Part shown: piece by piece, positions 1 through 64,000 of the stretch
Position numbering within the stretch: the stretch's first letter is position 1
Layout: each line of letters begins with the position of its first letter
Virus record (IMG/VR): IMGVR_UViG_3300035208_006521
Location: 1 to 64,000 of that record
Reading direction: 5' to 3' (one strand)
DNA: 64,000 bases
From: a virus
Lineage: Duplodnaviria > Caudoviricetes
The notes under the pieces: model-generated
What the model was told of the DNA's origin: nothing
What the model saw: only the letters and a program-made list of their open reading frames with translations
The model's database searches: none
Position numbers and translations under genes: made by a program

Positions 1-1813
1 CTTTATATAATTTTTTATCTTCTAAATCTATGTTGTCCAGGTCTATCTCTTGTCCCGTATTTTTGAGAGCCATTTCTAAAGCATCCTTTAAAATATTAAC
101 CTGATCTAATCCTAAAATATCTATTTTTAATATTCCTACTTCCGATAACTCTCTATAATCTTTTCCTTCTGTTAGTCCTGTAACTATTTCCCCTCTTATT
201 TTTTGTATTGGAATATAATCATATATTGGCCCTGGGGTAATTGCTACACCGGCTGCGTGTTGTCCTTGTTGTCTTATCTTACCCACTAGCTTATCGGCTA
301 TTCTAAACATATCCATATTATTCTTTATATAAGATATCTCACTCTTGTCAAGATTTTCCATCAGGCTCTCAAGTTGTCCAATAACCCCAAATGATCCCCT
401 AGGATCGTCTTCTATTCTTTTTATGATAGTAGCAAATTCCATATCCCTATCTTTATTTAACACTCTAGCAACATTCCTCAACGCACCTTTTGGTCTAAAT
501 GTCGAAAATGTTATTATGTGGGCTACTCTGTCCCTCCCATATTTATTCTTTAAATAATCTTCTATCTCGGATTTTCTACCACTCTCAAAATCCAAGTCAA
601 TGTCAGGCGGGTCTTTTCTTTCACTGTTTAAAAATCTCTCAAATAATAAACCAAATCTTATCGGGTCCACTCTTGTTATACCTAGAACATACGAAACTAA
701 AGAACCGGCTGCACTTCCTCTACCTGCACCGACTCCTATATTTTTCTTTTTACAAAATTTTATAATATCTTCTATTATAAGAAAATAATCAGCAAAACCT
801 TTTTCTGTTATTACTTTTAATTCTTTTTCCAGTCTCCCTTTATATTCCTTTTCTTTATCTTTAGGAAAAATAGATTTAGAAATATTATGACATTTTTTAA
901 CAAGAATAAGAGGAGCATTAACTTGAATTCCATCTTCATTCACATAAGCTGGGAATTTACTATCTTTATTAAGCATCTCAAAGTTGCATTTTTCGACTAT
1001 TTCCAAAGTCCTCATCAATCCTTCTTGTATAACTCTATCAGGAAAATTATAACCGAATTTTTTATTAAAATTCATATAATCTTTAGGTAAATGAAAATAA
1101 AGATTCCTTGCAGAGAATCTAAATACATTACTGTCTGATTCTCTTTTTCTGGTATTTATCATTAAAAGGATATCTTGTGTTCTCGCGTCTTCTTTTTCTA
1201 TATAGTGGCAATCTCCTGTTATGATATATTTTACCTTATGTTTTTTACATAATTCATATATTCCCTTAGTGACTTTTATTTGGTCTTTTACTTCATTAAA
1301 ATGTAACTCCCCGTAAAAATCCTTCCCAAAAGCCTCTTTATATTGTAAAAATACATTTTCCGCTTTCTTAAACTCTTTATTTAATATAAAAGAAGCTATA
1401 GTTGAAGCCATACAAGCTGAAGTACATACTAATCCATCGGAATGTTCAAACATAAAAGGCTCGCTTGTTCTGCCTTTATAATAAAAACCTTCATTGAAAC
1501 TATCATAATTTATTTTTAAAAGATTTTTATATCCTTCTTTATTTTTTGCTAACAGGACTATATGATGATTATCCCTGGCTTCTTTACCTTTGCTCCTATT
1601 ATTGTTGACATAAAATTCACAACCTATTATTGGCTTTATTTCTTCTTTCCTGCAAGCATTATAGAATCTCAAAATACCTGACATATTACCGTGATCGGTA
1701 ATAGCCAATGCAGGCATTCCTACTTGTTTAGCTTTGGCTGCAAATTCTTCCGGGCTATTTACCCCATCTAATACGCTGAAAGAAGTATGTAGATGTAACT
1801 GGACAAATTTCAT
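1..1813 (-). CDS. dnaE: DNA polymerase III alpha subunit (family C), N-terminal ~604 aa; runs off the left edge
   Basis: Translated by hand from ATG at 1813 (absent from ORF track). PHP motifs HLHTSFSVLDG, ITDHGN, GDCHY; polymerase motifs GRGSAAGSLVSYVLGIT, LLFERFLN, PDIDLDF, QHAAGV, LKIDILGL. Confidence 0.95.
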   Translation of the reverse strand, partial: MKFVQLHLHTSFSVLDGVNSPEEFAAKAKQVGMPALAITDHGNMSGILRFYNACRKEEIKPIIGCEFYVNNNRSKGKEARDNHHIVLLAKNKEGYKNLLKINYDSFNEGFYYKGRTSEPFMFEHSDGLVCTSACMASTIASFILNKEFKKAENVFLQYKEAFGKDFYGELHFNEVKDQIKVTKGIYELCKKHKVKYIITGDCHYIEKEDARTQDILLMINTRKRESDSNVFRFSARNLYFHLPKDYMNFNKKFGYNFPDRVIQEGLMRTLEIVEKCNFEMLNKDSKFPAYVNEDGIQVNAPLILVKKCHNISKSIFPKDKEKEYKGRLEKELKVITEKGFADYFLIIEDIIKFCKKKNIGVGAGRGSAAGSLVSYVLGITRVDPIRFGLLFERFLNSERKDPPDIDLDFESGRKSEIEDYLKNKYGRDRVAHIITFSTFRPKGALRNVARVLNKDRDMEFATIIKRIEDDPRGSFGVIGQLESLMENLDKSEISYIKNNMDMFRIADKLVGKIRQQGQHAAGVAITPGPIYDYIPIQKIRGEIVTGLTEGKDYRELSEVGILKIDILGLDQVNILKDALEMALKNTGQEIDLDNIDLEDKKLYK

Positions 1814-1814
1814 T

Positions 1815-2243
1815 CTAATAACCTCTATTTTGTCTGTCGTGATTTTCCTTATTTTTTGCCATATAATAATTAAATATTTCTTCCGGTGTAAAACCAAATA
1901 TAAGTGCAATGTTTATAAAAAAATGCAAAGCATCTATATATTCAAAAAGAGTTTCCGTTCTTTGTTCCTCAGAAGTCCAGTCTTTTTCCATTTCTGGGCT
2001 ATATTTCTTCCAATGTTTGAAAGGTAGCCTTTCTAGCATCTCTACTAACTCAGCATTGAGATGATAAATATTATCTTTGGCATAATCACATTTGGCTTTC
2101 ATGTTGGAATTTCTATACAAGGACATTCTGCCAAGTCTTTCTTGTAAGAGTTCTTGCATATCTAACATTTTCTTTATAGAGTCTTCTTCTGGCAACAGCC
2201 CCATATTCTCTGGCTTTAAATTCATACATCTTTGCTTTTCCAT
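1815..2243 (-). CDS. All-alpha NTP pyrophosphatase, dimeric dUTPase / T4 gp56-type dCTPase-like
   Basis: ELVEMLERLPFKHWK, EYIDALHFF and C-terminal KNKENHDRQNRGY fit the dimeric dUTPase/dCTPase family pattern. Confidence 0.8.
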   Translation of the reverse strand: MEKQRCMNLKPENMGLLPEEDSIKKMLDMQELLQERLGRMSLYRNSNMKAKCDYAKDNIYHLNAELVEMLERLPFKHWKKYSPEMEKDWTSEEQRTETLFEYIDALHFFINIALIFGFTPEEIFNYYMAKNKENHDRQNRGY

Positions 2244-2254
2244 AAAACTTTCTC

Positions 2255-2950
2255 CTATATTTTACTCATAATTTCTTTCAAATATTTTACTCTACATACT
2301 TTGTCATCAATAGGGCCCTCGTTATAAATATTTGATACAAGAAAAACTTGATAGCCCCATTTTGCAACTTGATTTGATATATCCCTATTATCTTCTATCA
2401 TAAATTCAAGAGTAGGATAGTTTTCTAGAATCCTAATATGTTTCTTCTTATCGAATACTATGCCGTCAAAAGGAATCTTGTGCTGTTCAAGCCATCTAAC
2501 CGTTAGGGCGAGATATTTTTCATTTCTTGCTGTCATTATTATAACAGAATATCCCTTTTCTTTTATTATATTCATTGATTCAGTTGCATCCATTTTTGAT
2601 ACTAAATCAGCTTTTACCCAAGAATTTCTATATGCTTCTTTTAGTATCCTGTAATAATAATAAGGAATAAATTTTTTTGTCTCTATCAGATTATAGTAAT
2701 TATCCTTAAATAATGCCCAATTCGGTCTCCCGTTTGAGATTGTATGCCATTTGGAACTCCTCACTTCTTTTATCATATCAATTGTCTCAAATTTACTAAA
2801 TTCATTCTTTTCATCAAAATTAGGGTGCAATACTGTTCTTAAAAATTTTAACCAACCTTCCGTACTGCAGGCCAGTACATCATCTAAATCTACGGCACAT
2901 ACTTTTCTATTTTTCCCCAAATTTATGTGGGAAGGTGAATACAAATTCAT
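2255..2950 (-). CDS. HAD-superfamily phosphatase / 5'-nucleotidase-like
   Basis: Motif I VDLDDVL, motif II IMTAR, motif IV MIEDN. Confidence 0.8.
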   Translation of the reverse strand: MNLYSPSHINLGKNRKVCAVDLDDVLACSTEGWLKFLRTVLHPNFDEKNEFSKFETIDMIKEVRSSKWHTISNGRPNWALFKDNYYNLIETKKFIPYYYYRILKEAYRNSWVKADLVSKMDATESMNIIKEKGYSVIIMTARNEKYLALTVRWLEQHKIPFDGIVFDKKKHIRILENYPTLEFMIEDNRDISNQVAKWGYQVFLVSNIYNEGPIDDKVCRVKYLKEIMSKI

Positions 2951-2951
2951 T

Positions 2952-3104
2952 TTATTTTCTCCTTTTATTTTTGTTGATTAACATTTTTTTATCTCCCGTC
3001 AATTCCGCAATGTATTCAAATATTTTATTTCTGCCCTTTTTATTTATTCCTATCATCTTCAGGACAGTATTTAACAAGGACATTTGAGTTTCAAATTTAT
3101 TCAT
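2952..3104 (-). CDS. Small hypothetical protein (50 aa)
   Basis: Hand-translated MNKFETQMSLLNTVLKMIG...; ATG overlaps the upstream TGA (ATGA coupling). Confidence 0.5.
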   Translation of the reverse strand: MNKFETQMSLLNTVLKMIGINKKGRNKIFEYIAELTGDKKMLINKNKRRK

Positions 3105-3757
3105 CTATTTTTTGTTTTGTCCATTATTTTGGGTATAATTTTATCCAATCTCTCATTGTCTTTTTCCAACAAAGGAACTACCACATCATCCTCAATTTCT
3201 TCCCTGTTTTGGTTGCGTCCAAATTTATATATATGAGCTGAACCTAATATGATTTTTATATTGATCTTCGCGTCATCTTTATATAAGAAATCTTCATACA
3301 GTTGATCTGTTATATATAATATCCCGGCTAGGTCAACGGGTAACAATTCTATTACATCTGAAGACCTCATGTAGACTATCACATTTAGGCTTTCTTTCCT
3401 TGGTATTACATGAATTAAGGAAATGCAATCTTCAGAATGGGCTACCAACTTTCTGGAGCCTATTATTGGCTCCTTTGGAAAATAATATTTCTGGAAAACT
3501 ATTTTGGCTCTTATCCCATATAAGAGATATTTATAATGGTCGTTTTCTTCATCAAACCTTTTTTCAAATGCTTTTTTTCCATATTTATAACTGTCTTTTA
3601 ATTCCTCAAAAGCATTTTTAAAAGATTCTACTTTGTCTGTCCTAAAATCTAAATTTAGCATAAGAGTTTCCACTATGCCTTTTTCTTTGTTGGTCATGAT
3701 ACCGTTTCTGAGAATGTATTCTTGGGCTTTGTCTAAAACATTTACTAAATTACTCAT
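3101..3757 (-). CDS. Thymidylate-synthase-fold protein, dCMP-modifying (gp42-like) type
   Basis: SR..., catalytic-position Cys (EDCISL), RSSDVIELLPVD (Asp at the E. coli Asn177 position), GSAHIY. Confidence 0.75.
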   Translation of the reverse strand: MSNLVNVLDKAQEYILRNGIMTNKEKGIVETLMLNLDFRTDKVESFKNAFEELKDSYKYGKKAFEKRFDEENDHYKYLLYGIRAKIVFQKYYFPKEPIIGSRKLVAHSEDCISLIHVIPRKESLNVIVYMRSSDVIELLPVDLAGILYITDQLYEDFLYKDDAKINIKIILGSAHIYKFGRNQNREEIEDDVVVPLLEKDNERLDKIIPKIMDKTKNR

Positions 3758-4703
3758 TTATTTCTCCTAATTCTAAAGATTTTATTACATCATGCAGTCT
3801 GATGCTCTGTGTCTGATTTGCATATCTACCAATATGCTTTATACCATCATAATCAATATGCTTTATACCGTCATAATAAAGTATATTTTCTCCAACGTCA
3901 GCTATTTTACCAAAAGGCAAAATAGTATGTTTCCATATTCTGCCTTCATATCTATTTATAAAATCACCTAAATCTTCTGTCATGCTTTCAACGCAGACTA
4001 TTCTCGATTCCCGTGTTCTGTAAATTCTATAGTAGGGAATTTCTTCGTCTATAAAATAAACAAAATCATAATAACTTAATAAATGTCTGCAAAAAAGCTC
4101 TGGGAACTCAATCAAATACAAATGTATTGTTGATTTATTTTCCGTCCTAGGTTTTGGATAGTTGGGGTCTATCAGATATAAAAATTCCTGAATTGGAAAT
4201 GTGTTCAATATTTTTTTATATTCTTTTAATTCACAAAACTCTAGATCATTATTTCTTATAGTAAAAGTCTTTTCCTGCGGGGATATTCCGACAACATGAG
4301 TTTCAATTATTCTATTCTCCATATTTTTTCTACTTCTTATTAAAGAATATAATTCTTTCATGTCATAACCTATTATTTCTTTTTCCCCGTCATTTAGCTC
4401 ATTGCCCGTTGGTTTATAATTTATTCCCCTTGTTTTTTTGAGATATTTTCTCACTAATTCTTCATTAAGTTCTTCCACAAATTCATTCTCGTAACAATAA
4501 GCACACTTGTATTCTCTGCTTCTCATCTTCAAACGGAATCTCTTCATAAAAGATTCAGTATAAATATTTTTTCTTAATATTTTAGGGCCGGATAAATAAT
4601 TTTCTTGTTCTTGACCATCTCCTATTATGTAGAAATTTTTAAAATATAGAGCAGTCACTAAACCAGTTATACCGCTACCAAAAATATAATTATTTTTATT
4701 CAT
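3750..4703 (-). CDS. FAD-dependent oxidoreductase (UDP-galactopyranose mutase / amine-oxidase-like fold)
   Basis: N-terminal Rossmann IFGSGITGL; C-terminal IGRYAN...LHDVI resembles the GR[YF]A flavin-binding motif. Confidence 0.6.
   Translation of the reverse strand: MNKNNYIFGSGITGLVTALYFKNFYIIGDGQEQENYLSGPKILRKNIYTESFMKRFRLKMRSREYKCAYCYENEFVEELNEELVRKYLKKTRGINYKPTGNELNDGEKEIIGYDMKELYSLIRSRKNMENRIIETHVVGISPQEKTFTIRNNDLEFCELKEYKKILNTFPIQEFLYLIDPNYPKPRTENKSTIHLYLIEFPELFCRHLLSYYDFVYFIDEEIPYYRIYRTRESRIVCVESMTEDLGDFINRYEGRIWKHTILPFGKIADVGENILYYDGIKHIDYDGIKHIGRYANQTQSIRLHDVIKSLELGEINE
3830..3877. repeat. 24-bp tandem duplication (2 copies, 1 mismatch) inside the FAD enzyme gene
   Basis: caatatgctttatacc(a/g)tcataat x2; encodes YDGIKHI(D/G) twice. 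Confidence 0.95.
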
Positions 4704-4730
4704 ATTCTTCCTCCTTATATATAAGAGTAT

Positions 4731-5189
4731 TTATTCTACTTTTCTCAAAATAACTTTAGCCCTTTCGAATAATTCAATAATTTTTTTTGTATATTCATCA
4801 GGGGCATCATACCTGTAATAGACTAACTTTATCCCTGAATATATAATGTCTATACTACACTTGTAGCAAGGCAGGTGTGTCACAAACAATACACCTTCAC
4901 TCATAGAAGGTCCATAAAATCGGTATGCTTTCATAAGAACTTTGAATTCAGCATGTACTGAATTACATCCAGTAAAATCTGAATAGGGTATAGAATTTTT
5001 TCTAACACAAGGATTGCATTGTCCTAGAACTTCCGGTGGCCCCGAAAATCCACCCGGTTCGATACAACTGTGTCTATTAAAAATAAATTTGGCTCCTACT
5101 TTCTTTTTTTGACAAGTGGAAGAACGAAGGGCTTCTGCTTCTAAATTATTCATAATATTCTTTATTTCTTCGTTAGTTAATGGGTCCAT
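4731..5189 (-). CDS. dCMP deaminase (ComEB-like)
   Basis: STC..KKVGA, HAE and PCYKC zinc-deaminase motifs. Confidence 0.9.
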   Translation of the reverse strand: MDPLTNEEIKNIMNNLEAEALRSSTCQKKKVGAKFIFNRHSCIEPGGFSGPPEVLGQCNPCVRKNSIPYSDFTGCNSVHAEFKVLMKAYRFYGPSMSEGVLFVTHLPCYKCSIDIIYSGIKLVYYRYDAPDEYTKKIIELFERAKVILRKVE

Positions 5190-5724
5190 AAATCTCCTCT
5201 ACTTTATTTTTTAATTTATATTTCATATATGCAAGCTTGTTCTCTGTTGTTTTCATTTTACTTGCTATCATTCTGCTTGTAATTAGTTTACCTCTACTGT
5301 AGCAATAATAGTCAAACAATCTTTTTTCTTCTTTAGTTAAAGATTTTACAAACTTGTCAAACTTATCTCTGGAGTTGACATATTCAACAGGGTCTAATGG
5401 CCTCTGATCATTTAATTCCCCAACAGAATCCAGAAATTCTATGGTTCTATCATCCAGATTTTTATCCTCCTTACTATAATCTCTTAATATGTTTTTTGAT
5501 CTGTAGTGAATGTGTTTCTGTATAAAATATTTTGTCAATATTTTCCTGGGCTTTTTCTTTTTTTTTCCGTTCGGTTCAATACCAGCCCATTCACAATAAA
5601 CATAAAATAATAAATCCTGGCGGGCATCGTCTTTTTCAATCGTCGTACTCCTGGAAATATAACCTGCCCAATACTCTATACTGTTTGATGCTAACTCCAA
5701 AAGCTCAATAAATGAAGAGCTCAT
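5173..5724 (-). CDS. Sigma-factor-like (ECF-type) transcription protein
   Basis: DDARQDLL region-2-like segment; LTKEEKRLF...SRMIASKM region-4 HTH. Confidence 0.55.
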   Translation of the reverse strand: MSSSFIELLELASNSIEYWAGYISRSTTIEKDDARQDLLFYVYCEWAGIEPNGKKKKKPRKILTKYFIQKHIHYRSKNILRDYSKEDKNLDDRTIEFLDSVGELNDQRPLDPVEYVNSRDKFDKFVKSLTKEEKRLFDYYCYSRGKLITSRMIASKMKTTENKLAYMKYKLKNKVEEIYGPIN

Positions 5725-5760
5725 AATGCTTTCTCCTGTTTTTTATTTTTTTATTTTTAC

Positions 5761-6678
5761 CTATAATATGGAAGAATAAACTCTTTTCACTCCATTTATA
5801 CTCAAATCATTTGCATCCCTGTTTTTTGGCATTTCTATTTCATCTACTTCAACATATTCTCCTATCCTCCTTTTCATTTTTAATCTATAACTCTTTGGAA
5901 CATCCCCATCATAGTTTAATATTACTTTCTGGAAATATCTAGCCATTTTTCTTATCTGTATCTCGCTTGGATATTTTTTACCTACTGAAAAAGCTGGGAT
6001 ATTATTTTGTTGTAAATATAAAGCATCTATTTCCCCCTCTTCCATGACTCCGAACTTCAAAATTGAATTATTGGATAAAAGATAATTCAATCCAAATAAT
6101 ATCTTATTAACATCAGAGCCTTTTGCTTTACTAATCCTGTAGTCGGTGTTATTTTCTATTGATCTGCCCAATATGGAAACTAATCTGTTATATTCATCAT
6201 ACATTGGTATTATTATCCTCTTTTCCCCTTTCCAATATCCACATCTAATATTAAATTTTTCTATAGAGTGTTTATTTATTTTTCTCTTTTCTAAATATTT
6301 CAAATATTCGTCCCGGGGTGTTTCGTATTCTTCCAGATTAAAGTTTTTTAATATCTTTATTTTAGGGATATCTTCTTTCTTTCCTAAATCTTTTAATCTG
6401 TCTTTTAATAAGGATAAATCGATGGGATCGGATTTTTCAATATTTTCCTCAAAATCAAAACTATCTTCATCCAGTATTTTTTTTAATAGATATTTAATAG
6501 CTTCAATTCCTTTCCCACTTTTACCACATCCAAGACAATTATATTTCATCTTTTTAAAATTAACTCCCAAAGAAGGATTTTTATCCAGATGAAACACACA
6601 TGGAATCATTATATTATCCCCAACTTTCATATAGGGTATTTTTTTAGCTTTTATTAAATCAATGAATTGATTTTGCAT
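5761..6678 (-). CDS. dnaG: DNA primase (CHC2 zinc finger + TOPRIM)
   Basis: CVFHLDKNPSL...CLGC; EGEIDAL; YDGD; DAND. Confidence 0.92.
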   Translation of the reverse strand: MQNQFIDLIKAKKIPYMKVGDNIMIPCVFHLDKNPSLGVNFKKMKYNCLGCGKSGKGIEAIKYLLKKILDEDSFDFEENIEKSDPIDLSLLKDRLKDLGKKEDIPKIKILKNFNLEEYETPRDEYLKYLEKRKINKHSIEKFNIRCGYWKGEKRIIIPMYDEYNRLVSILGRSIENNTDYRISKAKGSDVNKILFGLNYLLSNNSILKFGVMEEGEIDALYLQQNNIPAFSVGKKYPSEIQIRKMARYFQKVILNYDGDVPKSYRLKMKRRIGEYVEVDEIEMPKNRDANDLSINGVKRVYSSIL

Positions 6679-7030
6679 ATCTGTTTTTTGACCTGTTGTG
6701 ATTGCTTGATAAAATTTTTCTGGATGATGCTATTATCTTTTTCATCCCTTTACTATCTTTACATGTTGTCTTATTTTCTATAAAGTCTAGTAATCTCTTT
6801 ATTGTCGATTCTAATTCTATTGTATATAAATTTGTTATATTGGTTTTATTTTTATCGTTGAAAGAATTTAGGGCTTCTTCCGCTCTCATTCCTACAGGAC
6901 CCCGAGCCAAACATATATAACAGACTACATAATATCTTTTACTTCCCATAACAGAAAGTCTATCTGCTTCTTCTATCAAGTGCAAATCCTTGTTAGAATG
7001 ACAATAAGGGCATTTACCTTCTATATTCAT
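6659..7030 (-). CDS. Lar-family (restriction alleviation) zinc-finger protein
   Basis: CPYCHS...YVVCYICLARGP pattern. Confidence 0.55.
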   Translation of the reverse strand: MNIEGKCPYCHSNKDLHLIEEADRLSVMGSKRYYVVCYICLARGPVGMRAEEALNSFNDKNKTNITNLYTIELESTIKRLLDFIENKTTCKDSKGMKKIIASSRKILSSNHNRSKNRYAKSIH

Positions 7031-8370
7031 TTTACTTTCCTTATTTCCGATAAAGATTTTGGGGCTCTTCTGCTTTCATCTAATAGCATTATATCAAAAT
7101 TAGGTCTTATGACAATGGGTTCTATGTCGGATATATCCCTCAATTTAAGAAACTGCAATCTCATTATATCTTCTAACTCATCATCTTGATCTTGTAGAAG
7201 AGCGGCTACTACACTCGCATTTTCTAATATTCCTCTCGCATACTTTAAATGTCTCTTTTTTACCAGATGCATATTTTCAGCTTCATCTTTTAATTGATTT
7301 GCTGTCCAGATTGCAACTCCTCTACCATTACAAAAATCTTTGGCTACTTCCGTCAATTCTATAGCTATATCAGTCTGGCTCCCCCATTCCATCTTAGATG
7401 AATTACTTTTACTGCTATTTGACTTCATTATGTTTAAATAATCTATTGCGATCAAATCCACTTCTTTTCCTTTTATGTCTTGTATTCTATCGGCCTCTGC
7501 TTCAATATCCTGAGCTGAACATCCCCTTGGCATAGCTACTATTTCTAAATAGTTTTGTTTTTCCATTCTTAGTTCTTGTATCTTTTTTTCCCATTTTAAC
7601 AAATCTGAATTATTAAAATTTCCTCTTCTGAATTTAGAATATTCTATGCTTGCTAATAACGAATCAAGTCTCAGTTGTACTTGAATCTTTGGCATTTCTA
7701 TTGTAAAAAATATAACATTAGCATTCTGATAAAGCCAAGGATAAGCGGAGAAGTTTTCTAAGGCTATAGTTTTGCCTTTTCCAGATTCTGCTGTAATTAT
7801 GGCTAGTTCTGTCGGCATAATACCCCCACTTAAATGATCAAATTTTCTTATGCCTGTTAACATTCCCATATTTTTATTATCTTTTCTTGCTTTTACTATC
7901 CTTTTTCTTTCCTCAAAATCCTCTAAATATTCTCCCTCATATACTTTTTTATTTGAAGTACCTACTAAAGATATTTTTCTGGATAATTTTCTAACTTCAT
8001 CGATGTTCTTTTCTTCTAGAGCCGTCATAATATCTTCTATTCTGTCCCGGGAGAATCTCAACATATATAATTCTCTCATCCTACTAATATAAGATATTAT
8101 TGCTTTTTTACCGATTTTAGAAATATCTTTTTTATATATCTGTTTTACATAATCTTGTAATAACTGCATATCTTTAAGTCTTTGAGAAACTAAATCAAAC
8201 AGGACTTTTTTATCCAAAACAGACCTGTGCAAACAAACAATATCGTGAAAAACTCTATAAGGCTTTATTGAAAAATATTCTCTTTCAATCATATCACAAA
8301 CACTGAAATCTTTCCTCAATTCATAAGAAAGAACGGATATCTCTAAATCTGTATTTCTGAACTGGTCCAT
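7027..8370 (-). CDS. dnaB: Replicative helicase, DnaB-like
   Basis: TGIRKFDHLSGG, Walker A AESGKGKT, FFTIEMP, IAIDYL, TANQL. Confidence 0.92.
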   Translation of the reverse strand: MDQFRNTDLEISVLSYELRKDFSVCDMIEREYFSIKPYRVFHDIVCLHRSVLDKKVLFDLVSQRLKDMQLLQDYVKQIYKKDISKIGKKAIISYISRMRELYMLRFSRDRIEDIMTALEEKNIDEVRKLSRKISLVGTSNKKVYEGEYLEDFEERKRIVKARKDNKNMGMLTGIRKFDHLSGGIMPTELAIITAESGKGKTIALENFSAYPWLYQNANVIFFTIEMPKIQVQLRLDSLLASIEYSKFRRGNFNNSDLLKWEKKIQELRMEKQNYLEIVAMPRGCSAQDIEAEADRIQDIKGKEVDLIAIDYLNIMKSNSSKSNSSKMEWGSQTDIAIELTEVAKDFCNGRGVAIWTANQLKDEAENMHLVKKRHLKYARGILENASVVAALLQDQDDELEDIMRLQFLKLRDISDIEPIVIRPNFDIMLLDESRRAPKSLSEIRKVK

Positions 8371-8373
8371 ATA

Positions 8374-9165
8374 TTAAACTCTCATCTTTTTAGAAATATT
8401 TACAAAATAAGGATTTAAAAAATTTATATTCCCTTTTATCAATCTCTCTTCCCAATGTCCTTGTAAATCTTTACTTTTATCTTCCCCCTTTACTGTTATA
8501 AATTTTAACTTTCTCAACATTATTGAATAAACAGAATCCCCGAAATATTTTTTTAGTTCATCCTTTGACCAGTTTGTACATATACATACAACTTTATTTT
8601 TTGGCAAAAGAACTCTTAGTAAATTTTCGGTCATGACTTGAACATAATCTGATTCTTTCTTTTGATAGGGTTTTTCAAGTTCATCTAAAAGCAAGACATC
8701 CGTTCCTTCTTCTATTCTTGAAATACTATTAGAATCAGATACATATTTATAATTGATATATTCCTGGGCTACTATATACAATGTGGAAAGTCCTTTTAAT
8801 ACTGCTACTTTTCCTATCTCAGCTAACAGAGTTGTTTTTCCTACTCCATTCAATCCTAGAAAACAAAAACCCAATCCAGCTTCTACTGCATTGGAAAAAT
8901 TCTTAAGATATCTTGTTACCTCTAATTTGACTATTTTATCTACCTCAATCGTTCCGATATCTAATCCCCAATATTCTCTAGGTATTCTAGCATATACTAA
9001 CTCCTTTAAATATCGGAAGACTTGTCTACATTCACATTCTTTTATGCCATCTTCCGTATTATCATCTTTTTGCCAACCACTTCCTCCACACTTTTTACAT
9101 ATTTTTAAAGTCCTTTCTTTTATTTTCTTTAGTGTTATTTCCTCATTATCCGTGAATCTGTTCAT
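8374..9165 (-). CDS. DnaC/IstB-like AAA+ helicase loader with N-terminal zinc finger
   Basis: CKKCGGSGW...CEC; Walker A GLNGVGKT; Walker B LLLDE; CTN. Confidence 0.85.
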   Translation of the reverse strand: MNRFTDNEEITLKKIKERTLKICKKCGGSGWQKDDNTEDGIKECECRQVFRYLKELVYARIPREYWGLDIGTIEVDKIVKLEVTRYLKNFSNAVEAGLGFCFLGLNGVGKTTLLAEIGKVAVLKGLSTLYIVAQEYINYKYVSDSNSISRIEEGTDVLLLDELEKPYQKKESDYVQVMTENLLRVLLPKNKVVCICTNWSKDELKKYFGDSVYSIMLRKLKFITVKGEDKSKDLQGHWEERLIKGNINFLNPYFVNISKKMRV

Positions 9166-9179
9166 TTTTTATATCGGCC

Positions 9180-9929
9180 TCACATTAGATTTTTTTCCTG
9201 AAAATGAGTTACTAATTCTTTATCAAACTCATCCAATTTTTCTCCCGACTCTATTTTCTTTTTTAGGGATTCTAATAACTTCTTTTCTTCTCCTGAAGCA
9301 TCACTTTCAAATTTTCCTCTTTTATCTTCTATCCTCTTTTTAGAGTTTGACAGTAAATAATTCGCTCCTTTGTTGATGAATTCTTCTATCATAGGATTAC
9401 ATGTCAATATACCATAATTGAACCCATCAAGTTTTGGCAGTTTTATTTTAACAAACCAATCTACAAATATTGGTATATCATTTTCTTTTATACCATATCT
9501 GAAAAGATTTAATATTCCTGATTGTATTTTATAAAAGTATTGTGTATTTCTTTCATTGAGATATTTATCAGGAATATGAGGCAGAATTTTATTCTTCCAT
9601 ATACCCTCAAATTTATCCATAGCTTTTTTATTCCTCTCTTTTCTTTTTTCTTTACTTATCTCTAATTTTTTTCCCACCTCTTCATATATTTCCAAAGCGG
9701 AGAAATATAAGTTGGTTTCTTTATAAGGAGTACGGTTGGATATAACAAATAATTTGGAGAGGGCATTCTGCACTTTAGAAGTTGTTAGCGATAACTCTTT
9801 GACAGTTTTAGATTGAGACGGAAATTTCCCTTCTTTTTTCTTGAATGCTATATAATAGATATAAACAAAAAAGGATTCTGCCCCCAAATCCTTCATCATT
9901 TGTCTTGTTATGTCTATTTCCATTTTCAT
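9180..9929 (-). CDS. Probable replication initiator (N-terminal winged HTH)
   Basis: FPSQSKTVKELSLTTSKVQNALSKL HTH; lies directly upstream of loader and helicase. Confidence 0.5.
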   Translation of the reverse strand: MKMEIDITRQMMKDLGAESFFVYIYYIAFKKKEGKFPSQSKTVKELSLTTSKVQNALSKLFVISNRTPYKETNLYFSALEIYEEVGKKLEISKEKRKERNKKAMDKFEGIWKNKILPHIPDKYLNERNTQYFYKIQSGILNLFRYGIKENDIPIFVDWFVKIKLPKLDGFNYGILTCNPMIEEFINKGANYLLSNSKKRIEDKRGKFESDASGEEKKLLESLKKKIESGEKLDEFDKELVTHFQEKNLM

Positions 9930-10216
9930 AATCTGCTTATTATATATTTTGTTAAATTCTCGTCGTCTTTTAATAATGATTCTTTTTTATAGGATATATA
10001 TTTTATATTCCAAAGGGGAATGAAAAATATTTTATTTTCCTCATATCCGTCTTCTATAGCAGATATTTCATATAATTCATATCCTAATACTGGGGATATT
10101 ACTTGTTTATAAAAATTAAATCTTCTGCCTTCTCCGTATCCAAAAAGAGTGTTTATAAATGTTTCATTCCCGGTATCTATTCCGGATATAATATCCCTTT
10201 CTTCTTTCTCAAACAT
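9926..10216 (-). CDS. Hypothetical protein
   Basis: ORF track; RBS-like GAGAGG upstream; coupled to the next gene. Confidence 0.6.
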   Translation of the reverse strand: MFEKEERDIISGIDTGNETFINTLFGYGEGRRFNFYKQVISPVLGYELYEISAIEDGYEENKIFFIPLWNIKYISYKKESLLKDDENLTKYIISRL

Positions 10217-10273
10217 ATTAGCCTCTCATAGTATATAAGAGATTTTTATAATCAGGTCTCAAATTTTTCTACA

Positions 10274-10301
10274 ATTATATATCCCATGAATTTTTTGTAA
10301 A
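10274..10301 (-). promoter_or_regulatory. Putative promoter of the replication operon, (G)TTTACA-N16-TATAAT
   Basis: Read directly on the minus strand upstream of the 10216 ORF. Confidence 0.6.
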
Positions 10302-10477
10302 CAATAAAAAAAACAGTTTTTCTCATATTCTAAGTTTATGTATATACATAACTTTATATAAGAGTATTGCGTGCACACGCTACACGCATATATATAGAAG
10401 GGGAAATTTTCCTCCCCAAAGTTATGTAAAAGACAAATTACTATTGTCATAATAAAATCAAAAAAGGAGAAAACATT

Positions 10478-11299
10478 ATGAAGCAATTAGAAGAAATACT
10501 AGAACAGGTAAATTTCAAGGTCATCAGAGAAAGGATATTTAATCCAGCAAAAAAGGACACCGGGTTCGATACTCTCTACAGAGAAGATACAGGGGACAAT
10601 CTGGGAGTTGTTTCTCGAAATTACGGGTTAGCTACTCACTCTGAAGTTCTAGAAAAAGTAGCGGAAGAATTCAAAAAAAGTAAATTACCGGAAGCACTTC
10701 CACTATATCTTGATTTACCAAAGAACGGGGCGATGATGTTCTTAGAGTTAAGATTTTCGAAAGAATTTAATTTATCGACAAAATCTGACCCTGATTATAT
10801 TTCACCGGGAGCAATAGTAGTTAACTCTTACAACAGAAAATTACAATTTGATCTACAGGGTTTTATTTACAGAGTAGTCTGTTCAAATAAAGCTGTAGTT
10901 AAAGAAAGTTTGTTCCAATACAGAAGCAGACACACAAAAAGACTACTAGTAGACGAACCAGTTAAAAAATTTGTTGAAGTATATCCTAATTTTGAAAAGA
11001 TAGTAATTCCGAGATTATCCCAAATGACAAAAGAAATAGTTCCAGAAAATAAAATACTATCCACACTTGATCAATTTCCGGGATGGATACAGGAAGAAAG
11101 TCTACAATATCTTGCAGAAAGAAAATTCATCACTTATAAGGAAGAAAACAATGAAGTGGAAATCAGCAAAACAGACAAAAAACTTACTGTCTGGGATTTT
11201 GTAAACACTTTCACTTTCGTCCTTACTCATACTGGCTCTGTCTCTACTGAGAGTAGATTAAAATATCTATTTACGTTATCTTCTATTTTCTCCCTTTAG
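10478..11299 (+). CDS. DUF932-family protein
   Basis: LYREDTGDNLGVVSRNY...H, VVNSYN, YRVVCSN pattern. Confidence 0.75.
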   Translation: MKQLEEILEQVNFKVIRERIFNPAKKDTGFDTLYREDTGDNLGVVSRNYGLATHSEVLEKVAEEFKKSKLPEALPLYLDLPKNGAMMFLELRFSKEFNLSTKSDPDYISPGAIVVNSYNRKLQFDLQGFIYRVVCSNKAVVKESLFQYRSRHTKRLLVDEPVKKFVEVYPNFEKIVIPRLSQMTKEIVPENKILSTLDQFPGWIQEESLQYLAERKFITYKEENNEVEISKTDKKLTVWDFVNTFTFVLTHTGSVSTESRLKYLFTLSSIFSL

Positions 11300-11305
11300 T
11301 TTTAT

Positions 11306-11347
11306 CAACCTCCTTTCTATTCTCTCTGGAAAGGAGGTTGTTTTTTT
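11306..11347 (+). terminator. Intrinsic terminator
   Basis: caacctcctttc / gaaaggaggttg 12-bp stem followed by T7, then GTGG. Confidence 0.85.
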
Positions 11348-11579
11348 GTGGTTTGTTTCCTAATAAAAAATCATTTTCCTAATTGAGGATTTGTTTTATT
11401 TTTCTCTTCTAATAAATGTAATAACAAAACCAAAGCAACTTCAAAACAAAACAATATATAATATATAATATGTAATAATAATATAATATAATAATATATA
11501 AAGAAGATTGCGCGAGGGTTTTTTGTTCTCTTCTACATAATAGAAGATATTCCTAGAATCCTATATTCCTATATTCCAG

Positions 11580-11602
11580 AAGTTACGAGGTAACATAATA
11601 TA
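11580..11602 (+). promoter_or_regulatory. 23-bp promoter/operator box, copy 1 (GTTAC-N3-GTAAC core)
   Basis: aagttacgaggtaacataatata, identical to 12437-12459. Confidence 0.7.
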
Positions 11603-11636
11603 TTCTCATCAACAAAAAACAACAGGAGAAAAGATT

Positions 11637-12017
11637 ATGAAAAAAGCATTAAAAAAAGAAGTAAAAAAAGCAGCAGTAAAAAAAGAAGTAAAAGCAGCAG
11701 TAAAAAAAGCAGTAAAAAAAGAAGAAGTAAAAAAAGTAGCAGGTCTGAACAGAACTAAAATCATCCTTGAAAAAGTAGAAAAAGGGGAAACAAGAAAGGC
11801 AATCATCCTGGCTTTAATAGCCCTCAACGAAAAAGAAGGAAAAGAAACCACTCCGAAATCAACAGCAGGCCTAGTAAGCAGAGTCTTCACAAAGTATAAC
11901 CTGACAGGAAAAGTAGAATCCGGAACAGGTAAAAATACCGCAAAGAAAAAGAATCTGAAAATCAAAAAAGAAGAACCTAAAAATAAAAAGAAAGTAGACA
12001 CAAATGAAGAATTCTAA
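11637..12017 (+). CDS. Histone H1-like Lys/Ala-rich DNA-binding protein
   Basis: N-terminal KKEVKKAAVKKEVKAAVKKAVKK repeats, then a short helical domain and a basic tail. Confidence 0.6.
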   Translation: MKKALKKEVKKAAVKKEVKAAVKKAVKKEEVKKVAGLNRTKIILEKVEKGETRKAIILALIALNEKEGKETTPKSTAGLVSRVFTKYNLTGKVESGTGKNTAKKKNLKIKKEEPKNKKKVDTNEEF

Positions 12018-12024
12018 AACTAAA

Positions 12025-12054
12025 GGGAGAGCCTAATAAGCTCTCCCATTTTTT
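12025..12054 (+). terminator. Intrinsic terminator
   Basis: gggagagc / gctctccc stem plus T-run. Confidence 0.8.
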
Positions 12055-12148
12055 CTGTGTTTACCTGATATATGTTACGCAATAACATATTCTATTCATT
12101 ATAACCTCCGTTAGGAGTATAAAATAAATCACAAAAAAGGAGTCCTTT

Positions 12149-12382
12149 ATGGATAAAGTAAAAAGAATTTTCAAAGTAAGGCTTCTTGGGAATTCCTTCT
12201 ATATAGAAGGAATTAACATCCTAGAAGCAATGAAGGGAGCGGCTAAAGCCTATACAGTCAGATTCGGTTCTTCGGACGGTTCTGAAGAAGAATTGATGGA
12301 AAAAATTCCAAGAGTAAGAAAAATATGTGACCTGGACAATGTATCCGAAGAATATCAGGAAATGTTAGAACAGACAATCTAA
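12149..12382 (+). CDS. Hypothetical early protein
   Basis: ORF track; AAGGAG RBS; followed by its own terminator. Confidence 0.7.
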   Translation: MDKVKRIFKVRLLGNSFYIEGINILEAMKGAAKAYTVRFGSSDGSEEELMEKIPRVRKICDLDNVSEEYQEMLEQTI

Positions 12383-12391
12383 TATTTCCGG

Positions 12392-12424
12392 GAAAGGGAG
12401 CATTCAGCTCCCTTTCTTTTTTTG
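12392..12424 (+). terminator. Intrinsic terminator
   Basis: gaaagggagc-attca-gctccctttc plus T-run, then GTGG. Confidence 0.85.
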
Positions 12425-12436
12425 TGGTCTGCTTTA

Positions 12437-12459
12437 AAGTTACGAGGTAACATAATATA
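12437..12459 (+). promoter_or_regulatory. 23-bp promoter/operator box, copy 2
   Basis: Identical to 11580-11602. Confidence 0.7.
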
Positions 12460-12488
12460 GTATTATCAACAAAAAAGGAGAAAAGATT

Positions 12489-13037
12489 ATGAAAAAGATA
12501 ATCATTATTTTAATAAGTTTAACTTTCTTTATAGCATGCAGTGAAGTTGAAGAATTAAAAAGCATAGACCCTGATTACGGATTCGAAGATGAAATTCCAG
12601 ATTATGAAAAACAATCGGATTTATTATTCTGGATATCGACTCACCTTTACCACGACGGCGGAAGCAGTAGCTGGCAAACAGCAATTCAGACATGGGACAG
12701 AACTTATCAAGTCTCTGGTAATTCTAAAATATTTCACTTAGGAGATTGTGAAGATGGCGCTATTTTTACCCTTTATTTATTAAGGAAAAAGTTTAATATC
12801 CAGGGATACCTGGTAAGGGTTAGAATAAAAAGAAATGATCATGCCCATGCAATAGCTTACCTAGCAGATACGGATACTTATTTGGAACCTTTCGATCATA
12901 ATCAGTATATCATCCCGGATGTAAATACTGAATATGAAGTAAATGAAATGATTCCATACGGGGAGGCAATGTATATGGCAGAACAAGGACATTACATAAA
13001 GGCAGATCAAAACGATCCTTTACTTGATATTTTCTAA
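12489..13037 (+). CDS. Lipoprotein with transglutaminase-like (LapG/BTLCP-type) Cys protease domain
   Basis: Signal peptide with lipobox FFIAC; GDCEDGA catalytic Cys motif; downstream HAHA. Confidence 0.65.
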   Translation: MKKIIIILISLTFFIACSEVEELKSIDPDYGFEDEIPDYEKQSDLLFWISTHLYHDGGSSSWQTAIQTWDRTYQVSGNSKIFHLGDCEDGAIFTLYLLRKKFNIQGYLVRVRIKRNDHAHAIAYLADTDTYLEPFDHNQYIIPDVNTEYEVNEMIPYGEAMYMAEQGHYIKADQNDPLLDIF

Positions 13038-13067
13038 AGGGCTATTTTTATAGCCCTTTCTTTTTTT
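13036..13067 (+). terminator. Intrinsic terminator
   Basis: aaagggcta / tagcccttt stem plus T7, then GTGG. Confidence 0.8.
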
Positions 13068-13137
13068 GTGGTTATCCCTTATTTAAGTTACAAGAAAACA
13101 AAATATTTTAACATAATAAAACAAAGGAGAAAAGATT

Positions 13138-13380
13138 ATGATGAATGTAGTAAAAATTTATGGCTACCTTCTTTTAAAAGGTAAAAAAGAACAAGAAAAA
13201 TCAGAGGAAATAATTCTGAAGGGAGAAATTCCGAAAAGATTCGATCCGAAAAGGATAATTTCAGTATCAAAAAATGGGGAAGAAAAAACTCACACTGTAG
13301 TATTTTCAGACGGATACACAAGGACAATAAGAACAAAATCCGCAATAAAAGATTTTTATAAGGAATATTTCCCCTATTAG
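13138..13380 (+). CDS. Hypothetical early protein
   Basis: ORF track; shared leader AGGAGAAAAGATTATG. Confidence 0.7.
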   Translation: MMNVVKIYGYLLLKGKKEQEKSEEIILKGEIPKRFDPKRIISVSKNGEEKTHTVVFSDGYTRTIRTKSAIKDFYKEYFPY

Positions 13381-13389
13381 GAGGTTTTA

Positions 13390-13632
13390 ATGGAAACAGA
13401 AATTTTTTCAAAAGTAAGAGTCTATCAAGTATTTTCTAACAATTGGCAAATATGTTCTTTTTATAGAAAGGAGGACGCTGAAAAGTTAAAAAATCTTCTG
13501 GATAAAATAAAAAGAGCGGAAGCATTTAGGAATTCAGAGATAAAAATTTCGGAATCTTCCGAATATTTGTCAGAAAAGCAAATAGAAAATATTAAGGAAA
13601 CTCATAAAATTGAAATTCAGAGGCTGGCCTAA
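13390..13632 (+). CDS. Hypothetical early protein
   Basis: ORF track; GGAGG RBS. Confidence 0.65.
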   Translation: METEIFSKVRVYQVFSNNWQICSFYRKEDAEKLKNLLDKIKRAEAFRNSEIKISESSEYLSEKQIENIKETHKIEIQRLA

Positions 13633-13671
13633 AGCTAGCCTTTTTATATTCCAAAAAAAGGAGAAAAGATC

Positions 13672-13839
13672 ATGACAAAAGAAGAATATTTTAAAAAGGA
13701 AAACCAAAAAAAACTACAAGACCAACACAACAGAAAAAAGATAAGTACATGGAAAAGGATTGAATTTGATGACGAAAAGGAAGAAAAAGAAAGGCAGAGA
13801 AAAGGGTACCAACCCTTTAGGGATATAATTCCCGAATAA
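13672..13839 (+). CDS. Small charged hypothetical protein (55 aa)
   Basis: Hand-translated MTKEEYFKKENQKK...DIIPE; leader AGGAGAAAAGATCATG. Confidence 0.6.
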   Translation: MTKEEYFKKENQKKLQDQHNRKKISTWKRIEFDDEKEEKERQRKGYQPFRDIIPE

Positions 13840-13858
13840 ATTAGGTATTTAAAAAAAT

Positions 13859-13889
13859 AAGGGAGCTGAATGCTCCCTTTCTTTTTTTG
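13859..13889 (+). terminator. Intrinsic terminator ending the plus-strand island
   Basis: aagggagc-tgaat-gctcccttt plus T7, then GTGG. Confidence 0.85.
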
Positions 13890-13928
13890 TGGTTTTTATA
13901 GCTTCATATTACTAAAGAACTAATAACA

Positions 13929-13961
13929 ACAGCTGGCGTGCATTGATACGTGCAACGTAAA
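13929..13961 (+). repeat. 33-bp GC-rich element, copy 1 (inverted copy at 48596-48628)
   Basis: acagctggcgtgcattgatacgtgcaacgtaaa; 32/33 identical to the reverse complement of 48596-48628. Confidence 0.95.
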
Positions 13962-13978
13962 TTAACAAAAACAATGTT

Positions 13979-14018
13979 AAAAGAAGAGGCTGTACAAGTA
14001 AAAAACCTGTACAGCCTC
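13979..14018 (-). terminator. Intrinsic terminator of the leftward structural operon
   Basis: gaggctgtaca / tgtacagcctc 11-bp stem; TTCTTTT follows on the minus strand. Confidence 0.75.
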
Positions 14019-14054
14019 GACAGAAGGAAGCATTTTTACCTATAAATAGGCCTA

Positions 14055-15701
14055 TCATTTATTCCTGATTATCAATAACCTTCTCGGTTTTATATCCCCG
14101 CTTTCTGGGGGTTTTATTATCGCTTGATTTTCAGGTACCAGTGGCATTCCGTCACTCCATATTCCTATATCTGAAAGTGATCTTTCCACTATTTCATATA
14201 ATGTTACCCAATATGCAATCCACTGCAACGGGGTCCATTCTTTGTTACTATTATTTTCTGATTTAAAAAACGGCTGTACTTCTCTTTTAAACTCCGGACT
14301 GTTTTTTAATTTATCGATTATAGTTGCTCTTCTTTCTAATATGGTTGTTGCTGTCCATCTTTTCAAACTCCCTTTTTCGGCTTCCACTTTGTTTAAATAT
14401 TTTGCTATATCTGGTGCTGGCTCTCCTAAAGCATATCTTCTCACTTCTTCTGGGGAATTTTCATCTACGAACAATCCATAAGTTCTTATCATTATTTCCC
14501 TATCTGTTGGTGATAATATTTTCTTCATCCCATCTCTTACAGCATCTTTCACTAATTTCTTTTCTAATTCTACCCATGGGTCCGTTTTATAATGGCCGAC
14601 GGATTGTAGACTCTCGGAATCCAGAATAGAAAGTAGCGTGTCCGAATCTTCTTCTTTACCCAATTGTATATCTAAGCTTGTTATCCCCCTGCTTTGTGCT
14701 CTTTTATTCTTTATTTTTTCAAGAGTCCATTCATAATCTCTTATTGTTTTATGTCCTTCTTCATCAGGTAATGATTTTCTTTTCTTTTCCAGAATTTCCA
14801 ACAATTCCACATCTGAAGGTTCTGACCCTTTTTCTCCTCTTACTTCTTCTATTGTGTCTTTGAAGAACCATAAATATAATTGATCTTTTCCTGAAGCACT
14901 TAAATGTCCCCCACCTCCGCTGCCAACTGCAAGCTTAGCGGCTAAATTTGATTTGAGGAAGGAATTAACATATTGCTCAAATGGAATTTCCTTGTTCTTT
15001 TTATTTTTTAAATATGATAGAGCGGAATTATATACAACAAGAAATGTGTCGTTTATAAGGTCTTTTTCTTCATATCCATAGTTTGCTGCGTTCCATCCCT
15101 TTCTCATCCTGCTTTTATAATATGCACCGGCTATTTTAGAAAATTTTCCCCAATCTTTCATAACCAGGTCTTTAGCTATTTTCATAACTCTTTCATCAGA
15201 GTCCTTATGTTTAATAGCTCTGTCCTCTGTTTTTGTTTCACCTGATTTTTTTCTTTCTAAAGAAGATTGAAACCAAGATTTGTCACTTCTTTCTACTTTG
15301 TCTTTGGGTACATTGGAGGCTACTGTTTTCAGGCCATTAACGGTATACTCAATGTCAAAATGTTCGGGTCCCCTGGAAGATGTTCCATCAGAACCTATTA
15401 CTTTTCCGAAGAATTTCTTTTTAGAAGCACCGGGCAGACTAAAACTGACAAGAGTTCCGGATTTTATTCTACCAAAAGTCGATTTTATTTTTTTACCATA
15501 ACCTGTTGTCAATCCTTGTTTTTCTCTTTCTAAATATTCTTTTTTGTCTTCTTCTGTCTTGAAATATTTTGGCTTTTCAGCATCTATTTTCACTACTAGT
15601 TTTTTTGGTTTTTTTTCTTCTCCGTAATCATAGTGATATTTACCACCTTCCATCCATCTTCTTTTGTATTTTGACCCTGATTTTATTTCTCCTTTTTTCA
15701 T
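14055..15701 (-). CDS. Sigma-70-family factor with an N-terminal head-protein-type tag (putatively virion-packaged)
   Basis: Region 2 (KDLINDTFLVVYNSALSY...FEQYV), region 3 (GSEPSDVELLEIL; TSLDIQLGKEEDSDTLLSIL), region 4 (LSPTDREIMIRTYGL...PDIAKYL). N-terminal IKS-GSKYKRRW..GGKYHYDY tag. Confidence 0.7.
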   Translation of the reverse strand: MKKGEIKSGSKYKRRWMEGGKYHYDYGEEKKPKKLVVKIDAEKPKYFKTEEDKKEYLEREKQGLTTGYGKKIKSTFGRIKSGTLVSFSLPGASKKKFFGKVIGSDGTSSRGPEHFDIEYTVNGLKTVASNVPKDKVERSDKSWFQSSLERKKSGETKTEDRAIKHKDSDERVMKIAKDLVMKDWGKFSKIAGAYYKSRMRKGWNAANYGYEEKDLINDTFLVVYNSALSYLKNKKNKEIPFEQYVNSFLKSNLAAKLAVGSGGGGHLSASGKDQLYLWFFKDTIEEVRGEKGSEPSDVELLEILEKKRKSLPDEEGHKTIRDYEWTLEKIKNKRAQSRGITSLDIQLGKEEDSDTLLSILDSESLQSVGHYKTDPWVELEKKLVKDAVRDGMKKILSPTDREIMIRTYGLFVDENSPEEVRRYALGEPAPDIAKYLNKVEAEKGSLKRWTATTILERRATIIDKLKNSPEFKREVQPFFKSENNSNKEWTPLQWIAYWVTLYEIVERSLSDIGIWSDGMPLVPENQAIIKPPESGDIKPRRLLIIRNK

Positions 15702-15703
15702 AT

Positions 15704-15982
15704 TTATGCCCTCTGTTTTTTGCTTCGAATTATATCAGTTCTTAGCTCTTTATGAGCTTCTTTGTTCTCTTCTTTAAATTTATCAAACTCTGTACATCTT
15801 AAATATTTTTCTGGAAGTTCCAATTTTAAATCAACAACTTCCCGGGAAAGTTCTTTTATGTCTTTAGCTACCCCTTTTATAGAAGTATGTACTTTTCTTA
15901 TACTACCACTTATTACCGTAAAAGCACCGCCAACAAATACTGTTAAGATTATATACTCTACCATTTTTTCTAAATTCACCAT
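15704..15982 (-). CDS. Small single-TM coiled-coil protein (holin-like?)
   Basis: Hydrophobic IILTVFVGGAFTVI followed by a coiled coil. Confidence 0.35.
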   Translation of the reverse strand: MVNLEKMVEYIILTVFVGGAFTVISGSIRKVHTSIKGVAKDIKELSREVVDLKLELPEKYLRCTEFDKFKEENKEAHKELRTDIIRSKKQRA

Positions 15983-15993
15983 TTTTTACACCC

Positions 15994-17040
15994 CTATTGT
16001 TGATTTTTTACAAAACCTTTGAGTACAAGTCCGGGTTCTAAAGCCCCAAATTCATTCTTGATACAATAACATTCAAAAGTCTTTCCTCCTCCATTATTAA
16101 CTTCTATCCAATAGGCTGGATATCTTTCTTCATAACTAGCACTTGGTCCTGAATTACCAAACATATATATTCTATTATTATGTATCAAGCCACTATAAAC
16201 ATTTGAAAAATCTTCAAGATTGCCGACCGTATATTGTACACCATCAATCCAGACACATCCCCAATGATAGCTGTTAGTATAAGAACGTTGATAACCAAAT
16301 ATATATAATACTCCATCTTTTAATATAGCATCAGTTGCAGTTGTATGAAGTATTCCATATGACCCGACCCATACTTTAATCCCATTTTTCCAATAACAAG
16401 CCCTATAATAAGTACCGCTATATTCGAAACCAAAAGCATAAATATCATCCCCATCTACTAGAAGATGATTTACACCTCCCTCCTGCCCCGATAATGGGAG
16501 AATAGTTAAAATCCCATTTTTCCAATAACACGGGTGGGAATAATTGGGATTCTTTAAACTCCCCCATAAATAAAAATCAGTATCTTTTATAAAACCACCA
16601 CTAGAAGAAGTTTGACCTGTATAGGAATCTTGCCACTGTACTATCCCATTTTTCCAATAACAAGCTCTTTTAGAAAGTGGGTCTAGAGCTGTTATATATC
16701 TCCAGCCAAACATATAAATATCACCATTTATAATCTGACCGTTGTAACAATTGGATTCTTGTCCCGCACTTTCCGAAGGAGATAGGTTTCTAATACCGTT
16801 TTTCCAATGACATGCTATATTGTATAAATGGCTATTGTAAGAATATATATCAGTACCAAAGATATATAAATCTTTCCCGTAAAACATTCCATCCACCGCC
16901 TGTCCAAAAGCCTGGTACATTTCTAGCTCTACACCTCTCCTATCTTTATAATAATAAGGTCGTGTGTGTCCTCCCCCGGATATTTCATATCCCGCTCCGA
17001 ACAAGGTAGTGTGTGATTTTTTTAATCTAGTAGCAATCAT
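15994..17040 (-). CDS. Beta-propeller-like repeat protein, probable receptor-binding or tail-tip protein
   Basis: About 6 repeats of D(I/L)Y(I/M)FG...(A/P)CYWKNG; follows the tail fibre gene. Confidence 0.55.
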   Translation of the reverse strand: MIATRLKKSHTTLFGAGYEISGGGHTRPYYYKDRRGVELEMYQAFGQAVDGMFYGKDLYIFGTDIYSYNSHLYNIACHWKNGIRNLSPSESAGQESNCYNGQIINGDIYMFGWRYITALDPLSKRACYWKNGIVQWQDSYTGQTSSSGGFIKDTDFYLWGSLKNPNYSHPCYWKNGILTILPLSGQEGGVNHLLVDGDDIYAFGFEYSGTYYRACYWKNGIKVWVGSYGILHTTATDAILKDGVLYIFGYQRSYTNSYHWGCVWIDGVQYTVGNLEDFSNVYSGLIHNNRIYMFGNSGPSASYEERYPAYWIEVNNGGGKTFECYCIKNEFGALEPGLVLKGFVKNQQ

Positions 17041-18506
17041 TCGAAACTATTTCCTCCTATTATGCCGTAGTATGTTGTACCACCATCGATAGTTATAAAT
17101 GTATATATAGCAATTTGATTTGCTTCATCTAGTGTGTTGGGAATTAAACCCTCTTCCCATTTAATGGTTACGGGCCACCATATTTGTCTTGGTAGTCCAT
17201 TATCATCTTTTTTTACTATTAAAGTAATACTACCTGCTCTACCCGTAGCCGGAGGATTTGTGAAAGAAATGGTGCAATTATTAGTTAATACAACAGACTG
17301 TACATTTCCATCTTCAAAATTTATAGTTAAATCCGCTCCACTATTTCCTTTGACGGCCAATGTTTCCGAATAGTCTTTTATCATCGGCCTTGATAAAACA
17401 TTATCCAACAAATTAAGACTAGAAGATAACTCCATACTTCTATCGGCATCTATTTTTAGGATATTTGATTTTGTCGTCCCGTCAAACTGATCTATTACAA
17501 AAGCCCTGAAAGAACCCGTCCCCCTTTTCTGTATCCTTATACCGAATTGTCTTTCCGAATTATATCCATTGTTATAAAAATCAACAAATTCTTGATTTGG
17601 TTCATTACCTCTAACAAGGCTAATGGTTGCTTCTCTTTCTTGTGTCAAATCTCCAGGGGGGGACCATATACTCAAAATAGAATATTGTTGATTGTAGTTT
17701 CTCAAAATTAGAAAATCAGTTCCTCCCCTATACATTACTAATCTTGGGTCTACTTCTGGGCCAAATCCTATTCCGCCATTTTTCATTTTTAGATCAGTGT
17801 ATAAATCCATACCTGCCAAAGTTTTCATAAGTCCTGAAAATTCTGTTGGGCCTAGAATTTTTCCTCCATATAACCTTAAATCAGAAATATCCTCTTTTAT
17901 ATAGGTAATGTCTTTTTCAGTAGTCCAGTCTGCTGTCTCGCATCCATCGTAGTTGGCTGTACAATTCTTTATATAAGAATTTAGTATATTGGTTGATTGA
18001 TAAGCGGGTACTTGAATTTCAGCTATTTTAATCCATCCCGATGTTTTTGTAGGAGCAACTCCAGAACCTGGTGTGCCAGCTATTACTTGAGCTTCTATTT
18101 TTATTTCATTTGTAGTATATACGGATGAATAGGATATCGCACCTGTTATAGGGTCCTTAAAAGCTCTTGTATCTTGATCCCCGGGAACTTCATAAAGCCT
18201 AATTTCTACCGTATCTATTCTCAAAGAAGAGACTCCATTTGTTACAGCAATAGGACCCAAGAGCTCTTTGTTATAGGCCATTCTAATGGTTGAATTACAC
18301 ACACCTAGCCCTAGGGTGATGTCAATGTTCATAGAAGGTGTCGATCTTTGTTGTGCTTTTAATCCAAAAAAGATCAAATCCTTCGACATACTTCTGCTTA
18401 TCATACGAAAAGCAGCCTCTAAATTTTTGACCTCTCTTTCGTTTATAAGTTCAAGGTCATTTGACTTCATTATTTCATTAGCTTGAAGTTTAGTTGTTTT
18501 TATCAT
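17037..18506 (-). CDS. Tail fibre protein
   Basis: Follows the baseplate genes; C-terminal LTINFEDGNVQSVVLTNNCTISFTNPP...WP..IKW...DGGTTYYG domain typical of fibre tips. Confidence 0.7.
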   Translation of the reverse strand: MIKTTKLQANEIMKSNDLELINEREVKNLEAAFRMISRSMSKDLIFFGLKAQQRSTPSMNIDITLGLGVCNSTIRMAYNKELLGPIAVTNGVSSLRIDTVEIRLYEVPGDQDTRAFKDPITGAISYSSVYTTNEIKIEAQVIAGTPGSGVAPTKTSGWIKIAEIQVPAYQSTNILNSYIKNCTANYDGCETADWTTEKDITYIKEDISDLRLYGGKILGPTEFSGLMKTLAGMDLYTDLKMKNGGIGFGPEVDPRLVMYRGGTDFLILRNYNQQYSILSIWSPPGDLTQEREATISLVRGNEPNQEFVDFYNNGYNSERQFGIRIQKRGTGSFRAFVIDQFDGTTKSNILKIDADRSMELSSSLNLLDNVLSRPMIKDYSETLAVKGNSGADLTINFEDGNVQSVVLTNNCTISFTNPPATGRAGSITLIVKKDDNGLPRQIWWPVTIKWEEGLIPNTLDEANQIAIYTFITIDGGTTYYGIIGGNSFE

Positions 18507-18512
18507 ATAGTT

Positions 18513-19682
18513 TTAGCCTCCATATCTTGATACTACTTCTACAACAGATTTTATTCCAGCTGTCTTTACCTTATCCAAAAGCTCATTGAGAAAATCTAAA
18601 GGATAAGAACTGCCGGGTCCTGATAAAAAATCATTATCTAAAAAAGATGCATTTTCATAATCATAAGTGGCAATAGGGTCCGAGCCAGCTGGCCATAAAT
18701 TGGAATAACTACCCGGTAAATAATTTGATGCTATAAAAACTTTTACTGATGGATTTTCGGGCCAAATACCAAATCTAACTTTATCCACTCTCACCTTATA
18801 ATTGTTTTCTGAGGATAAAAATGTAGATTCTGAAGCAATTATAAAAGTCAAATCCCTAGAATCAGGGCAGACTACATATACTTCATAGTAGACATAATTC
18901 AAACCTTTTTTTGGTATTAGTATCTTTGCTCCACTTATCCATGTATTTGTCTTTGCATCATATTGTTTTGAGTCTCCTGATCTTCTTATTGTTAGAGTTA
19001 ATATATTATCCCCTGTACAGTTTCCATCATCTTTATAAAACATAGAAAACTTATAAATACCTGTCCCGACACTATTAACATTTTGTAGTATGTATGAACT
19101 ATCTATGTCTTCGCTTATCTGAAATTCAACTGCTCTGGATTGTTCCAAATGTTCCGTTTTTGTTTCAACAATATGTGAATCCCCACTCTCATACTCATCC
19201 CAATTATCAAAATCATTTCCTGTACCGTCTTCAAAATCACCGTTTAATATTACATCGCCTGTTTCTATATAATCATTTATGACAAATATATCTTTTTCAT
19301 CAAAGAAATACGAGAAGACTTTTTTGATTGATAATGGTACCATCCATTTAGGAAATAATTTTCTTCTTATTATAGAAAAGAATCTGTTAATCAGATTAAC
19401 ATCGGTCTCTTCTTCGATCCTTTTCATATTAAGAAAAAAATCGGTTACTACATCAATCCATTCATTCTCTGACTTTCCTAAATCATAAGCTGATAGTGTA
19501 TAAATTATAAATAATTTCAAGAATTCTAATTCATTTGATATTGCCCCGCAGTTTATATCAGAACTCTGGTTTATTACTGTATTTGGAACAGAATTAACAT
19601 CCCCATAAACAACTTTATATCCTTTCTCTTGTTTATTTATAAGAGAAGGCATTCTTTCATTTAGTGATTTTATTATACTCAT
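18513..19682 (-). CDS. Baseplate wedge protein with a carbohydrate-binding-like insertion
   Basis: Downstream of baseplate J; central ILNGDFEDG...W segment resembles a CBM4/9 start. Confidence 0.55.
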   Translation of the reverse strand: MSIIKSLNERMPSLINKQEKGYKVVYGDVNSVPNTVINQSSDINCGAISNELEFLKLFIIYTLSAYDLGKSENEWIDVVTDFFLNMKRIEEETDVNLINRFFSIIRRKLFPKWMVPLSIKKVFSYFFDEKDIFVINDYIETGDVILNGDFEDGTGNDFDNWDEYESGDSHIVETKTEHLEQSRAVEFQISEDIDSSYILQNVNSVGTGIYKFSMFYKDDGNCTGDNILTLTIRRSGDSKQYDAKTNTWISGAKILIPKKGLNYVYYEVYVVCPDSRDLTFIIASESTFLSSENNYKVRVDKVRFGIWPENPSVKVFIASNYLPGSYSNLWPAGSDPIATYDYENASFLDNDFLSGPGSSYPLDFLNELLDKVKTAGIKSVVEVVSRYGG

Positions 19683-19683
19683 A

Positions 19684-20757
19684 TTAAGATACCGTTATAG
19701 ACATTGTTCCTGGTTTTGCTATTTGGTTACTTCCTATAGATACATTTGAAGCCGGTTCGCTTACTGTACAATCTACAATTCCATTAACAGACATTATAGC
19801 TGATTCTATCTTCTTCTTTATAATATCTTCCCCAAGTGTCAATGAATTTATATAATCAGAAATTGCTTTCTTTGTTGTAAACTCTATTAAAGATTCAGAC
19901 AATCTTCCGTCGCTATATGCTGTCGCTACTACGTCCTGGGTTACTTTTACTGGGGCTAATACTCTAACATGAATTCCTGCAGCCCTTTCGCCTGGGTTGG
20001 TTTCTGAATCATTTCCAACAACTGCAAGGGTTACGGCTTCTATCATTGAATCTGGGGCATTGCCGGCCCCATCTTCTACATATAAAGAAAAATGATAAGT
20101 ATCGGATGGAGGAAAATGTTCTATTATTTGTGCTGATCTTACCCCGTATACTTTCTTAGCAGTAGCCAATATCCCCGCTTTGTTGGCATTTCCTAATCCT
20201 TCTACATATTCCTGGAATCTTTTTATATGTTGAGTGGGAGATTCTTCGTCTACTCCTCCCGAAGTTTTATTTGGATTGTTTACAGTTTCTATTCCGTCAA
20301 GTGAAGTTTCTAGTACAGTTATCGTGTTTTCCAGAACATTACCCGCTTTACCCACTTCTATAGCTTCTATGGAAATGGCTGAAGAAGAATCCGAGCCATC
20401 CAATATTTGCCCATCTTCTGTAGTTTGAAATCTTATACCATCCGCCGTTGTTACAATAGTTGTAGATGGTATTGGTATTGTACCAATAGTGCCTGTTCTT
20501 CCGAAAATAACACTACCTGCCGACTTTTTCGAAATTCCTTTTATAAATCCGAATATAGTGACAGGAATATCCCTCATGGATTCCTTAAATCCTATTTTTG
20601 TCTTTATGTAGAGTTGTTCTATTTCCAGACTTAGTGCTTCACAAATTGAAGCTACTATAGAACCTTCATTGAAATCCGTTAATTTTTCCTGGTTAGCAAT
20701 TATCCAGGTCAACATATCTGAATAAACATTATCAAATTTCTTTATTTCAAATTCCAT
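19684..20757 (-). CDS. Baseplate J/gp47-like protein
   Basis: LTDFNEGS, A.G.V.F.R, IEAIEVGKAGNV, GGVDEES...RFQEY. Confidence 0.9.
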   Translation of the reverse strand: MEFEIKKFDNVYSDMLTWIIANQEKLTDFNEGSIVASICEALSLEIEQLYIKTKIGFKESMRDIPVTIFGFIKGISKKSAGSVIFGRTGTIGTIPIPSTTIVTTADGIRFQTTEDGQILDGSDSSSAISIEAIEVGKAGNVLENTITVLETSLDGIETVNNPNKTSGGVDEESPTQHIKRFQEYVEGLGNANKAGILATAKKVYGVRSAQIIEHFPPSDTYHFSLYVEDGAGNAPDSMIEAVTLAVVGNDSETNPGERAAGIHVRVLAPVKVTQDVVATAYSDGRLSESLIEFTTKKAISDYINSLTLGEDIIKKKIESAIMSVNGIVDCTVSEPASNVSIGSNQIAKPGTMSITVS

Positions 20758-22421
20758 TAAATTTCTCCTGAATAAGGTATATAATCACCTTCTTTTATAG
20801 TGGTAAAATTTAAACTAATTTCTATTGCATCCCCAGACATATTCATCGTTATTCCTTCTATTCTGGAAATTCTTGGGTCTTGAATCAGGGTATCCTTTAT
20901 ATTAACCACTGCATAAGAAAGTGGGGTTAGATCAGACATATTACCACCAACGGAAGTTCTTAACCCGTACATGATAAGTCTTAGTCTTCTTCCTAGAGTT
21001 TCGTTTAACCTCAAATTCACCGCTTGTATTATATTTTTTATCCCACTTACAATTGCATAATCTCCATTGGCTGATATTACCATATTACCATCAGCATCCA
21101 GTCTTATATCAGAACCGTAGACATCAACAAGTTCAGTTGAATATACAAGGTTTGAGAAAACACTTTCCCCTTTAACAAGAGATGGAATTTTTACGGTTTG
21201 TCCTACTACTAAATCATCATCCCCTGCTAAACCATTAAAGTCTGCCAATAAGCTTTGGTATATAGGATCGCCAAGATAGTTGGCCGCTAAATTTTCCAAG
21301 GTCGTTGTTTCTGTTATAGTTACTGTTTTGTAGCCATAAGTTACATATTCACTAGATTCATTTATATCTTTATCCATAAATTCATCAATAGCTGGAGCGT
21401 CTTCTTCTATGGAAAAATCTTCTGTCCTTAATATTAAGTCATCTACGTTAGATTGTCCGGATTTTTCGGTATATCTTTTATAACCAGCAGACCCCATGGT
21501 CTTACCATTGACTACAAGGGAACAAAATAAAGTATTCACACTAGTTGAAGTAATTAAAATTTTATAATAGTCCATTTGGTCCGAGAAAAAAGCTTTTTCT
21601 TGTTCGGTAAGATTCCTTATATCTTGAACTATTTCTCTGGATAAGTTTTTACATTTTTCAATGAGAGTCCTGGGATAATTCACTAAATTATTAACCTGGT
21701 TGACAAAACTTATAAATTGGTCTTCGAGATCATCAACTAGATCAATAAGATTATCAATCTTATCCATTACATTTTTTATTGATGTAAGAGTTCTTTTGAT
21801 AACATTTACTGCCTTCCTTATAGCCCCAAGTACTGTGAAAGGGTCTTTAATAGCTACGGGATTTTTTACCTCGTATGTAGCTGTACCCAATTCCCTGATA
21901 GCCGTTAATTCAAGGTCATAACTAAAGAATAAAGGTTTATCTTTATTCCTAGAAGATTTGAATTTATCCAATTGGCAAACATATCCTTCCGTTGCTATCT
22001 CAAGCGGAACTCCTGCTACCATCGCCCTTTCATTTGCTGTACTAAGATCATATAATCTTAAATCATATTTAAGATAATCATCCTTTAACCACTTTTTGTA
22101 TCTTATTATTTTATCCCTGAAATAATAAAAAGCTTTTCTGCCGTCAAACTTTTCATTATTGATAGATGCTCCTTTGGAAGTACTATAAGTATTCCGAGCA
22201 GTCATACCCCCTGTATTACCTGATATTGAAATGACTTGATTGTCAGGACCATAATCATCTATGAATATTCCACCAAAGGTTTTTTTCTTTGATACCCTTT
22301 GTGGTTCTTCAACGTTGAAACTCTCGGGTGGTATAGTAAGAGTAAAAGCTTCTTTTACTCTCCCGGTTGTTCTGTCGAGTAATTCAAATAATATAGATTT
22401 TTTATATAATGATTCTGCCAT
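20757..22421 (-). CDS. Baseplate fusion protein: tube-initiator-like N-terminus + LysM + gp25/W-like C-terminus
   Basis: TLENLAANYLGD...NGL...LVVGQTVKIP (LysM); GIKNIIQAVNLRL.ETLG...DPRI (gp25-like). Confidence 0.6.
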   Translation of the reverse strand: MAESLYKKSILFELLDRTTGRVKEAFTLTIPPESFNVEEPQRVSKKKTFGGIFIDDYGPDNQVISISGNTGGMTARNTYSTSKGASINNEKFDGRKAFYYFRDKIIRYKKWLKDDYLKYDLRLYDLSTANERAMVAGVPLEIATEGYVCQLDKFKSSRNKDKPLFFSYDLELTAIRELGTATYEVKNPVAIKDPFTVLGAIRKAVNVIKRTLTSIKNVMDKIDNLIDLVDDLEDQFISFVNQVNNLVNYPRTLIEKCKNLSREIVQDIRNLTEQEKAFFSDQMDYYKILITSTSVNTLFCSLVVNGKTMGSAGYKRYTEKSGQSNVDDLILRTEDFSIEEDAPAIDEFMDKDINESSEYVTYGYKTVTITETTTLENLAANYLGDPIYQSLLADFNGLAGDDDLVVGQTVKIPSLVKGESVFSNLVYSTELVDVYGSDIRLDADGNMVISANGDYAIVSGIKNIIQAVNLRLNETLGRRLRLIMYGLRTSVGGNMSDLTPLSYAVVNIKDTLIQDPRISRIEGITMNMSGDAIEISLNFTTIKEGDYIPYSGEI

Positions 22422-22422
22422 T

Positions 22423-22812
22423 CTATTCTCCTATCACTTTCGACTGACCCGCAGATGATATTTTGACAGGTTGGTTACCCAAGCTAACCGGATTGCCACT
22501 TAGAGTACCTTGAAAAGGACCTGTTATTGTTTCATCATCTAATCTCATCACATATTTTGAGCTGGTCGAATTATCCCTATTTTTTGTGCTAGAAGCCAAT
22601 ACTGATCCCGAACCCATGACAGTACCTGGATCGCAACCTGAAGCATTACCACCTGAAAAAGTAAAATCTACTTTTTCAAAAAAAACTCCTCCGCCCTCTG
22701 CTTTAACCTTCAAACTCGGGACGGAAGTTATCACAAAAACTCCTAAAGTTACCAAGGAGCCAGTACCATGTCCTAATGAACCATTCATATTCATTAGAGC
22801 TTTTTTGCTCAT
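22423..22812 (-). CDS. Baseplate spike-tip (PAAR/gp5.4-like) protein
   Basis: Small G/S-rich beta protein directly after the spike gene. Confidence 0.45.
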   Translation of the reverse strand: MSKKALMNMNGSLGHGTGSLVTLGVFVITSVPSLKVKAEGGGVFFEKVDFTFSGGNASGCDPGTVMGSGSVLASSTKNRDNSTSSKYVMRLDDETITGPFQGTLSGNPVSLGNQPVKISSAGQSKVIGE

Positions 22813-23465
22813 TGTAATATCTCCAGATTGTCATTTATTACAATACTTGATGTTCCCATTACAAATGTATTTGAATTTTTATCTGTCAATGTTATCCCAT
22901 CTGAATTCATTTGTACAATATTATTATCCTTACTCTGGATTGTTATATCATTTGTAGGGTCCAGAATTATTTTATTTCCTTCCTTATCTTCTATTGTCCA
23001 AACCCCTGTTGATCTGTCATAGGTTTCTTTTAGCCCGCCTTTTCTTATTTTTAAATCTATATCTTCCTGGCCCGATTTTATCAATTCAGTTTTTAATTTG
23101 TCCCCTAAACCACCGAGTAAACTTAATACAGAACATATTACTATTGCATTCTCTATTATGCCATCCGGAAATAATATGAGTACCTTGGATTTTTCTGATG
23201 GCAATCTTCTTTCGCCATATCCTCTTTCTGATTCAAAACCCACCCATTCAAGACTAGCAACTTCACAATTTCTTATTATCATTCCTGTAGATAATCTTAC
23301 ATCAACCATCATTGTTGATGAATTTCTGCTACCTGGTACAATAGTGCCCCAAGTTATATAAAGTGGCTTATCGTAGCTATTATCCCTGGCAAAGGATTCT
23401 TTAGCTGCGGCTATAGGAGCCTGATCATAATAACCTTCTTCTATTATTTCTATTTCTTCTGGCAT
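22809..23465 (-). CDS. Baseplate central spike (gpV-like)
   Basis: OB-like N-terminus, then repeating short beta-strand motifs (TIEDKEGNKIIL, TIQSKDNNIVQM, TLTDKNSNTFVM). Confidence 0.7.
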   Translation of the reverse strand: MPEEIEIIEEGYYDQAPIAAAKESFARDNSYDKPLYITWGTIVPGSRNSSTMMVDVRLSTGMIIRNCEVASLEWVGFESERGYGERRLPSEKSKVLILFPDGIIENAIVICSVLSLLGGLGDKLKTELIKSGQEDIDLKIRKGGLKETYDRSTGVWTIEDKEGNKIILDPTNDITIQSKDNNIVQMNSDGITLTDKNSNTFVMGTSSIVINDNLEILQ

Positions 23466-23514
23466 AATATTGTCCTTATAAACCCATCTTATTATATTGT
23501 CCTTATATTGTAAA

Positions 23515-25008
23515 CTACTTTTTATTAAAGTCAGGTTCTAGTGATATTCTGGCTACATTTTCCAGTTTTCCTATCATATTACCGGATGAATCATATCTAT
23601 ATCCCCGGGAAACACCAATTCTAGTTGTCATTGCTCCCATATAACTCCAGGAATGATCTACGCTTTCTACATAAAATTCTCCATCCAGAAATGATATTCT
23701 TTCCCCTATTTTTGGGTCTTGAATTTGTGAATAATTTTTGTCTTCTGTACCTTGCCAATCAGCATTATTTATAGTGTGTATTGAAATACTGCCGCTATAC
23801 ATTTCATCATTGTGCTGATACCATCTTTTCATCATCCTCGAAAATTCTTTCATTAAAGAATAGGCTTCGGAAAATTGTTCTATTTTGCTCCTGTTAAAAA
23901 ATCTGAATTCTGTTATTAAGGGTCTGTATCCAAACTTTCTTAATTTTTCATCATCTATCTCATATAATTTACCTTTCTTTTCGCCAGGTCCCAATTCTAC
24001 ATCCATAACCATAGCTTTAGTTCTATCTATAACAGAACCAGGCAGGGTACATAAATAAAAACTAAATACATCACTTATAGATGTATTCAAATCAAATTCT
24101 TGTATAACAACAGGCGGAAGAAGGTTAGTTTTTAATAGCTTCCAATCTTGTGGTTCAAAAGGAGCCTGTCTGAAAATTATTTCATAGCCTCCGTCGGATG
24201 ATTTTGCGCTCTTTGGATTCCATCTACCGTACATTTCATTTATTGGAGGTTGAGCAAGCCCTTGCCATAACTCCCATATGCTGTTTTCTCCCCTCTGATA
24301 TAAAGACAGAGTCATGGGATATTTTATGATAAAATTATTTGGGATTCCGGTTTCCAGATCAACAAACTTATCTAATATGGCTCTAACACCTATACCGGCT
24401 GAGTTGCCGGCTGAATCACTTTCCCCTATTTTAAGAGCAAGACCCATGAAGCTTTGATATATTGGCAACAATATAGTTGGTCCCACTTTCGCGCCTTCAT
24501 CCTGGGCCGATGCTAATTTCTTCTGTAGATTTGAGGCTAAGGTGACGGCTGATGGTTGTCCTTGATAGATAGCAGCGTCTATTACCATTTTAAAGGCTGA
24601 TAATAATCCACCTATATTGCTTCCTGTCATAACTATGTTTCTATCGGGTTTTCCATCTTCTGACATTGAAGCAGAATATCCCCTTTGGGTTATATATCCC
24701 ACATATCTCACTACACCAAATTCGATAAAAAATACAAGGTCCATTTCTTTTAATTTATCCATCCAAGTCATTCCTCTATCATCTCTAGAAGGTACTAGTG
24801 ACAGAGTAAAAGAACCTTCTACTGAGGAAATATTCTCTGAAAAATTATAAGATATTAAATCCGTCGATAGCTCGTATTCGGAACCTTTTTTTAATTTAGT
24901 AGAACTGGAAGTAAAACCCACTATATATTTACCATCATAAGAAGCACTTTTAAAATTTGGCCTCCATATTTTTATCTCGAAATCTACTACTCTCCTTTTA
25001 TATTTCAT
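23515..25008 (-). CDS. Baseplate hub protein
   Basis: Position after the tape measure gene; GSFTLSL, EFYVESVDHSW...T.IGVSRG. Confidence 0.65.
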   Translation of the reverse strand: MKYKRRVVDFEIKIWRPNFKSASYDGKYIVGFTSSSTKLKKGSEYELSTDLISYNFSENISSVEGSFTLSLVPSRDDRGMTWMDKLKEMDLVFFIEFGVVRYVGYITQRGYSASMSEDGKPDRNIVMTGSNIGGLLSAFKMVIDAAIYQGQPSAVTLASNLQKKLASAQDEGAKVGPTILLPIYQSFMGLALKIGESDSAGNSAGIGVRAILDKFVDLETGIPNNFIIKYPMTLSLYQRGENSIWELWQGLAQPPINEMYGRWNPKSAKSSDGGYEIIFRQAPFEPQDWKLLKTNLLPPVVIQEFDLNTSISDVFSFYLCTLPGSVIDRTKAMVMDVELGPGEKKGKLYEIDDEKLRKFGYRPLITEFRFFNRSKIEQFSEAYSLMKEFSRMMKRWYQHNDEMYSGSISIHTINNADWQGTEDKNYSQIQDPKIGERISFLDGEFYVESVDHSWSYMGAMTTRIGVSRGYRYDSSGNMIGKLENVARISLEPDFNKK

Positions 25009-26750
25009 TTTTTGGTCCTCGGAACTTTTATCACTGTCTTTGAGTTATTTTTTCTTCTCAATTCTTCTGTGTTCCTGTTAATAGCATCCACTAACGGACT
25101 AGTTGCTAATACATCAAAAGGTGGAATTTTCATTTTACTTTTTTCTTCAGGAGTCATTTCCGGGGGACCTAATATATTTTCCTTAGCCTGATTTAATCCT
25201 TCTCCCATATCTTTTTTCCAGTTTTCAAATCCACCTTTTCCTACATATCTATCAACTTTTAAAGAATAGGCTACTCCTTTTTGCATAACATCATAAGCCC
25301 CTTTTGAGAGGTCGTTTTTTAATGGTACTATTGTCTCTGCTATTTTACGGACATCGTTCATTATAGTTTCCTGGGTTCTTAACATACTCATTTCTGGAGT
25401 ACCCATTATGCCCCTGGCTTTTTCTTCAACGTCCTTTTTTGATTTTATTGAGAGTGCTTTCATTTCTTCCCTACCAAATTTATCGGTGGGTACTTTCATC
25501 ATTCTTTCGGAAGTTTCTGCAGTCCATCCAAAATATTCTTCCATTGTTTGTTGTATAAGGTCTTTGTCCCCTATTAAGCCGGTCAACATTTCTCTGTATT
25601 TACCAAACAATTCCGGAGTCATTCCTCTTTGTAGTCTCTTTGTTATTTGTGACCTGGAAGCCGTCCCCGCTTCTCCTTTTTTTCTCATCTCATCCTGTTC
25701 GAGACTTTGCGCCGCTCTCCACATTATAACATCTTCTTCTCTCCCCAATTTGGCAGCACCAATTGCAACACCTTCCATTTTTTTGTATTGTTCAACGCCA
25801 TATTGTCCTTTGAACATAGGACCTGCTTGTGATAACCAAGCTAGACTCTGAGCAGCTTCATCAGCTCCAACTTCTACACCCCTAGCAACACCTGCTTGTA
25901 TTATGTCAGCTAATCCTTCTAGAGCTTCCATAAACTGGCCTTCTTTTAATCCTGAGGCTTTAGTAACTGCACCTCCAAGACCTAGCATATTTTCAGCCCA
26001 ACCAAACCTCATTCCCATTGCTTCAAATCTAGCAAGCTCTGATGGAGATTTTCCATATGCTCTACCGTACATTTCCACATTAAGGGCGGATTTTTCTAAC
26101 TCTCTTCTTTCCCCTTTTGAAGTAAGACTTGCTCCCCCTATCTCTGCCAATTTTCTATATACAGACATACCTTCTTCCAAAGTATACCCATATTTGCTTG
26201 CTGTGTTTGAAATCATGTTCATTGTTCCCCCGAAATTTCTTCCGAAAGAACTCATAGAAGAGGTTAGTTCAGCCAATCCTTTTAGATGTTTTTCATACTG
26301 CATTTCAACGGCATTTAGGGCTATAGCAGTTGCTCCACCAACTAAGAGAATTTCTCCAACTACTTTTGGCAATTTTTCAACCATCTTACTAGTGGAGCTT
26401 AATATATCCCCCGTTGCTGCCATTACATCTCCTTCTCCCAAATCTGTGGCTACCCTGCCAACTTCATGAACTCCATGTGCGGCTTCTTTTAAAGGTCTTT
26501 CTCCTTGACTTTTTTTTCTACTATCCTTTTCATCTTCTTTTCTTTCCTGATTCCTCATTTTGTTCTGGGTATCGTGGAATTTATCTACTCTATCTGCAAA
26601 GGATTTGTATTTTTGCTCCAAATCCCCAAGCTGCAGGGCATCTTTCATGTCCCCTGCAGCATCTGAGATATTCCTAAAACCTTCTTCGACCCTGGAAGCA
26701 ACCGGCGTTACTTCCTCTGTCATTGTTAAATTTAATCCTATCTGTGGCAT
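25005..26750 (-). CDS. Tape measure protein (581 aa)
   Basis: Helical A/G/E/M-rich protein after the tube and chaperone genes. Confidence 0.75.
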   Translation of the reverse strand: MPQIGLNLTMTEEVTPVASRVEEGFRNISDAAGDMKDALQLGDLEQKYKSFADRVDKFHDTQNKMRNQERKEDEKDSRKKSQGERPLKEAAHGVHEVGRVATDLGEGDVMAATGDILSSTSKMVEKLPKVVGEILLVGGATAIALNAVEMQYEKHLKGLAELTSSMSSFGRNFGGTMNMISNTASKYGYTLEEGMSVYRKLAEIGGASLTSKGERRELEKSALNVEMYGRAYGKSPSELARFEAMGMRFGWAENMLGLGGAVTKASGLKEGQFMEALEGLADIIQAGVARGVEVGADEAAQSLAWLSQAGPMFKGQYGVEQYKKMEGVAIGAAKLGREEDVIMWRAAQSLEQDEMRKKGEAGTASRSQITKRLQRGMTPELFGKYREMLTGLIGDKDLIQQTMEEYFGWTAETSERMMKVPTDKFGREEMKALSIKSKKDVEEKARGIMGTPEMSMLRTQETIMNDVRKIAETIVPLKNDLSKGAYDVMQKGVAYSLKVDRYVGKGGFENWKKDMGEGLNQAKENILGPPEMTPEEKSKMKIPPFDVLATSPLVDAINRNTEELRRKNNSKTVIKVPRTKK

Positions 26751-26752
26751 TT

Positions 26753-27067
26753 CTACCTACCTCTACTAAGAATATCCTTTGATATTTTTTCAATATCCTC
26801 TTCGGAATATCCCATGGATTTTAGGGATTCTTTTGGTATTTTATTTTCTTCTGTTTCCTTTCTTTTCCTCTTTATATAAGCATCTTTAAATATTTCAACA
26901 GATGGTATCTGTACAGGAATTATAAAAAGAAGCTCTATAAGTTCATCAGAAATTGATTTGAATCTTTTGTCAGTCGGTAATATTCGATAGCGATCCATTA
27001 CCCATAATTTCATCTTCATCTCCGGACTGCTCTTTTCTACTGTCTCCGACAAATCTTGATTCTCCAA
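26753..27067 (-). CDS. Tail assembly chaperone, second (T-like) ORF
   Basis: Overlaps the chaperone ORF by 98 bp, directly before the tape measure gene. True start uncertain. Confidence 0.55.
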   Translation of the reverse strand: MENQDLSETVEKSSPEMKMKLWVMDRYRILPTDKRFKSISDELIELLFIIPVQIPSVEIFKDAYIKRKRKETEENKIPKESLKSMGYSEEDIEKISKDILSRGR

Positions 27068-27443
27068 TTTTCTTTTGTGTCTTTTTACGAAGTTGAAGAT
27101 ACCTCCCGTAAAGCTTTGCTATGAATTCGGTATCAGGACAATGTTCCGAAGAAGATAATTTATTCCACCACTCCGGGGCCTCAACAATAACATAATCAAG
27201 GACTGCATATACTCTGAATTCTCTTATCTGTTCGGGAGTAAATGCTTCCGTTGGCATACCTTCAAGTCTCTGGGCTAGAGATACTTCTATCCTTCTCAAA
27301 TCATAGGGAAGAGGGAACTTTATAATAAAGTTCCCCCTCTTTGTCTTTACTGTTTCACTAATTTGTTTACCAGACAATATTCTCTCCAGAATATCATCAC
27401 TTTCTTTTTCTGCTCTCGTCATTTTGTTTCCTTCTGTTGACAT
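26970..27443 (-). CDS. Tail assembly chaperone (G-like)
   Basis: Between tube and tape measure genes; A.LDYVIVEAPEWW. Confidence 0.65.
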   Translation of the reverse strand: MSTEGNKMTRAEKESDDILERILSGKQISETVKTKRGNFIIKFPLPYDLRRIEVSLAQRLEGMPTEAFTPEQIREFRVYAVLDYVIVEAPEWWNKLSSSEHCPDTEFIAKLYGRYLQLRKKTQKKIGESRFVGDSRKEQSGDEDEIMGNGSLSNITD

Positions 27444-27481
27444 ATACTTCTCCTTTTTTATTATTTAAAAACATCCGTTAT

Positions 27482-27967
27482 TTATACGGGTGCTGCCGTA
27501 CCTGAATCAGCTTTTCTATCTCTCTTAAGAGCCAGGAAGCGCATGTTTTCTGTAACATAAGCGTTAGGTGAAACCTGTTCTCCGTTTGAAGCTACTACAA
27601 CCCCTGAAAAGCTTCTTAGTGGTTTGCCTGTAGCGGTATTTTGAAATACCAATTGTTCAAACTCCCTACCCTTACCATCTTCTTGAACATCGTCTCTGTA
27701 AGGTAACAAATCTTCAATTGTTATTTCTCCTCCGTCTTTGTACAAAGTCGTGGTTTTTTCGGGTACGAATGTACTCATGGTTATGCTACATGTGTAGCCG
27801 TGGCTATCTAAAGAGATAGGTCCTAAATAATTAAGGACATTGCCAGGTTGTATGTTCCAATCTTCATCGTAACTTACTCCTGAAGCTAATCCTATGGCTT
27901 TCAATGCTCCATCCACTTTGATCATTACTTGCACCCAAGCGCCACCTGCAATAAGTTTCTCTGACAT
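27482..27967 (-). CDS. Tail tube protein
   Basis: Directly after the sheath gene; IGLASGVSYDEDWNIQP..VL. Confidence 0.8.
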   Translation of the reverse strand: MSEKLIAGGAWVQVMIKVDGALKAIGLASGVSYDEDWNIQPGNVLNYLGPISLDSHGYTCSITMSTFVPEKTTTLYKDGGEITIEDLLPYRDDVQEDGKGREFEQLVFQNTATGKPLRSFSGVVVASNGEQVSPNAYVTENMRFLALKRDRKADSGTAAPV

Positions 27968-27982
27968 TTTATTCCTCCTTTA

Positions 27983-29701
27983 TTATGCTCCAGTTATTGA
28001 TGCATATACATGCATATGAGAAGTAACAAAGACAAAGTTTGTGGGAGGTGTCAAATTGGCATCATAGTCAATCTGAATAACATCTCCGTTTATTGTCTTT
28101 CTAAATCCCCAATAAGGTGGATTCCCATTAAATATTCCCAAATCAAAATATTGGGAAAGTTTACCTTCAACTACTGCATCAACTTTACCTAGCATGGTAT
28201 TTGACATAGCATGCCCGATAAAAGTTTCTTCTACTGCAGTCCTCAAGTCCCTAGATGCAAATAGAGCTTCTCTTACCATGCTGAATTCACATCTTTGTAG
28301 TTCACTACCCTGATACGTGGTAACTGTTCTCGCCGTAACAAATCTCCCGGCTTTGTTTATTATACCACAACATACTCCCCCGGCAATAAGTTTCTCGGCA
28401 TCTGAGATTGATAGTTTCTTTTCCCAAGATAATACGTCCACATCTTTATTCGTGGCGGGTTCGTTCAAGGATAGACACACCATTGCTCCTATCAACTTGG
28501 CTGCATAATAAGCCGGGCTGTAATCTTTCAACTTTGTAGCATCATCAAGGTCGAAATTTTTGAAACCAGGATAAGCTACTATCCCTGAATCTGAATTAAG
28601 ATTCTGGGCCCTTGTTATAGCCTGCTCAACAGACTCGCCTAAAGCACCTCCAACTATGAATTGTCTTTCTGCTTTTCCTGTTTCTGAATTACAATCCACA
28701 CAATGTTGTTTTATCAGAGCATGAATGCCGGCAGATTCACTTGACGTACTGATGAATTGGATATCCTCTTTTTTTGCCATTGCGAGTGATTCTTCCCATT
28801 CGGGATTACCATAAGCGCCATGTACTGCCCCGGAGAGATATACAAAATTGGCATTGTTATCAGGCAATATTCTCTCTGTTATTGAAGAATGAAGCTCAGC
28901 TGAAACCCATGAGCTCCTATTGTAAACATCAAGAAGCGCCTGCAGATTGCTTGTTACCATATAAGAAGCTGTCTTTATATCCTGAGGAGATACACTGTCC
29001 AATTCCGCTGATTTATCGCTTCCGATAAACGTGCTCATAGAGCATGTATAAGAAGGATGGGAACTAATAAAATCAACAATCTCCTGAATTGTAGGAAATT
29101 CCAAGAATGATAAGGATAAGTTATCTTCTTCGGCTCCTGTAACAACTACATCCAGACTGTCCTGATCTATAGACATAACAGCCGCACTACCAACTCCCAT
29201 ATATTGGATTTGAAAACTGTTTTTGCCTACATTGTCGTAGACTTCAGGCGTCTGACTCTTATACTGTATTGTTATCTTCTTACCTGATACTGTTCCGGCT
29301 TCTTGTTTCTTCCTGATTTGATTTGATGCTGTACCAAATATCCTGGAAGTTATTGATATAATCGGATCCGTGGAATTCATATCCATATATTCCGATTGTG
29401 TACCGGGATTTACTCTACAAGCCCCTATCTTCTGAGGTCTTAAATCCCCACCCGGACTAAATGCATGTCTTACTGCTTCAAGCAATTCTCCGGAGATTAA
29501 CACATCTTTGGCTTCAGAGGCATTTCCAAACCATAATATTTTATTTGGTTCCCCGCCTCTGGCTTCCCCAAAGATAACAGCATTGTTGATGCTGACCAAG
29601 CCATTGTTGTTTCTAACATAATCTATCCTGGAATAAGCTCCAGGAAGAAGATGCTGAGTGGCTCTGCCGGCACTAGAAAATGTTGCCGCTTTGACTCCCA
29701 T
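27983..29701 (-). CDS. Tail sheath protein
   Basis: HLLPGAYSRID, IFGEARGGEPNK, C-terminal sheath domain. Confidence 0.9.
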   Translation of the reverse strand: MGVKAATFSSAGRATQHLLPGAYSRIDYVRNNNGLVSINNAVIFGEARGGEPNKILWFGNASEAKDVLISGELLEAVRHAFSPGGDLRPQKIGACRVNPGTQSEYMDMNSTDPIISITSRIFGTASNQIRKKQEAGTVSGKKITIQYKSQTPEVYDNVGKNSFQIQYMGVGSAAVMSIDQDSLDVVVTGAEEDNLSLSFLEFPTIQEIVDFISSHPSYTCSMSTFIGSDKSAELDSVSPQDIKTASYMVTSNLQALLDVYNRSSWVSAELHSSITERILPDNNANFVYLSGAVHGAYGNPEWEESLAMAKKEDIQFISTSSESAGIHALIKQHCVDCNSETGKAERQFIVGGALGESVEQAITRAQNLNSDSGIVAYPGFKNFDLDDATKLKDYSPAYYAAKLIGAMVCLSLNEPATNKDVDVLSWEKKLSISDAEKLIAGGVCCGIINKAGRFVTARTVTTYQGSELQRCEFSMVREALFASRDLRTAVEETFIGHAMSNTMLGKVDAVVEGKLSQYFDLGIFNGNPPYWGFRKTINGDVIQIDYDANLTPPTNFVFVTSHMHVYASITGA

Positions 29702-29716
29702 AATTTTTTCCTCCTA

Positions 29717-30448
29717 TTATGGATTGTGAATGTTTTCTTTATAATGATCTACGGCTTCTAATACGCCGACGTCACTATCTATTATATATTGTCTGGTGGA
29801 AAAATCTACATCAAATCTTAAAATTCCTCCAAACAACATTTTTCCAAAATCATAATTAAAATTACCCCCCTTTTGTCCTCTAATACTTCCTTCTACTACT
29901 ACTATATTATATTTATCCTTTATTGTAAATCTTTTTTCTCCGAAGAAGAAATTTACCATCAAATCAAATATTCTATTCTTTATAATCATATTCTCGTCCC
30001 AAATTTCCATTACCATATTAGCTGTTCTATATTTTGTATATCCGGTGGCTAATATTTTATTTCCTGGGGCTTCGTTCACCATATCTTTCAATATTAGTAA
30101 ATCATCATCTGAAATTATATATAGTTTTTTTCTCAAATCCGTATTTTCTATTTCTGATATTTCAGAAATAGTTATTGTATTCTCTTCTGGATTAACAGGC
30201 ATTTCCAATCTTGCGTTATTGCCATCACTTTCATTCACTAGAGTAATTGAAGGGAATAAACCTGTTGGCATATTACCTCCATTTACATTCTGATCTAGAA
30301 CGTAGGCCATTGGATGTATGCTACTTATCTTTATATTGCCAAAATTCTTGTATATCTTTTGGAATTTTATTTCATTCATGAGATAATTCTTTATTTCATC
30401 AATGAATATTTCCTCAACGTCTGGTACTGCGCTTATTATGTATCTCAT
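29717..30448 (-). CDS. Tail terminator / neck protein
   Basis: Position directly before the sheath gene. Confidence 0.5.
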   Translation of the reverse strand: MRYIISAVPDVEEIFIDEIKNYLMNEIKFQKIYKNFGNIKISSIHPMAYVLDQNVNGGNMPTGLFPSITLVNESDGNNARLEMPVNPEENTITISEISEIENTDLRKKLYIISDDDLLILKDMVNEAPGNKILATGYTKYRTANMVMEIWDENMIIKNRIFDLMVNFFFGEKRFTIKDKYNIVVVEGSIRGQKGGNFNYDFGKMLFGGILRFDVDFSTRQYIIDSDVGVLEAVDHYKENIHNP

Positions 30449-31251
30449 TTTGATAACCCCAAATCTTTTCTTAATCCGTCTGCTATCATATCTTCTATTA
30501 TCTCCTTAGTATTTTCACCAACACTACGTGTAATATGTTTGCCCGTGGAACCAGGATGAATCCACTTATGTCCGGGACTATTTTGTGATATAACCCTGAA
30601 AGTTACATACTCGGTTCTGACTGAAGCGGGTGTTGACACATCAAAGGCTAACATCCCCTCCAAATTTTTTACCCCTGTACCTGTTATCCTGCTACCATAT
30701 TCATAACTTTTTCTTGGTATCAATTCTCCCTTATAATTTTTTTCTACTTTTCTTCCCTTTACAACATGACTTAATTGTATTTGGCCCTCTTTTATCCCTG
30801 TTCTTATAGCATTATACACTTGCTCCGGCATAGCTGGGTAACTTTTTGTACCTGGTGCTCCATGACGGAAAGGAACTATCAAATAAGGAACACCATCTTT
30901 TGACATTCTTGATCTGCTCCCAATAGTATGAGTCTTTTTCATATCATAAGGTTCCGTACCATTTTCTATATATTCCGCATAATGACTATCACTGTATATA
31001 AAATAGTTAAAAGGTGATAACATTCTCTCTTTAATAGATTTGGCATAAGACCCTGTTGGTTTATCCACTTTGTTGGGATTATTTTTCATTTCTGCACCAA
31101 GAGCATAACATTTCCAGGTATAAGCTATCAAGGAAGAAGACATTTTAAAAGCCTTATAAGTATTTGGCATGATTCTACTAGATACCATTTCCAGGGAATT
31201 AACTAATTGGCCTAGACTTTCATCTTCAGGAGTTATTGCTATTTTTATCAT
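30445..31251 (-). CDS. Neck / head-tail joining protein
   Basis: YAEYIENGTEPYDMKK, YLIVPFRHG, YVTFRVIS...WIHPG. Confidence 0.55.
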   Translation of the reverse strand: MIKIAITPEDESLGQLVNSLEMVSSRIMPNTYKAFKMSSSLIAYTWKCYALGAEMKNNPNKVDKPTGSYAKSIKERMLSPFNYFIYSDSHYAEYIENGTEPYDMKKTHTIGSRSRMSKDGVPYLIVPFRHGAPGTKSYPAMPEQVYNAIRTGIKEGQIQLSHVVKGRKVEKNYKGELIPRKSYEYGSRITGTGVKNLEGMLAFDVSTPASVRTEYVTFRVISQNSPGHKWIHPGSTGKHITRSVGENTKEIIEDMIADGLRKDLGLSK

Positions 31252-31307
31252 TTTCTACTATTTCCTGTTGTTTTTAAACTTTCAATTTTGCTCACCGTGC
31301 TTTCAAT

Positions 31308-32417
31308 CTAATAGATGTTTTGTTGGCTACTAACCATTGCCATTTGTGGTCTTATGTTTGCTCTTTCTTCGACATCCCATTTCTTTAATGTGAGTTTTTT
31401 CGGTAATATTTTATCTTCTGAATATCTTAAATTCGGAATATCATCATCAACCCTATAAGTTGGCGAATATGTGAAGGAAAGAGAAAAATTGCCGTGTGGC
31501 TTTCTGCTGTTCCATAATATTTCATTATTTCTTATTATCTTAGCATCCTCTATCAGTCCCAAATCATCTTCTATTCTTAATATTTCTCTTGCCTTGAAAA
31601 CCGGGAGTCTATATGGTTCATTTAGTTTGCCAACTATGGACATTCTTTGTACTGGCTTTAATAGAGTAATAGTATCAGAACTACCCATGATATATTCCCC
31701 CGGGATTGTTATTTGCATTTCTCCTGTTTGATTCAAGAGCATTCTTTCATGTTTTTGTTTCATTGTCAAACCCTGCAAGAGAAATTTAAAAGGCAGAAGA
31801 TAAGTGCACTTTACTTCTATATCGTCATCTTCAGTCATGTTGGAGTCTGTGAGTATCATATTGTCCCAAATATCCAATACATTCATTTCATTTCCACGAG
31901 TGTTATTTCTAGCATACTCCACCTTTATTATTTCCCCCAAAAATTCACCTTCTTCACTACTTATTGGTGGAATATTTACTCTTATTATTCCCCTTTCTTC
32001 GCAAATACCTTGACCTGTAAAACTATTTCTTAAATCCTGTTTATATTCTACAATATATTCTTTTCCTGGTATTAAACTGCTCCTGAGTACGATTCTTGAT
32101 CCATTAAAGTCTTGATAGGATAATGTGTTGTCGTCTACTATTATTTTATTTATAGAATAAATCTTACCTGTAGTAGTTATGACACTTCCGCCTTTGGAAT
32201 ATCCTGTTTCTTTTCGTGTTACATATTCTATGGGATAAAGAATAAAACCTCTTCCAAAACATTTTTTACATGCAGGATCGGCTATTCCTCTTTCACCTAT
32301 ACAATAACAAGGAATACCACTTTTCCATCTAACATATTGGCCTTGTCTAATTATAGCGGAATCATATAACTCTTTGTGCTGTTCGATACCTTTTAGATTT
32401 TCTACTGAAATTTTCAT
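31308..32417 (-). CDS. Head-tail connector / neck protein with a Cys cluster
   Basis: IPCYC...CKKCFGRGF; position in the neck gene block. Confidence 0.55.
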   Translation of the reverse strand: MKISVENLKGIEQHKELYDSAIIRQGQYVRWKSGIPCYCIGERGIADPACKKCFGRGFILYPIEYVTRKETGYSKGGSVITTTGKIYSINKIIVDDNTLSYQDFNGSRIVLRSSLIPGKEYIVEYKQDLRNSFTGQGICEERGIIRVNIPPISSEEGEFLGEIIKVEYARNNTRGNEMNVLDIWDNMILTDSNMTEDDDIEVKCTYLLPFKFLLQGLTMKQKHERMLLNQTGEMQITIPGEYIMGSSDTITLLKPVQRMSIVGKLNEPYRLPVFKAREILRIEDDLGLIEDAKIIRNNEILWNSRKPHGNFSLSFTYSPTYRVDDDIPNLRYSEDKILPKKLTLKKWDVEERANIRPQMAMVSSQQNIY

Positions 32418-33532
32418 CCTGTTATCATCCCCATATTTATATTGGAATATTTTGCCCTGTTCCTGTTAATAAAATCTTTTATCAAATCAAGATATTGTTT
32501 TACTCTTGCCCCATATAAAGTAGAACTACTTGACTGAGTCAAGCTTATGGATTCGGATAAACCATCAAGGCCAACTGAAGTAGATGCGAGCCCCGGATGT
32601 TTTCCTCCTCCGGCATATTCTAGAACATAAACAGAAGCCAACAGGCCAATTGCATTTCTTAAGTCGCTCGGAATATAGTCACTATTTTTATATCCGGTGG
32701 TATAATCTATTTTAAAAGCCTGTGGAAAATCTCCTGAGAATAATTGTGGAGCCACTGCCATTAAACCATTTCCAACATAGCCTTTTCCAAACAAAGTTGA
32801 ACCTTTAGGATAAATATGAATTTGTCCTGATTTTTTATACATTCTTATCCAGTCTAATATCTCGAGCACTAAAGTATTCCAGGCTGAGTAAAAACCGGCT
32901 TTTTCTATAGATAATAAAGGCCTGTGTCTCAATTGTAAAAATCCGTAATTAACCCATTGTATCTTTTTGAAGTCATAAGCATCTTCTTCATCCGTATAAT
33001 CCACTCCTTGCTGCCATTGTGGGGCCTGGACAAGAAGCGGGTCTGGTTCTGTTTTTCTTATTTTTATCCTCATATCCATGTCAAAATATTTTTCAAACTG
33101 TTCCAAGGCTACTTCTATCTGGTATCTTAATTGCTGATCTGTTACTGAATTCCCATCCTGTGTTCTCAAATCCAATCCCATGAGATAAGTATGTCTTATA
33201 TCGTCTGCTGTTAAAGCTTCCCCCCAAGTTCCTTTTGGTGGCGAATAATTTCTGAAAGTATATCCTATCTTGTCCTCTGTACCCACTCTGAAGGCTTCTG
33301 AAAATTCAGAATATGTCATTGTTTCTGAATTATAAAAAGCGCTCTTGTACCAACTAGAAGAAGTTCCCTCCTCGTCATAATATATATATGTGTCCCTACC
33401 TGGTTGTAGCGGTATTAGAGCGAGTTGTGTATATGTACCTGTTTCAGTAGCCGCTCTTTGTATAGATATTTGGTCCCATTTATCCAAAATCTCTGGGATT
33501 TTATCTAATTCTACATCTATTGTAATTTTCAT
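32414..33532 (-). CDS. Head completion / adaptor protein
   Basis: KIDYTTGY...IPSDLRNAIG, S.GLDGLSESI, YGARVKQY. Confidence 0.6.
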   Translation of the reverse strand: MKITIDVELDKIPEILDKWDQISIQRAATETGTYTQLALIPLQPGRDTYIYYDEEGTSSSWYKSAFYNSETMTYSEFSEAFRVGTEDKIGYTFRNYSPPKGTWGEALTADDIRHTYLMGLDLRTQDGNSVTDQQLRYQIEVALEQFEKYFDMDMRIKIRKTEPDPLLVQAPQWQQGVDYTDEEDAYDFKKIQWVNYGFLQLRHRPLLSIEKAGFYSAWNTLVLEILDWIRMYKKSGQIHIYPKGSTLFGKGYVGNGLMAVAPQLFSGDFPQAFKIDYTTGYKNSDYIPSDLRNAIGLLASVYVLEYAGGGKHPGLASTSVGLDGLSESISLTQSSSSTLYGARVKQYLDLIKDFINRNRAKYSNINMGMITG

Positions 33533-35451
33533 TATTCCGCTCCTTCTATCTTAGGTGATTTGTATTTTGTGATATTCATTTTAATATATCCAAGGACTTT
33601 TTCTTTTATGAAATTTATAAGATATTCATCCGTAAACTTTCCTCTTTCTATTAAAGACACTCTTGAAAATAGTTGTTTCAATTCATCAGAAGAAATAGCA
33701 ACATCTTCTATAACAAACTTAATCAAATTTCTTATTTCATCGGAAGAATATATTTCATCAGCCACAAGCAAGGATGTTACTACCATATGTAATATGGCTT
33801 CATCCGATCCAACTCCGTTATCAGATTCAGACAATAAACTCCTTGTAAAAATTAAATCTTCCGAAAAGCCTGGATCGTAAATGAATATTCTTGCATCTTC
33901 GGGACCTATAGGTAAAGAAATAAAATCCGGTGTTTCAGAAGAAGTAAATATATCATATATAACTGCTTTTATAACTAATTCTACAAAGTCAATACCAGAA
34001 AAACTATCCAAGACATTCATTCTCTTTATAAAGTTTAATATATCACTTCCTAAAGCTGAGTCTTGGGATATTATTTTCATCAATAAACCGTAAATCAAAT
34101 CTTGCATAGAACCAGATTCTTCTATTACTTTATTCATCAAATATGAAAATATATCCTCAGAAATTCCATTATCTGCGATGGATGTTCTCATTTTTTTTAA
34201 TACATTGTCTGTAGAGTTTATAACATCATCAACGTCCATTTTTCCTTTTAATATTATTTCATCATTACCGGCAAATAGGTCGACAATCATTATTTTAAGG
34301 AAAGGAGAAATTATTTCCATAACAGAAGAAGAATCAGCCACAACTATTAGCTTTGATATAATATCCGCTAATTCAGAAGAAATTCCATTTTCTCCAACTT
34401 CTTTTTTATCCACTTTCAAAATAGATTCTAATGAGTTTGCTATATCCTGTACTACCTTTCCATATAAAATAGATTGAACACTATCCTGGCCTATTCCTCC
34501 TTCCTGTGCTTCAATAATAAGTTTAGCACTAGCGGCTAATAATTCCAGGGCATGTATTATTTCTGGGATTAAAATTATGTAAATTCTTTCTATCTCTTCC
34601 CCAACTGATAATGCAATTGAGTCAGTGAGAGATAAGTTGGCTTTTAGAGCAAATGAATCAATACCGAAGGAAGTTTCTCCTGTTTGAATAAAAAAAGTTT
34701 TTTTCCCTAAACTATAATTTCTAAATATTGAACCTGGGTCGTGGCCTATTATATTTAATTCCTGTACATCTAATTCCCTATTCCATATATACATAAACTG
34801 CATACAACCACCAAGCGCTCCTGGCATTCCTCCGGGGTCTATAGTATTTATAAACATATTACCGCTTGCCGATAATAATTGGGAATTTGTATTATTTTTA
34901 AAATTTCTACTATTTAAAATAAATCTAAATCTCTCAATACTGTGGCGGTTATAACTAGTGGCGGCTATTATTTTTTTATTTTTTCCATCAAAAGAATTAC
35001 TTGGAATATCACCGTTGCCGGAACTAATTACAAAATAACTATTTAGGTCTATGTTGCTGTATTCTTCGCCTTTGCTCCAATAATGGCTATATATAAATCT
35101 ACGGGAATAATTCCAATAATAGAAACTGCCATAAACTGCGTCCGCTTCATCAGGATATACTTTATCAAATATAAAACCTATAAGTAGGGTCCAAATACTA
35201 ACATTACCTAATTCAGCTTCTGATGGCCCTTCTATTCCTTGGGTATAATCAAAAATATTCGGACTATGTAGACCAAACTGTGTCCAATAACAACTATTTA
35301 TTGGATATAATCTACCAACAGCGTGATCGTATACATTTCTACTTCCATATTCATTTAATGGTAAACAGACAATAAGCCCCCTGCACATTGGGTTATTTCG
35401 ATTGAGTATCGTCCCCCTGTCGGGCTTTCTATAAAGAGATTCAATTTTCAT
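33532..35451 (-). CDS. Fibre-like protein: ConA/LamG-like N-terminal domain + ~19-aa Asp/Ser repeat stalk
   Basis: MCRGLIVCLPLNE...YIWNRELD; C-terminal periodic D..G.S.D units. Confidence 0.55.
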   Translation of the reverse strand: MKIESLYRKPDRGTILNRNNPMCRGLIVCLPLNEYGSRNVYDHAVGRLYPINSCYWTQFGLHSPNIFDYTQGIEGPSEAELGNVSIWTLLIGFIFDKVYPDEADAVYGSFYYWNYSRRFIYSHYWSKGEEYSNIDLNSYFVISSGNGDIPSNSFDGKNKKIIAATSYNRHSIERFRFILNSRNFKNNTNSQLLSASGNMFINTIDPGGMPGALGGCMQFMYIWNRELDVQELNIIGHDPGSIFRNYSLGKKTFFIQTGETSFGIDSFALKANLSLTDSIALSVGEEIERIYIILIPEIIHALELLAASAKLIIEAQEGGIGQDSVQSILYGKVVQDIANSLESILKVDKKEVGENGISSELADIISKLIVVADSSSVMEIISPFLKIMIVDLFAGNDEIILKGKMDVDDVINSTDNVLKKMRTSIADNGISEDIFSYLMNKVIEESGSMQDLIYGLLMKIISQDSALGSDILNFIKRMNVLDSFSGIDFVELVIKAVIYDIFTSSETPDFISLPIGPEDARIFIYDPGFSEDLIFTRSLLSESDNGVGSDEAILHMVVTSLLVADEIYSSDEIRNLIKFVIEDVAISSDELKQLFSRVSLIERGKFTDEYLINFIKEKVLGYIKMNITKYKSPKIEGAE

Positions 35452-35818
35452 TATGAAGCCTTTCTATAATTTGCATGTACTGTTATAGTATCCGTTGTAC
35501 CACTCGATCTAACACCAAGACGTATTTTATATTTGTTGAATATAGCATAAGATTTTTTATTTGGGTCTTTGGCGGCCCCGAACATATCCTCATAATCTAT
35601 TTCATCAACAAAAAAAGCAGTATCGTCCCAATTTCGGAAGAATCATCTAAAGTTGCATAAAAGGATACAATTAGTGTATCCGTGGGGGTTGCTGGAAAAT
35701 CAGCCTCCACTTCTACCTCCGCTCTTTCTGATGGTTCTAGAGAAAATGGTGATGAAAAAACTTCTGTATTTGTTACTGCCGCCGATGCTATTATGGATGT
35801 TTTACTTCCCCAAGCCAT
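35451..35818 (-). pseudogene. Frameshifted small structural gene (~122 aa if joined)
   Basis: Frame 0 stops at 35597. The -1 frame continues NWDDTAFFVDEIDY...YRKAS to a TAA that overlaps the next ATG (TAATG at 35451). Confidence 0.6.
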
Positions 35819-35819
35819 G

Positions 35820-36125
35820 TTATTTTTCCTCCGTATGATTTTTTAATTCTACTATTTTCTGGCCTACTTTTGCGGCAAGGCCTAAACCTAACATTGTTCC
35901 TATCAGACCCGTTATTCCCGATATCTCTATATAACCGTTGTTAAGCACTTTAATAGCCCATACAACAGTCACTGTGAGGGCTATTATCAGAGCTACAATC
36001 ACAACCAGGAAAGATGCTACTCTCATCATTGATGATTGAGAATCCATCCTTATAAAATCCATCATATCAACCTCCGAGAATAATTTCTGAGGAATCTTTA
36101 ATGTCAAATAATTCTTTATGATCAA
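35820..36125 (-). CDS. Holin-like two-TM protein (true start probably ~36065)
   Basis: Two hydrophobic segments and a basic C-terminus; adjacent to the putative endolysin. Confidence 0.6.
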   Translation of the reverse strand: MIIKNYLTLKIPQKLFSEVDMMDFIRMDSQSSMMRVASFLVVIVALIIALTVTVVWAIKVLNNGYIEISGITGLIGTMLGLGLAAKVGQKIVELKNHTEEK

Positions 36126-36699
36126 ACAACATATATGAGAATGTTGTGTTTTTATTTTTCTTATATTTATTACTGGAGATAATAATATCCATAAATATCG
36201 AAAAATCTTTCCATTCTTTAGTTACCTGACACCCGGCACTCCAAGGGCCTATATCTTCTACTCCTTCGATTTTACCAGTACCATGGAAATTTATTCCGAA
36301 ATATCCTTTATATATTTTCTCTTTACCGTTAAACAACCCGTCCTTGTTTGAATCTCTCCATATTTTTATAGTATTGCCGGTTTGAACAAGGGCCTGATGT
36401 TCACTTCTTTTACCTTTACTATGAGTTCCTACCTGCCATATTGCACGATGATATCCCAAACAAACATGGGCGCATCCTAGACTATTCATAGGACTTAGAG
36501 TATAGGCCCAAGAAGGGTCTGTTGTGCCTTTAGCCATCAAAACTTTCCCCTCTTCCAGGGTCATACCTAGGATATCGTTGAACTTACTTTCCTTTTGATT
36601 TTCTTCCCAACGAATTCCAAAGATGTTAGGGCCTTGTTCATCATACTCTAAACCTCTTTTGGTGTACTCTTTTCTTAAATCAAAATCCCTGGTTATCAT
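36067..36699 (-). CDS. Putative endolysin, L,D-transpeptidase (YkuD)-like His/Cys enzyme
   Basis: NIFGIR, GTTDP, H.ALVQ, FGINFH...WSAGCQV (H...GC catalytic pattern); beside the holin. Confidence 0.6.
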   Translation of the reverse strand: MITRDFDLRKEYTKRGLEYDEQGPNIFGIRWEENQKESKFNDILGMTLEEGKVLMAKGTTDPSWAYTLSPMNSLGCAHVCLGYHRAIWQVGTHSKGKRSEHQALVQTGNTIKIWRDSNKDGLFNGKEKIYKGYFGINFHGTGKIEGVEDIGPWSAGCQVTKEWKDFSIFMDIIISSNKYKKNKNTTFSYMLFDHKELFDIKDSSEIILGG

Positions 36700-36709
36700 T
36701 TTTTTCTCC

Positions 36710-37246
36710 TTAAGACAGGCTTATCTGCAACGTTAATTCCCAAGTATCCCCTGCTTGTTTGGTCCCTTTTGCTGTGACTTTCCTATTAAGATTAACCGAT
36801 GCATCACTGGAGCCGTTTGCTACTGTGAATTCTTCCCAAGCAAAGTTTGCTTCAGAACCTCCGAAGGTTGCTCTCCATACTGCCATCTGGGAAGTGCCAA
36901 ATGTTGGAAAACCTGTGTCCATCGGCTTATAAAGTTTGTTTGTTGTTGCTTGAAGTCCCGTCTGAGATGCTGATTCTGCGGCATTTGAATCTCCAACTCC
37001 CAAATAAGCGTTGGTTGCATCAAATTTTATTCCACTAGAACTACAGAGTACCGTAAACAGCTCATTAATCCCCTCATTCAGCAGAAGATTGAAATCCCAA
37101 CGACGTTCTTCATAAGGATTCCCCACTTTTTCTCCGTGCCATTTACGTATTCCCCAACTGGCTTTCATTTTGCCTTTATCCAAGGAAGATATTCCCATGG
37201 CAGAGGCTAGGGCTTTTATGAGTTTTTCTTTTAATTCTTCTTTCAT
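36710..37246 (-). CDS. Virion structural protein (collar/fibre base)
   Basis: NLLLNEGINE, YLGVGD, ATFGGSEANFAWEEF, LNRKV...K...TWELTLQI. Confidence 0.55.
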   Translation of the reverse strand: MKEELKEKLIKALASAMGISSLDKGKMKASWGIRKWHGEKVGNPYEERRWDFNLLLNEGINELFTVLCSSSGIKFDATNAYLGVGDSNAAESASQTGLQATTNKLYKPMDTGFPTFGTSQMAVWRATFGGSEANFAWEEFTVANGSSDASVNLNRKVTAKGTKQAGDTWELTLQISLS

Positions 37247-37392
37247 TTATACTCTTCTCCCTTGTTTTCTTTTTCATTTAGTTTAGCCGACACTTTGTCG
37301 GCATATTCTAAATATTTTTTTGCTTCTTCTTCGCTCATAGAAACCTCTCTCAGAGATTTGGCTATGGGATCGAAAATTACATACTTTTTCAT
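37243..37392 (-). CDS. Small hypothetical protein (49 aa)
   Basis: Hand-translated MKKYVIFDPIAKSLREV...; TGA overlaps the next ATG. Confidence 0.5.
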   Translation of the reverse strand: MKKYVIFDPIAKSLREVSMSEEEAKKYLEYADKVSAKLNEKENKGEEYK

Positions 37393-37393
37393 G

Positions 37394-37717
37394 TTAACTA
37401 CCCCATACAATGATATTTACTGATGCTCCCGCTACATCCAGACAACTAACAGAAAGGGCTGATAAACTATTCAATTCGGTGAATAGAGTCTTTGCTACTG
37501 CTAAATCCGCTCCGCTGTTTAATTTCACACTGATTTGTTTGTCAGTGGAAATATACAGGGCTTTTATAACTCCTAGACCCGTTAGTGGAATAGAAACTTC
37601 ACCATCCGCATTTTTTATGTTTTTGGTAAAAACTCCCCTATAGTTGAATACTATAGAGGAGTTGTTTATCGAAGTATCTATCATAGGGTCTTTTAATGCG
37701 ACCGAATAATATAGCAT
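37394..37717 (-). CDS. Small beta-rich virion protein
   Basis: ORF track; structural gene block. Confidence 0.5.
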   Translation of the reverse strand: MLYYSVALKDPMIDTSINNSSIVFNYRGVFTKNIKNADGEVSIPLTGLGVIKALYISTDKQISVKLNSGADLAVAKTLFTELNSLSALSVSCLDVAGASVNIIVWGS

Positions 37718-37726
37718 CTCGTTCTC

Positions 37727-38647
37727 CTATCTTTCATCCAGTGTAGGTATTGGGGCATACGACATTTCCTTGACAGTTGATATATGGTCCATATATGCTG
37801 CCTTTATTGCATTTGCCAACAACCTTGCTGTTACAAGACTAGTAGCATTCGCCGCTGTTATCTGCATATTGTCCACCAGGGTGTTGTGACTGGTAAGATT
37901 CAACATATGAGCATTCAGATCCCCTTTCATTTCTGTTAAAAAAGTATTAACAGAAGTCTGAACCGAACCTACTGCACTAACTGCCATTGCATTTGTAGCA
38001 TCAGCGCCTCCGTGAACAGAAGCAGTTACATTTACCCTGTGTGCTTCATATTTGGTTCTGATATCATCCAGGAGAGCTTGTATTTGTTCCCAAGTTGCTT
38101 CTGGAAGAAGATCATCCAAAGTTACCAGATTTGCCGTGTCAACTGCTCCGTGACAAGAAGTGATATTGTTAAGGTGCAGATTGAACATAGTCTTTATCTG
38201 GTTAGCAAGGGTTATAGCCGTTGCTTTATCCGAAACTGCAGGTTCTGTAACTGTATTCGGGTCGTCGGAACCTGCATGGACACTGCCTGTGATGAAAACA
38301 TGATGGGCATTGTACTTGGCTTTTAAATCATCAGCCAAGGCTTTTACCTTCTCATATACACTTGAAGCAGTTATCACATTAGTTGAATCCGCAGCCTTGT
38401 GATAAGTGGTGGATGCTATGTGGGTTTCATAAGCTGATTGTAGTTCCTTCTCCAAGTCAGCTATTACATCCAGGCTACCAGCATCTTTTGCGGATACAAC
38501 ATTCGTTGAATCGTTGACTTTGTGTGGATTCATGTCCTGAAATACCACTGAAGCCAAATTATTCACGAGATTTATCATTTTGTCCATCCTATCAATCATA
38601 TCACTCCAGGCTGGACAAGAATGATTTAATTTATCCCTTAATTTCAT
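37727..38647 (-). CDS. His-repeat protein, probable head decoration or fibre
   Basis: About 6 repeats of Y/F-x-x-H...H..AD..N; directly downstream of the MCP gene. Confidence 0.5.
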   Translation of the reverse strand: MKLRDKLNHSCPAWSDMIDRMDKMINLVNNLASVVFQDMNPHKVNDSTNVVSAKDAGSLDVIADLEKELQSAYETHIASTTYHKAADSTNVITASSVYEKVKALADDLKAKYNAHHVFITGSVHAGSDDPNTVTEPAVSDKATAITLANQIKTMFNLHLNNITSCHGAVDTANLVTLDDLLPEATWEQIQALLDDIRTKYEAHRVNVTASVHGGADATNAMAVSAVGSVQTSVNTFLTEMKGDLNAHMLNLTSHNTLVDNMQITAANATSLVTARLLANAIKAAYMDHISTVKEMSYAPIPTLDER

Positions 38648-38659
38648 TTATACTACCTC

Positions 38660-40042
38660 CTAAAACCAATCAAGGTTTGATGGGGATATATTGATGATCC
38701 TTACCTGTTGTTCTCTTTTCTTTAATCCCAATGCTCCAAAGAGTAACATCAAGAAGGGATAAACTGCCGCGTTTGTCGGATATAAATCGAATTTCATCAT
38801 CGGCAAGAATTGTTCCCATTCTATCGCATCATACATTGGATTCAGATTCAATGCATACACTGTTGAAGTACCCGGTAAGTATGCGTTAGTGTCGGAAACA
38901 ACCTGCGGAGAACCTGTTCTTTTCGTCTGGAAGCATTTTTTATGTCCAGTTGTTTCTCCTTTTTTGGCTCTGTAAATTACCCAACCTGTGCCTGCTGTTG
39001 AACCATCTGTGATGGTTATATCAACTTGTTCTCCCACACCTACTGCAATTTCTGAATTTGCTGAAGGTATAGATTCCCCGAATTTGTTAACAGCACATAC
39101 TATATAGCTGTATGTTCCTTCATCACCTGATCCAAACTCGGAAGATGTTCCGGATACTGCAAGGCTTATTGTTGGTGCAGAAGGCCTGGAAGCTACTATT
39201 ACAGAAGCTCTTGGTACTGCTTTTTCCTGGATGAAGATATCATCTACCAGTTTAGGCGTCCCGAATGGAGTTGGATATTCTGTGAATATTGCTCCTCCTA
39301 GAACTTCTCTTTTTGCTTCAAAACGGATTCTGTTTCTCAAAAGAGCCTGAACGTCCTTCATTACCATTAAGGAGCAATAAAGATCGGTTATTATACCGAA
39401 GTTTGCTCTGATGATTCTCGCTGCTTCCGTCATGGCTTCTTCGAATTCTGTTGTGTTGGCTGTTTTGCCTCTGAGGTCAATAACATTGACAGTGCCCTGT
39501 GAAGTCGGAGCTGCTGTAATGAGTTTATCTAATCCATCTGGCTGTTCTACTATTACATCAGAATCGCCATTGAATAGGATTTTTTCGACCTGTTTTATAA
39601 TCCAGAGTGTGCCGGCCTGTTTTTCGAGTGCAACCGCATCTTCGATCATATTTGCTATCGAAGCCTGCAAGGTAACTTTCCTCAGAGTCTGCAAATATTT
39701 CATCAAGACGAATGATCTTTCTATCGTCTGATCTTTTTCTACAGAATCACCACCTTCTGGAACCCATGCACCATCCTCGTCACCAACTTCTGTTCTCCTT
39801 ACCCACTGATGAGCAACTGATTTGACGGGCTGCTTTTTAAGTGCTTTAAAAAGCTTTGCTTCATCCTGGCTCCAGAGAACGTTGACGAGAGTTGTATCCA
39901 GGGATTCAGGCTGAAGTGCACGCCCTCCTGTGAAAGAAGCAGCATCAACACCTGTGCCTCCTTCTAAGGCTTTTAAAAGGGAATCCATCATTTCTGAATT
40001 ACCCTGGTGAAAACCTTCACTTAAGTCTTTTAAAAGGTCCAT
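38660..40042 (-). CDS. Major capsid protein (SPO1/Twort-like HK97 fold)
   Basis: LLKA-LEGGTG...GRALQPESLD N-terminus, ILFNGDS, EQPDGLDKLI; C-terminal insertion domain. Confidence 0.9.
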   Translation of the reverse strand: MDLLKDLSEGFHQGNSEMMDSLLKALEGGTGVDAASFTGGRALQPESLDTTLVNVLWSQDEAKLFKALKKQPVKSVAHQWVRRTEVGDEDGAWVPEGGDSVEKDQTIERSFVLMKYLQTLRKVTLQASIANMIEDAVALEKQAGTLWIIKQVEKILFNGDSDVIVEQPDGLDKLITAAPTSQGTVNVIDLRGKTANTTEFEEAMTEAARIIRANFGIITDLYCSLMVMKDVQALLRNRIRFEAKREVLGGAIFTEYPTPFGTPKLVDDIFIQEKAVPRASVIVASRPSAPTISLAVSGTSSEFGSGDEGTYSYIVCAVNKFGESIPSANSEIAVGVGEQVDITITDGSTAGTGWVIYRAKKGETTGHKKCFQTKRTGSPQVVSDTNAYLPGTSTVYALNLNPMYDAIEWEQFLPMMKFDLYPTNAAVYPFLMLLFGALGLKKREQQVRIINISPSNLDWF

Positions 40043-40061
40043 TTATTTCCTCCTTTCCTTT

Positions 40062-40772
40062 TTACATTAAAGTCATTACATCATTCGGCAGCGGAATACC
40101 TTTTTGTATTCTACTTTCGAATTTGATGGAATCTTGAATACTTATTTTCCCTTCATTTACCAATTTAGGTAATTTTGAAAGGGCTTCTGATTTGGTCAGA
40201 GATGCTCTCTCTTCTCCGCCTTCAATGGATTTTCTCATTATCTGAATTTTATCCCCTAAAAGGCTTTTCCTGGGTAGAACTGTACCCCCAATAGCTTCCA
40301 TTCTTGTGCTGATTGATTTTACCAGCTTAGCCTGGGCTACTTCCATACCTTCTTTTTTCCTTAAAGATTTTCTCAAATCTTTAATTTCTTCTGCCTGATA
40401 TACCATTGCTTTTGTCAAATCAGTTATCTGATCATCAAGCCTTCTTACCAGACTTTTTAAGAAAGGTGTCACTTCCAGAACATCAGAAGAATCCGGGTCG
40501 GAATTCAGACTGTCTTCGATGGATTTGGAAAGGGCTTCATATTCAGGCTCCCCTGATTTTTGATACTCTTCCTCTTCTTCATCATCTTCATCCTCGTCAA
40601 ATTCTTCATCATCTTCTTCGTTTTCATCTTCGTCGAAGTCTTTTTTGACAACTTTCTTTTTTTTCTTGTCAGCTTTAGAGAGGTCTTCTAAAGCCACATC
40701 CAGAGCCTTTTCCAGCTCTTCACTAGTGGCTTCTTCTAACTCTTCTCCAGCCAATTTCTTTAGTTTGTCCAT
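40062..40772 (-). CDS. Scaffolding protein
   Basis: Between protease and MCP genes; acidic tract, coiled coil, many [LFM]xK[SA] motifs. Confidence 0.75.
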   Translation of the reverse strand: MDKLKKLAGEELEEATSEELEKALDVALEDLSKADKKKKKVVKKDFDEDENEEDDEEFDEDEDDEEEEEYQKSGEPEYEALSKSIEDSLNSDPDSSDVLEVTPFLKSLVRRLDDQITDLTKAMVYQAEEIKDLRKSLRKKEGMEVAQAKLVKSISTRMEAIGGTVLPRKSLLGDKIQIMRKSIEGGEERASLTKSEALSKLPKLVNEGKISIQDSIKFESRIQKGIPLPNDVMTLM

Positions 40773-40792
40773 TTTCTCCTCCTATAGACAAA

Positions 40793-41563
40793 TTAGTTTT
40801 TAAAAAGAAACTTTTGAACCATTAAATTTTTTAGTGGTTTATACAAATGAGTTGCTCCTTGAAATTCAAGGTAATCCTGAAAATCATCTTCGCTTCTTAT
40901 ATCCCCGCTTTTAATTCTCATCAGAAGTTCATTTATTACGGGCTGGACTTCAACATTGTTTGCTCCCTGTAGGCTTTCAGGACTTAACGCTCTACCCCCT
41001 GTAAACATGGAAGAATCAACTCCGGAACCTAACATCAGAGCTTTAGTAAAAGCTCCAAAAGGGATAAGACTCACTTTACCCAAAGTTGATGCATTTGTCG
41101 GTTTATAAGTGACTGCTGTTTCATCCCATATAACCTGGGTTATCCCAGATAGGGCTTTATTCAATGATACCCTTTTCTTTACATAACCACCAATTGAAGC
41201 TCCTAGGCGAGATGATTGAGCTTTTAGTAATCTTACAACCGCATCTGCAAATTCTACTCCTTTGTAAAGTTTGCCTTTTACAAATGTCCTGTTTTCCTTG
41301 AAACCTACGTCCTGTGGTTCACCTATTATATACTTTGGTGACTTTTCCAATTTATGTAAATGGTCCCAAGAAATAACTCCACCCTTCAAATAATCTTCAG
41401 CCTGTTCCTGTAATGCTTTCATGAATACTATTTCCCTGGATTTATCTCTTTCCTCGTTTGAGGCTTCCAGAAATACAGTGTAAGCATCGTTGGGGTCTGA
41501 CTTAATGATGATTTGTCCCATTGGAGAATAAAAAGGGTCAAAGTTTTCTAGATTTTCTCTCAT
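40793..41563 (-). CDS. Prohead protease
   Basis: EASNEERDKSREIV, ISWDH, IIGEP, FVKGKLY, GASIGG, TAVTYKPTN. Confidence 0.85.
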   Translation of the reverse strand: MRENLENFDPFYSPMGQIIIKSDPNDAYTVFLEASNEERDKSREIVFMKALQEQAEDYLKGGVISWDHLHKLEKSPKYIIGEPQDVGFKENRTFVKGKLYKGVEFADAVVRLLKAQSSRLGASIGGYVKKRVSLNKALSGITQVIWDETAVTYKPTNASTLGKVSLIPFGAFTKALMLGSGVDSSMFTGGRALSPESLQGANNVEVQPVINELLMRIKSGDIRSEDDFQDYLEFQGATHLYKPLKNLMVQKFLFKN

Positions 41564-41584
41564 TTGTTTTACCTGTATGTACCT

Positions 41585-41613
41585 ATAATATATTCATAAG
41601 GATAAAAAGTAAA
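41585..41613 (-). promoter_or_regulatory. Putative promoter (G)TTTACT-N17-TATTAT for the head-tail operon
   Basis: Read on the minus strand just upstream of the protease ATG. Confidence 0.6.
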
Positions 41614-41641
41614 CAATTTTTTTCCTATAGTTCACGTAACT

Positions 41642-41845
41642 TTACGGCCTTAATACTTCTTTGACTTCCGAAGGCCTTAATGGAACACAACCAACGCTAA
41701 ATTTGAGCTTACCGGTTGAGTTGCTACACTCAACTCTAAATACCATTAGCAACATTATAATCAATATTACTATCCACTTAGAGTCCTTTAAGAAATTTAA
41801 TCCTTTGCTTATATCTACTCTTATACTGTGATTTTTATTTGACAT
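41642..41845 (-). CDS. Small membrane protein
   Basis: Hydrophobic WIVILIIMLLMVF. Confidence 0.5.
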   Translation of the reverse strand: MSNKNHSIRVDISKGLNFLKDSKWIVILIIMLLMVFRVECSNSTGKLKFSVGCVPLRPSEVKEVLRP

Positions 41846-41865
41846 TATTTTCTCCGACTTTTATA

Positions 41866-43428
41866 TTACCACTTATTCCCGTCCGGGTCGTTTCCCTTCA
41901 TCCATTTTAAACTTATCCCGTTGGCTATATCTTTCATAGTTCCAAAATCACTTGCGTCGCATTCACCTGCTTCGACATCGGTTTTATAGCCCTGGGCCAA
42001 TGCCTTCATTGTTCCTTCATCCGTCTTTTTGAAAAATACTGTGAATCCTTTTTTGTTTGTTACAAGCAAATTGTTTCCATCCACTTCTACATCTTTAAAG
42101 CCCGCTTTTTTGAATTTATCACTAATATCTGTAATGCTGGTTTTTTTATCTTTTTCAGCTTTATCTTTTTTGGCAGGCATTTTTTTCGACCTGAGTTGGC
42201 TATCAGGATATTGGGGGTTGGATATAAATTTGTCATCTTTCTTTTTGTCTTGTTGCATAAATTCACTTGCATCCATCAACATAGCATTTAACACCATATC
42301 TTTTTCTTCTTTTAAAAAGTTTTCTTCGCCGCCATAAACCATTTTCATATACTTCCCAAAACTTACATCATCCACATCCATTGAATCCGGGTCTGTAAAA
42401 ATTTCTAATAACTCTTTCCTTTTATCCTCTGTACTCATGTTGTCAGATTTTCCTTCTTCTCCCGCATCTGAATAGAATTCTTTATATTCTTTTTCTACCT
42501 TTTTATCCGACCATCCTCTTATTTTTGTCTCTTCTTCGGCCGCCGTCAATTCTTTTATGGCTTCTTTTTCATATTCTTTTAGATTTTTCGGTCTCCAGCC
42601 TGCTTTTAAGGCATTCTGGATGCTTGATCTTTCTTCTTTACTTGCTTTTCCTGCTCCCAAAAATGAAGCCAATTCAATTCCGGACATACCTGATCCTTTC
42701 TTACTTAAACCACTTCCATCAGCCCTGCCCTTACCAGGACCTGCACCTCTGCCATAAGGACCCGTTCCATCCCGTTTTTCTACGCCGAATTTTTTACTTT
42801 CTGTTTCTTTACTACCGGATGTTCTTCCTTTTTTCTCCTTGTATACATATTTATAATTGCCCTTGGTACCTTCCCTGCGGAGATATTTTGCTTTTAGCAT
42901 TTCTCCTTCTGACATATTTTTTGTTCTGATTTTTAAAGCTTTTTTTAAGCTACTCAATTTATTCTCCCAATTTATCCCTGTGCTTATACTAGTCAGTTCT
43001 ATCAATTTTAGAACTTTTGCGACACGTCCTCTCCACGCATCCTTTCCATAAGTTTCATCTAACCTATTTTTTAGATATCTCTTCCACTTATCCTCAAAAT
43101 GATTATCCACAAGATTTTTATAACCATGTCTTACATATGCTGGCAGACTTTTGAATTCTTCGGAAGCCATAACACCCTGGGCTACTTTTCTCATGGCCAT
43201 TACTTTGCTCCCAAAATCTTCTTCATATTGACGGTCACTATCACCATTCCCCTTATTTCTAGTCCCAACCCTGTTGGCGGTATTTTTTTGTTCTTTGATA
43301 TCCTCTTTTGATAAATGTTTTTCTCCCGATCCCTTATAAGTATACTTATAATGACCAGGTCCACCTTCTCTCTTGATATATTTAGCTTTTAATAATCTCT
43401 CCTCTAAAGCCTCTTTTAAGTTATTCAT
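41866..43428 (-). CDS. Tagged K/E-rich putative internal head protein (two LKAKY tags)
   Basis: RLLKAKYIKREGGPGHYKYTY and EMLKAKYLRREGTKGNYKYVY. Confidence 0.6.
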   Translation of the reverse strand: MNNLKEALEERLLKAKYIKREGGPGHYKYTYKGSGEKHLSKEDIKEQKNTANRVGTRNKGNGDSDRQYEEDFGSKVMAMRKVAQGVMASEEFKSLPAYVRHGYKNLVDNHFEDKWKRYLKNRLDETYGKDAWRGRVAKVLKLIELTSISTGINWENKLSSLKKALKIRTKNMSEGEMLKAKYLRREGTKGNYKYVYKEKKGRTSGSKETESKKFGVEKRDGTGPYGRGAGPGKGRADGSGLSKKGSGMSGIELASFLGAGKASKEERSSIQNALKAGWRPKNLKEYEKEAIKELTAAEEETKIRGWSDKKVEKEYKEFYSDAGEEGKSDNMSTEDKRKELLEIFTDPDSMDVDDVSFGKYMKMVYGGEENFLKEEKDMVLNAMLMDASEFMQQDKKKDDKFISNPQYPDSQLRSKKMPAKKDKAEKDKKTSITDISDKFKKAGFKDVEVDGNNLLVTNKKGFTVFFKKTDEGTMKALAQGYKTDVEAGECDASDFGTMKDIANGISLKWMKGNDPDGNKW

Positions 43429-43766
43429 TCTGTTTCTCCTAAATGGTTTAATTTGGCGGCTTCAACAGATTCGGAAGCCATATTGATAGTATTCTCTAAC
43501 AATGATCTATCATGTAACAACTTCATATAACTGAATTTTTTATCCTCATATTCTTCATCCATTTCTTTGCCTGAAGTATAAGGCTCTAATTCTCTTCCCT
43601 TTTTTTCTATCCTACCTTTTAATATTTTCAAATGCTTCTGGGCAGCTTCCATTATTGCTTCTTGTTCTTTTATTATCCCCCTTATATAAACTTTTCCTTT
43701 TGCATAAGCATTATTGAGTTTGTTTATATCTTTCTCTGTTATTCTTTTTGTTGATTGTAAGTTCAT
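43425..43766 (-). CDS. Hypothetical protein
   Basis: ORF track; coupled on both sides. Confidence 0.6.
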   Translation of the reverse strand: MNLQSTKRITEKDINKLNNAYAKGKVYIRGIIKEQEAIMEAAQKHLKILKGRIEKKGRELEPYTSGKEMDEEYEDKKFSYMKLLHDRSLLENTINMASESVEAAKLNHLGETE

Positions 43767-45523
43767 TTGTTTTCTTCCTTTGCAAATTTTTTATAAAATC
43801 TTATTTCACTACCCATTTTGGAATAATCATACCATTCTCCTGTATGATAATCCATTGCTTTTTTATCCCGCTTTATTTTAATTTTCGTATTTGCCAAGGG
43901 CCCGTGTTCAAATTCAATTATATCCCCCACTTTCGGATCAGAGTCGTGGAGTTTGAATATAGGTGTTTCTTTTCCGGGTTTTGCTTCCTCCGCATAAACC
44001 TGTACCCAGTCATCATTATAATCCCCAGTCTGTTGGGTATATATATTTGTCAGCTTGTCTAACCCTTTTTGTTTTATATAGCTTCTTACCCATGCTTCTG
44101 CTGATTTTTCAGACGTACTCTTGAATGTAAAAGCCATACTACCTTCTCCGGCGTCTATATAATCGGGTATATTGCTTCTTGGTACTCTATCACTATCGCC
44201 TCTTTTTTGATAGTCATCATTAGCATACTGGGAATAATCCGTCTTTTTAGATTCTTTCTTCGATTCTGTTTTAACTACTAGCTTAGGCTGTTCGATTGGT
44301 GCTGGGGTTAAATTATTTATATCCCTGTTTTCTGAATTGAATTCACCCAACTCTATAGAACCATAACCTCCACCGCCCATTACTTTAGAAGGTGGGGTTA
44401 ATTCCTTAACACTAAACCCACTTCCTCTTAAATCATTAACGATTGAATTAAATCTATCGGTTGATATACCGTGAAATCCTATCCTTTTGGGGTTATATTT
44501 ATCTATTTCATAACTATTGCCGGAAGAATGTGTCCAGCCTCTTATAGCGGTCCCCGTGACTTTAGTCACTTCCAGTCCATATTTATGAAATATATCCTTT
44601 GCGAGTTTCAGATTCAAATCTTCGTACTTCATTTTTCTCTCGAATTTTTCAAGCTCTCTCCTGGCATTTTCAAAAACTTTTAATCCTTGTTTTTTTCTTC
44701 TTGCTGGAATTTCCATATAAAATTTCCGGGCACTTTCTATTCTATCATTAAGCATTTTCCTTTGTCTTTCCCTTTCATCTTCGCCTGTCTTTTTTATCAC
44801 TAGTTTTTTTTCTTTTGGTTTTTGTATGTCGCCTGCAGCCGGTACTCCAATCTGGGGTGTTGCTTGATAATTACTTATATATTCCCTTGCCTTTACATAC
44901 TGGGTTCCTTCAGGTCCTAGCATTATCTCTTTTGCTTTTTCTACTCCCATTTCTTTCACATATTCATGGAAATTTTCTTTCGCTTTTTTGACTGCTTCTA
45001 TTTCCCTCTGACTGAGTGACTTTTTTTCAGCTAATTCATCGATTTTACTTTGGTAATATTCAACTCTTTCCCATGCATGTTTTTTATTATCTTCTGTTTC
45101 CCCGGTATCATTTGCTATGTTCCTGAAATGTTCTTTCTTTTCTTCCCATGGTTTTATCTGTTCATCGAAAGAAAGTTCTTTTGACGCTAAATTTGCTTCA
45201 GTCCATCCTGCAAGCCATTCTTTCATCATCCCTGCGGAGCTACTTCCTACTTTTTTACCTTTTATCTGTTCCATCAAATCATAATCTCTGGCAGGAATTG
45301 CCATTTTTCCTTCCTTAAATGCTTTTCTACCCATTTCCCTGGCTTGCTGGGTTGATATATTCTTTGTTGTACCCTGTTCCTTCTTGTCACTACCGGTTTT
45401 CGCTTTTTGTCCTGCTTTACCGACATATTTCCATCCAGTGGCAGTTTTCTGATATTTTCTACCACTATATTCTTTTATTGTTCCGTTGGGTACTGCTTTT
45501 GCTTTTAATAATATGAGTCTCAT
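43763..45523 (-). CDS. Tagged multidomain putative internal head protein
   Basis: N-terminal MRLILLKAKAVPNGTIKEYSGRKYQKTATGW. Confidence 0.6.
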   Translation of the reverse strand: MRLILLKAKAVPNGTIKEYSGRKYQKTATGWKYVGKAGQKAKTGSDKKEQGTTKNISTQQAREMGRKAFKEGKMAIPARDYDLMEQIKGKKVGSSSAGMMKEWLAGWTEANLASKELSFDEQIKPWEEKKEHFRNIANDTGETEDNKKHAWERVEYYQSKIDELAEKKSLSQREIEAVKKAKENFHEYVKEMGVEKAKEIMLGPEGTQYVKAREYISNYQATPQIGVPAAGDIQKPKEKKLVIKKTGEDERERQRKMLNDRIESARKFYMEIPARRKKQGLKVFENARRELEKFERKMKYEDLNLKLAKDIFHKYGLEVTKVTGTAIRGWTHSSGNSYEIDKYNPKRIGFHGISTDRFNSIVNDLRGSGFSVKELTPPSKVMGGGGYGSIELGEFNSENRDINNLTPAPIEQPKLVVKTESKKESKKTDYSQYANDDYQKRGDSDRVPRSNIPDYIDAGEGSMAFTFKSTSEKSAEAWVRSYIKQKGLDKLTNIYTQQTGDYNDDWVQVYAEEAKPGKETPIFKLHDSDPKVGDIIEFEHGPLANTKIKIKRDKKAMDYHTGEWYDYSKMGSEIRFYKKFAKEENK

Positions 45524-45584
45524 GTTTTCCTCACATAAATTTTCTTATCCTGCTACTACATCCAATTCTTCTCAAAAAATTCTT

Positions 45585-45887
45585 TCAAATTTTTTGCTTC
45601 ACCTTTTCCGGGTTTTTACTCTTTGTTGCAGCCTTCTTTTTTCTATCTGACAATATCTTATTTGCTTTATATTCATTCTGGAACATCTTCGCTTCCTGTT
45701 TTACTTTTGCTGAGGGTTTATAGGTCTTTGTTTTGCTTTTTGCTTTGCTTTTTCTTCCGCTAGGAACAAACACCCAACCATTCTTTGTTTTTTTGTACTT
45801 CTTACCGCTGTAAGTTTTCACCGTACCAATGGCAAGTTTTTCGGCTTTCATAAGCCTGTCAAGTAAAGCTTCTTTCAAATTGTTCAT
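45585..45887 (-). CDS. Tag-only basic protein
   Basis: MNNLKEALLDRLMKAEKLAIGTVKTYSGKKYKKTKNGW plus a Lys-rich tail. Confidence 0.6.
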   Translation of the reverse strand: MNNLKEALLDRLMKAEKLAIGTVKTYSGKKYKKTKNGWVFVPSGRKSKAKSKTKTYKPSAKVKQEAKMFQNEYKANKILSDRKKKAATKSKNPEKVKQKI

Positions 45888-46156
45888 TTTATTTCTCCTT
45901 TTTTTATTACAAGTTTTGTTTCTTTTAATAATCTCCTAGGATTATCTTTTACTACTTCTATCAACTTATTACTTCCGTTATCAAACTTACACTCTACCAC
46001 TGCTTCTATATCGCCCCCTGAAGCAAATCCTGCAAAGTATTTACAATCTCTGCAATTGTTATCATAGAATTCTACACCCCATTCAACCAGCTCATTATTC
46101 TTTCTACAATATATCCTACCCATAGAATCCGGTATCATTTGAAATGTTGTTTTCAT
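45884..46156 (-). CDS. Hypothetical Cys-containing protein
   Basis: ORF track; CRDCKY; C-terminal KLVIKK. Confidence 0.55.
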   Translation of the reverse strand: MKTTFQMIPDSMGRIYCRKNNELVEWGVEFYDNNCRDCKYFAGFASGGDIEAVVECKFDNGSNKLIEVVKDNPRRLLKETKLVIKKGEIK

Positions 46157-46202
46157 TTTCTTTCCCCTATATTATATCCCTTTTGTTAAATTGTAAACCT
46201 TT

Positions 46203-47879
46203 TTATTTATTCAACCATTCATTATCTATTTCTTGAACTTTATCCCTGGTTCTTTCTATATCTATCCACAACATCGGCAATACTGCTTTTGGATTTTTGA
46301 CACAAAATTCATCATTAAGTAATCTGCCTTGTCCTTTTTTTGCATATACTGTATCGTGCCCATTTGGAAGGTTATGATCGGAATATTTAACATTGCCCAT
46401 GGCTGCTTTGCATACAAACATTACTCCCCTGTCATCACTTCTGCCATAATCCCCTGCATATTGGATCGACTTAGAGCTTACATCCGTCAAATATATACCA
46501 TCTCCCAACATTCTACCTGTTCTGGCTTTTCTTAATTCAAAACCCCCTTTTGCTATCTTTGATGCATTCTCGAAAGTTGTAGCATGGTATCCTATCTTCA
46601 CATTACCTTTTTCTTTTTCTATTGACTTCCATTTTTCATAATAACCGGCTTCTTCTATCTTGTATATACCTTTTATTCTAAAACCAAATCCTCCATGCTG
46701 TGTCTTGTCAAAACTATTTTTTAGATATTCGAGTACTCTCTGACATCTACCTCTATCAAGGCTTCTCAATGCTATTTTCTGGGAGTATTCTCTACCTTCC
46801 CTTGAAAGTTTCTTTCTTATTGCTTTCTGTGAAGCTTCAGACATACCCCCAATTCTTTTATCCATTATCATTTTTTCCATAACCGAATTTGTATATGAAG
46901 GTGATCTATTAGCCATAGTCATAATATCATAAACTTCTTTTGAGGTTAGTAATGGAGTTTGTTGTTTTTTTTCTTTGTTTGCTTTACTATAAAGTGTTGA
47001 ATTTAATTTAAAAGTACTATACAGAGCGGCCAATTTGTTGGCCGCATCCTTATCCATATTTTTGCCTTTTTCTCTATTCTTCCTCCATTTCTTCGTAAAA
47101 TTTCTAAATTCCCTTTCCGAGTTTAACGCCTCATTTCCCATTTCATTGGCCTTTCTTTGCCATTCTGCTTCTTCTGGAGTTGGGTTTTCTCTTATTAGTT
47201 TATGTTCATCTTTCGCTTTTTCCCTTTTTTCTGTCCATTCTTTATAAAGAATGTCATCACCTTTCATTCTTGCTTCATTCTGTTCTGCGGCCAATGTTTC
47301 TATTCTCTCATAAAATTCATCACCCCTTCGACTTGCATTTTTTTCATATTCACTTTTCTTTTCATAGACTTCTTTTAAATTTTCTGCACGCCCTGTAAAA
47401 CCTCTTTTAAAATCTTCATCTAAACCATCAAAAATATCAATTCTATCTTTATAATTTTTCAACCAACTATCAACAGCTCCCCATATAACCATAAAACTAC
47501 TCATTTTTTTGAGATTGAATCTCTCAAAATCCAAAGAACATTCCCTAACCGCTCTTTTTATATATTTGGGGGCTTCCTGAGAAGGTTCAAATATATGCAA
47601 TTGATCTGATACATATTCCTCGGCTTTTCTATCGAGACATTTTATACCCGTGGTTTCCATTATTTCTTTTGCTTTGGGCGAGAGTTCTTTTGTTGTCTTA
47701 TCCATTGCTGGCTTAGTTGCAACGTTTGTTTGTATTGCTGTTATATCTTTGGTCACTTGCTTATCACCTTTGCCATGAAACTTCCAGCCATTGGCTGTCT
47801 TGATATAATCTCTGCCACTATATGTCTTTATTGTTCCAATTGGCACTGCTTTTGCTTTTAATAATATGGCCAATTTCAT
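46203..47879 (-). CDS. Tagged protein with a C-terminal PARP-like ADP-ribosyltransferase (H-Y-E) domain
   Basis: GYHATT, GRMLGDGIYLTD..SKSIQY, GVMFVCKAAMG, NDEFCV; N-terminal MKLAILLKAKAVPIGT tag. Confidence 0.85.
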   Translation of the reverse strand: MKLAILLKAKAVPIGTIKTYSGRDYIKTANGWKFHGKGDKQVTKDITAIQTNVATKPAMDKTTKELSPKAKEIMETTGIKCLDRKAEEYVSDQLHIFEPSQEAPKYIKRAVRECSLDFERFNLKKMSSFMVIWGAVDSWLKNYKDRIDIFDGLDEDFKRGFTGRAENLKEVYEKKSEYEKNASRRGDEFYERIETLAAEQNEARMKGDDILYKEWTEKREKAKDEHKLIRENPTPEEAEWQRKANEMGNEALNSEREFRNFTKKWRKNREKGKNMDKDAANKLAALYSTFKLNSTLYSKANKEKKQQTPLLTSKEVYDIMTMANRSPSYTNSVMEKMIMDKRIGGMSEASQKAIRKKLSREGREYSQKIALRSLDRGRCQRVLEYLKNSFDKTQHGGFGFRIKGIYKIEEAGYYEKWKSIEKEKGNVKIGYHATTFENASKIAKGGFELRKARTGRMLGDGIYLTDVSSKSIQYAGDYGRSDDRGVMFVCKAAMGNVKYSDHNLPNGHDTVYAKKGQGRLLNDEFCVKNPKAVLPMLWIDIERTRDKVQEIDNEWLNK

Positions 47880-47880
47880 T

Positions 47881-48558
47881 CTATAACTCCTTCAAATATT
47901 TTTCCGGGTAATGATCTAGCGGATTGCCTACTATCTTCAACCATGGGAGCAATAATAATTCCCAACCAAAAGTTGCTCCTAGTCTTAATGTCTTGCTTAT
48001 ATGCATAAAACCCATCCATAATGTTGGGACTTTTGTTACCATGTCTTCTTTATATACAAATCTTCTGGAAATTATTCTTCTTCTCCTAAAATCTCTTACA
48101 AATGATCTATTACCCACTCTTGGAGAACCAAAAGTGATACAGATCACTTCCTTGCCCCCTGCAGTTATCATGGAATAGAAATAAGCATGAAGAACCGCAA
48201 GGGCTGCCCCTAAACTATGGCCCGTAAAGATAACACTTTCTTTACCCCTTTTGATTATTTTTTCGAATACTTCTATTTTTGAAACTTGATACTGTCTAAA
48301 AAAACCTTCATGAACTTTTATCCTTTTTTCGGTTGTTCTTATCTTCTTGAAATTCAAATTATCATACCAATCAAGCTTGCCATGAGAGCCCTGGAAGACA
48401 ACTACTGTATGTTTTCCGTAATCTCCTATCATGTATTCTGTGTGTCCTATTTTACAAACTTCAACATTTTCCATAACTTCTTTGACTTTTCCATGATGGC
48501 CGTTATAAGAATTTACGCATGCCTGGCACATATTCCTTATTGTCATTGCTGTTAACAT
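47881..48558 (-). CDS. Class 3 lipase / alpha-beta hydrolase
   Basis: VVFQGS, VHEGFF, FTGHSLGAALA, ITFGSPRVGN, DMVTKVP, DH. Confidence 0.9.
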   Translation of the reverse strand: MLTAMTIRNMCQACVNSYNGHHGKVKEVMENVEVCKIGHTEYMIGDYGKHTVVVFQGSHGKLDWYDNLNFKKIRTTEKRIKVHEGFFRQYQVSKIEVFEKIIKRGKESVIFTGHSLGAALAVLHAYFYSMITAGGKEVICITFGSPRVGNRSFVRDFRRRRIISRRFVYKEDMVTKVPTLWMGFMHISKTLRLGATFGWELLLLPWLKIVGNPLDHYPEKYLKEL

Positions 48559-48595
48559 AAGCTTTTTCTCCTTTTAAACTATAGTTTTTTACAAT

Positions 48596-48628
48596 TTTAC
48601 GTTGCACGTACCAATGCACGCCAGCTGT
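48596..48628 (-). repeat. 33-bp GC-rich element, copy 2 (inverted relative to 13929-13961)
   Basis: Reverse complement is acagctggcgtgcattggtacgtgcaacgtaaa. Confidence 0.95.
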
Positions 48629-48632
48629 GTTT

Positions 48633-49592
48633 CTACATCTTTAATATCTTTATTAGCTTTGAAATTGTTGTTTTAGCATCAGAATGTTTTACACCAACAC
48701 CCCCTGCATGCTCCCATTTTTTGAGATTTTTATCCATATCATCAATCAGTATATTCCCATTGCCTGCATATTTCTCTTTATTGTGATCTATTATAATTTC
48801 TATTCCTTTACCTATGTTTTTATGTATCCAGAATTTTTTATCTTCCTTATAATCTTTTACTTGGGCTGTTGATGTTAATATCTTCACTATATACCCTTTG
48901 TTCTTTAATTCTGCTAAATAACCCCATAACTTCAATGCATCTTTTTTTCTGGGCATACTACGCCACCAATGAGGTTTCGATTTTATTCTTGCAAAGATAT
49001 CATCAGAGTTTTTATCATCATCAGGATGTATCCCAAAAGATGATATATAATGAGCATCAAAATCAGATAATACCCCATCACAATCACAATATATTTTCGG
49101 TTTAATTATATCCGATTTTATAAATAATCTCATACCCGACTTTTTTAACCTCTTCTCAAAATCTACACCTTTTACAACTACATCATGGATATATTTACCA
49201 TCTTTTATAACTATCTCTTCTTCCATATTTTCAAATTCATTATTTCTGTCTAGAGTATCTTCAAAGGATATACCTTCTTTGCCTATAGTTGCTGAAATAA
49301 CCACTCCATCTTCTCCGGCAAAATCATCAGCTATTGAAAAATTAGTAGTCCAGCTTATACCTGGATTATTAACATCTATATCTGTATCTTTTGAACCTCT
49401 ATATATTTTAAGTGGAAATTTTAAGTTATCCACAAAATCATTACCTGTATTTTTAAAACTTTCTGTTTCGTTGGAAGTTTTTGTTTTGGCATTATTTATT
49501 CTTCTCCACTTCCCTTCAGAAACTTTTTTATACTTGCCATGAATAGTTCCTACTGGTACTTTTCTTGCTTTTATCATGACTACTAGTTTCAT
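48633..49592 (-). CDS. Tagged fusion: ART-like (R-S-E) domain + HAD 5'(3')-deoxyribonucleotidase
   Basis: KIYRG...GISWTT...EEEIV; then IYCDCDGVLSDF, ILTS, ILIDD...W..AGG.G. Confidence 0.7.
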   Translation of the reverse strand: MKLVVMIKARKVPVGTIHGKYKKVSEGKWRRINNAKTKTSNETESFKNTGNDFVDNLKFPLKIYRGSKDTDIDVNNPGISWTTNFSIADDFAGEDGVVISATIGKEGISFEDTLDRNNEFENMEEEIVIKDGKYIHDVVVKGVDFEKRLKKSGMRLFIKSDIIKPKIYCDCDGVLSDFDAHYISSFGIHPDDDKNSDDIFARIKSKPHWWRSMPRKKDALKLWGYLAELKNKGYIVKILTSTAQVKDYKEDKKFWIHKNIGKGIEIIIDHNKEKYAGNGNILIDDMDKNLKKWEHAGGVGVKHSDAKTTISKLIKILKM

Positions 49593-49593
49593 A

Positions 49594-49842
49594 TTATGCT
49601 ACCTTTAACTTTCTTCCATTTAATTTGCCTTCTTTCTTTGCTAATTTTTCCATTGCTATCAGCCAATCATAATAATCTGGAATCTCATCCAAATGGTCTT
49701 TAGCAATCAATTCAGCTTCAGCATCATCGCTTGTGTGTTCTCTTTCAATCTTTATACCAAGCTTTAATTGTCTGGGGTCGTATTTCTTTTCCATTTTTAT
49801 TCTCCTATATAAATTAAGCAAGAAATAATTCACTACCTTCAC
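49594..49842 (-). CDS. DUF5661-like small protein
   Basis: QLKLGIKIEREHT...IAKDHLDEIPDYYD.L. Confidence 0.7.
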   Translation of the reverse strand: MKVVNYFLLNLYRRIKMEKKYDPRQLKLGIKIEREHTSDDAEAELIAKDHLDEIPDYYDWLIAMEKLAKKEGKLNGRKLKVA

Positions 49843-50272
49843 TTCTTGCCATTGGGTGCTTATTTGCTTCTGTTGTCTCTTCTATCTCTTTCATTTTGTC
49901 TTCTATTTCTTTCGAACTTCTTTTCTTAGTTTTATTTCCAAGCCACTTTTCTCTTTTTTCTTCAAGTTCTTCTTCTACTTTTGATGTATCTTTATCAGGC
50001 CTGCTATCCAATCCATCTTTTAACCTTTTGCTCCTTTCAATTGGTGGCTGGTATGTACCTTTTATTATTCTTTCCAGACCTATGAACTCTCTGGGTAATT
50101 CACTAAACATAAATTCTTCTTGTGTCTTTATTAAATCACCCATTCTCATTGCAATGGCTTTTTGTATTGCTACACCTCTACCTTTCTTTTCGCTTTCTAT
50201 TGAGTTCAATATCCTTGCCAATCCAGTTTCATCATGGGCTGCTATATCATCTATACTGCCAAGGATATTCAT
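49814..50272 (-). CDS. Paralog of the C-terminal segment of the 1358-aa protein
   Basis: MNILG...HDETGLARILNSIESEK vs MDILG...HDETGLLGILNSIEKEK. Confidence 0.65.
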   Translation of the reverse strand: MNILGSIDDIAAHDETGLARILNSIESEKKGRGVAIQKAIAMRMGDLIKTQEEFMFSELPREFIGLERIIKGTYQPPIERSKRLKDGLDSRPDKDTSKVEEELEEKREKWLGNKTKKRSSKEIEDKMKEIEETTEANKHPMARSEGSELFLA

Positions 50273-50330
50273 TTCTTTTTCTTTTCGGTTTAATTATATC
50301 CGATTTTCTTAATCTAATTATTAACTTCAT
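50247..50330 (-). CDS. 27-aa tag-bearing mini-ORF, out of frame with the 49814 ORF
   Basis: MKLIIRLRKSDIIKPKRKRNEYPWQYR; ATG overlaps the upstream TAA (TAATG). Confidence 0.5.
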   Translation of the reverse strand: MKLIIRLRKSDIIKPKRKRNEYPWQYR

Positions 50331-50779
50331 TATGCTGTCATTCTCTTATCTGGGTAATGTCTTTCCATCGTGCTTACGAATCTACTATAAACTGCCCTTG
50401 CCATTTGTTTGTCCGGCATGTTCAGATTTACTAACTTTTTAACATAATTATATGCGTCATCATGTGAAGCACCTGCCACTTTTTTCTTTCTGAAAACTTT
50501 AAACATTAAATCTTCATGGGCTGAATACTCTCTATCTACTGTTTTGTTTTCCCCTGTCTTACCTGTTACTCCTATTTCAGCCCCCTTTCTTTCAGGCTTT
50601 TCATCAGCCGAGCCTTTCTTGCTTCCAACGGGCTCTTTGTATATGTATTTGTTACCCTCCTTTCTTATATATTTAGCTTTTAGAAGACTTTCCCTTAAAT
50701 CTTTTCTCATTGCTTTCTCAAGACTTTCAGTCCAGTTGATTCTTTCACATAATGCTTTTTCCAACTTATTCATATCCAA
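50330..50779 (-). CDS. Tagged putative internal head protein
   Basis: LEKAL, LEKAM, SLLKAKYIRKEGNKYIY. Confidence 0.6.
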   Translation of the reverse strand: MDMNKLEKALCERINWTESLEKAMRKDLRESLLKAKYIRKEGNKYIYKEPVGSKKGSADEKPERKGAEIGVTGKTGENKTVDREYSAHEDLMFKVFRKKKVAGASHDDAYNYVKKLVNLNMPDKQMARAVYSRFVSTMERHYPDKRMTA

Positions 50780-50803
50780 TCTCCTTTTTTCATTTTTTGC
50801 TTC

Positions 50804-51103
50804 CTATTTTCTGACAACTAACTTCTTATATTCTTTAACGCCTTTTTTGTAAAGCTCTTTTTCTTCCGGGGCTATTTCTAATAAAAGTCCTTGTAATTCC
50901 CCAACATGCACTACTTCTTCATCCGAAATAGACTTAAGTGTTTTCTTTGCCTTATCATTACTTATTGATTCAGCCAATTGCATGTATAGTTGTATAGCTT
51001 CATACTCCGCGGCTATTGCAAATCTTATTGCTCTTATTGTCTCTTCTTTTGTGAGCTTTCTATCTGCTTTCATACCTGAGAATGGGTTTTCAAATTTTGG
51101 CAT
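50804..51103 (-). CDS. Ferritin-like / rubrerythrin-like protein
   Basis: RAIRFAIAAEYEAIQLY...DEEVVHVGE di-iron motif (E..E..Y / EE..H). Confidence 0.85.
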   Translation of the reverse strand: MPKFENPFSGMKADRKLTKEETIRAIRFAIAAEYEAIQLYMQLAESISNDKAKKTLKSISDEEVVHVGELQGLLLEIAPEEKELYKKGVKEYKKLVVRK

Positions 51104-51115
51104 ATTATTTCTCCT

Positions 51116-54100
51116 TTATATCATTACTCTTTCTTTTAAATCTTCCGATCTTCCATCTATTTCTCTCATGTGTCTTTCCATACAATCAGGGCACATTCTA
51201 CCAACCACACTCTGTGCATCATAATTTTCAAATCTCTCTGGAATATCATTCACCCATTTATCATCCTCCCTATATTTTTTGCATACTCTACATTGATATA
51301 ATACTTCTCTTCCACTTTCAAGTTCTTTCTTCTTAATGTGTGGAGTTGTATCCAGATTATCTTCCAATTCCATTGCATTCTTTTTTGTTACATCTTTTGC
51401 TTTTTGAAATGGTGATTCCTTATATATTGATCTATCTTCCCAAATGGCTTTTTCCAGTGATTGTAATAATGATTCGGCTGCGGATATTTCATCAACTTTT
51501 CTACCCAATCTTTCCAGCGCTATTGTTAGTGCCTTTTTCATTGCTTTACCTGGTGCCCCTTTTTCCTTTTCTATTGAATTTAATATCCCGAGCAAACCTG
51601 TTTCATCATGCCCTTCTATTTCTCTTGGGTTACCTAGTATATCCATTTCCCTTTCCTTTCTATCTAGGATATCCCTTTTACTCATATCAAAGGGAGAATT
51701 ACTTTCCAAAACATAAGTTGCTACATCCTTATTTTGACCCTTTCTAAATATTCTTTTATTCCTTTGGTCAAATGATGCAAAGGTGGGTGGAATATCATAA
51801 TGAAATGTTACTGTACCCCCAAACTGAAGATTATGCCCAGCTTCTAGAGACTTGGTTCCTATTATGAATCTTACTTTTGATTCTGGGTTATTAAATTCAG
51901 CTTTTGCCGAGTCAGCTTCTTTTTTCGCTGTGTCGCCATTTATGGCTACAACACTACCTTTTCCATATTTGGCTTCCAGGGTTGTTTTAATCGTATCCAT
52001 TGCTTTTCTACCCTGTAAATGTATGACCGCTTTTTCTCCTTTATGATCATTTTCCATTATATCAAGTATTTTCTGAGCTTTGGAATTATTTTGTGGGTCC
52101 CCATTATGGAGTATTTGATAATTTCTCGCGTCTCTTCTACTTGCTGCCCCTATTTTTTCTCCTTCATTTGCCCTTTCCTGGGCATATTTGGCTTCCGATT
52201 CTTTATATGCTTTTCTTTGTGCTTTTGTTAAATCTACTTTTATCCTCTTTATGTTATTTTTCACCGGCAATTGAGTCCTCTGTGAATATACCCATTGACC
52301 TATTTCTCTCCTAAACGCGTCATTTGCACCTTCCTGCACTGCTGTTGTACCTTGATTTAATCCTTCATATCTTCTTTCAAAATCTTTCATACTACCGAGT
52401 GTATGATTTGGGTCCACAAAATCTATTTTCTTCCACAATTCCCTTTTTGAATTTTTTATGTTTGTTCCTGTCATTGCTATCTTATAAGGGATTATTTTAC
52501 CCAATGATTGTAATCCTTTCATTCTACCCGAGGATTCATCGCTTGCATAATTTGGATTTGTTAACTCATGAGCTTCATCTACTACCATCATATCAAAGCC
52601 AGCTTTTTCCAATAGTTCTTTATCTGTTCTTAATTGGTCATGACCTATGATTATTATTCCATCTTTTTTATAATTTTGCTCTCTTTGTTTTGGTCCCTTA
52701 TCATTTAAAGTCACAAGTTTTTGTCTATCCGGTGTTAAAAACTTCTCCCTTTCCTGAAAGAATTGGCTTCTTAATTTTGCAGGTGTTACTACTAAACATT
52801 TTTTAGCCCCTTTATTATTCATTGCTTCCAGACAGGCTGCATATCCTAGTGGAGTTTTACCTATACCTGCTTCAAAATCTAATACTGCTTTACCCGTTTC
52901 TTTAAAGAATCTCAAACCAGCTTCCTGGGAAGCATCTAGCTTTATTTTACTTTGCATACCCTCTGGTTTATATCCATCATTCATTTTATGGGCTTTTATC
53001 TTTTCTATTATATTTTCTTTCTCCCTCGCCTTGACATTTGTATTAAAGAATTTACCTAGACTATCTTTTGGTATTTCCATTACTATTCTTTTATCTTTAG
53101 TTTTCAAAGAATAATCATCCCTACCAAGTCCCATTATTCTCGCTTTCTTTCTAGCTTCAAATAAATCATGACCCATATCTACCTGGACGGAATCTACCGG
53201 TCCTTCTTCCAATGCATTTATTAAGTGAGCTGTTGCTCTTAAACTACCTACTGCTGAACCTAAATTCTTTTGGCCAGCTACGAGTTGTCTCAATGCATAC
53301 CCATTAGCCGAAGCTTTAGAAAGTATTGCTTCTACGTCATCACTATCTTCGGCTAATTTTCTTATCTCATCCGCATTTGCAAATCTTTCCTCGGATTCTT
53401 TTAATGCTTTATCAACTACCTTCATATTATTTTCTTTTGCAAATCTGTGAAGGGCTTCTTTCACTTCCTCTGTTCTACCATCAGCATGTATTTTAGCTGC
53501 CACTATCCTGGAACAAGATTCTATTCCCATCGTTTGAATAACATCTTGATTAAATATTCCTTTTACCTTGAATATATCACCACCTACTCCATTTAGTGTT
53601 GCTAAACCACCTTCATCTATATGCTTTTGGGCTGCTAATCCTTGTGCATTCAACTTCTCATACAATTGCACGTTCTTTTGTGTTTCAACGTGTTGCTTTA
53701 CTTCTTTAACTATATCATCATCAATGCTACTTGAATCTTCCGCAAATGTTGTACCTATTTTAATCTCTGGTTCTTCTCCAATTCTACCCCTGGTAATATC
53801 TTTTAACTTTTGACGAAATTCTCTCCTTGCTTTTAATATTTCTTTTGCCTTTTCCACGTTCAAAAGGTCCTGCATATTTTGTTTCTTATCTGGTGGTATT
53901 TCATCTCCAAAATAATCTGTTGCTAGTGCGTTTAATGCCCTTGATTCTAATTGCTTTATCTTTTTTTCTTCCATTCTTACCCTGGCGGCTTCTTCTTCTT
54001 TTTTATATTCTTCGGGTTTTTCTTCCATCAACTTGGCTATTTTTTCTTCACCTACTTTATTCTTTTTGGCCATTCTTTTCTTCGCAACTTCACTTATCTC

Positions 54101-55192
54101 TTCCAGGTCTTTGGTTGTTAATATCGTTTTGTATTCCTCGCCCATTATCGTTTTCACTTTTTCTTCATAGGAGGCTCTTTCTCCTTTCTTGGCTTCTATC
54201 TCTTCCTTCTTCAGCTTGGTTTGTTCTTTTCTTTCTTCTGGGGTTATGTCCTTTAGCTTGGCTTCTTTCTTCTCCTTGAGTTGCTTTCTATACTCATCTT
54301 CTGGTAACAATTTATCGATCTTGAAGTGGTTTAATTTACCGCCTGCACCTCCTACTACCACATAACCTCCTTCTTCTACCCCTTGCACCAATACGTGTTG
54401 TCCCCTTACTGTCACCCATCTCAATCCCTTTCCTTTGAGGTCTTCTTTTTTATAATGCTCTTTGTCTGACTTCCTCATCTCCATATCCGGGCCGGATATC
54501 TTACCCTTCTTGCTCTTTACCTTGCTCTTGAAGTCATCTATCTTGAACTCTTCCATACTACCAAAGAATTTTTCTGGGTTGTCATAATGATCACAATATG
54601 CTTTCTTCGCTTCTTTATCATTATTAAATCCCAACATCACTTTATCTTCATCGTATTTCCCTGTTAGTGGATTATTCTGATGTATTACATATACCCTTTT
54701 ACTTTCTTCATCTTCTCCTATGAAGCAATCTACGCAATCTCCGTCAGCCCCTTCCGTTAGTCTTATGTACCCATATGGTATTTTCATCTTTGTTTTCCAT
54801 TCGTTACCATCTGGGTCTTTTCCTCTTCTTATACTGCCAGGTTTATTTTCTATACTTATATCCATGCCCTGGAATTTTCTTTTACCTTGTAATTTGTAGT
54901 TTGCCTTTTCCATATTCTCAAAATGATTTTTTAACAGGTAATAATTCTCTATGGAAAATTCTCGCACATCCAAGTCCTCAACACCAGGGCACAAAAAAGA
55001 GAGCTCAACGGCTTTTTTCATAAGACCTAAATCTACCGTTGAGCTTTTATTCATACCGCTATATATACTGTTTACTAACTTCCAGAAGCTTTCATCTTCT
55101 TCCGTATAATTTGGATACTGCCTATGTACTATCTTTTTGGCTTTATCCCACTTCTTTTCGTCTTGCTTATCTTTTACTAATCCTTTTGGCAT
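51116..55192 (-). CDS. Large polyvalent protein: small N-terminal domain + inorganic-pyrophosphatase-like domain + SNF2/SWI2 ATPase (DarB-like)
   Basis: ISIEN..GS.R.G.D..G..W...M..PYGYI..T.GADGD.VD.FIG...DEDKVMLGF; SNF2 motifs DFEAGIGKT, VVDEAH, MTGT, GHNLQ, QRNKRIFR.GQ. Confidence 0.85.
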   Translation of the reverse strand: MPKGLVKDKQDEKKWDKAKKIVHRQYPNYTEEDESFWKLVNSIYSGMNKSSTVDLGLMKKAVELSFLCPGVEDLDVREFSIENYYLLKNHFENMEKANYKLQGKRKFQGMDISIENKPGSIRRGKDPDGNEWKTKMKIPYGYIRLTEGADGDCVDCFIGEDEESKRVYVIHQNNPLTGKYDEDKVMLGFNNDKEAKKAYCDHYDNPEKFFGSMEEFKIDDFKSKVKSKKGKISGPDMEMRKSDKEHYKKEDLKGKGLRWVTVRGQHVLVQGVEEGGYVVVGGAGGKLNHFKIDKLLPEDEYRKQLKEKKEAKLKDITPEERKEQTKLKKEEIEAKKGERASYEEKVKTIMGEEYKTILTTKDLEEISEVAKKRMAKKNKVGEEKIAKLMEEKPEEYKKEEEAARVRMEEKKIKQLESRALNALATDYFGDEIPPDKKQNMQDLLNVEKAKEILKARREFRQKLKDITRGRIGEEPEIKIGTTFAEDSSSIDDDIVKEVKQHVETQKNVQLYEKLNAQGLAAQKHIDEGGLATLNGVGGDIFKVKGIFNQDVIQTMGIESCSRIVAAKIHADGRTEEVKEALHRFAKENNMKVVDKALKESEERFANADEIRKLAEDSDDVEAILSKASANGYALRQLVAGQKNLGSAVGSLRATAHLINALEEGPVDSVQVDMGHDLFEARKKARIMGLGRDDYSLKTKDKRIVMEIPKDSLGKFFNTNVKAREKENIIEKIKAHKMNDGYKPEGMQSKIKLDASQEAGLRFFKETGKAVLDFEAGIGKTPLGYAACLEAMNNKGAKKCLVVTPAKLRSQFFQEREKFLTPDRQKLVTLNDKGPKQREQNYKKDGIIIIGHDQLRTDKELLEKAGFDMMVVDEAHELTNPNYASDESSGRMKGLQSLGKIIPYKIAMTGTNIKNSKRELWKKIDFVDPNHTLGSMKDFERRYEGLNQGTTAVQEGANDAFRREIGQWVYSQRTQLPVKNNIKRIKVDLTKAQRKAYKESEAKYAQERANEGEKIGAASRRDARNYQILHNGDPQNNSKAQKILDIMENDHKGEKAVIHLQGRKAMDTIKTTLEAKYGKGSVVAINGDTAKKEADSAKAEFNNPESKVRFIIGTKSLEAGHNLQFGGTVTFHYDIPPTFASFDQRNKRIFRKGQNKDVATYVLESNSPFDMSKRDILDRKEREMDILGNPREIEGHDETGLLGILNSIEKEKGAPGKAMKKALTIALERLGRKVDEISAAESLLQSLEKAIWEDRSIYKESPFQKAKDVTKKNAMELEDNLDTTPHIKKKELESGREVLYQCRVCKKYREDDKWVNDIPERFENYDAQSVVGRMCPDCMERHMREIDGRSEDLKERVMI

Positions 55193-55213
55193 TTTGTTAC
55201 CTCTTTATTTTAA

Positions 55214-55423
55214 TTACTCATTTCTTACTATACCCGCATTTGCCCACATTATACATTCTTCCAGCTTAGTTAACGCTATAGATTTTTCTCTTGATTGTGG
55301 GACTTTTTCGTCTATCATTGTTGCTAATACTTTTCCTTCCTTTCTTATCATCTTTAATTGGTCTATTTTATATCTATCTGGTTCATGATAAGTAAAATTA
55401 TTTTCTATCTGTGGATTGTGCAT
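55214..55423 (-). CDS. Acb2/Tad1-like hairpin protein (candidate nucleotide-signal sponge)
   Basis: NNFTYH.P, SREKSIALTKLEECIMWAN resembles the Tad1 SRE..ALT..EE..MW helix. Confidence 0.7.
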   Translation of the reverse strand: MHNPQIENNFTYHEPDRYKIDQLKMIRKEGKVLATMIDEKVPQSREKSIALTKLEECIMWANAGIVRNE

Positions 55424-55435
55424 TTGCTATCTCTC

Positions 55436-55651
55436 TTATTTTTTTAGAATATCCTCTTTTATATAAAGAGGATATCCATTAAGTCTTCCGGCCAAAAAGA
55501 ATATATCATATTCCAACTCTATGGGCGACGAGTCTATTTCCTCTACTACCATAGGTGTATATTGCGGTCTCACAAACTTTAGAAAAGGACCTTCGATATT
55601 TCCCACCGCCATCATTTTTATTCTTCTACCGTTGTCAACTAATACTTCCAT
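55436..55651 (-). CDS. Hypothetical protein
   Basis: ORF track. Confidence 0.55.
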   Translation of the reverse strand: MEVLVDNGRRIKMMAVGNIEGPFLKFVRPQYTPMVVEEIDSSPIELEYDIFFLAGRLNGYPLYIKEDILKK

Positions 55652-55658
55652 CGCCTTT

Positions 55659-55856
55659 TTATTCCTTATTGGCTATATTTGTTTTTTTTGATGCTAGCGA
55701 TTTTGTTTCCTTCCTTATAGCATCTTCAAATATTTTTGTGTTGTATCCTTTCAACAACAGGTTGTGTCTTTTTATCTGTTTCTTATACTGATCATAAAGT
55801 TCCTTATCTACAAAGAAACTTAATGATGATTTTTTGTTGTTTGTTGCTTCCTTCAT
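55659..55856 (-). CDS. Ribbon-helix-helix-like small regulator
   Basis: SSLSFFVDKELYDQY...IFEDAIRK pattern. Confidence 0.45.
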   Translation of the reverse strand: MKEATNNKKSSLSFFVDKELYDQYKKQIKRHNLLLKGYNTKIFEDAIRKETKSLASKKTNIANKE

Positions 55857-55910
55857 TTTTTATTCTCCTTCTTATTTATTTAATCCCCATAATGGAGGTA
55901 ATTCACTATG

Positions 55911-56090
55911 CTACATTTTCCATCTCAATTCAGAATTACATTCTGGGCATTTCTTTTCTGACATTTCTACATATTCATATCCACATATTGGGCAAGTAAA
56001 AAATCTTATCATATTTCTTAAATTTAGGGGCAAGAAATTCACATTTTGCATCATCACTTTATAGCCAACTTTCATATTTTTTCTATTCAT
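55911..56090 (-). CDS. Small zinc-ribbon protein (59 aa)
   Basis: Hand-translated ...FTCPICGYEYVEMSEKKCPECNS; ATG overlaps the upstream TGA. Confidence 0.55.
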   Translation of the reverse strand: MNRKNMKVGYKVMMQNVNFLPLNLRNMIRFFTCPICGYEYVEMSEKKCPECNSELRWKM

Positions 56091-56395
56091 TGATCCCGCT
56101 CTCTCAACTTTTTAAACAAACTATGATATGCTCCCTGAACTATTAAAGGATATTTTTTAATTTGAAAAGCTGAAATATTATTATTTGTTACCCTTAATAA
56201 TTTTTTATGGGGATGATTTACTCCAGACCTTTCTTTCATCAGTCTTCTACCAAGTTTGTCATATTGTTCATCGGTCATTATTGGGTTGTCCGCTATATAG
56301 TATCCATAACTTGCAATTAGATACCAGGATAAGCATCTATCTATGCCCCATTCCGTCATCAATTTCTTAAAAGTTTCACTTTTTATTCTTTTCAT
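56087..56395 (-). CDS. Stand-alone NAD-dependent DNA ligase domain Ia-like protein
   Basis: YLIASYGYYIADNPIMTDEQYD matches the LigA Ia pattern YY..D.P...D..YD. Confidence 0.7.
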   Translation of the reverse strand: MKRIKSETFKKLMTEWGIDRCLSWYLIASYGYYIADNPIMTDEQYDKLGRRLMKERSGVNHPHKKLLRVTNNNISAFQIKKYPLIVQGAYHSLFKKLRERDQ

Positions 56396-56410
56396 TGTCT
56401 TCTTCCAACA

Positions 56411-56439
56411 ATTATATTACTTTATATTCTTATTGTAAA
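56411..56439 (-). promoter_or_regulatory. Putative promoter (G)TTTACA-N17-TATAAT
   Basis: Near-consensus sigma70 spacing, read directly. Confidence 0.7.
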
Positions 56440-56470
56440 CTATTTTTTTAATTCTTCTTTAAACCCCATC

Positions 56471-56818
56471 TTATCCCTCCTGTTCTCCTGATAACAAAAT
56501 AACTGTTTCATAATCAGGATAATATGCTTTAGCGGTTTGTTTATCATTCCATGTTTTAATAAATTTATAGAGTTCCTCTATTTCTACTATGTCATCAAAA
56601 TCCTCATACATTTGTTCTACTGCGTCCTCCAAAGCAGAATCAATATCAAGTTTAAATTGATACTCGGAACATCCCCAGACCCATTTCGGAATATCATTGT
56701 CATTGTTTGATTCATAAAATTCAAGCAAGTCTTCATAATCCTTAAAATATTTGTCATATCTGTCATCATATAAATATTCTAATTTATAATCAGAGTATTT
56801 AATTTTTTTTGGGTTCAT
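56471..56818 (-). CDS. Acidic hypothetical protein
   Basis: ORF track. Confidence 0.6.
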   Translation of the reverse strand: MNPKKIKYSDYKLEYLYDDRYDKYFKDYEDLLEFYESNNDNDIPKWVWGCSEYQFKLDIDSALEDAVEQMYEDFDDIVEIEELYKFIKTWNDKQTAKAYYPDYETVILLSGEQEG

Positions 56819-56819
56819 A

Positions 56820-57101
56820 TCATTCCCCTTCTATTATAAATTTTTTTTCTTTTCTGGATATTCTTATTCTTCCGATTTTCTTTATATACTTGAAACTACT
56901 TAAATTACATTCTATAAATTCTTCCCTCTTTTTTCCTCTCAACTTAGCTACTCTTACCCATATAATTATATCCCTCAATAAAGGATGAATTTTTGTTCTT
57001 ATACAAATATTTAGAATCACAAATTCACTTTTTCCATCCGCGTTTATCATTTCTACTATATCACCTGGTCTTATAAAAGAATCTACTTTTATCTTTTTCA
57101 T
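56820..57101 (-). CDS. Hypothetical protein (SH3/KOW-like start)
   Basis: IRPGDIVEM. Confidence 0.5.
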   Translation of the reverse strand: MKKIKVDSFIRPGDIVEMINADGKSEFVILNICIRTKIHPLLRDIIIWVRVAKLRGKKREEFIECNLSSFKYIKKIGRIRISRKEKKFIIEGE

Positions 57102-57182
57102 TTGTTTTATACCTTTGTTTTACTATGTTTTTATTGTTTATACCATTGCACGTTTGTGCACGTTGCTTAGTGATTTATTGTC

Positions 57183-57413
57183 TTAGATTCTTTTCTTTCT
57201 TTCAAAATATCTACAATAATATGTTTTTTCTGTTGGGCTAATTAGAAGTGGAGATAGTCTGCAACATTCCCCATTCTTGTAATATCTACAATTACTACAT
57301 TCCTCTTTTCTGCGGGCTTCAATTACCATTACAACTATTAAAGCTATACAGAATAAAAATAAGATAATTAAAATTCCTGATATTCTCATCATTTCTTTTC
57401 TCCTATAATCCAC
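57183..57413 (-). CDS. TM protein with a Cys-rich C-terminus
   Basis: Hydrophobic stretch, then CSNCRYY...C...YC. Confidence 0.55.
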   Translation of the reverse strand: MDYRRKEMMRISGILIILFLFCIALIVVMVIEARRKEECSNCRYYKNGECCRLSPLLISPTEKTYYCRYFERKKRI

Positions 57414-57945
57414 ATGCAGTACTTTTTATTTCATCGAGTATTTCATCTATTTTTTCCTGTACTCTTTCTTCCGCCATTGTAGCGACAATACTCTCTATTG
57501 GGTCATTTTCACTGCTTACTCTCTCTTTTACTTCTGTTTTTATTTCATCTTCATCTACTTCTAAATCTATACTTTCTAATTCTGAAATCCAAATATTAAG
57601 AGCTTCAATTCTTTCCGGAAGAATGCTACTTTCTTGTAATTGCTCTGGCATATTTTCTAGATTCTGTTCTGTTTCTTCTTTTAGTTCCATTATCCTGTCT
57701 ATGTATTCCTGGACAATTGTTTCTAAATCTTCCGCATTTTCTGCCTCTATCTCTTGTAAATCATCTTCTATATCCCACAAAGTTGAATTGAAACTGCTTT
57801 GAGTTAATCTTGACCTACGTGGCTTTTCCTTGCTTATATGTTTGCCCCCATTTCTAAAGGTCCACCAATAATATGAATCCCCTTTTGCTATCCTATAATC
57901 AGGATAATCTTTTCTTGCTCTTTTTACAAAGTTTAGTCTTGGCAT
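57403..57945 (-). CDS. Conserved-looking phage hypothetical protein
   Basis: VKRARKDYP...KGDSYYWW.FR.GGK...K..PRRS.LT.S, followed by acidic helices. Confidence 0.6.
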   Translation of the reverse strand: MPRLNFVKRARKDYPDYRIAKGDSYYWWTFRNGGKHISKEKPRRSRLTQSSFNSTLWDIEDDLQEIEAENAEDLETIVQEYIDRIMELKEETEQNLENMPEQLQESSILPERIEALNIWISELESIDLEVDEDEIKTEVKERVSSENDPIESIVATMAEERVQEKIDEILDEIKSTACGL

Positions 57946-58112
57946 TTTAACTCCTCCGCTGGTTTTATATAAATATTATTCCTTTCTAAATCTAAAATAA
58001 CATTGTCTATTGACACATAGTTAACACCTCCGTATGAATCTTTAACTTGTATGATCAATTCCTTTTCTTGATTCATAAGATTTAAAGACTTTATAACTTC
58101 CTTTATCCTCAT
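57933..58112 (-). CDS. Small hypothetical protein (59 aa)
   Basis: Hand-translated MRIKEVIKSLNLMNQEKELII... Confidence 0.5.
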   Translation of the reverse strand: MRIKEVIKSLNLMNQEKELIIQVKDSYGGVNYVSIDNVILDLERNNIYIKPAEELKCQD

Positions 58113-58114
58113 TT

Positions 58115-58579
58115 TTATTCTCCTAGTTCTTCTCTTATTTTTGAATCATTTTTCAAATGCAACCTATTATATCCCCCGTATCCTTCCACTTGATTAAAAG
58201 AACTCTGGATACTGGAATAGCCATTAGCTACCAACTCTGCAAACCCTTTAAATTTAGTACCAATAATATTCATTATGTTCTCTAAATCCTGCTCCCGTAG
58301 TTTTATATAATTAAAGAGTTCCTTATTTTTGTCGAATTTATTTTCCAACTCTTTTATTTTGTTTTCCCTTTCTTCTATTTCCCTCCTATATTTCTTTTCT
58401 ATCGTGTCTGATTGCTTCCTTAAACTTTTTTCAAAGAAATGAATTAACTCTTCTTTTTCTTCTTCTACCCTCTTTTCCCTTTCTTCTAATTTTCCCTTAT
58501 AATATTCCCTGTATTCTTTTCGAATGTTTACTATCATGAGAGCTTTTTGCTTCTTTTTTCTATTTTTTATAACTTTCAT
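58115..58579 (-). CDS. Coiled-coil hypothetical protein
   Basis: ORF track; E/K heptads. Confidence 0.55.
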   Translation of the reverse strand: MKVIKNRKKKQKALMIVNIRKEYREYYKGKLEEREKRVEEEKEELIHFFEKSLRKQSDTIEKKYRREIEERENKIKELENKFDKNKELFNYIKLREQDLENIMNIIGTKFKGFAELVANGYSSIQSSFNQVEGYGGYNRLHLKNDSKIREELGE

Positions 58580-58778
58580 TTTCTTCTCCCTTGCAAATTA
58601 CATAAAATCCTGTTGACCCGAATAATAGGTTTTCTGAACCATGACTTTCAATATATGGACAAAAATTCTTACAATATGCGGAACCTATCATCTGTCCTTT
58701 AACAACTGGGCAAATATCATTACACCTAAAACCTATACCTGAGATACATGTTCTGGTATAATATCTTTTGGTTGTCAT
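58560..58778 (-). CDS. Cys-rich hypothetical protein
   Basis: CPV...IGSAYC...CPY. Confidence 0.55.
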   Translation of the reverse strand: MTTKRYYTRTCISGIGFRCNDICPVVKGQMIGSAYCKNFCPYIESHGSENLLFGSTGFYVICKGEENESYKK

Positions 58779-58787
58779 TTTCTTACC

Positions 58788-58988
58788 TCACATTAAAACA
58801 AATTTATTATTTTTATTTTCAAAGAATTTAAACATGGAGGATTGTGGCAATAGAAAACCCTCAAATTCAAATAATCTCTTACCTATATTATCCTTATGTA
58901 TTTCTTTTATCATCTTATTTTCTTTTCCTCTCTTGCTATATAGGACATCACCTTTACATAATTCTACTAAATTTTTGGATTTACTCAT
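58788..58988 (-). CDS. Hypothetical protein
   Basis: ORF track. Confidence 0.5.
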   Translation of the reverse strand: MSKSKNLVELCKGDVLYSKRGKENKMIKEIHKDNIGKRLFEFEGFLLPQSSMFKFFENKNNKFVLM

Positions 58989-59625
58989 ACAAATTTACCC
59001 TATTAGCTACATAATATATTTCTTTGACTATTTGTTTAATTGTCCTGTTTGTTGTATCTATCCTGTAACTATTTATATGTAAATGTGATTTAAGTATGAC
59101 AAGGGCTTCTTCATAGTATTGAATCATTCTGCGAGAATTTTCCGAGCTCCATTTATCAAAGCCGGAAGGATCATCAGTATTTTTCCTTTCATTTATTCTT
59201 CTTGACATTTCTTCGGGATTTACTTCTAAATAAAAATAGAATATTTGATTCCAAAATTCCAAATATCTATTCTTAAAATCCACCATATCGGATATAACAC
59301 TATATTTTTCCATGGAATTTTTCAAAAGATATTGGTAAACATAAGTTGAAGTGATAAATCTCTCGAGCAATACTACCTTATTTAATTTCAAAGCCGGGAT
59401 TATAACTGTATCAAACATTTGATAAAAGTCTGCCCATATCATATGATATTGCGCTCTGTGTGATGTTTTTTCATCGAACATCATTAGTCGCAATCCTTTA
59501 CATACACTGGAATATTCACTACCTGGGCATCTAGTTGCTAACAAATTGTCTTTTGATTGTTTTCTTATTTCATCTGCTATTGTTGTCTTTCCACAACCAT
59601 CTGGTCCTTCTAATATTATTATCAT
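58981..59625 (-). CDS. tmk: Thymidylate-kinase-family dNMP kinase
   Basis: IILEGPDGCGKTT, LERFITSTYVYQ, RINER lid. Confidence 0.85.
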   Translation of the reverse strand: MIIILEGPDGCGKTTIADEIRKQSKDNLLATRCPGSEYSSVCKGLRLMMFDEKTSHRAQYHMIWADFYQMFDTVIIPALKLNKVVLLERFITSTYVYQYLLKNSMEKYSVISDMVDFKNRYLEFWNQIFYFYLEVNPEEMSRRINERKNTDDPSGFDKWSSENSRRMIQYYEEALVILKSHLHINSYRIDTTNRTIKQIVKEIYYVANRVNLYE

Positions 59626-59744
59626 TTTATTTCCTCCAATGCTTTATTCATAGACTCCTTATCTATTTCTTCCCCGCATGTTGAGCAATAATTGTCATCT
59701 TCCATCACAACACCCTCACAAGAAGTACAACCAAAAGCTGCCAT
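59622..59744 (-). CDS. Small double-CxxC zinc-ribbon protein (40 aa)
   Basis: MAAFGCTSCEGVVMEDDNYCSTCGEEI; TGA overlaps the kinase ATG. Confidence 0.45.
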   Translation of the reverse strand: MAAFGCTSCEGVVMEDDNYCSTCGEEIDKESMNKALEEIK

Positions 59745-59797
59745 ATTACCCCAAGGGAGAATAATTATTTGAATAAAATCTTTTTTCGTTACTTTTA

Positions 59798-60094
59798 TCA
59801 TTTTAACTCCCGGATTATATCTTCTATTAGTCCTGTCATTATCTTTTGACTTATTTCTTCCGCTATTTCTTTTGCTCTTAACTGTATACTATCGATATAT
59901 TTTATTGCTGGCCAATCTCCTCTTAAAGCTTCTCTTAAAAAGAAATCTGATTTTCCTTCCTGTCCTATTCTTAAACATCTGCCCATTTTATTATTTAAGA
60001 CAATTCTTCTGAATTCATCATACTCTTCTTGAGCTTTTTTTACGGCTTTGTCCCAAATTAAATCTGACAAACCTATAAAACCTGGATTTATCAT
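59798..60094 (-). CDS. Hypothetical protein
   Basis: ORF track. Confidence 0.55.
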   Translation of the reverse strand: MINPGFIGLSDLIWDKAVKKAQEEYDEFRRIVLNNKMGRCLRIGQEGKSDFFLREALRGDWPAIKYIDSIQLRAKEIAEEISQKIMTGLIEDIIRELK

Positions 60095-60104
60095 ATGTTT
60101 TCTC

Positions 60105-60791
60105 CTAACTTAAATATTTATGAAGATTAAATATATTTATTTTAACTTCTATTTTATGTCCATTCAATTTCCAAAGACAGTGCCTGGCTATATTTAGAAA
60201 ATACCATATATCATATAATAAAAATTCTATGTCGCATGATCTTATCAGGACTGTGAAAGTTATATTGTCGAAGATATCCTGCTCTATATGAAATCCCAAC
60301 AGACTTGGCACCATCCTATCAAGATTATAATTATCATCTGGATACCATATGGGTATATACCCGTGTCTGGAATTTTTACTGTTTACTAAATGGGATAAAG
60401 TTGTCTCTAAATGCTGTTTGACTCTATCCTTGGTCAAATATCTTAGCTGATATTTATTTTTATTTCTGCCTTTGGATAAAAAAATAAAATATCTAGCAAT
60501 TATCCCCGGTAATTTTTCGAATTCTTTTTGACCTATAATATATTCTGTTATTTCATCTCCTATTGAATAATTATAAATATAATTAAATACTTTCTCTGTG
60601 GCCCTATCCCCAAATATTATGTCTTCTAGCTTCTCTAGATAAGATGAAATATCTATCATTGACTTTTTACCGGTACTCAAATGTACGTTGTTTGTTTCCT
60701 GTATTCTGATTCTATTTTTAGTCCCTAATCTGGGTCTATCCACTATGGGACCCTGATTGATTCTTTCTCTAAGCTCTTTCATAAACTTCAT
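60105..60791 (-). CDS. Second thymidylate-synthase-fold protein (Ser at the catalytic Cys position)
   Basis: NSRHGYIPIWYPDD...VPSLL, IRSCDIEFLLYD, NLHKY. Confidence 0.65.
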   Translation of the reverse strand: MKFMKELRERINQGPIVDRPRLGTKNRIRIQETNNVHLSTGKKSMIDISSYLEKLEDIIFGDRATEKVFNYIYNYSIGDEITEYIIGQKEFEKLPGIIARYFIFLSKGRNKNKYQLRYLTKDRVKQHLETTLSHLVNSKNSRHGYIPIWYPDDNYNLDRMVPSLLGFHIEQDIFDNITFTVLIRSCDIEFLLYDIWYFLNIARHCLWKLNGHKIEVKINIFNLHKYLS

Positions 60792-61573
60792 GATATTATC
60801 TCCTTTTCATCTAATTTTTGAATATTATACTCCCATAAGGATAATATATCCCTGAAAAAATTTTCTGTTGATCTTGGTTTGTTTCTTATTACTAGAAACA
60901 CACTACAAAGATATTGTGGCCTTATTAGTCTGCCTGTTACCTCTTCTTCCTTTAACCATTGTAAATCAAATCCTAAAAAATCCTTGACTATCGGCGCCAA
61001 TAATACTCCTGATCTTTCCATGCTAAATATAGGGCGTCTTCTTACACATTTTTCTCCATTACAGCTTTTGCAGAATCTACAAGGCCCAAAACAGAAAATT
61101 TCATCATTGAATGGTTCTTTCAGCAAGGTTCTTATTATATCCCATAACAAGGTATCCTCTACATGTAATTTTTTATATATACTACTCTTTCTGGCCTTTT
61201 TTCCTTCTTCAAAAACTTCATGAAAATGTTTGTTGTCATAATCCTTGTTAAAGGAAAGTCTACAACATATCAAAATCGGATTTTCTTTGTCGATATTGTC
61301 GGAAATATACGGGGGTACTTCTTTGCAACTTATATATGTCTGATTTGCGGGACATCCTGTTAAATTATCCCCATATGGTTCATAACACTTCTTTAACCCA
61401 AAAGCCCTATCAATATACTTCTTGCTGGAACTATGCATGGATTCTTTCGGAATTTCTTTTATCATTATCTGATAGGAATGAATATCCTTCTTATAATTAA
61501 ATTTACCTCCAAATGTAAAATATCCTTCCTTTCTGAAAGAAGTATCTATGTTTGTATCCAATTCCCTCTTCAT
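60788..61573 (-). CDS. DUF2284-like Cys-rich metal-binding protein
   Basis: CYEPYG...GCP; GPCRFCKSC...C...FSMERSG. Confidence 0.6.
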   Translation of the reverse strand: MKRELDTNIDTSFRKEGYFTFGGKFNYKKDIHSYQIMIKEIPKESMHSSSKKYIDRAFGLKKCYEPYGDNLTGCPANQTYISCKEVPPYISDNIDKENPILICCRLSFNKDYDNKHFHEVFEEGKKARKSSIYKKLHVEDTLLWDIIRTLLKEPFNDEIFCFGPCRFCKSCNGEKCVRRRPIFSMERSGVLLAPIVKDFLGFDLQWLKEEEVTGRLIRPQYLCSVFLVIRNKPRSTENFFRDILSLWEYNIQKLDEKEIIS

Positions 61574-61896
61574 TTTACTACTCCTTTATTATATTCTTCA
61601 TATAGTTTCAACGCCCTTGTTCTTACTTCTATTGGATATATATCCCTGAAAAATATTATCTTTTTTTCTTTTCTTCTGATATATTTTTTATGAGAATTGT
61701 CCAACTTATTCCAATTCTTATTTATAAGAATGGCCAGTTTGTTTTTCTGCCTTTCTGTCAAGGGATGTTTATTGTAAAATTCTGCTAAATATTCTTCTAT
61801 CATGAAAAGAATCGCGGCTTCGTTTGTGCTTTTTTTAGCTTCTTTTATTATTGGAAGCATATATTTTTCTATTGTAATAATTTTGCTTTTATTCAT
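61570..61896 (-). CDS. Hypothetical protein
   Basis: ORF track. Confidence 0.55.
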   Translation of the reverse strand: MNKSKIITIEKYMLPIIKEAKKSTNEAAILFMIEEYLAEFYNKHPLTERQKNKLAILINKNWNKLDNSHKKYIRRKEKKIIFFRDIYPIEVRTRALKLYEEYNKGVVK

Positions 61897-61922
61897 ATCT
61901 TCCTTCTTTTGTTTTAGAACAT

Positions 61923-61950
61923 AACAGGGGAGAATTTAATCTCCCCTGTT
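61923..61950. terminator. Strong hairpin (possible terminator or processing site)
   Basis: aacaggggaga / tctcccctgtt 11-bp stem; the T-run is on the plus side although flanking genes are on minus. Confidence 0.5.
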
Positions 61951-61957
61951 TTGCTTT

Positions 61958-62164
61958 TTATATAAATGATTTTAGGAATTCTTCCTTTTTTACTTCTTCC
62001 TTTTTTACTTCTTCCTTTTTATCTTTCGATCTAATAACTATTTTAACCTCCTTGGTATTATTTTTTAAATAATGTATCATTGCTCTTAGATTCCTATTAG
62101 TGTATATGTGGGAAATATTATTACTGATAAATAATTCATACCATTTGTTCATATTTATCCTCAA
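61958..62164 (-). CDS. Hypothetical protein with a (KKEEV) x ~3 tandem repeat
   Basis: 15-bp unit ttcttccttttttac repeated at ~61979-62020. Confidence 0.55.
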   Translation of the reverse strand: MRINMNKWYELFISNNISHIYTNRNLRAMIHYLKNNTKEVKIVIRSKDKKEEVKKEEVKKEEFLKSFI

Positions 62165-62284
62165 TATCTATATAATATGAATTTATAGTATTTGAATTTT
62201 CCCTTTCATATAATACAAGAGCTTTGAGTAAATTATCCTTGGTTTTATTTAAGCAGTTAGCAAACATTTTTATTTTCCTTTTTT

Positions 62285-62500
62285 CTATTTCATCGGTGTC
62301 CATTTCAAACCCAATGCTTTATTATCCCTGGGCTTCTTAGCCACCCAATAAACCAAACCCCTGTCGTCCCTGTATCCATTTCCCTTATAACCTGCTTCCT
62401 TTAAAATCGGCAATACTTCATTTTTCCAGCTTCTCGATTTTCCTACAGACCTAAATATTCTTCTGTTTAGTCTCACCCTCCTGTTGTCTACTAACAACAT
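62285..62500 (-). CDS. Basic hypothetical protein
   Basis: Strong AAGGAGG RBS. Confidence 0.55.
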   Translation of the reverse strand: MLLVDNRRVRLNRRIFRSVGKSRSWKNEVLPILKEAGYKGNGYRDDRGLVYWVAKKPRDNKALGLKWTPMK

Positions 62501-62654
62501 ATGATTCCTCCTTTAAATTATTCAAAATAGATTCGGAAGAAAATTCATGTCTTTCCCTGAATTCTTCCTTCTTCCCTTCATTCCAATTTTTTACCGGTCT
62601 GAAATAACCTACTACCCTTGAATATATTTCTGTGGGAACTTTTCTATCAGTCAT
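62451..62654 (-). CDS. Stand-alone NrdD C-terminal (glycyl-radical) peptide
   Basis: EIYSRVVGYFRPVKNWNEGKKEEF.ER. Confidence 0.85.
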   Translation of the reverse strand: MTDRKVPTEIYSRVVGYFRPVKNWNEGKKEEFRERHEFSSESILNNLKEESYVVSRQQEGETKQKNI

Positions 62655-62898
62655 ATAATCTGCTCCTCAATTTGTTTATATTATTTCCTTCGTTTGCTCC
62701 CAATTTAAAAACAAGATTGTCGAGAAAAGGAATTATTATTGTTTTGTTAACATGTAAGGGGTTATAATCTTTAAAGCAATCAATACATATAAATTTTGAT
62801 TGCTTACCATCTTCGTATCTCACTTCTATCATTTCTTCTTTTTTATGATATTTCCCACATTTTCCAAAACACTTATGTTTTCCTTTTTCTCCCCTCAT
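62647..62898 (-). CDS. Zinc-finger hypothetical protein
   Basis: CFGKC...CIDC. Confidence 0.5.
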   Translation of the reverse strand: MRGEKGKHKCFGKCGKYHKKEEMIEVRYEDGKQSKFICIDCFKDYNPLHVNKTIIIPFLDNLVFKLGANEGNNINKLRSRLYD

Positions 62899-62902
62899 TG
62901 TT

Positions 62903-63328
62903 TTATTTCTTAAGCTCCTTATATATTTTTACCGCTCCATAACCTATACCTACAGTCAATGCTGCCCCTATACCGATTCCTAATCCTATTTTCCATCTAC
63001 CGGATTTAATCGTATATCTTACCTCGGCACTTTGAGTAAATTCCCTTTGATATAAATTCCCCTTTATTTCCATATTCAAAGTATTTCCTTTCTGCTCTAA
63101 TGTTTTCCACTCTATCTTGAAAGGGTCATTATCATAATGCCATAAATGTATTTTCATTTCTTCGCAGGTAACATCTACGGGTCTTTTGACTGGTTTTGAA
63201 ACAACAGGTTTTGGAGCTGGGGGAATAACAGGCTTATTCATATAATTATATACGGCCGCTCCACCTAAAAGAGCGGCCAATATAATTGAAGCAAACCAAC
63301 TTAATGCTATCACCCCATTTTTTGTCAT
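62903..63328 (-). CDS. Membrane protein with N- and C-terminal TM segments
   Basis: WFASIILAALLGGAAVY and IGLGIGIGAALTVGIGY. Confidence 0.55.
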   Translation of the reverse strand: MTKNGVIALSWFASIILAALLGGAAVYNYMNKPVIPPAPKPVVSKPVKRPVDVTCEEMKIHLWHYDNDPFKIEWKTLEQKGNTLNMEIKGNLYQREFTQSAEVRYTIKSGRWKIGLGIGIGAALTVGIGYGAVKIYKELKK

Positions 63329-63669
63329 TGTATTACCTGTATATACTTTCTTAAATATTCAATTTCTTTTTCTGATGTAAAATGGGAAGAAATACCTAGC
63401 TCTATTCTTTCCCTGATATACCCAAGGTCTTTCCTAAGCCTTTCCGTTATAATGGGCCTCAGAAGAATCCTCTCTATTATATTTAGAGCTTCGTAACTGG
63501 CTCCTAGATTGCCTTTATACTTCTTCCAATTGACTGTTATGCAACTTCCTTCTGATCTGCTTTCCATCCTCTGCTTTATTTGTTTTTTTTCTCCTTCAAT
63601 CTTTCTGAGTTCCTCCTTTTGTTTTGCTCTCTTTTTTTTGTCATTTACTACTTCTGATAATTTTTTCAT
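63325..63669 (-). CDS. Hypothetical protein
   Basis: ORF track. Confidence 0.55.
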   Translation of the reverse strand: MKKLSEVVNDKKKRAKQKEELRKIEGEKKQIKQRMESRSEGSCITVNWKKYKGNLGASYEALNIIERILLRPIITERLRKDLGYIRERIELGISSHFTSEKEIEYLRKYIQVIQ

Positions 63670-63736
63670 TTAAAGCCTCCTGTTTATTATTGTTAATAAT
63701 ATATTTTGTAATTGTGTAACTTAAATTTGGGCAATA

Positions 63737-64000
63737 TTACTTTTCTATTATCCTTTTTATGTATTTTTCTAATTCTGGATAATATCTTTCCCAAGTGCAT
63801 CTACAATAAGGGTGAATAGTAACAGCAGGGATATAATCTTTAGGCTTTCTCCCGTAATTTGACAAACCTGGGTATATGACGTTATATTCTACTCCCTCTA
63901 TTCTTATTTTATCTCCTGGCTTGCCTGTGTCTTTTAATACTACTATTTTTTCACTTACTAAGTCCAGACAATAAGGACATGCATCTGGAGATGATATTCC
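63737..64000 (-). CDS. Mu gpF / SPP1 gp7-like minor head protein, C-terminal 87 aa (partial)
   Basis: Hand-translated DACPYC...TIHPYCRCTW. Confidence 0.75.
   Translation of the reverse strand, partial: GISSPDACPYCLDLVSEKIVVLKDTGKPGDKIRIEGVEYNVIYPGLSNYGRKPKDYIPAVTIHPYCRCTWERYYPELEKYIKRIIEK

Follow-up and report, generated by a model that had tools for sequence, protein, structure and literature searches.

A very divergent sigma-70-family factor with a cargo-type hairpin tag closes the structural run of an uncultured phage and may be packaged and injected

The window analysed here, a stretch of 64,000 nucleotides, belongs to the 81-kb genome of an uncultured phage. It contains an ORF for a 548-residue protein that resembles bacterial sigma factors (hereafter, the sigma-like protein). 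The gene is tightly packed downstream of baseplate and fibre genes and is the last of a minus-strand structural run that extends from 26750 to 14055 with gaps of at most 49 nt and ends in an intrinsic terminator, which bears out the proposal of an earlier, sequence-only reading that it closes the late structural operon. It lies after the tail-fibre genes within this late run, about 23 kb from the capsid gene and outside the head-morphogenesis neighbourhood. No promoter of its own was detected, and k-mer enrichment in minus-strand intergenic regions returned only ribosome-binding sites, with no late-promoter motif. Expression of the gene is presumably late. The features of the gene, from its start to the terminator, are:

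14055..15701 (-): ORF for the sigma-like protein, 548 aa (homologue search and alignment)
15624..15692 (-): tag, residues 4-26 (approximate), G-x-x-K-S-G-S-K-Y-K-R-R-..-G-K-Y-H-Y-D-Y (alignment, motif scan, model)
15474..15623 (-): disordered Lys/Pro-rich linker and short helix, residues 27-76 (pLDDT <50 for 30-44 and 65-75)
15279..15473 (-): predicted Tudor/KOW-type small SH3-type beta-barrel, residues 77-141 (VIA)
14916..15206 (-): sigma2-like domain, residues ~166-262 (VIA, hhalign, family alignment)
14577..14915 (-): sigma3-like region, residues ~263-375, limits approximate (NCBIfam, alignment, hhalign)
14271..14576 (-): sigma4-like region, residues ~376-477 (VIA, to sigma70 residue 613; hhalign, alignment)
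14259..14270 (-): F-F-K-S, residues 478-481, candidate head-protease site (motif match, conservation, low-confidence linker)
14058..14258 (-): C-terminal extension, residues 482-548 (alignment, model)
13986..14018 (-): intrinsic terminator closing the minus-strand structural unit, 14-bp stem then T run (dG -24.7 kcal/mol, z -7.1)

Full-length homologues with 40-48% identity were found in about 12 metagenomic or viral contigs, and the synteny of the gene is conserved in L001, L004 and the 51-kb relative G001. An exhaustive representative search returned this small family and two tag-only matches, with no untagged relatives; tblastn against 50,697 phage records gave no match. An archaeal host, raised by the binning of one relative (L010) with a Heimdallarchaeota MAG, was rejected: the contigs carry intrinsic terminators as well as Shine-Dalgarno sites, the replication genes of the window phage are of the DnaB/DnaC/DnaG/DnaE type, and a sigma is present in both.

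Residues ~166-480 make up the sigma2, sigma3 and sigma4 parts of a very divergent member of the sigma-70 family, an assignment on which four lines of evidence agree. Alignment by hhalign to E. coli RpoS, RpoD, FliA and RpoH is colinear over residues 173-419 (probability 92.5%, E 4.7e-7), in a register that pairs them with RpoS 88-289. Confidence in the structure models is modest (pLDDT 60 and 67; 60 for the sigma-fold model), and the top 50 Foldseek matches in the PDB are all sigma-70-family chains, the best with E 3e-4. VIA aligns residues 166-262 with sigma2 of sigma-28 (Z 9.0, rmsd 2.9, 84 aa), Z scores of 8-9 being in a range common among helical proteins, and residues 166-480 with E. coli sigma70 366-613. 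ESM Atlas gives 0.95 for the sigma-70 family, and its structure rows are all sigma. The protein nevertheless falls below every cut-off of the curated sigma-70 models (Pfam Sigma70_r2/r3/r4, NCBIfam): its sole Pfam match is to Sigma70_r3 (E 0.27, 11.8 bits against a cut-off of 25.3), and NCBIfam RpoD models match residues 322-413 with E 1e-3 and scores of 18 and 15 bits, where the cut-offs exceed 350. Searches of the genome with PF04542 and of PHROGs with the protein gave no match, and the PDB, searched by sequence and by family profile, yielded no sigma and nothing relevant. The three sigma regions announced by the sequence-only reading are present, but they are not 'clear'.

Could the protein be no sigma factor at all, its helices resembling one by chance? 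The lack of a significant sigma match in Pfam, in PHROGs and in the PDB profile search speaks for this, as does the ordinary range of the VIA scores. We nonetheless consider it highly improbable, given that four independent methods arrive at sigma-70 with colinear coverage of some 250-310 residues.

The sigma2-like domain has D-L-K-Q-E (region 2.2-like), aligned by hhalign with D-L-I-Q-E-G-N, and F-x-x-Y-V-K-S-F-L-K (region 2.3/2.4-like), aligned with F-S-T-Y-A-T-W-W-I-R. In this register the tyrosine is kept (Y244, conserved, the equivalent of sigma70 Y430) and the two region 2.3 tryptophans are replaced, W433 by Ser and W434 by Phe; the basic recognition helix is also conserved. The sigma3-like region holds the most conserved block of the family, S-G-x-G-G-H-L-K-x-S-x-K-D-Q-L-Y-L-W-F-F-K, and the sigma4-like region combines Y-G-L-F-V (region 4.1-like) with a helix-turn-helix that contains an insertion. 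The protein is basic (pI 9.4; homologues 9.5-9.8), its C-terminal extension is acidic (pI 5.25) and contains one conserved amphipathic helix (491-512). Upstream of the sigma core, the roughly 160 extra residues noticed earlier amount to about 165, tag included, and are conserved in every homologue. The barrel they contain is modelled close to PHF1 Tudor (Z 8.8) and NusG KOW (Z 8.5, rmsd 1.8 over 55 aa; in a second comparison Z 7.9, rmsd 2.0 over 56 aa, 20% identity). HMMs of the barrel and of the C-terminal extension found no paralogues in the genome. As modelled, a Tudor/KOW-like barrel added to a sigma is new here.

The tag is a basic, tyrosine-rich predicted beta-hairpin (strands 14-18 and 21-25), which models place apart from the barrel, joined via the disordered linker. 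Throughout the family K7, Y12 and K21 are invariant, and W22, Y24 and Y26 nearly so. Proteins headed by the hairpin number six in the head-proximal block of the phage (41.8-50.8 kb), among them:

41866..43428 (-): 520-aa head-proximal protein in which cut site plus tag occurs twice, at 43336-43383 and at 42841-42888 (motif scan)
43763..45523 (-): 586-aa protein with N-terminal leader and tag MRLILLKAKAVPNGTIKEYSGRKY.. (sequence comparison)
46203..47879 (-): PARP-like ADP-ribosyltransferase (ART) with N-terminal leader and tag as on the 586-aa protein (sequence comparison)
50330..50779 (-): 149-aa protein, tag shortened, at 50639-50674 (motif scan)

A pattern derived from the sigma family alone has two further matches in the proteome, both of them in the 41866 protein (0.0135 expected), and a looser one also matches the 50330 protein (3 matches against 0.31 expected, P 0.0025). 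The recurrence reported by the sequence-only reading is therefore real, with the amendment that both tags it quoted lie in the 41866 protein and that the 50330 copy is shortened. The motif K-Y-x-x-[KR]-..-G-x-[YW]-x-Y-x-Y, at the start of a module, is present in the sigma-like protein as well. Beyond this phage, tag-profile matches are proteins with ART-PolyVal, InPase, NUDIX, Kinase-PolyVal, Zeta-toxin, ADPrib_exo_Tox and Phage_Mu_F domains, often with several tag copies, each preceded by hydrophobic-x-K-A; the phage itself also encodes an InPase-SNF2 polyvalent protein. Leader and tag variants occur on its 319-aa and 100-aa proteins too, and they are swapped among members of the sigma-like family: the homologue in L001 has a long leader MLILEKGKALPEGTIKEW.. 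and an N-terminus close to MRLILLKAKAVPNGTIKEYSGRKY.. of the 586-aa protein, and P0007 has MIMFKS ahead of its tag. The full leader and tag of the phage's PARP-like ART are found on one homologue. Judged by these comparisons, the sigma-like protein carries the tag of head-proximal and polyvalent cargo proteins. By gene neighbourhood and analogy, it is plausible that the tag directs packaging into the capsid.

The likely head-protease motif, hydrophobic-x-K|[AS], occurs 9 times in the scaffold against 1.03 expected (P 1e-6) and 6 times in the protease itself against 1.1. In the sigma-like protein it shows no enrichment (2 sites against 2.4 expected), and one of the two copies, FLK[AS] at residues 248-251, is an invariant part of sigma2. 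Trimming at K-S sites had been proposed for both EIKS, at the N-terminus, and FFKS, after region 4. The first is not supported: the ORF begins with M-K-K-G-E-I-K-S, which puts Glu at P3, and the tag sets in as early as residue 4, leaving no removable leader and no fitting site ahead of it. Most homologues have G-T-x-K-A before the tag; a leader that includes a fitting site is confined to L001 and P0007. Since the position aligned to EIKS reads TIKE or TVKT in tag variants, its K looks like part of the tag fold and not like a cut site. The FFKS motif was correctly located (residues 478-481), and F-x-K-[SA] after region 4 is found in nine of ten homologues, the remaining one having MTKS. The motif falls within a disordered linker and is the only credible candidate for a cut in this protein.

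A non-canonical promoter-like box, AAGTT-N8-ACA-N-AATA, has 25 exact sites in five phages with the sigma-like gene. All of them lie upstream of a ribosome-binding site and ATG and none ahead of a structural gene; they precede small cassette genes adjoining the sigma-like gene. The window sites, found by motif scan, include:

11580..11600 (+): box before cassette gene 11637-12017
12437..12457 (+): box before cassette gene 12489-13037
13085..13105 (+): box before cassette gene 13138-13380
63702..63722 (-): box before gene 63325-63669

L004 has only a 1-mismatch site, and none is present in L009 over ~1.5 kb downstream. The cassette genes encode a DUF932 protein, a Lys-rich DNA-binding-like protein and a lipoprotein, each with its own terminator, and look like early accessory genes. 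In the box, an upstream element stands ~9 nt from a -10-like CAnAAT, a misfit with standard sigma2/sigma4 geometry; the idea that it is a canonical -35 was discarded, as no -10 follows it at 16-18 nt. A palindrome, GTTAC-N3-GTAAC, seen at two cassettes was dropped in favour of this asymmetric box, as it is not conserved in relatives. Canonical TTTACA-N16/17-TATAAT promoters are present separately. A host-type near-consensus promoter lies ahead of the replication genes (10301-10274), so an injected sigma is not obviously needed. No multisubunit RNAP beta was found in the complete genome, which implies the host polymerase. From their co-occurrence, the box would be the partner of the sigma-like protein; it supplies a concrete template and candidate cognate promoter with which to test it.

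Phages are known to reach their first transcription through host-type strong promoters, through injected whole polymerases (N4, phiKZ) or through injected modifiers (T4 Alt). The sigma-like protein may add to these: that it is packaged in the particle and injected to start the first genes is a reading, built by analogy, that we put slightly short of an even chance. The protein would be made late, alongside the baseplate and fibre genes; its tag would load it into the procapsid, as with the tagged enzymes encoded beside the head genes, and it might be trimmed at F-x-K|S. Ejected together with the DNA, it would in the next cell join the host core RNA polymerase and direct transcription of the box-bearing cassette genes. 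Cleavage, packaging and injection are all steps that we infer. A more specific version, which we rate as unlikely, makes it a pro-sigma that sheds its acidic C-terminal segment by the F-x-K|S cut, is injected, and takes the host core to unusual immediate-early cassette promoters.

The protein may instead be an ordinary phage sigma that stays unpackaged, its tag serving in the cytoplasm, and that redirects host RNA polymerase within the same cycle to very late box-bearing cassettes or, via unrecognised promoters, to structural genes. As a rule, the known sigma-70-family factors of phages act within a single cycle (T4 gp55, SPO1 gp28 and gp33/34, phiEco32 gp36), and the sigma-like protein has no cleavable leader. 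The sigma transcript of Listeria phage CKA15 is highest at middle times (PMC12282133). If needed for late genes, however, the factor would face a bootstrapping problem, because its gene is last in the late run and no promoter of its own was detected; moreover, the box is absent upstream of structural genes, the cassettes have the look of early accessory genes with their own terminators, and the tag is otherwise limited to head-proximal and polyvalent proteins. We hold this explanation, too, to be on the unlikely side.

Two further explanations, both improbable in our estimate and similarly so, concern what the tag and the sigma core are worth. The tag might be an evolutionary leftover that says nothing of the protein's destination, the sigma module having once been in, or recombined with, a polyvalent protein and the hairpin having been retained because it helps folding or forms the P' side of a disused site. 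Polyvalent tags do follow each cut site and could be a protease recognition element and not an address, and few residues precede the tag in the sigma-like protein. Yet its key residues are invariant though homologues share only 40-48% identity, the models keep the hairpin separate from the barrel, and the two members with different complete leader and tag variants indicate a working module that is still being exchanged. Alternatively, the protein could be packaged and injected while conferring no promoter specificity, either as a decoy that sequesters host core polymerase for host shut-off or as a DNA-bound internal or pilot protein. The family is strongly basic (pI 9.4-9.8), unlike most sigmas; the tryptophans of region 2.3 are lost; and the tag and barrel hint at extra binding. 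Against this, sigma2, sigma3 and sigma4 are all kept and colinear, the presumed core-binding D-L-K-Q-E, Y244 and the basic recognition helix are conserved, and a conserved promoter-like box co-occurs with the gene.

To our knowledge, known phage sigmas are products of early or middle genes, act within one cycle and have no cargo tag. Like them, the sigma-like protein has sigma-70 domains, through which host core RNA polymerase would be retargeted. It departs from them in that its gene closes a tail-fibre operon, in its polyvalent-type tag, predicted Tudor/KOW-like barrel and C-terminal extension, and in being too divergent for Pfam models; whether or not the packaging proposal stands, the family is a new branch of sigma-70, and a very divergent one. 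RpoD-like sigmas have also been described in group 2 jumbo phages (PMC7824862).

The injected proteins of T4 offer the analogy for packaging. Alt and IPI-III are made late and reach the prohead by means of a short signal at their N-terminus; the head protease processes them, they are injected, and Alt modifies host RNA polymerase as infection begins (PMC9958956, PMC9026906). The T4 capsid-targeting sequence is cleaved off, whereas the hairpin of the sigma-like protein, with no removable leader, would be retained; in the tagged proteins here it follows the predicted cut site, unlike the T4 signal. The cargo differs as well, an ADP-ribosyltransferase in Alt and, here, possibly a sigma.

Phages and conjugative elements encode polyvalent proteins, for which packaging and injection are predicted in an account that neither mentions a sigma nor describes such a tag (Iyer et al. 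2017, PMC5512222). The sigma-like protein has its tag in common with ART-PolyVal, InPase, Kinase-PolyVal, NUDIX, Zeta-toxin and MuF proteins, and differs from polyvalent proteins as a single-function 'solo' module encoded far from head genes. If it is packaged, this widespread and unnamed hairpin tag would gain its first cargo with an easily assayed activity, and its role in capsid loading would become directly testable.

Transcription machinery carried in virions is exemplified by N4 vRNAP and the phiKZ-type virion RNAP. The sequence-only reading had noted that packaged transcription factors are mostly whole RNA polymerases; to this must be added the annotated sigma Gp10, found together with RNAP beta and beta' by virion proteomics in particles of Salmonella phage Arash (PMC10585845). 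A sigma in particle preparations of the Twort-like phage fRuSau02 was judged a contaminant (PMC5618024). What the sigma-like protein would have in common with N4, phiKZ and Arash is the principle that transcription proteins are produced late, travel in the virion and serve the first genes. An entire polymerase is delivered by those phages, whereas none is detectable here and the sigma would need the host core enzyme; an injected sigma that borrows it would, if true, be a fourth answer to the problem of first-gene transcription.

Pro-sigma-E and pro-sigma-K of Bacillus subtilis are inactive until a protease removes an extension. The conserved F-x-K|[SA] between sigma4 and the acidic tail may be a counterpart, with the difference that in Bacillus the pro-sequence stands at the N-terminus and dedicated membrane proteases cut it, whereas here the segment is C-terminal and the head-maturation protease would make the cut. 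Should the pro-sigma reading be true, the protein would rank as the first sigma factor to be injected and would add to packaged polymerases and Alt-type modification a third route of control in the first minute of infection.

At the end of the structural gene run of this phage stands a divergent sigma-70-family protein that carries a polyvalent/cargo tag. Its ORF, a real gene, is as follows:

14055-15701, minus strand: sigma-like ORF, 548 residues

The window belongs to a complete virus record of 81,412 bp, which has a 108-nt end overlap within a DNA polymerase gene; the assembly is therefore circular. A collection of 5.8 billion proteins yielded 10 full-length homologues (40-48% identity), and when 1.84 billion cluster representatives were searched exhaustively with a profile, the family came to only about a dozen proteins, every one from metagenomic or viral contigs; no relative was found in deposited phages.

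The sequence-only reading had described clear sigma regions. The sigma call stands, as four sensitive lines concur, but clear the regions are not, since standard models barely detect the protein: Pfam returned only Sigma70_r3 (E 0.27), PHROGs gave no match, the NCBIfam RpoD models match residues 322-413 at E 1e-3, and the family profile found no sigma in the PDB. Compared profile to profile with a reference alignment of E. coli RpoS, RpoD (C-terminal part), FliA and RpoH, the family matched with 92.5% probability (E 4.7e-7), residues 173-419 being colinear with RpoS 88-289. All 50 of the top 50 Foldseek matches of the AlphaFold model (pLDDT 60) in the PDB are sigma-70-family chains. VIA-align placed residues 166-262 onto sigma2 of sigma-28 (Z 9.0, rmsd 2.9 over 84 aa) and 166-480 onto E. 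coli sigma70 366-613, while the ESM Atlas returned sigma-70 clusters by features (0.95) and only sigma clusters by structure. The conserved residues also appear to fit. In region 2.2, the core-binding D-L-I-Q-E has D-L-K-Q-E as its counterpart; in region 2.3/2.4, F-S-T-Y-A-T-W-W-I-R pairs with F-x-x-Y-V-K-S-F-L-K; and region 4 is represented by Y-G-L-F-V and, after it, a helix-turn-helix that contains an insertion. Membership of the sigma-70 family is thus highly probable.

Residues 4-26 form a predicted beta-hairpin (strands 14-18 and 21-25), the tag, which a Lys/Pro-rich disordered linker and a short helix separate from a small SH3-type barrel predicted at residues 77-141. The barrel is matched best by KOW domains of NusG (Z 7.9-8.5, rmsd 1.8-2.0 over 55-56 aa, 18-20% identity) and by Tudor domains (Z 7-8.8). 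NusG, RfaH and PcrA use barrels of this type to bind RNA polymerase, and by analogy this one may do so too. The FFKS motif noted earlier behind region 4 is indeed present, at residues 478-481 where pLDDT falls below 50, and recurs as F-x-K-[SA] in 9 of 10 homologues (MTKS in the remaining one). The segment beyond it is an acidic tail with a single conserved helix; its pI is 5.25, that of the whole protein 9.4.

A tag pattern based solely on the sigma family matched twice elsewhere in the proteome of 25,000 residues, both times in the head-proximal protein at 41866-43428 (0.0135 expected). A looser pattern also picks up the one at 50330-50779 (3 matches versus 0.31 expected, P 0.0025), so that the proposed sharing of a tag by these two proteins and the sigma protein is borne out, for the latter of the two with the looser form only. 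A longer header, a leader followed by G-T-I-K-x-Y-S-G-[RK]-x-Y-x-K-T-x-x-G-W, opens four further head-proximal proteins:

43763-45523: 586-aa protein
46203-47879: PARP-like ART
319-aa protein
100-aa protein

In the related contig L001, the sigma homologue starts MLILEKGKALPEGTIKEWKGKKYKKTGGKW, a close match to MRLILLKAKAVPNGTIKEYSGRKYQKTATGW of the 586-aa protein; the sigma family therefore bears interchangeable versions of one cargo header. Matches to a tag profile in other phages occur with ART-PolyVal, InPase, NUDIX, Kinase-PolyVal, Zeta-toxin, ADPrib_exo_Tox and Phage_Mu_F domains, and many hold two or three tag copies with hydrophobic-x-K-A ahead of each. In one protein retrieved by the sigma-family profile (P0018), three copies surround ParB-like and ART modules. 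The domains that accompany the tag define polyvalent proteins, whose packaging and injection have been predicted in a study that mentions neither the hairpin tag nor any sigma (Iyer et al. 2017, PMC5512222).

Two head genes are rich in the motif hydrophobic-x-K-[AS]:

40062-40772, minus strand: scaffold gene
40793-41563, minus strand: head protease gene

The scaffold (236 aa) has 9 sites against 1.03 expected (P 1.4e-6) and the protease (256 aa) 6 against 1.1; the capsid protein, too, has a fitting site, LLK|A at its residues 22-25. The motif is hence a reasonable candidate for the maturation cleavage site. It is not enriched in the sigma protein (2 sites versus 2.4 expected), where one of the two copies is an invariant piece of sigma2. 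Trimming at the N-terminal EIKS, as once suggested, is not supported: P3 is Glu, off-motif, and tag variants show TIKE or TVKT at the aligned position. The sole credible cut site would lie after region 4.

Nearly all genes are on the minus strand, with gaps of at most 49 nt from 26750 down to 14055, and baseplate and fibre genes lead through a 92-aa membrane protein to the sigma gene. With this tight spacing upstream and a terminator right after it (14-bp stem, dG -24.7 kcal/mol, z -7.1), the gene is, as first read, the last of the structural run. The terminator is followed by the one island of plus-strand genes (about 10.4-13.9 kb), all small and each with a terminator of its own, and then by DnaC-, DnaB- and DnaG-like genes. 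The fibres-then-sigma order recurs in contigs L001 and L004, that from sigma to a DUF932 gene and replication genes in L001, L003 and L005, and the whole arrangement, with a converging island of eight small genes, in the 51-kb relative G001. No promoter-like site above background was found upstream of the sigma gene; given this layout, late co-transcription with the fibre genes would thus be the simplest reading. Neither a multisubunit RNA polymerase beta nor a second sigma was found in the phage genome.

Several further features deserve description:

15704-15982, minus strand: 92-aa protein directly before the sigma gene (2-nt gap); single transmembrane helix at the N-terminus, then a charged tail of coiled-coil type
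13672 to about 13830, plus strand: small ORF (MTKEEYFKK.., shorter than 60 aa) with cassette-type ribosome site GGAGAAAAGAT-ATG and its own terminator at 13859-13879
11637-12017, plus strand: 126-aa cassette protein
10478-11299, plus strand: DUF932 protein
13920-13955, plus strand: ~32-nt element CAGCTGGCGTGCATTG-N-TACGTGCAACGTAAA, just past the sigma terminator
48602-48632, minus strand: second, inverted copy of this element, upstream of gene 47881-48558
57146-57163, minus strand: related ACGTGCA repeat pair, upstream of 56820-57101

The 92-aa protein looks like a holin or spanin; it matches no family, and relatives lack a homologue at the equivalent position. The small ORF stretches the island nearly to the sigma terminator. 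The N-terminal third of the 126-aa protein is an Ala/Lys/Val/Glu repeat, KKAAVKKEVKAAVKKAVKKEE, resembling histone H1 and bacterial nucleoid proteins, and short homologues occur in the equivalent island of L001 and L005. DUF932 proteins are typical of leading regions in conjugative elements; the strand of this gene relative to sigma varies among phages, so the block was inverted. The two long ~32-nt copies form an inverted repeat enclosing the entire structural module; the element could act as an operator or as a site of recombination.

On the neighbouring cassette genes a non-canonical box is conserved, AAGTT-N8-ACA-N-AATA, invariant across 11 sites of two phages that align without gaps. The window has these exact copies:

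11580, 12437 and 13085, plus strand: exact box
63722, minus strand: exact box

Allowing one mismatch added none in the window (1.37 expected by chance). Among relatives, G001 has 8 exact boxes, L003 4, L005 3 and L010 6; L004 has a one-mismatch box only, and 1.5 kb of downstream sequence in L009 has none. Exact boxes are correctly oriented, upstream of a ribosome-binding site and ATG, often directly after a terminator T-run. Canonical TTTACA-N16/17-TATAAT promoters are present separately in the phage (10301, 56439, 66408), which makes the box a second class of promoter, whose -10-like CAnAAT, with AAGTT only about 9 nt upstream, misfits ordinary sigma70 spacing. At G001 23990-24000 (minus strand; L017 3980-4000), an exact box overlaps a canonical TTTACA-N17-TATAAT promoter, its TACA ending the -35 hexamer; this may be a dual-class promoter. 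L010 (BPTK01000156.1, 8.3 kb, with a sigma homologue) was deposited in a 'Candidatus Heimdallarchaeota' MAG, and its bacterial-type ribosome sites and terminators, together with the sigma gene, suggest a wrongly binned phage contig. Because the box is kept despite unrelated cassette genes and adjoins the sole conserved transcription-factor-like gene, the sigma protein is its obvious candidate reader, by co-occurrence rather than proof; the box could instead be read by some other phage protein or by a shared host factor.

In the fullest reading, the sigma protein would be synthesised late, loaded into the capsid, trimmed at K480 and injected into the next cell, there to use host core enzyme on the boxes. 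We hold this whole chain tentatively, at slightly under an even chance. A sigma made last would be most useful in the next cell, and delivery is favoured because its only recognisable 'address' is otherwise seen on head-associated and polyvalent proteins. It is doubtful that the protein goes unpackaged and acts late within the same cycle; its gene closes the structural run, and none of the exact boxes in the window, G001, L003, L005 and L010 lies ahead of structural genes. It seems improbable that an otherwise ordinary sigma bears the tag as a vestige or for some other role, the header being kept in interchangeable versions. A packaged protein with a role other than sigma is quite improbable too; the tag would suit it, and the colinear sigma match speaks for a sigma. 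Despite the faint Pfam match, it is very improbable that the protein is no sigma at all.

Delivery by virion, if it occurs, would differ from the T4 type, whose targeting peptide is removable: the tag sits after the cut sites and would therefore remain on mature cargo. The HK97 protease cleaves after Lys, and the motif sites of scaffold, protease and capsid protein would fit a maturation protease that does likewise. Phage sigmas, packaged polymerases and T4 Alt are known already; to our knowledge, there is no demonstrated case of a phage injecting a sigma that captures the host core enzyme. An annotated sigma was found with RNAP beta and beta' in Arash particles (PMC10585845), and one detected in preparations of fRuSau02 was put down to carry-over (PMC5618024). 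At issue here is the combination of a sigma factor with capsid cargo, each kind being known by itself.

Follow-up and report, generated by a model that had tools for sequence, protein, structure and literature searches.

We analysed a block of about 13 kb (positions 41,866 to 55,192) in a window of 64,000 nucleotides, the whole stretch of viral DNA examined (IMGVR_UViG_3300035208_006521:1-64000), and on balance we read it as encoding the internal head cargo of a myovirus-like phage of roughly 81 kb, handled by a cut-and-carry mechanism that would depend on a reusable cassette. The cassette consists of a leader that differs from phage to phage and ends in [LIVF]-x-K|[A/G/S], where the bar is the predicted cut, followed by a basic mini-domain of about 30 residues; from its sequence context, proteins bearing it are probably capsid cargo. 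Seven cassettes are spread over six proteins, with leaders of 7-35 residues. Taken together, the block resembles a phage 'polyvalent protein' that has been disaggregated, with most modules as separate genes. The cassette system is akin to the known T4 capsid-targeting sequences (CTS) and to polyvalent proteins; the cassette itself is uncatalogued.

Gene content of the block

The phage contig is 81.4 kb long, with overlapping ends, and all genes of the block are encoded on its minus strand, flanked by portal/MuF-like genes (64799-66340, 63737-64789) and by the genes for the protease, scaffold and major capsid protein (MCP) (Table 1; proteins are named below by the lower coordinate of their genes). 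A position directly upstream of the prohead protease had been given in the preliminary description of this DNA, and this late-virion-gene setting is one by which polyvalent proteins are recognised (PMC5512222). The tagged products are all basic (pI 9.2-10.4), and the MCP and scaffold are acidic. Since the lipase, the DUF5661 protein, 45884, 49814 and the 1358-aa protein are tagless, tagging is not required of every gene in the block. The 1358-aa protein lacks an A or B tag and has a distinct K|GKG with a hairpin-like stretch after its InPase domain; its InPase part matches PHROGs for a minor head protein, a virion structural protein and a DarB-like antirestriction protein.

Table 1. Coordinates of the tagged block, the neighbouring head genes and the putative sigma gene
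Feature	Position	Strand	Basis or remark
1358-aa polyvalent-type protein	51116..55192	-	InPase residues 93-226 (Pfam InPase E 7.6e-47), SNF2 helicase ~755-1152 (Pfam SNF2-rel_dom E 3e-19)
99-aa rubrerythrin/EncFtn-like protein	50804..51103	-	Pfam Rubrerythrin E 1.3e-5, EncFtn-like E 1.4e-3; C-terminus KKLVVRK (motif listing)
149-aa protein, type B cassette	50330..50779	-	leader, then ESLLK|AKYIRKEG..KYIYK
Type B tag of 50330	50600..50719	-	residues 21-60; self-built B profile E 2.5e-22
152-aa module	49814..50272	-	BLAST to 1358-aa protein residues 1183-1296: 35%/120 aa, E 8.6e-10
DUF5661 protein	49594..49842	-	Pfam DUF5661 E 4.8e-12
319-aa protein: short-form type A tag, N-domain, 5'-deoxynucleotidase	48633..49592	-	PHROG 5'-3' deoxyribonucleotidase E 4e-28; Pfam NT5C E 1.9e-4
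Type A (short form) tag of 48633	49473..49592	-	MKLVVMIK|ARKVPVGTIHGKYKKVSEGKW
Class-3 lipase, untagged	47881..48558	-	Pfam Lipase_3 E 1.1e-24; PHROG esterase/lipase
558-aa protein: type A tag, C-terminal PARP-type ADP-ribosyltransferase	46203..47879	-	Pfam PARP E 2.2e-19, residues 380-525
Type A tag of 46203	47751..47879	-	MKLAILLK|AKAVPIGTIKTYSGRDYIKTANGWKF
90-aa Cys-containing protein, untagged	45884..46156	-	C-terminus TKLVIKK (motif listing)
100-aa tag-only protein: long leader, type A hairpin, Lys-rich tail	45585..45887	-	pI 10.4
586-aa protein, type A tag (45398-45523)	43763..45523	-	N-half paralogous to 46203
113-aa protein, no clear tag	43425..43766	-	degenerate AYAK|GKVYIRG stretch, by eye only
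520-aa protein, two type B cassettes (43300-43428, 42799-42933)	41866..43428	-	residues 1-37, 166-208; body low-confidence
Prohead protease	40793..41563	-	PHROG head maturation protease E 5.9e-17
Acidic scaffolding protein, D/E run	40062..40772	-	PHROG head scaffolding E 3e-6; pI 4.6
Major capsid protein	38660..40042	-	PHROG major head protein E 1e-63
Putative sigma gene N-terminus, loose B-like motif	15573..15701	-	SKYKRRWMEGGKYHYDY then KKLVVK; 27% identity (A2)

The bodies behind the tags had been described as unrelated, and they are; 43763 and 46203, being similar over about 290 residues, are partial paralogues that share more than a tag. An ADP-ribosyltransferase (ART) earlier placed on 48633 is a weak attribution that goes back to an R/S/E pattern seen by eye; no support for it came from Pfam or PHROGs, from a BLAST comparison with an ART-PolyVal protein, from a search for homologues or from a fold comparison. 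For the distant gene at 14055-15701 a sigma identity is weakly indicated by one NCBIfam match (18 bits, E 1e-3), with no match in Pfam, PHROGs or the PDB. The type B tag ascribed to this gene survives as a loose B-like motif of lesser strength; its BLAST match to 41866 (E 3e-5) was obtained without composition correction.

Two forms of one cassette

Profiles and pairwise BLAST placed type A at the N-termini of 43763, 45585, 46203 and 48633, and type B twice on 41866 and once on 50330, all as previously reported. The pairwise E-values were 1.7e-11 for 43763/46203, 6e-9 for 45585/43763, 1.7e-9 for 45585/46203 and 6.7e-8 for 50330 against 41866, the last at both 41866 copies. The 24-bp identity of 45492-45515 and 47845-47868 proved exact, and the two tags are identical at 83/114 positions as DNA. 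No further matches were obtained with the tag profiles among all ORFs of the genome. The two types had been listed separately. Judged by their common leader and LLK|AK junction, they are not independent but variants of a single cassette, and the leaders of 45585 (type A) and 41866 (type B) are 41% identical.

An AF2 model of the 46203 tag, built with 35 aligned sequences, places strands at residues 17-20, 23-28 and 31-34 (pLDDT 81). Type A is thus modelled as a three-stranded antiparallel sheet; type B is a shorter hairpin form and looks like type A minus its first strand. The hairpin follows the K|[AGS] junction directly, at a fixed spacing of 3-5 residues. Fold searches with it returned nothing significant; the top row in both was a 34-residue phiKZ capsid chain at chance level (E 0.69; Z 2.3). 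The modelled tag shares with WW domains its small size, about 30 residues, and its antiparallel sheet of three strands, and the WW consensus resembles by eye the tag pattern L-P-x-G...G-x-x-Y...W. We regard this as a resemblance only, as there was no Pfam WW match at E<=10 and no significant structural match, and of the two signature tryptophans just the second is kept, the first being T in the tag.

The junction and the capsid maturation motif

The predicted maturation cut of the MCP is SLLK24|A25, at about nt 39968-39973. The protein aligns without gaps to the MCP of a staphylococcal phage (5lii_P, 463 aa; 9row_B, 439 aa), and the 9row_B chain begins at S25 after DVVK24, the same position as the site here. 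Our placing of the cut relies on homology to this one deposited chain, whose start at S25 could also reflect modelling or a construct effect instead of cleavage. K followed by a small residue is kept at the MCP site in SPO1 Gp6.1 (LNK|A), Touem01 (LQK|S) and the MCPs of two further loci, L002 and L015 (LSK|A). The leaders of the tagged proteins end in the motif of this predicted MCP maturation site, and such motif identity is one trait of a T4-type propeptide. The head module contains L[LM]KA 8 times where 0.42 would be expected, a count reached in 0/2000 shuffles, and the remaining 18.6 k residues contain it twice. Across all 50-odd tags, from 20 viral loci, the three residues preceding the predicted cut are hydrophobic-x-K. 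Without a hairpin, K|[AS] is also present in the MCP, the MuF-like protein and the scaffold.

Because every tag carries the MCP's own predicted maturation motif, the suggested link to the prohead protease is plausible. That protease, which may or may not be of the HK97-type (S78) serine family, had no Pfam match even at E<=5 and no PDB sequence match, so that any specificity class for it is tentative; WDH and GASIGGY motifs were noted by eye. Its residues 174-198 copy MCP residues 24-48, just after the predicted MCP cut site (72%/25 aa by BLAST).

The cassette in other phages

The tag A profile matched 258 protein clusters at E<=1e-3 among 1.84 billion, the clusters being defined at 50% identity and the 258 being cluster representatives; the family is thus large, yet absent from Pfam, where no model, LPD families included, matched the A or B mini-domain. 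W and G positions are invariant across distant clusters. Proteins carry 1-4 copies, and among the best 150 of the 258 representatives the first copy lies within 30 aa of the N-terminus in 87, and 87 have 2-4 copies spaced 58-1406 aa apart. In all five whole viral records (5/5), with genomes of 75-119 kb, every copy falls within a single stretch of 3-7 kb. IMG/VR loci hold arrays of 2-7 tagged genes after the portal/MuF genes and before the MCP, and in MAG contigs the tagged gene sits amid homologues of head and neck genes. By tblastn the tags were absent from 50,697 deposited phage genomes, with no cultured phage as carrier, so the family is confined to uncultured diversity.

The tags are reusable, as had been proposed, and the same ones precede many different effector domains in these phages. 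The suggested survey with a tag profile yielded the polyvalent-protein repertoire, including ART-PolyVal, Kinase-PolyVal, InPase, SAM lyase, NUDIX, RelA_SpoT, Zeta toxin, PBECR1, ddrB-ParB, LPD1 and SNF2/UvrD; the cassette fronts hundreds of such anti-defence enzyme modules, standing where the module begins. DUF5661 is followed by an A tag in a single fused protein in L017 (14918-15733) and in P0008. In our block the DUF5661 gene ends 1 nt before the 48633 tag, in the same order as in the fused relatives, and the lipase gene ends 1 nt before the 46203 tag, so that these gene boundaries mirror fusion junctions elsewhere. Type B is found elsewhere after an HPNCRC motif and before ART-PolyVal; we take this motif, recognised by eye, to be a MuF-type end, and P0155 had no Pfam MuF match. 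Fusion proteins linked to portal/MuF contain the hairpin as well. As such fusions need no address, that of 'address tag' is not its sole or necessary role.

Proposed mechanism and alternatives

The sequences show the cassette and its family, its place at the start of modules, its restriction to structural gene clusters and the match of its junction to the MCP motif; packaging, cleavage and, above all, a ligand for the hairpin are what we infer. The tagged proteins would join the procapsid during assembly, the leader being the counterpart of the T4 capsid-targeting propeptide, and the prohead protease would take off the leader at [LIVF]-x-K|[A/G/S]. In fused relatives, whose modules are joined to one another, to MuF or to InPase, it would split the polyprotein into its modules. 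Each freed module would retain the basic hairpin at its new N-terminus, and the hairpin would tether it to the DNA in the head, or to some other polyanion, and so carry it out together with the genome when the phage infects. Such a tether is to us the most likely role of the hairpin, DNA binding being conjecture on our part. The modules would then be early takeover and counter-defence enzymes, here a PARP-type ART, a nucleotidase and SNF2/InPase. The earlier analogy with the T4 CTS, which is removable, fits the short, phage-specific leader but not the conserved hairpin, which lies downstream of the predicted cut and would therefore stay on the mature protein. Leaders of 7 residues may be too short for targeting anything.

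We offer more tentatively, and with some doubt, the idea of a general cut-and-carry code made up of [LIVF]-x-K|[AGS] and the basic hairpin. The prohead protease, in place of a dedicated metallopeptidase, would free effector modules from polyvalent proteins in the capsid, and the genome-riding hairpin would have each module co-ejected. If so, injected effectors could be read from sequence in uncultured phages, a virion-delivered sigma-like factor might be among them, and foreign proteins could be loaded into capsids with the hairpin as a portable handle. To our knowledge, the proteins injected with phage DNA have been worked out in just a few model phages, and they are the first to act on host defences. 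A head-cargo cassette recognisable in sequence would open a metagenome-wide catalogue of injected effectors (PARP-type ART, SAM lyase, NUDIX, kinases, toxins), would make the prohead protease the processor of polyvalent proteins and could be used as a natural tag to load proteins into capsids.

It is possible, if rather unlikely, that the hairpin itself is the address, docking on the MCP inner surface, the scaffold, the portal or the protease, with the K|A junction incidental or serving leader trimming. The hairpin is the part conserved across very different phages, the tag-only 45585 shows that it can stand alone, and there are parallels in the N-terminal regions of phiKZ gp93/gp162, which bind the inner capsid surface and are proteolytically split from their bodies (PMC11297242), and in P1 DarA-Hdf, which binds the capsid interior (PMC12810830). 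The phiKZ capsid chain heading both fold searches would point the same way but matches at chance level. The hairpin is, however, equally conserved at internal junctions of proteins with MuF-type or InPase parts, for which an address of their own would be superfluous, and leaders, scaffolds and MCPs differ across phages, so that DNA or the protease is easier to picture as a conserved ligand than a lineage-specific capsid surface. The constant placement of the hairpin just behind K|[AGS], its recurrence at every module boundary of fused proteins and the finding that no zincin MPTase, the polyvalent-protein processor proposed in PMC5512222, occurs in the block would agree with an exosite for the prohead protease, the cassette being a 'cut here' signal for polyproteins with no role after cleavage. 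This we hold to be improbable, as the K|[AS] sites of the MCP, MuF-like protein and scaffold lack a hairpin, which argues that the protease needs none, and split genes with 7-residue leaders would gain little from cutting.

The tags are basic, aromatic mini-sheets, and a loose B-like motif is also present on the putative sigma factor, whose gene is distant from the head module; they might then be generic nucleic-acid-binding modules on late cytoplasmic enzymes, unpackaged and clustered through late timing. We give this very little weight: all copies fall in one structural-gene cluster in each of the five whole records, some tags are fused to what looks by eye like a MuF-type end or have neighbours homologous to MuF-like proteins and InPase, the MCP maturation motif is shared far beyond chance, and takeover enzymes made late would be useless unless carried to the next cell. 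That the shared N-termini are functionless relics of a recent duplication or conversion of genes, as the long similarity of 43763 and 46203 and their 24-bp identical stretch might suggest, is scarcely credible; it is already contradicted by family-wide conservation, with invariant W and G in 258 distant clusters ahead of unrelated bodies.

Comparison with known systems

Internal head cargo for which the cassette would serve has several relatives, of which the capsid-targeting sequences of T4 were reportedly described by Mullaney and Black in 1996. Those on the internal proteins IPI-III and Alt have been reviewed (PMC9026906). The likeness lies in a short N-terminal propeptide common to otherwise unrelated head-internal proteins, in a leader ending at a prohead protease motif (here predicted), in basic cargo that includes an ADP-ribosyltransferase and in evolution by joining the leader to new bodies. 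The T4 motif is L/I-x-E| as against [LIVF]-x-K|[AGS] here, the protease family is different, and the CTS has no counterpart to the post-cut hairpin; the cassette is also found internally in fused multi-enzyme proteins, and it is known from sequence alone.

The P1 Dar system (DarA, Hdf, DarB, Ulx, DdrA/B; PMC12810830, PMC9024508) likewise has head-internal anti-defence proteins loaded during assembly, as would be the case here, and DarA-Hdf, which touches the DNA as well as the capsid, exits together with the DNA (PMC12810830). Loading there is hierarchical via DarA with no shared tag, unlike our cassette. Pfam and PHROG scans of the block found no homologue of DarA, Hdf or DarB other than the InPase region matching the 'DarB-like antirestriction' PHROG. 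The prohead protease motif of SPN3US and phiKZ is A/S/G-x-E. Many head-internal proteins of these phages are cut by the prohead protease at a common motif, N-terminal parts being split from bodies, as described for ejection-protein propeptides (PMC10052503, PMC11297242); unlike here, the protease is of the T4-like family and there is no shared hairpin domain.

Packaging and injection have been predicted for polyvalent proteins (Iyer, Burroughs, Anand, de Souza and Aravind 2017, PMC5512222), and the available portion of that text contains no A or B mini-domain. It proposes processing by a zincin-like MPTase; Pfam scans matched no peptidase family, zincin MPTase included, in any block protein, and the junction cassette points instead to the prohead protease. 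The common repertoire comprises InPase, SNF2, ART, lipase-type hydrolases, DUF5661, NUDIX, RelA_SpoT, PBECR, ddrB-ParB and LPD1, and the location among late virion genes is also alike. The block is mostly separate genes, a split form, with the 1358-aa protein as a typical member: at least two disparate domains (InPase and SNF2) stand in that one polypeptide (51116-55192), and less clearly so in 48633, with its nucleotidase and unassigned N-domain.

The tag cassette

Regular-expression and profile scans of all ORFs placed the type A tag at the N-termini of 43763, 45585, 46203, and 48633 (genes of the tagged block, named by their start coordinates) and nowhere else, and the type B tag twice in 41866, once in 50330, and in no other ORF, in agreement with the preliminary description except for the sigma gene; the 24-bp identity that it reported was exact. 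All-against-all BLAST matched the tagged proteins to each other at E-values of 1e-8 to 1e-11. The separation into two tag types did not survive: A and B are one cassette sharing a leader and its terminal LLK-A-K junction (variants LMK-A, MIK-A, and MLK-A). The long leader of 45585, a type A protein, is 41% identical to its counterpart in the type B protein 41866. After the junction, type A reads AVP-I-G-T-I-K-x-Y-S-G-x-x-Y-x-K-T-x-x-G-W and type B reads Y-I-K-R-E-G-x-x-G-x-Y-K-Y, the latter aligning to strands 2 and 3 of the former. An AF2 model from 35 aligned natural sequences showed the type A tag as a three-stranded antiparallel sheet (pLDDT 81, core >90). The tags matched no Pfam model even at E<=10, and fold searches with the hairpin model (Foldseek against the PDB; VIA wide) returned nothing significant; both were headed by chain 8y6v_I of the phiKZ capsid, which at E 0.69 and Z 2.3 is no better than chance and a lead only. 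All tagged proteins are basic, with a pI of 9.2-10.4 and the upper value belonging to the tag-only protein 45585. Signal or lipoprotein peptides were ruled out as an identity for the tags, which have neither a hydrophobic core nor a lipobox and also occur internally.

The bodies behind the tags had been described as unrelated, and this holds for the PARP domain of 46203, the 5'-deoxynucleotidase of 48633, and 45585, which has no body at all, but about 290 residues of 43763 are paralogous to 46203. The ART domain assigned to 48633 found no backing from Pfam, PHROG, homologue, or fold searches; a homologue search with residues 41-165 returned the query alone, and an AF2 model of residues 1-165, built without an alignment, reached a pLDDT of 29. 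Searches of the ESM Atlas with the bodies of 43763 and 41866 gave no usable result, and residues 1-215 of 41866 likewise retrieved only themselves in a homologue search. The distant sigma gene does carry a loose B-like motif, but its identity as a sigma factor comes from a single 18-bit NCBIfam RpoD match (residues 322-413), with no match in Pfam, PHROG, or PDB.

Genome setting

The contig is 81,412 bp long with overlapping ends and almost all genes on the minus strand. The same 24 residues are encoded at both ends (1-1909 and 79836-81377), so that the assembly is either circular or terminally redundant and the genome is probably complete. The MCP is approximately 30% identical to those of SPO1-like, Twort-like, and Touem01-like myoviruses. 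No match to the block was found among phages by blastn, and no relatives were found with the protease alone as the query.

Features of the phage contig, with the late region in transcription order from terminase to MCP and other features below
Feature	Position	Strand	Remark
Large terminase	66412-68274		
Portal	64799-66340		Pfam Phage_portal
MuF-like protein	63737-64789		weak Phage_Mu_F match in L018 homologue
Small genes, ~8 kb	between MuF-like gene and 1358-aa protein gene		one Acb2/Tad1-like
InPase+SNF2 polyvalent protein, 1358 aa	51116-55192	-	
Tagged block	between 1358-aa protein gene and prohead protease gene		
Prohead protease	40793-41563		PHROG E 5.9e-17
Acidic scaffold	40062-40772		
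MCP	38660-40042		PHROG E 1e-63
Acb2/Tad1 hairpin-domain protein, 69 aa	55214-55423	-	Pfam E 6e-18
50804	50804-51103		
152-aa gene	49814-50272	-	
45884	45884-46156		
43763	43763-45523		
178-aa protein	36710-37246	-	
Putative sigma gene	14055-15701	-	

The 69-aa protein encoded directly upstream of the polyvalent protein gene is likely a sponge for cyclic-nucleotide defence signals. The 152-aa gene product matches, at 35% over 120 aa (E 8.6e-10), a C-terminal segment of the polyvalent protein, residues 1183-1296, and this free-standing copy shows that modules of a single genome move between a fused and a split form.

Tagged proteins in other phages

The tag is a conserved cassette that stands at the start of modules. 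A type A profile built from four sequences and searched against 1.84 billion representatives matched 258 proteins at E<=1e-3, 24 of them at E<=1e-10, with an invariant W, two G positions and a K conserved at 92-97%, and a K before a small residue at 86%. Among the best 150 matches, 87 carried 2-4 copies spaced 58-1406 residues apart, the first copy started within 30 residues of the N-terminus in 87, and no copy started within the final 10% of a protein. The proposed survey of domains next to the tag yielded ART-PolyVal, RadC, DUF5661, InPase, SNF2, UvrD, and LPD1 with this profile, and SAM lyase, NUDIX, DUF3293, topoisomerase I, Kinase-PolyVal, Zeta toxin, RelA_SpoT, PBECR1, and ddrB-ParB domains were further tag bearers; this is the polyvalent-protein repertoire. 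Type B was rarer and behaved alike, preceding ART-PolyVal in the relative protein P0129 and occurring twice in P0155, once after an HPNCRC motif and before ART-PolyVal and again after a GNAT domain and before a second ART. By eye the HPNCRC motif looks like a MuF-type end; Pfam gave no MuF domain there. The boundaries of split genes coincide with fusion junctions: a DUF5661 gene ends 1 nt before the 48633 tag and a lipase gene 1 nt before the 46203 tag, and DUF5661 and tag lie within one chain in locus L017 and in protein P0008.

The cassette is confined to structural gene clusters. Of 20 tag-bearing IMG/VR loci, 18 had a portal homologue, 13 a MuF-like homologue, and three an MCP homologue, with 2-7 adjacent tagged genes arrayed after the portal and before the MCP, and in each of the five whole records (75-119 kb) a single stretch of 3-7 kb contained all copies. 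Leaders were alike within one genome, where their K lay equally far from the start (26, 26, and 26 residues in L015; 24, 24, and 27 in L002; 25-27 in L018 and L020, which have a DFFKS motif in common), and differed between genomes. The tagged genes of L018 (1465-6825) and L020 (3948-5273) share a longer leader, MKQPF(L/I)xDxDFFKS...G.L.K-AK, with a second site of a hydrophobic residue and K before S; a QPFFKS occurs near the C-terminus of the putative sigma gene product. In L014 (8801-12322) and L015 (3101-3487), a GEGSRGG-x-(I/V)IGHT-x-SG-x-PIY junction follows a site of K or S and a small residue, and appears to be a third form of the hairpin within these arrays.

A strict tag DNA pattern had 12 copies in GTDB genomes, mostly on contigs binned with gut Treponema MAGs, where a tagged gene of 600-885 aa lay among head and neck gene homologues or after a protein matching both the MuF-like gene and the InPase protein; the strict type B pattern found nothing in genome contigs. 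GTDB MAG contigs of 50-230 kb (L023-L034) carry the tag together with close structural-gene homologues (up to E 3.5e-88), and their bins (gut Treponema for most, Lachnospiraceae, Acutalibacteraceae, and Bacilli), which may be wrong, hint at the hosts of this phage group. Searches with tblastn using the A-tagged P0044 against deposited phages and plasmids and the B-tagged P0156 against deposited phages gave no match; the queries were short and the low-complexity filter was active, which makes this weak evidence that the tag is absent there.

The tag junction and the predicted MCP cut site

The tag junction is identical with the predicted maturation motif of the MCP. The MCP N-terminus aligns without gaps to a staphylococcal phage MCP represented by PDB chains 5lii_P (463 aa) and 9row_B (439 aa); by the alignment coordinates, D-V-V-K24 immediately precedes the first residue of 9row_B, S25, and we infer this chain to be the mature form. 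S-L-L-K24 followed by A25 occupies the same position here. SPO1 Gp6.1, Touem01, and the L002 and L015 MCPs likewise have a K followed by a small residue here. HK97 gp5 is also cut after lysine, its mature form starting S-L-G-S. We found no direct statement in the literature of the N-terminal cut site of Herelleviridae-type MCPs, the Felix O1 paper concerning a different MCP. In the head module (7.1 k residues), L[LM]KA was expected 0.42 times and occurred 8 times, a count reached by 0 of 2000 shuffles, and the looser hhK[AS] occurred 16 times against 5.0 expected; the other 18.6 k residues had L[LM]KA twice. Apart from the tags, the MCP, the MuF-like protein (ELLK-S), and the protein after the MCP (KLIK-A) have the motif close to their N-termini, and the protease and scaffold have it internally. 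A hydrophobic-x-K before a small residue was present in every tag of the 20 viral loci.

Proposed role of the cassette

A conserved cassette that starts modules, is restricted to structural clusters, and shares its junction with the MCP motif suggests that the tagged proteins would be head-internal cargo; the prohead protease would take off their leader and split fused relatives into modules. A leader specific to each phage would fit the role of the T4 CTS (PMC9026906); the idea of a cleavable leader that targets the capsid comes from T4. Packaging of polyvalent proteins and their nearness to virion genes were predicted in PMC5512222, with zincin MPTases proposed to process them, whereas this block encodes no MPTase. 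The novelty here lies in this particular cassette, in how widely it occurs, and in its link to the predicted MCP cut site.

The hairpin follows the predicted cut and would therefore stay on the mature module. One candidate role is that of an anchor to capsid or scaffold, for which phiKZ gp93 and gp162 (PMC11297242) and P1 DarA-Hdf (PMC12810830) are precedents; a complex prediction for the scaffold and the tag-only protein, run without controls, scored 0.00 ('no answer') and is evidence neither way. Alternatively, the hairpin could serve as an exosite for the protease. Its conservation across phages with unlike scaffolds, and at fusion junctions that need no address, favours a ligand that every capsid shares, of which packaged DNA would be the simplest. 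We favour DNA as the ligand, and regard this as the weakest step of the argument.

Related sequences in this genome

K-L-V-[VI]-[KR] recurs at linkers and C-termini, at residues 240 and 414 of 43763, at the ends of 45884 and 50804, and at residue 34 of the sigma product; it fits the hydrophobic-x-K pattern (compare VVK-S of the staphylococcal MCP) and may indicate additional sites of processing. KLIK-ALAS opens the 178-aa protein, whose gene lies shortly downstream of the MCP, and is followed by a WGIRKWHGEKVG stretch that has a weak likeness to the hairpin (profile E 0.12). Residues 174-198 of the protease are a 72%-identical copy of MCP residues 24-48 (GxGVDxxxFTGGRALxPESL); the copied segment, in the C-terminal region of the protease, begins in the MCP at the predicted cut site and may be the means by which the protease co-assembles into the procapsid.
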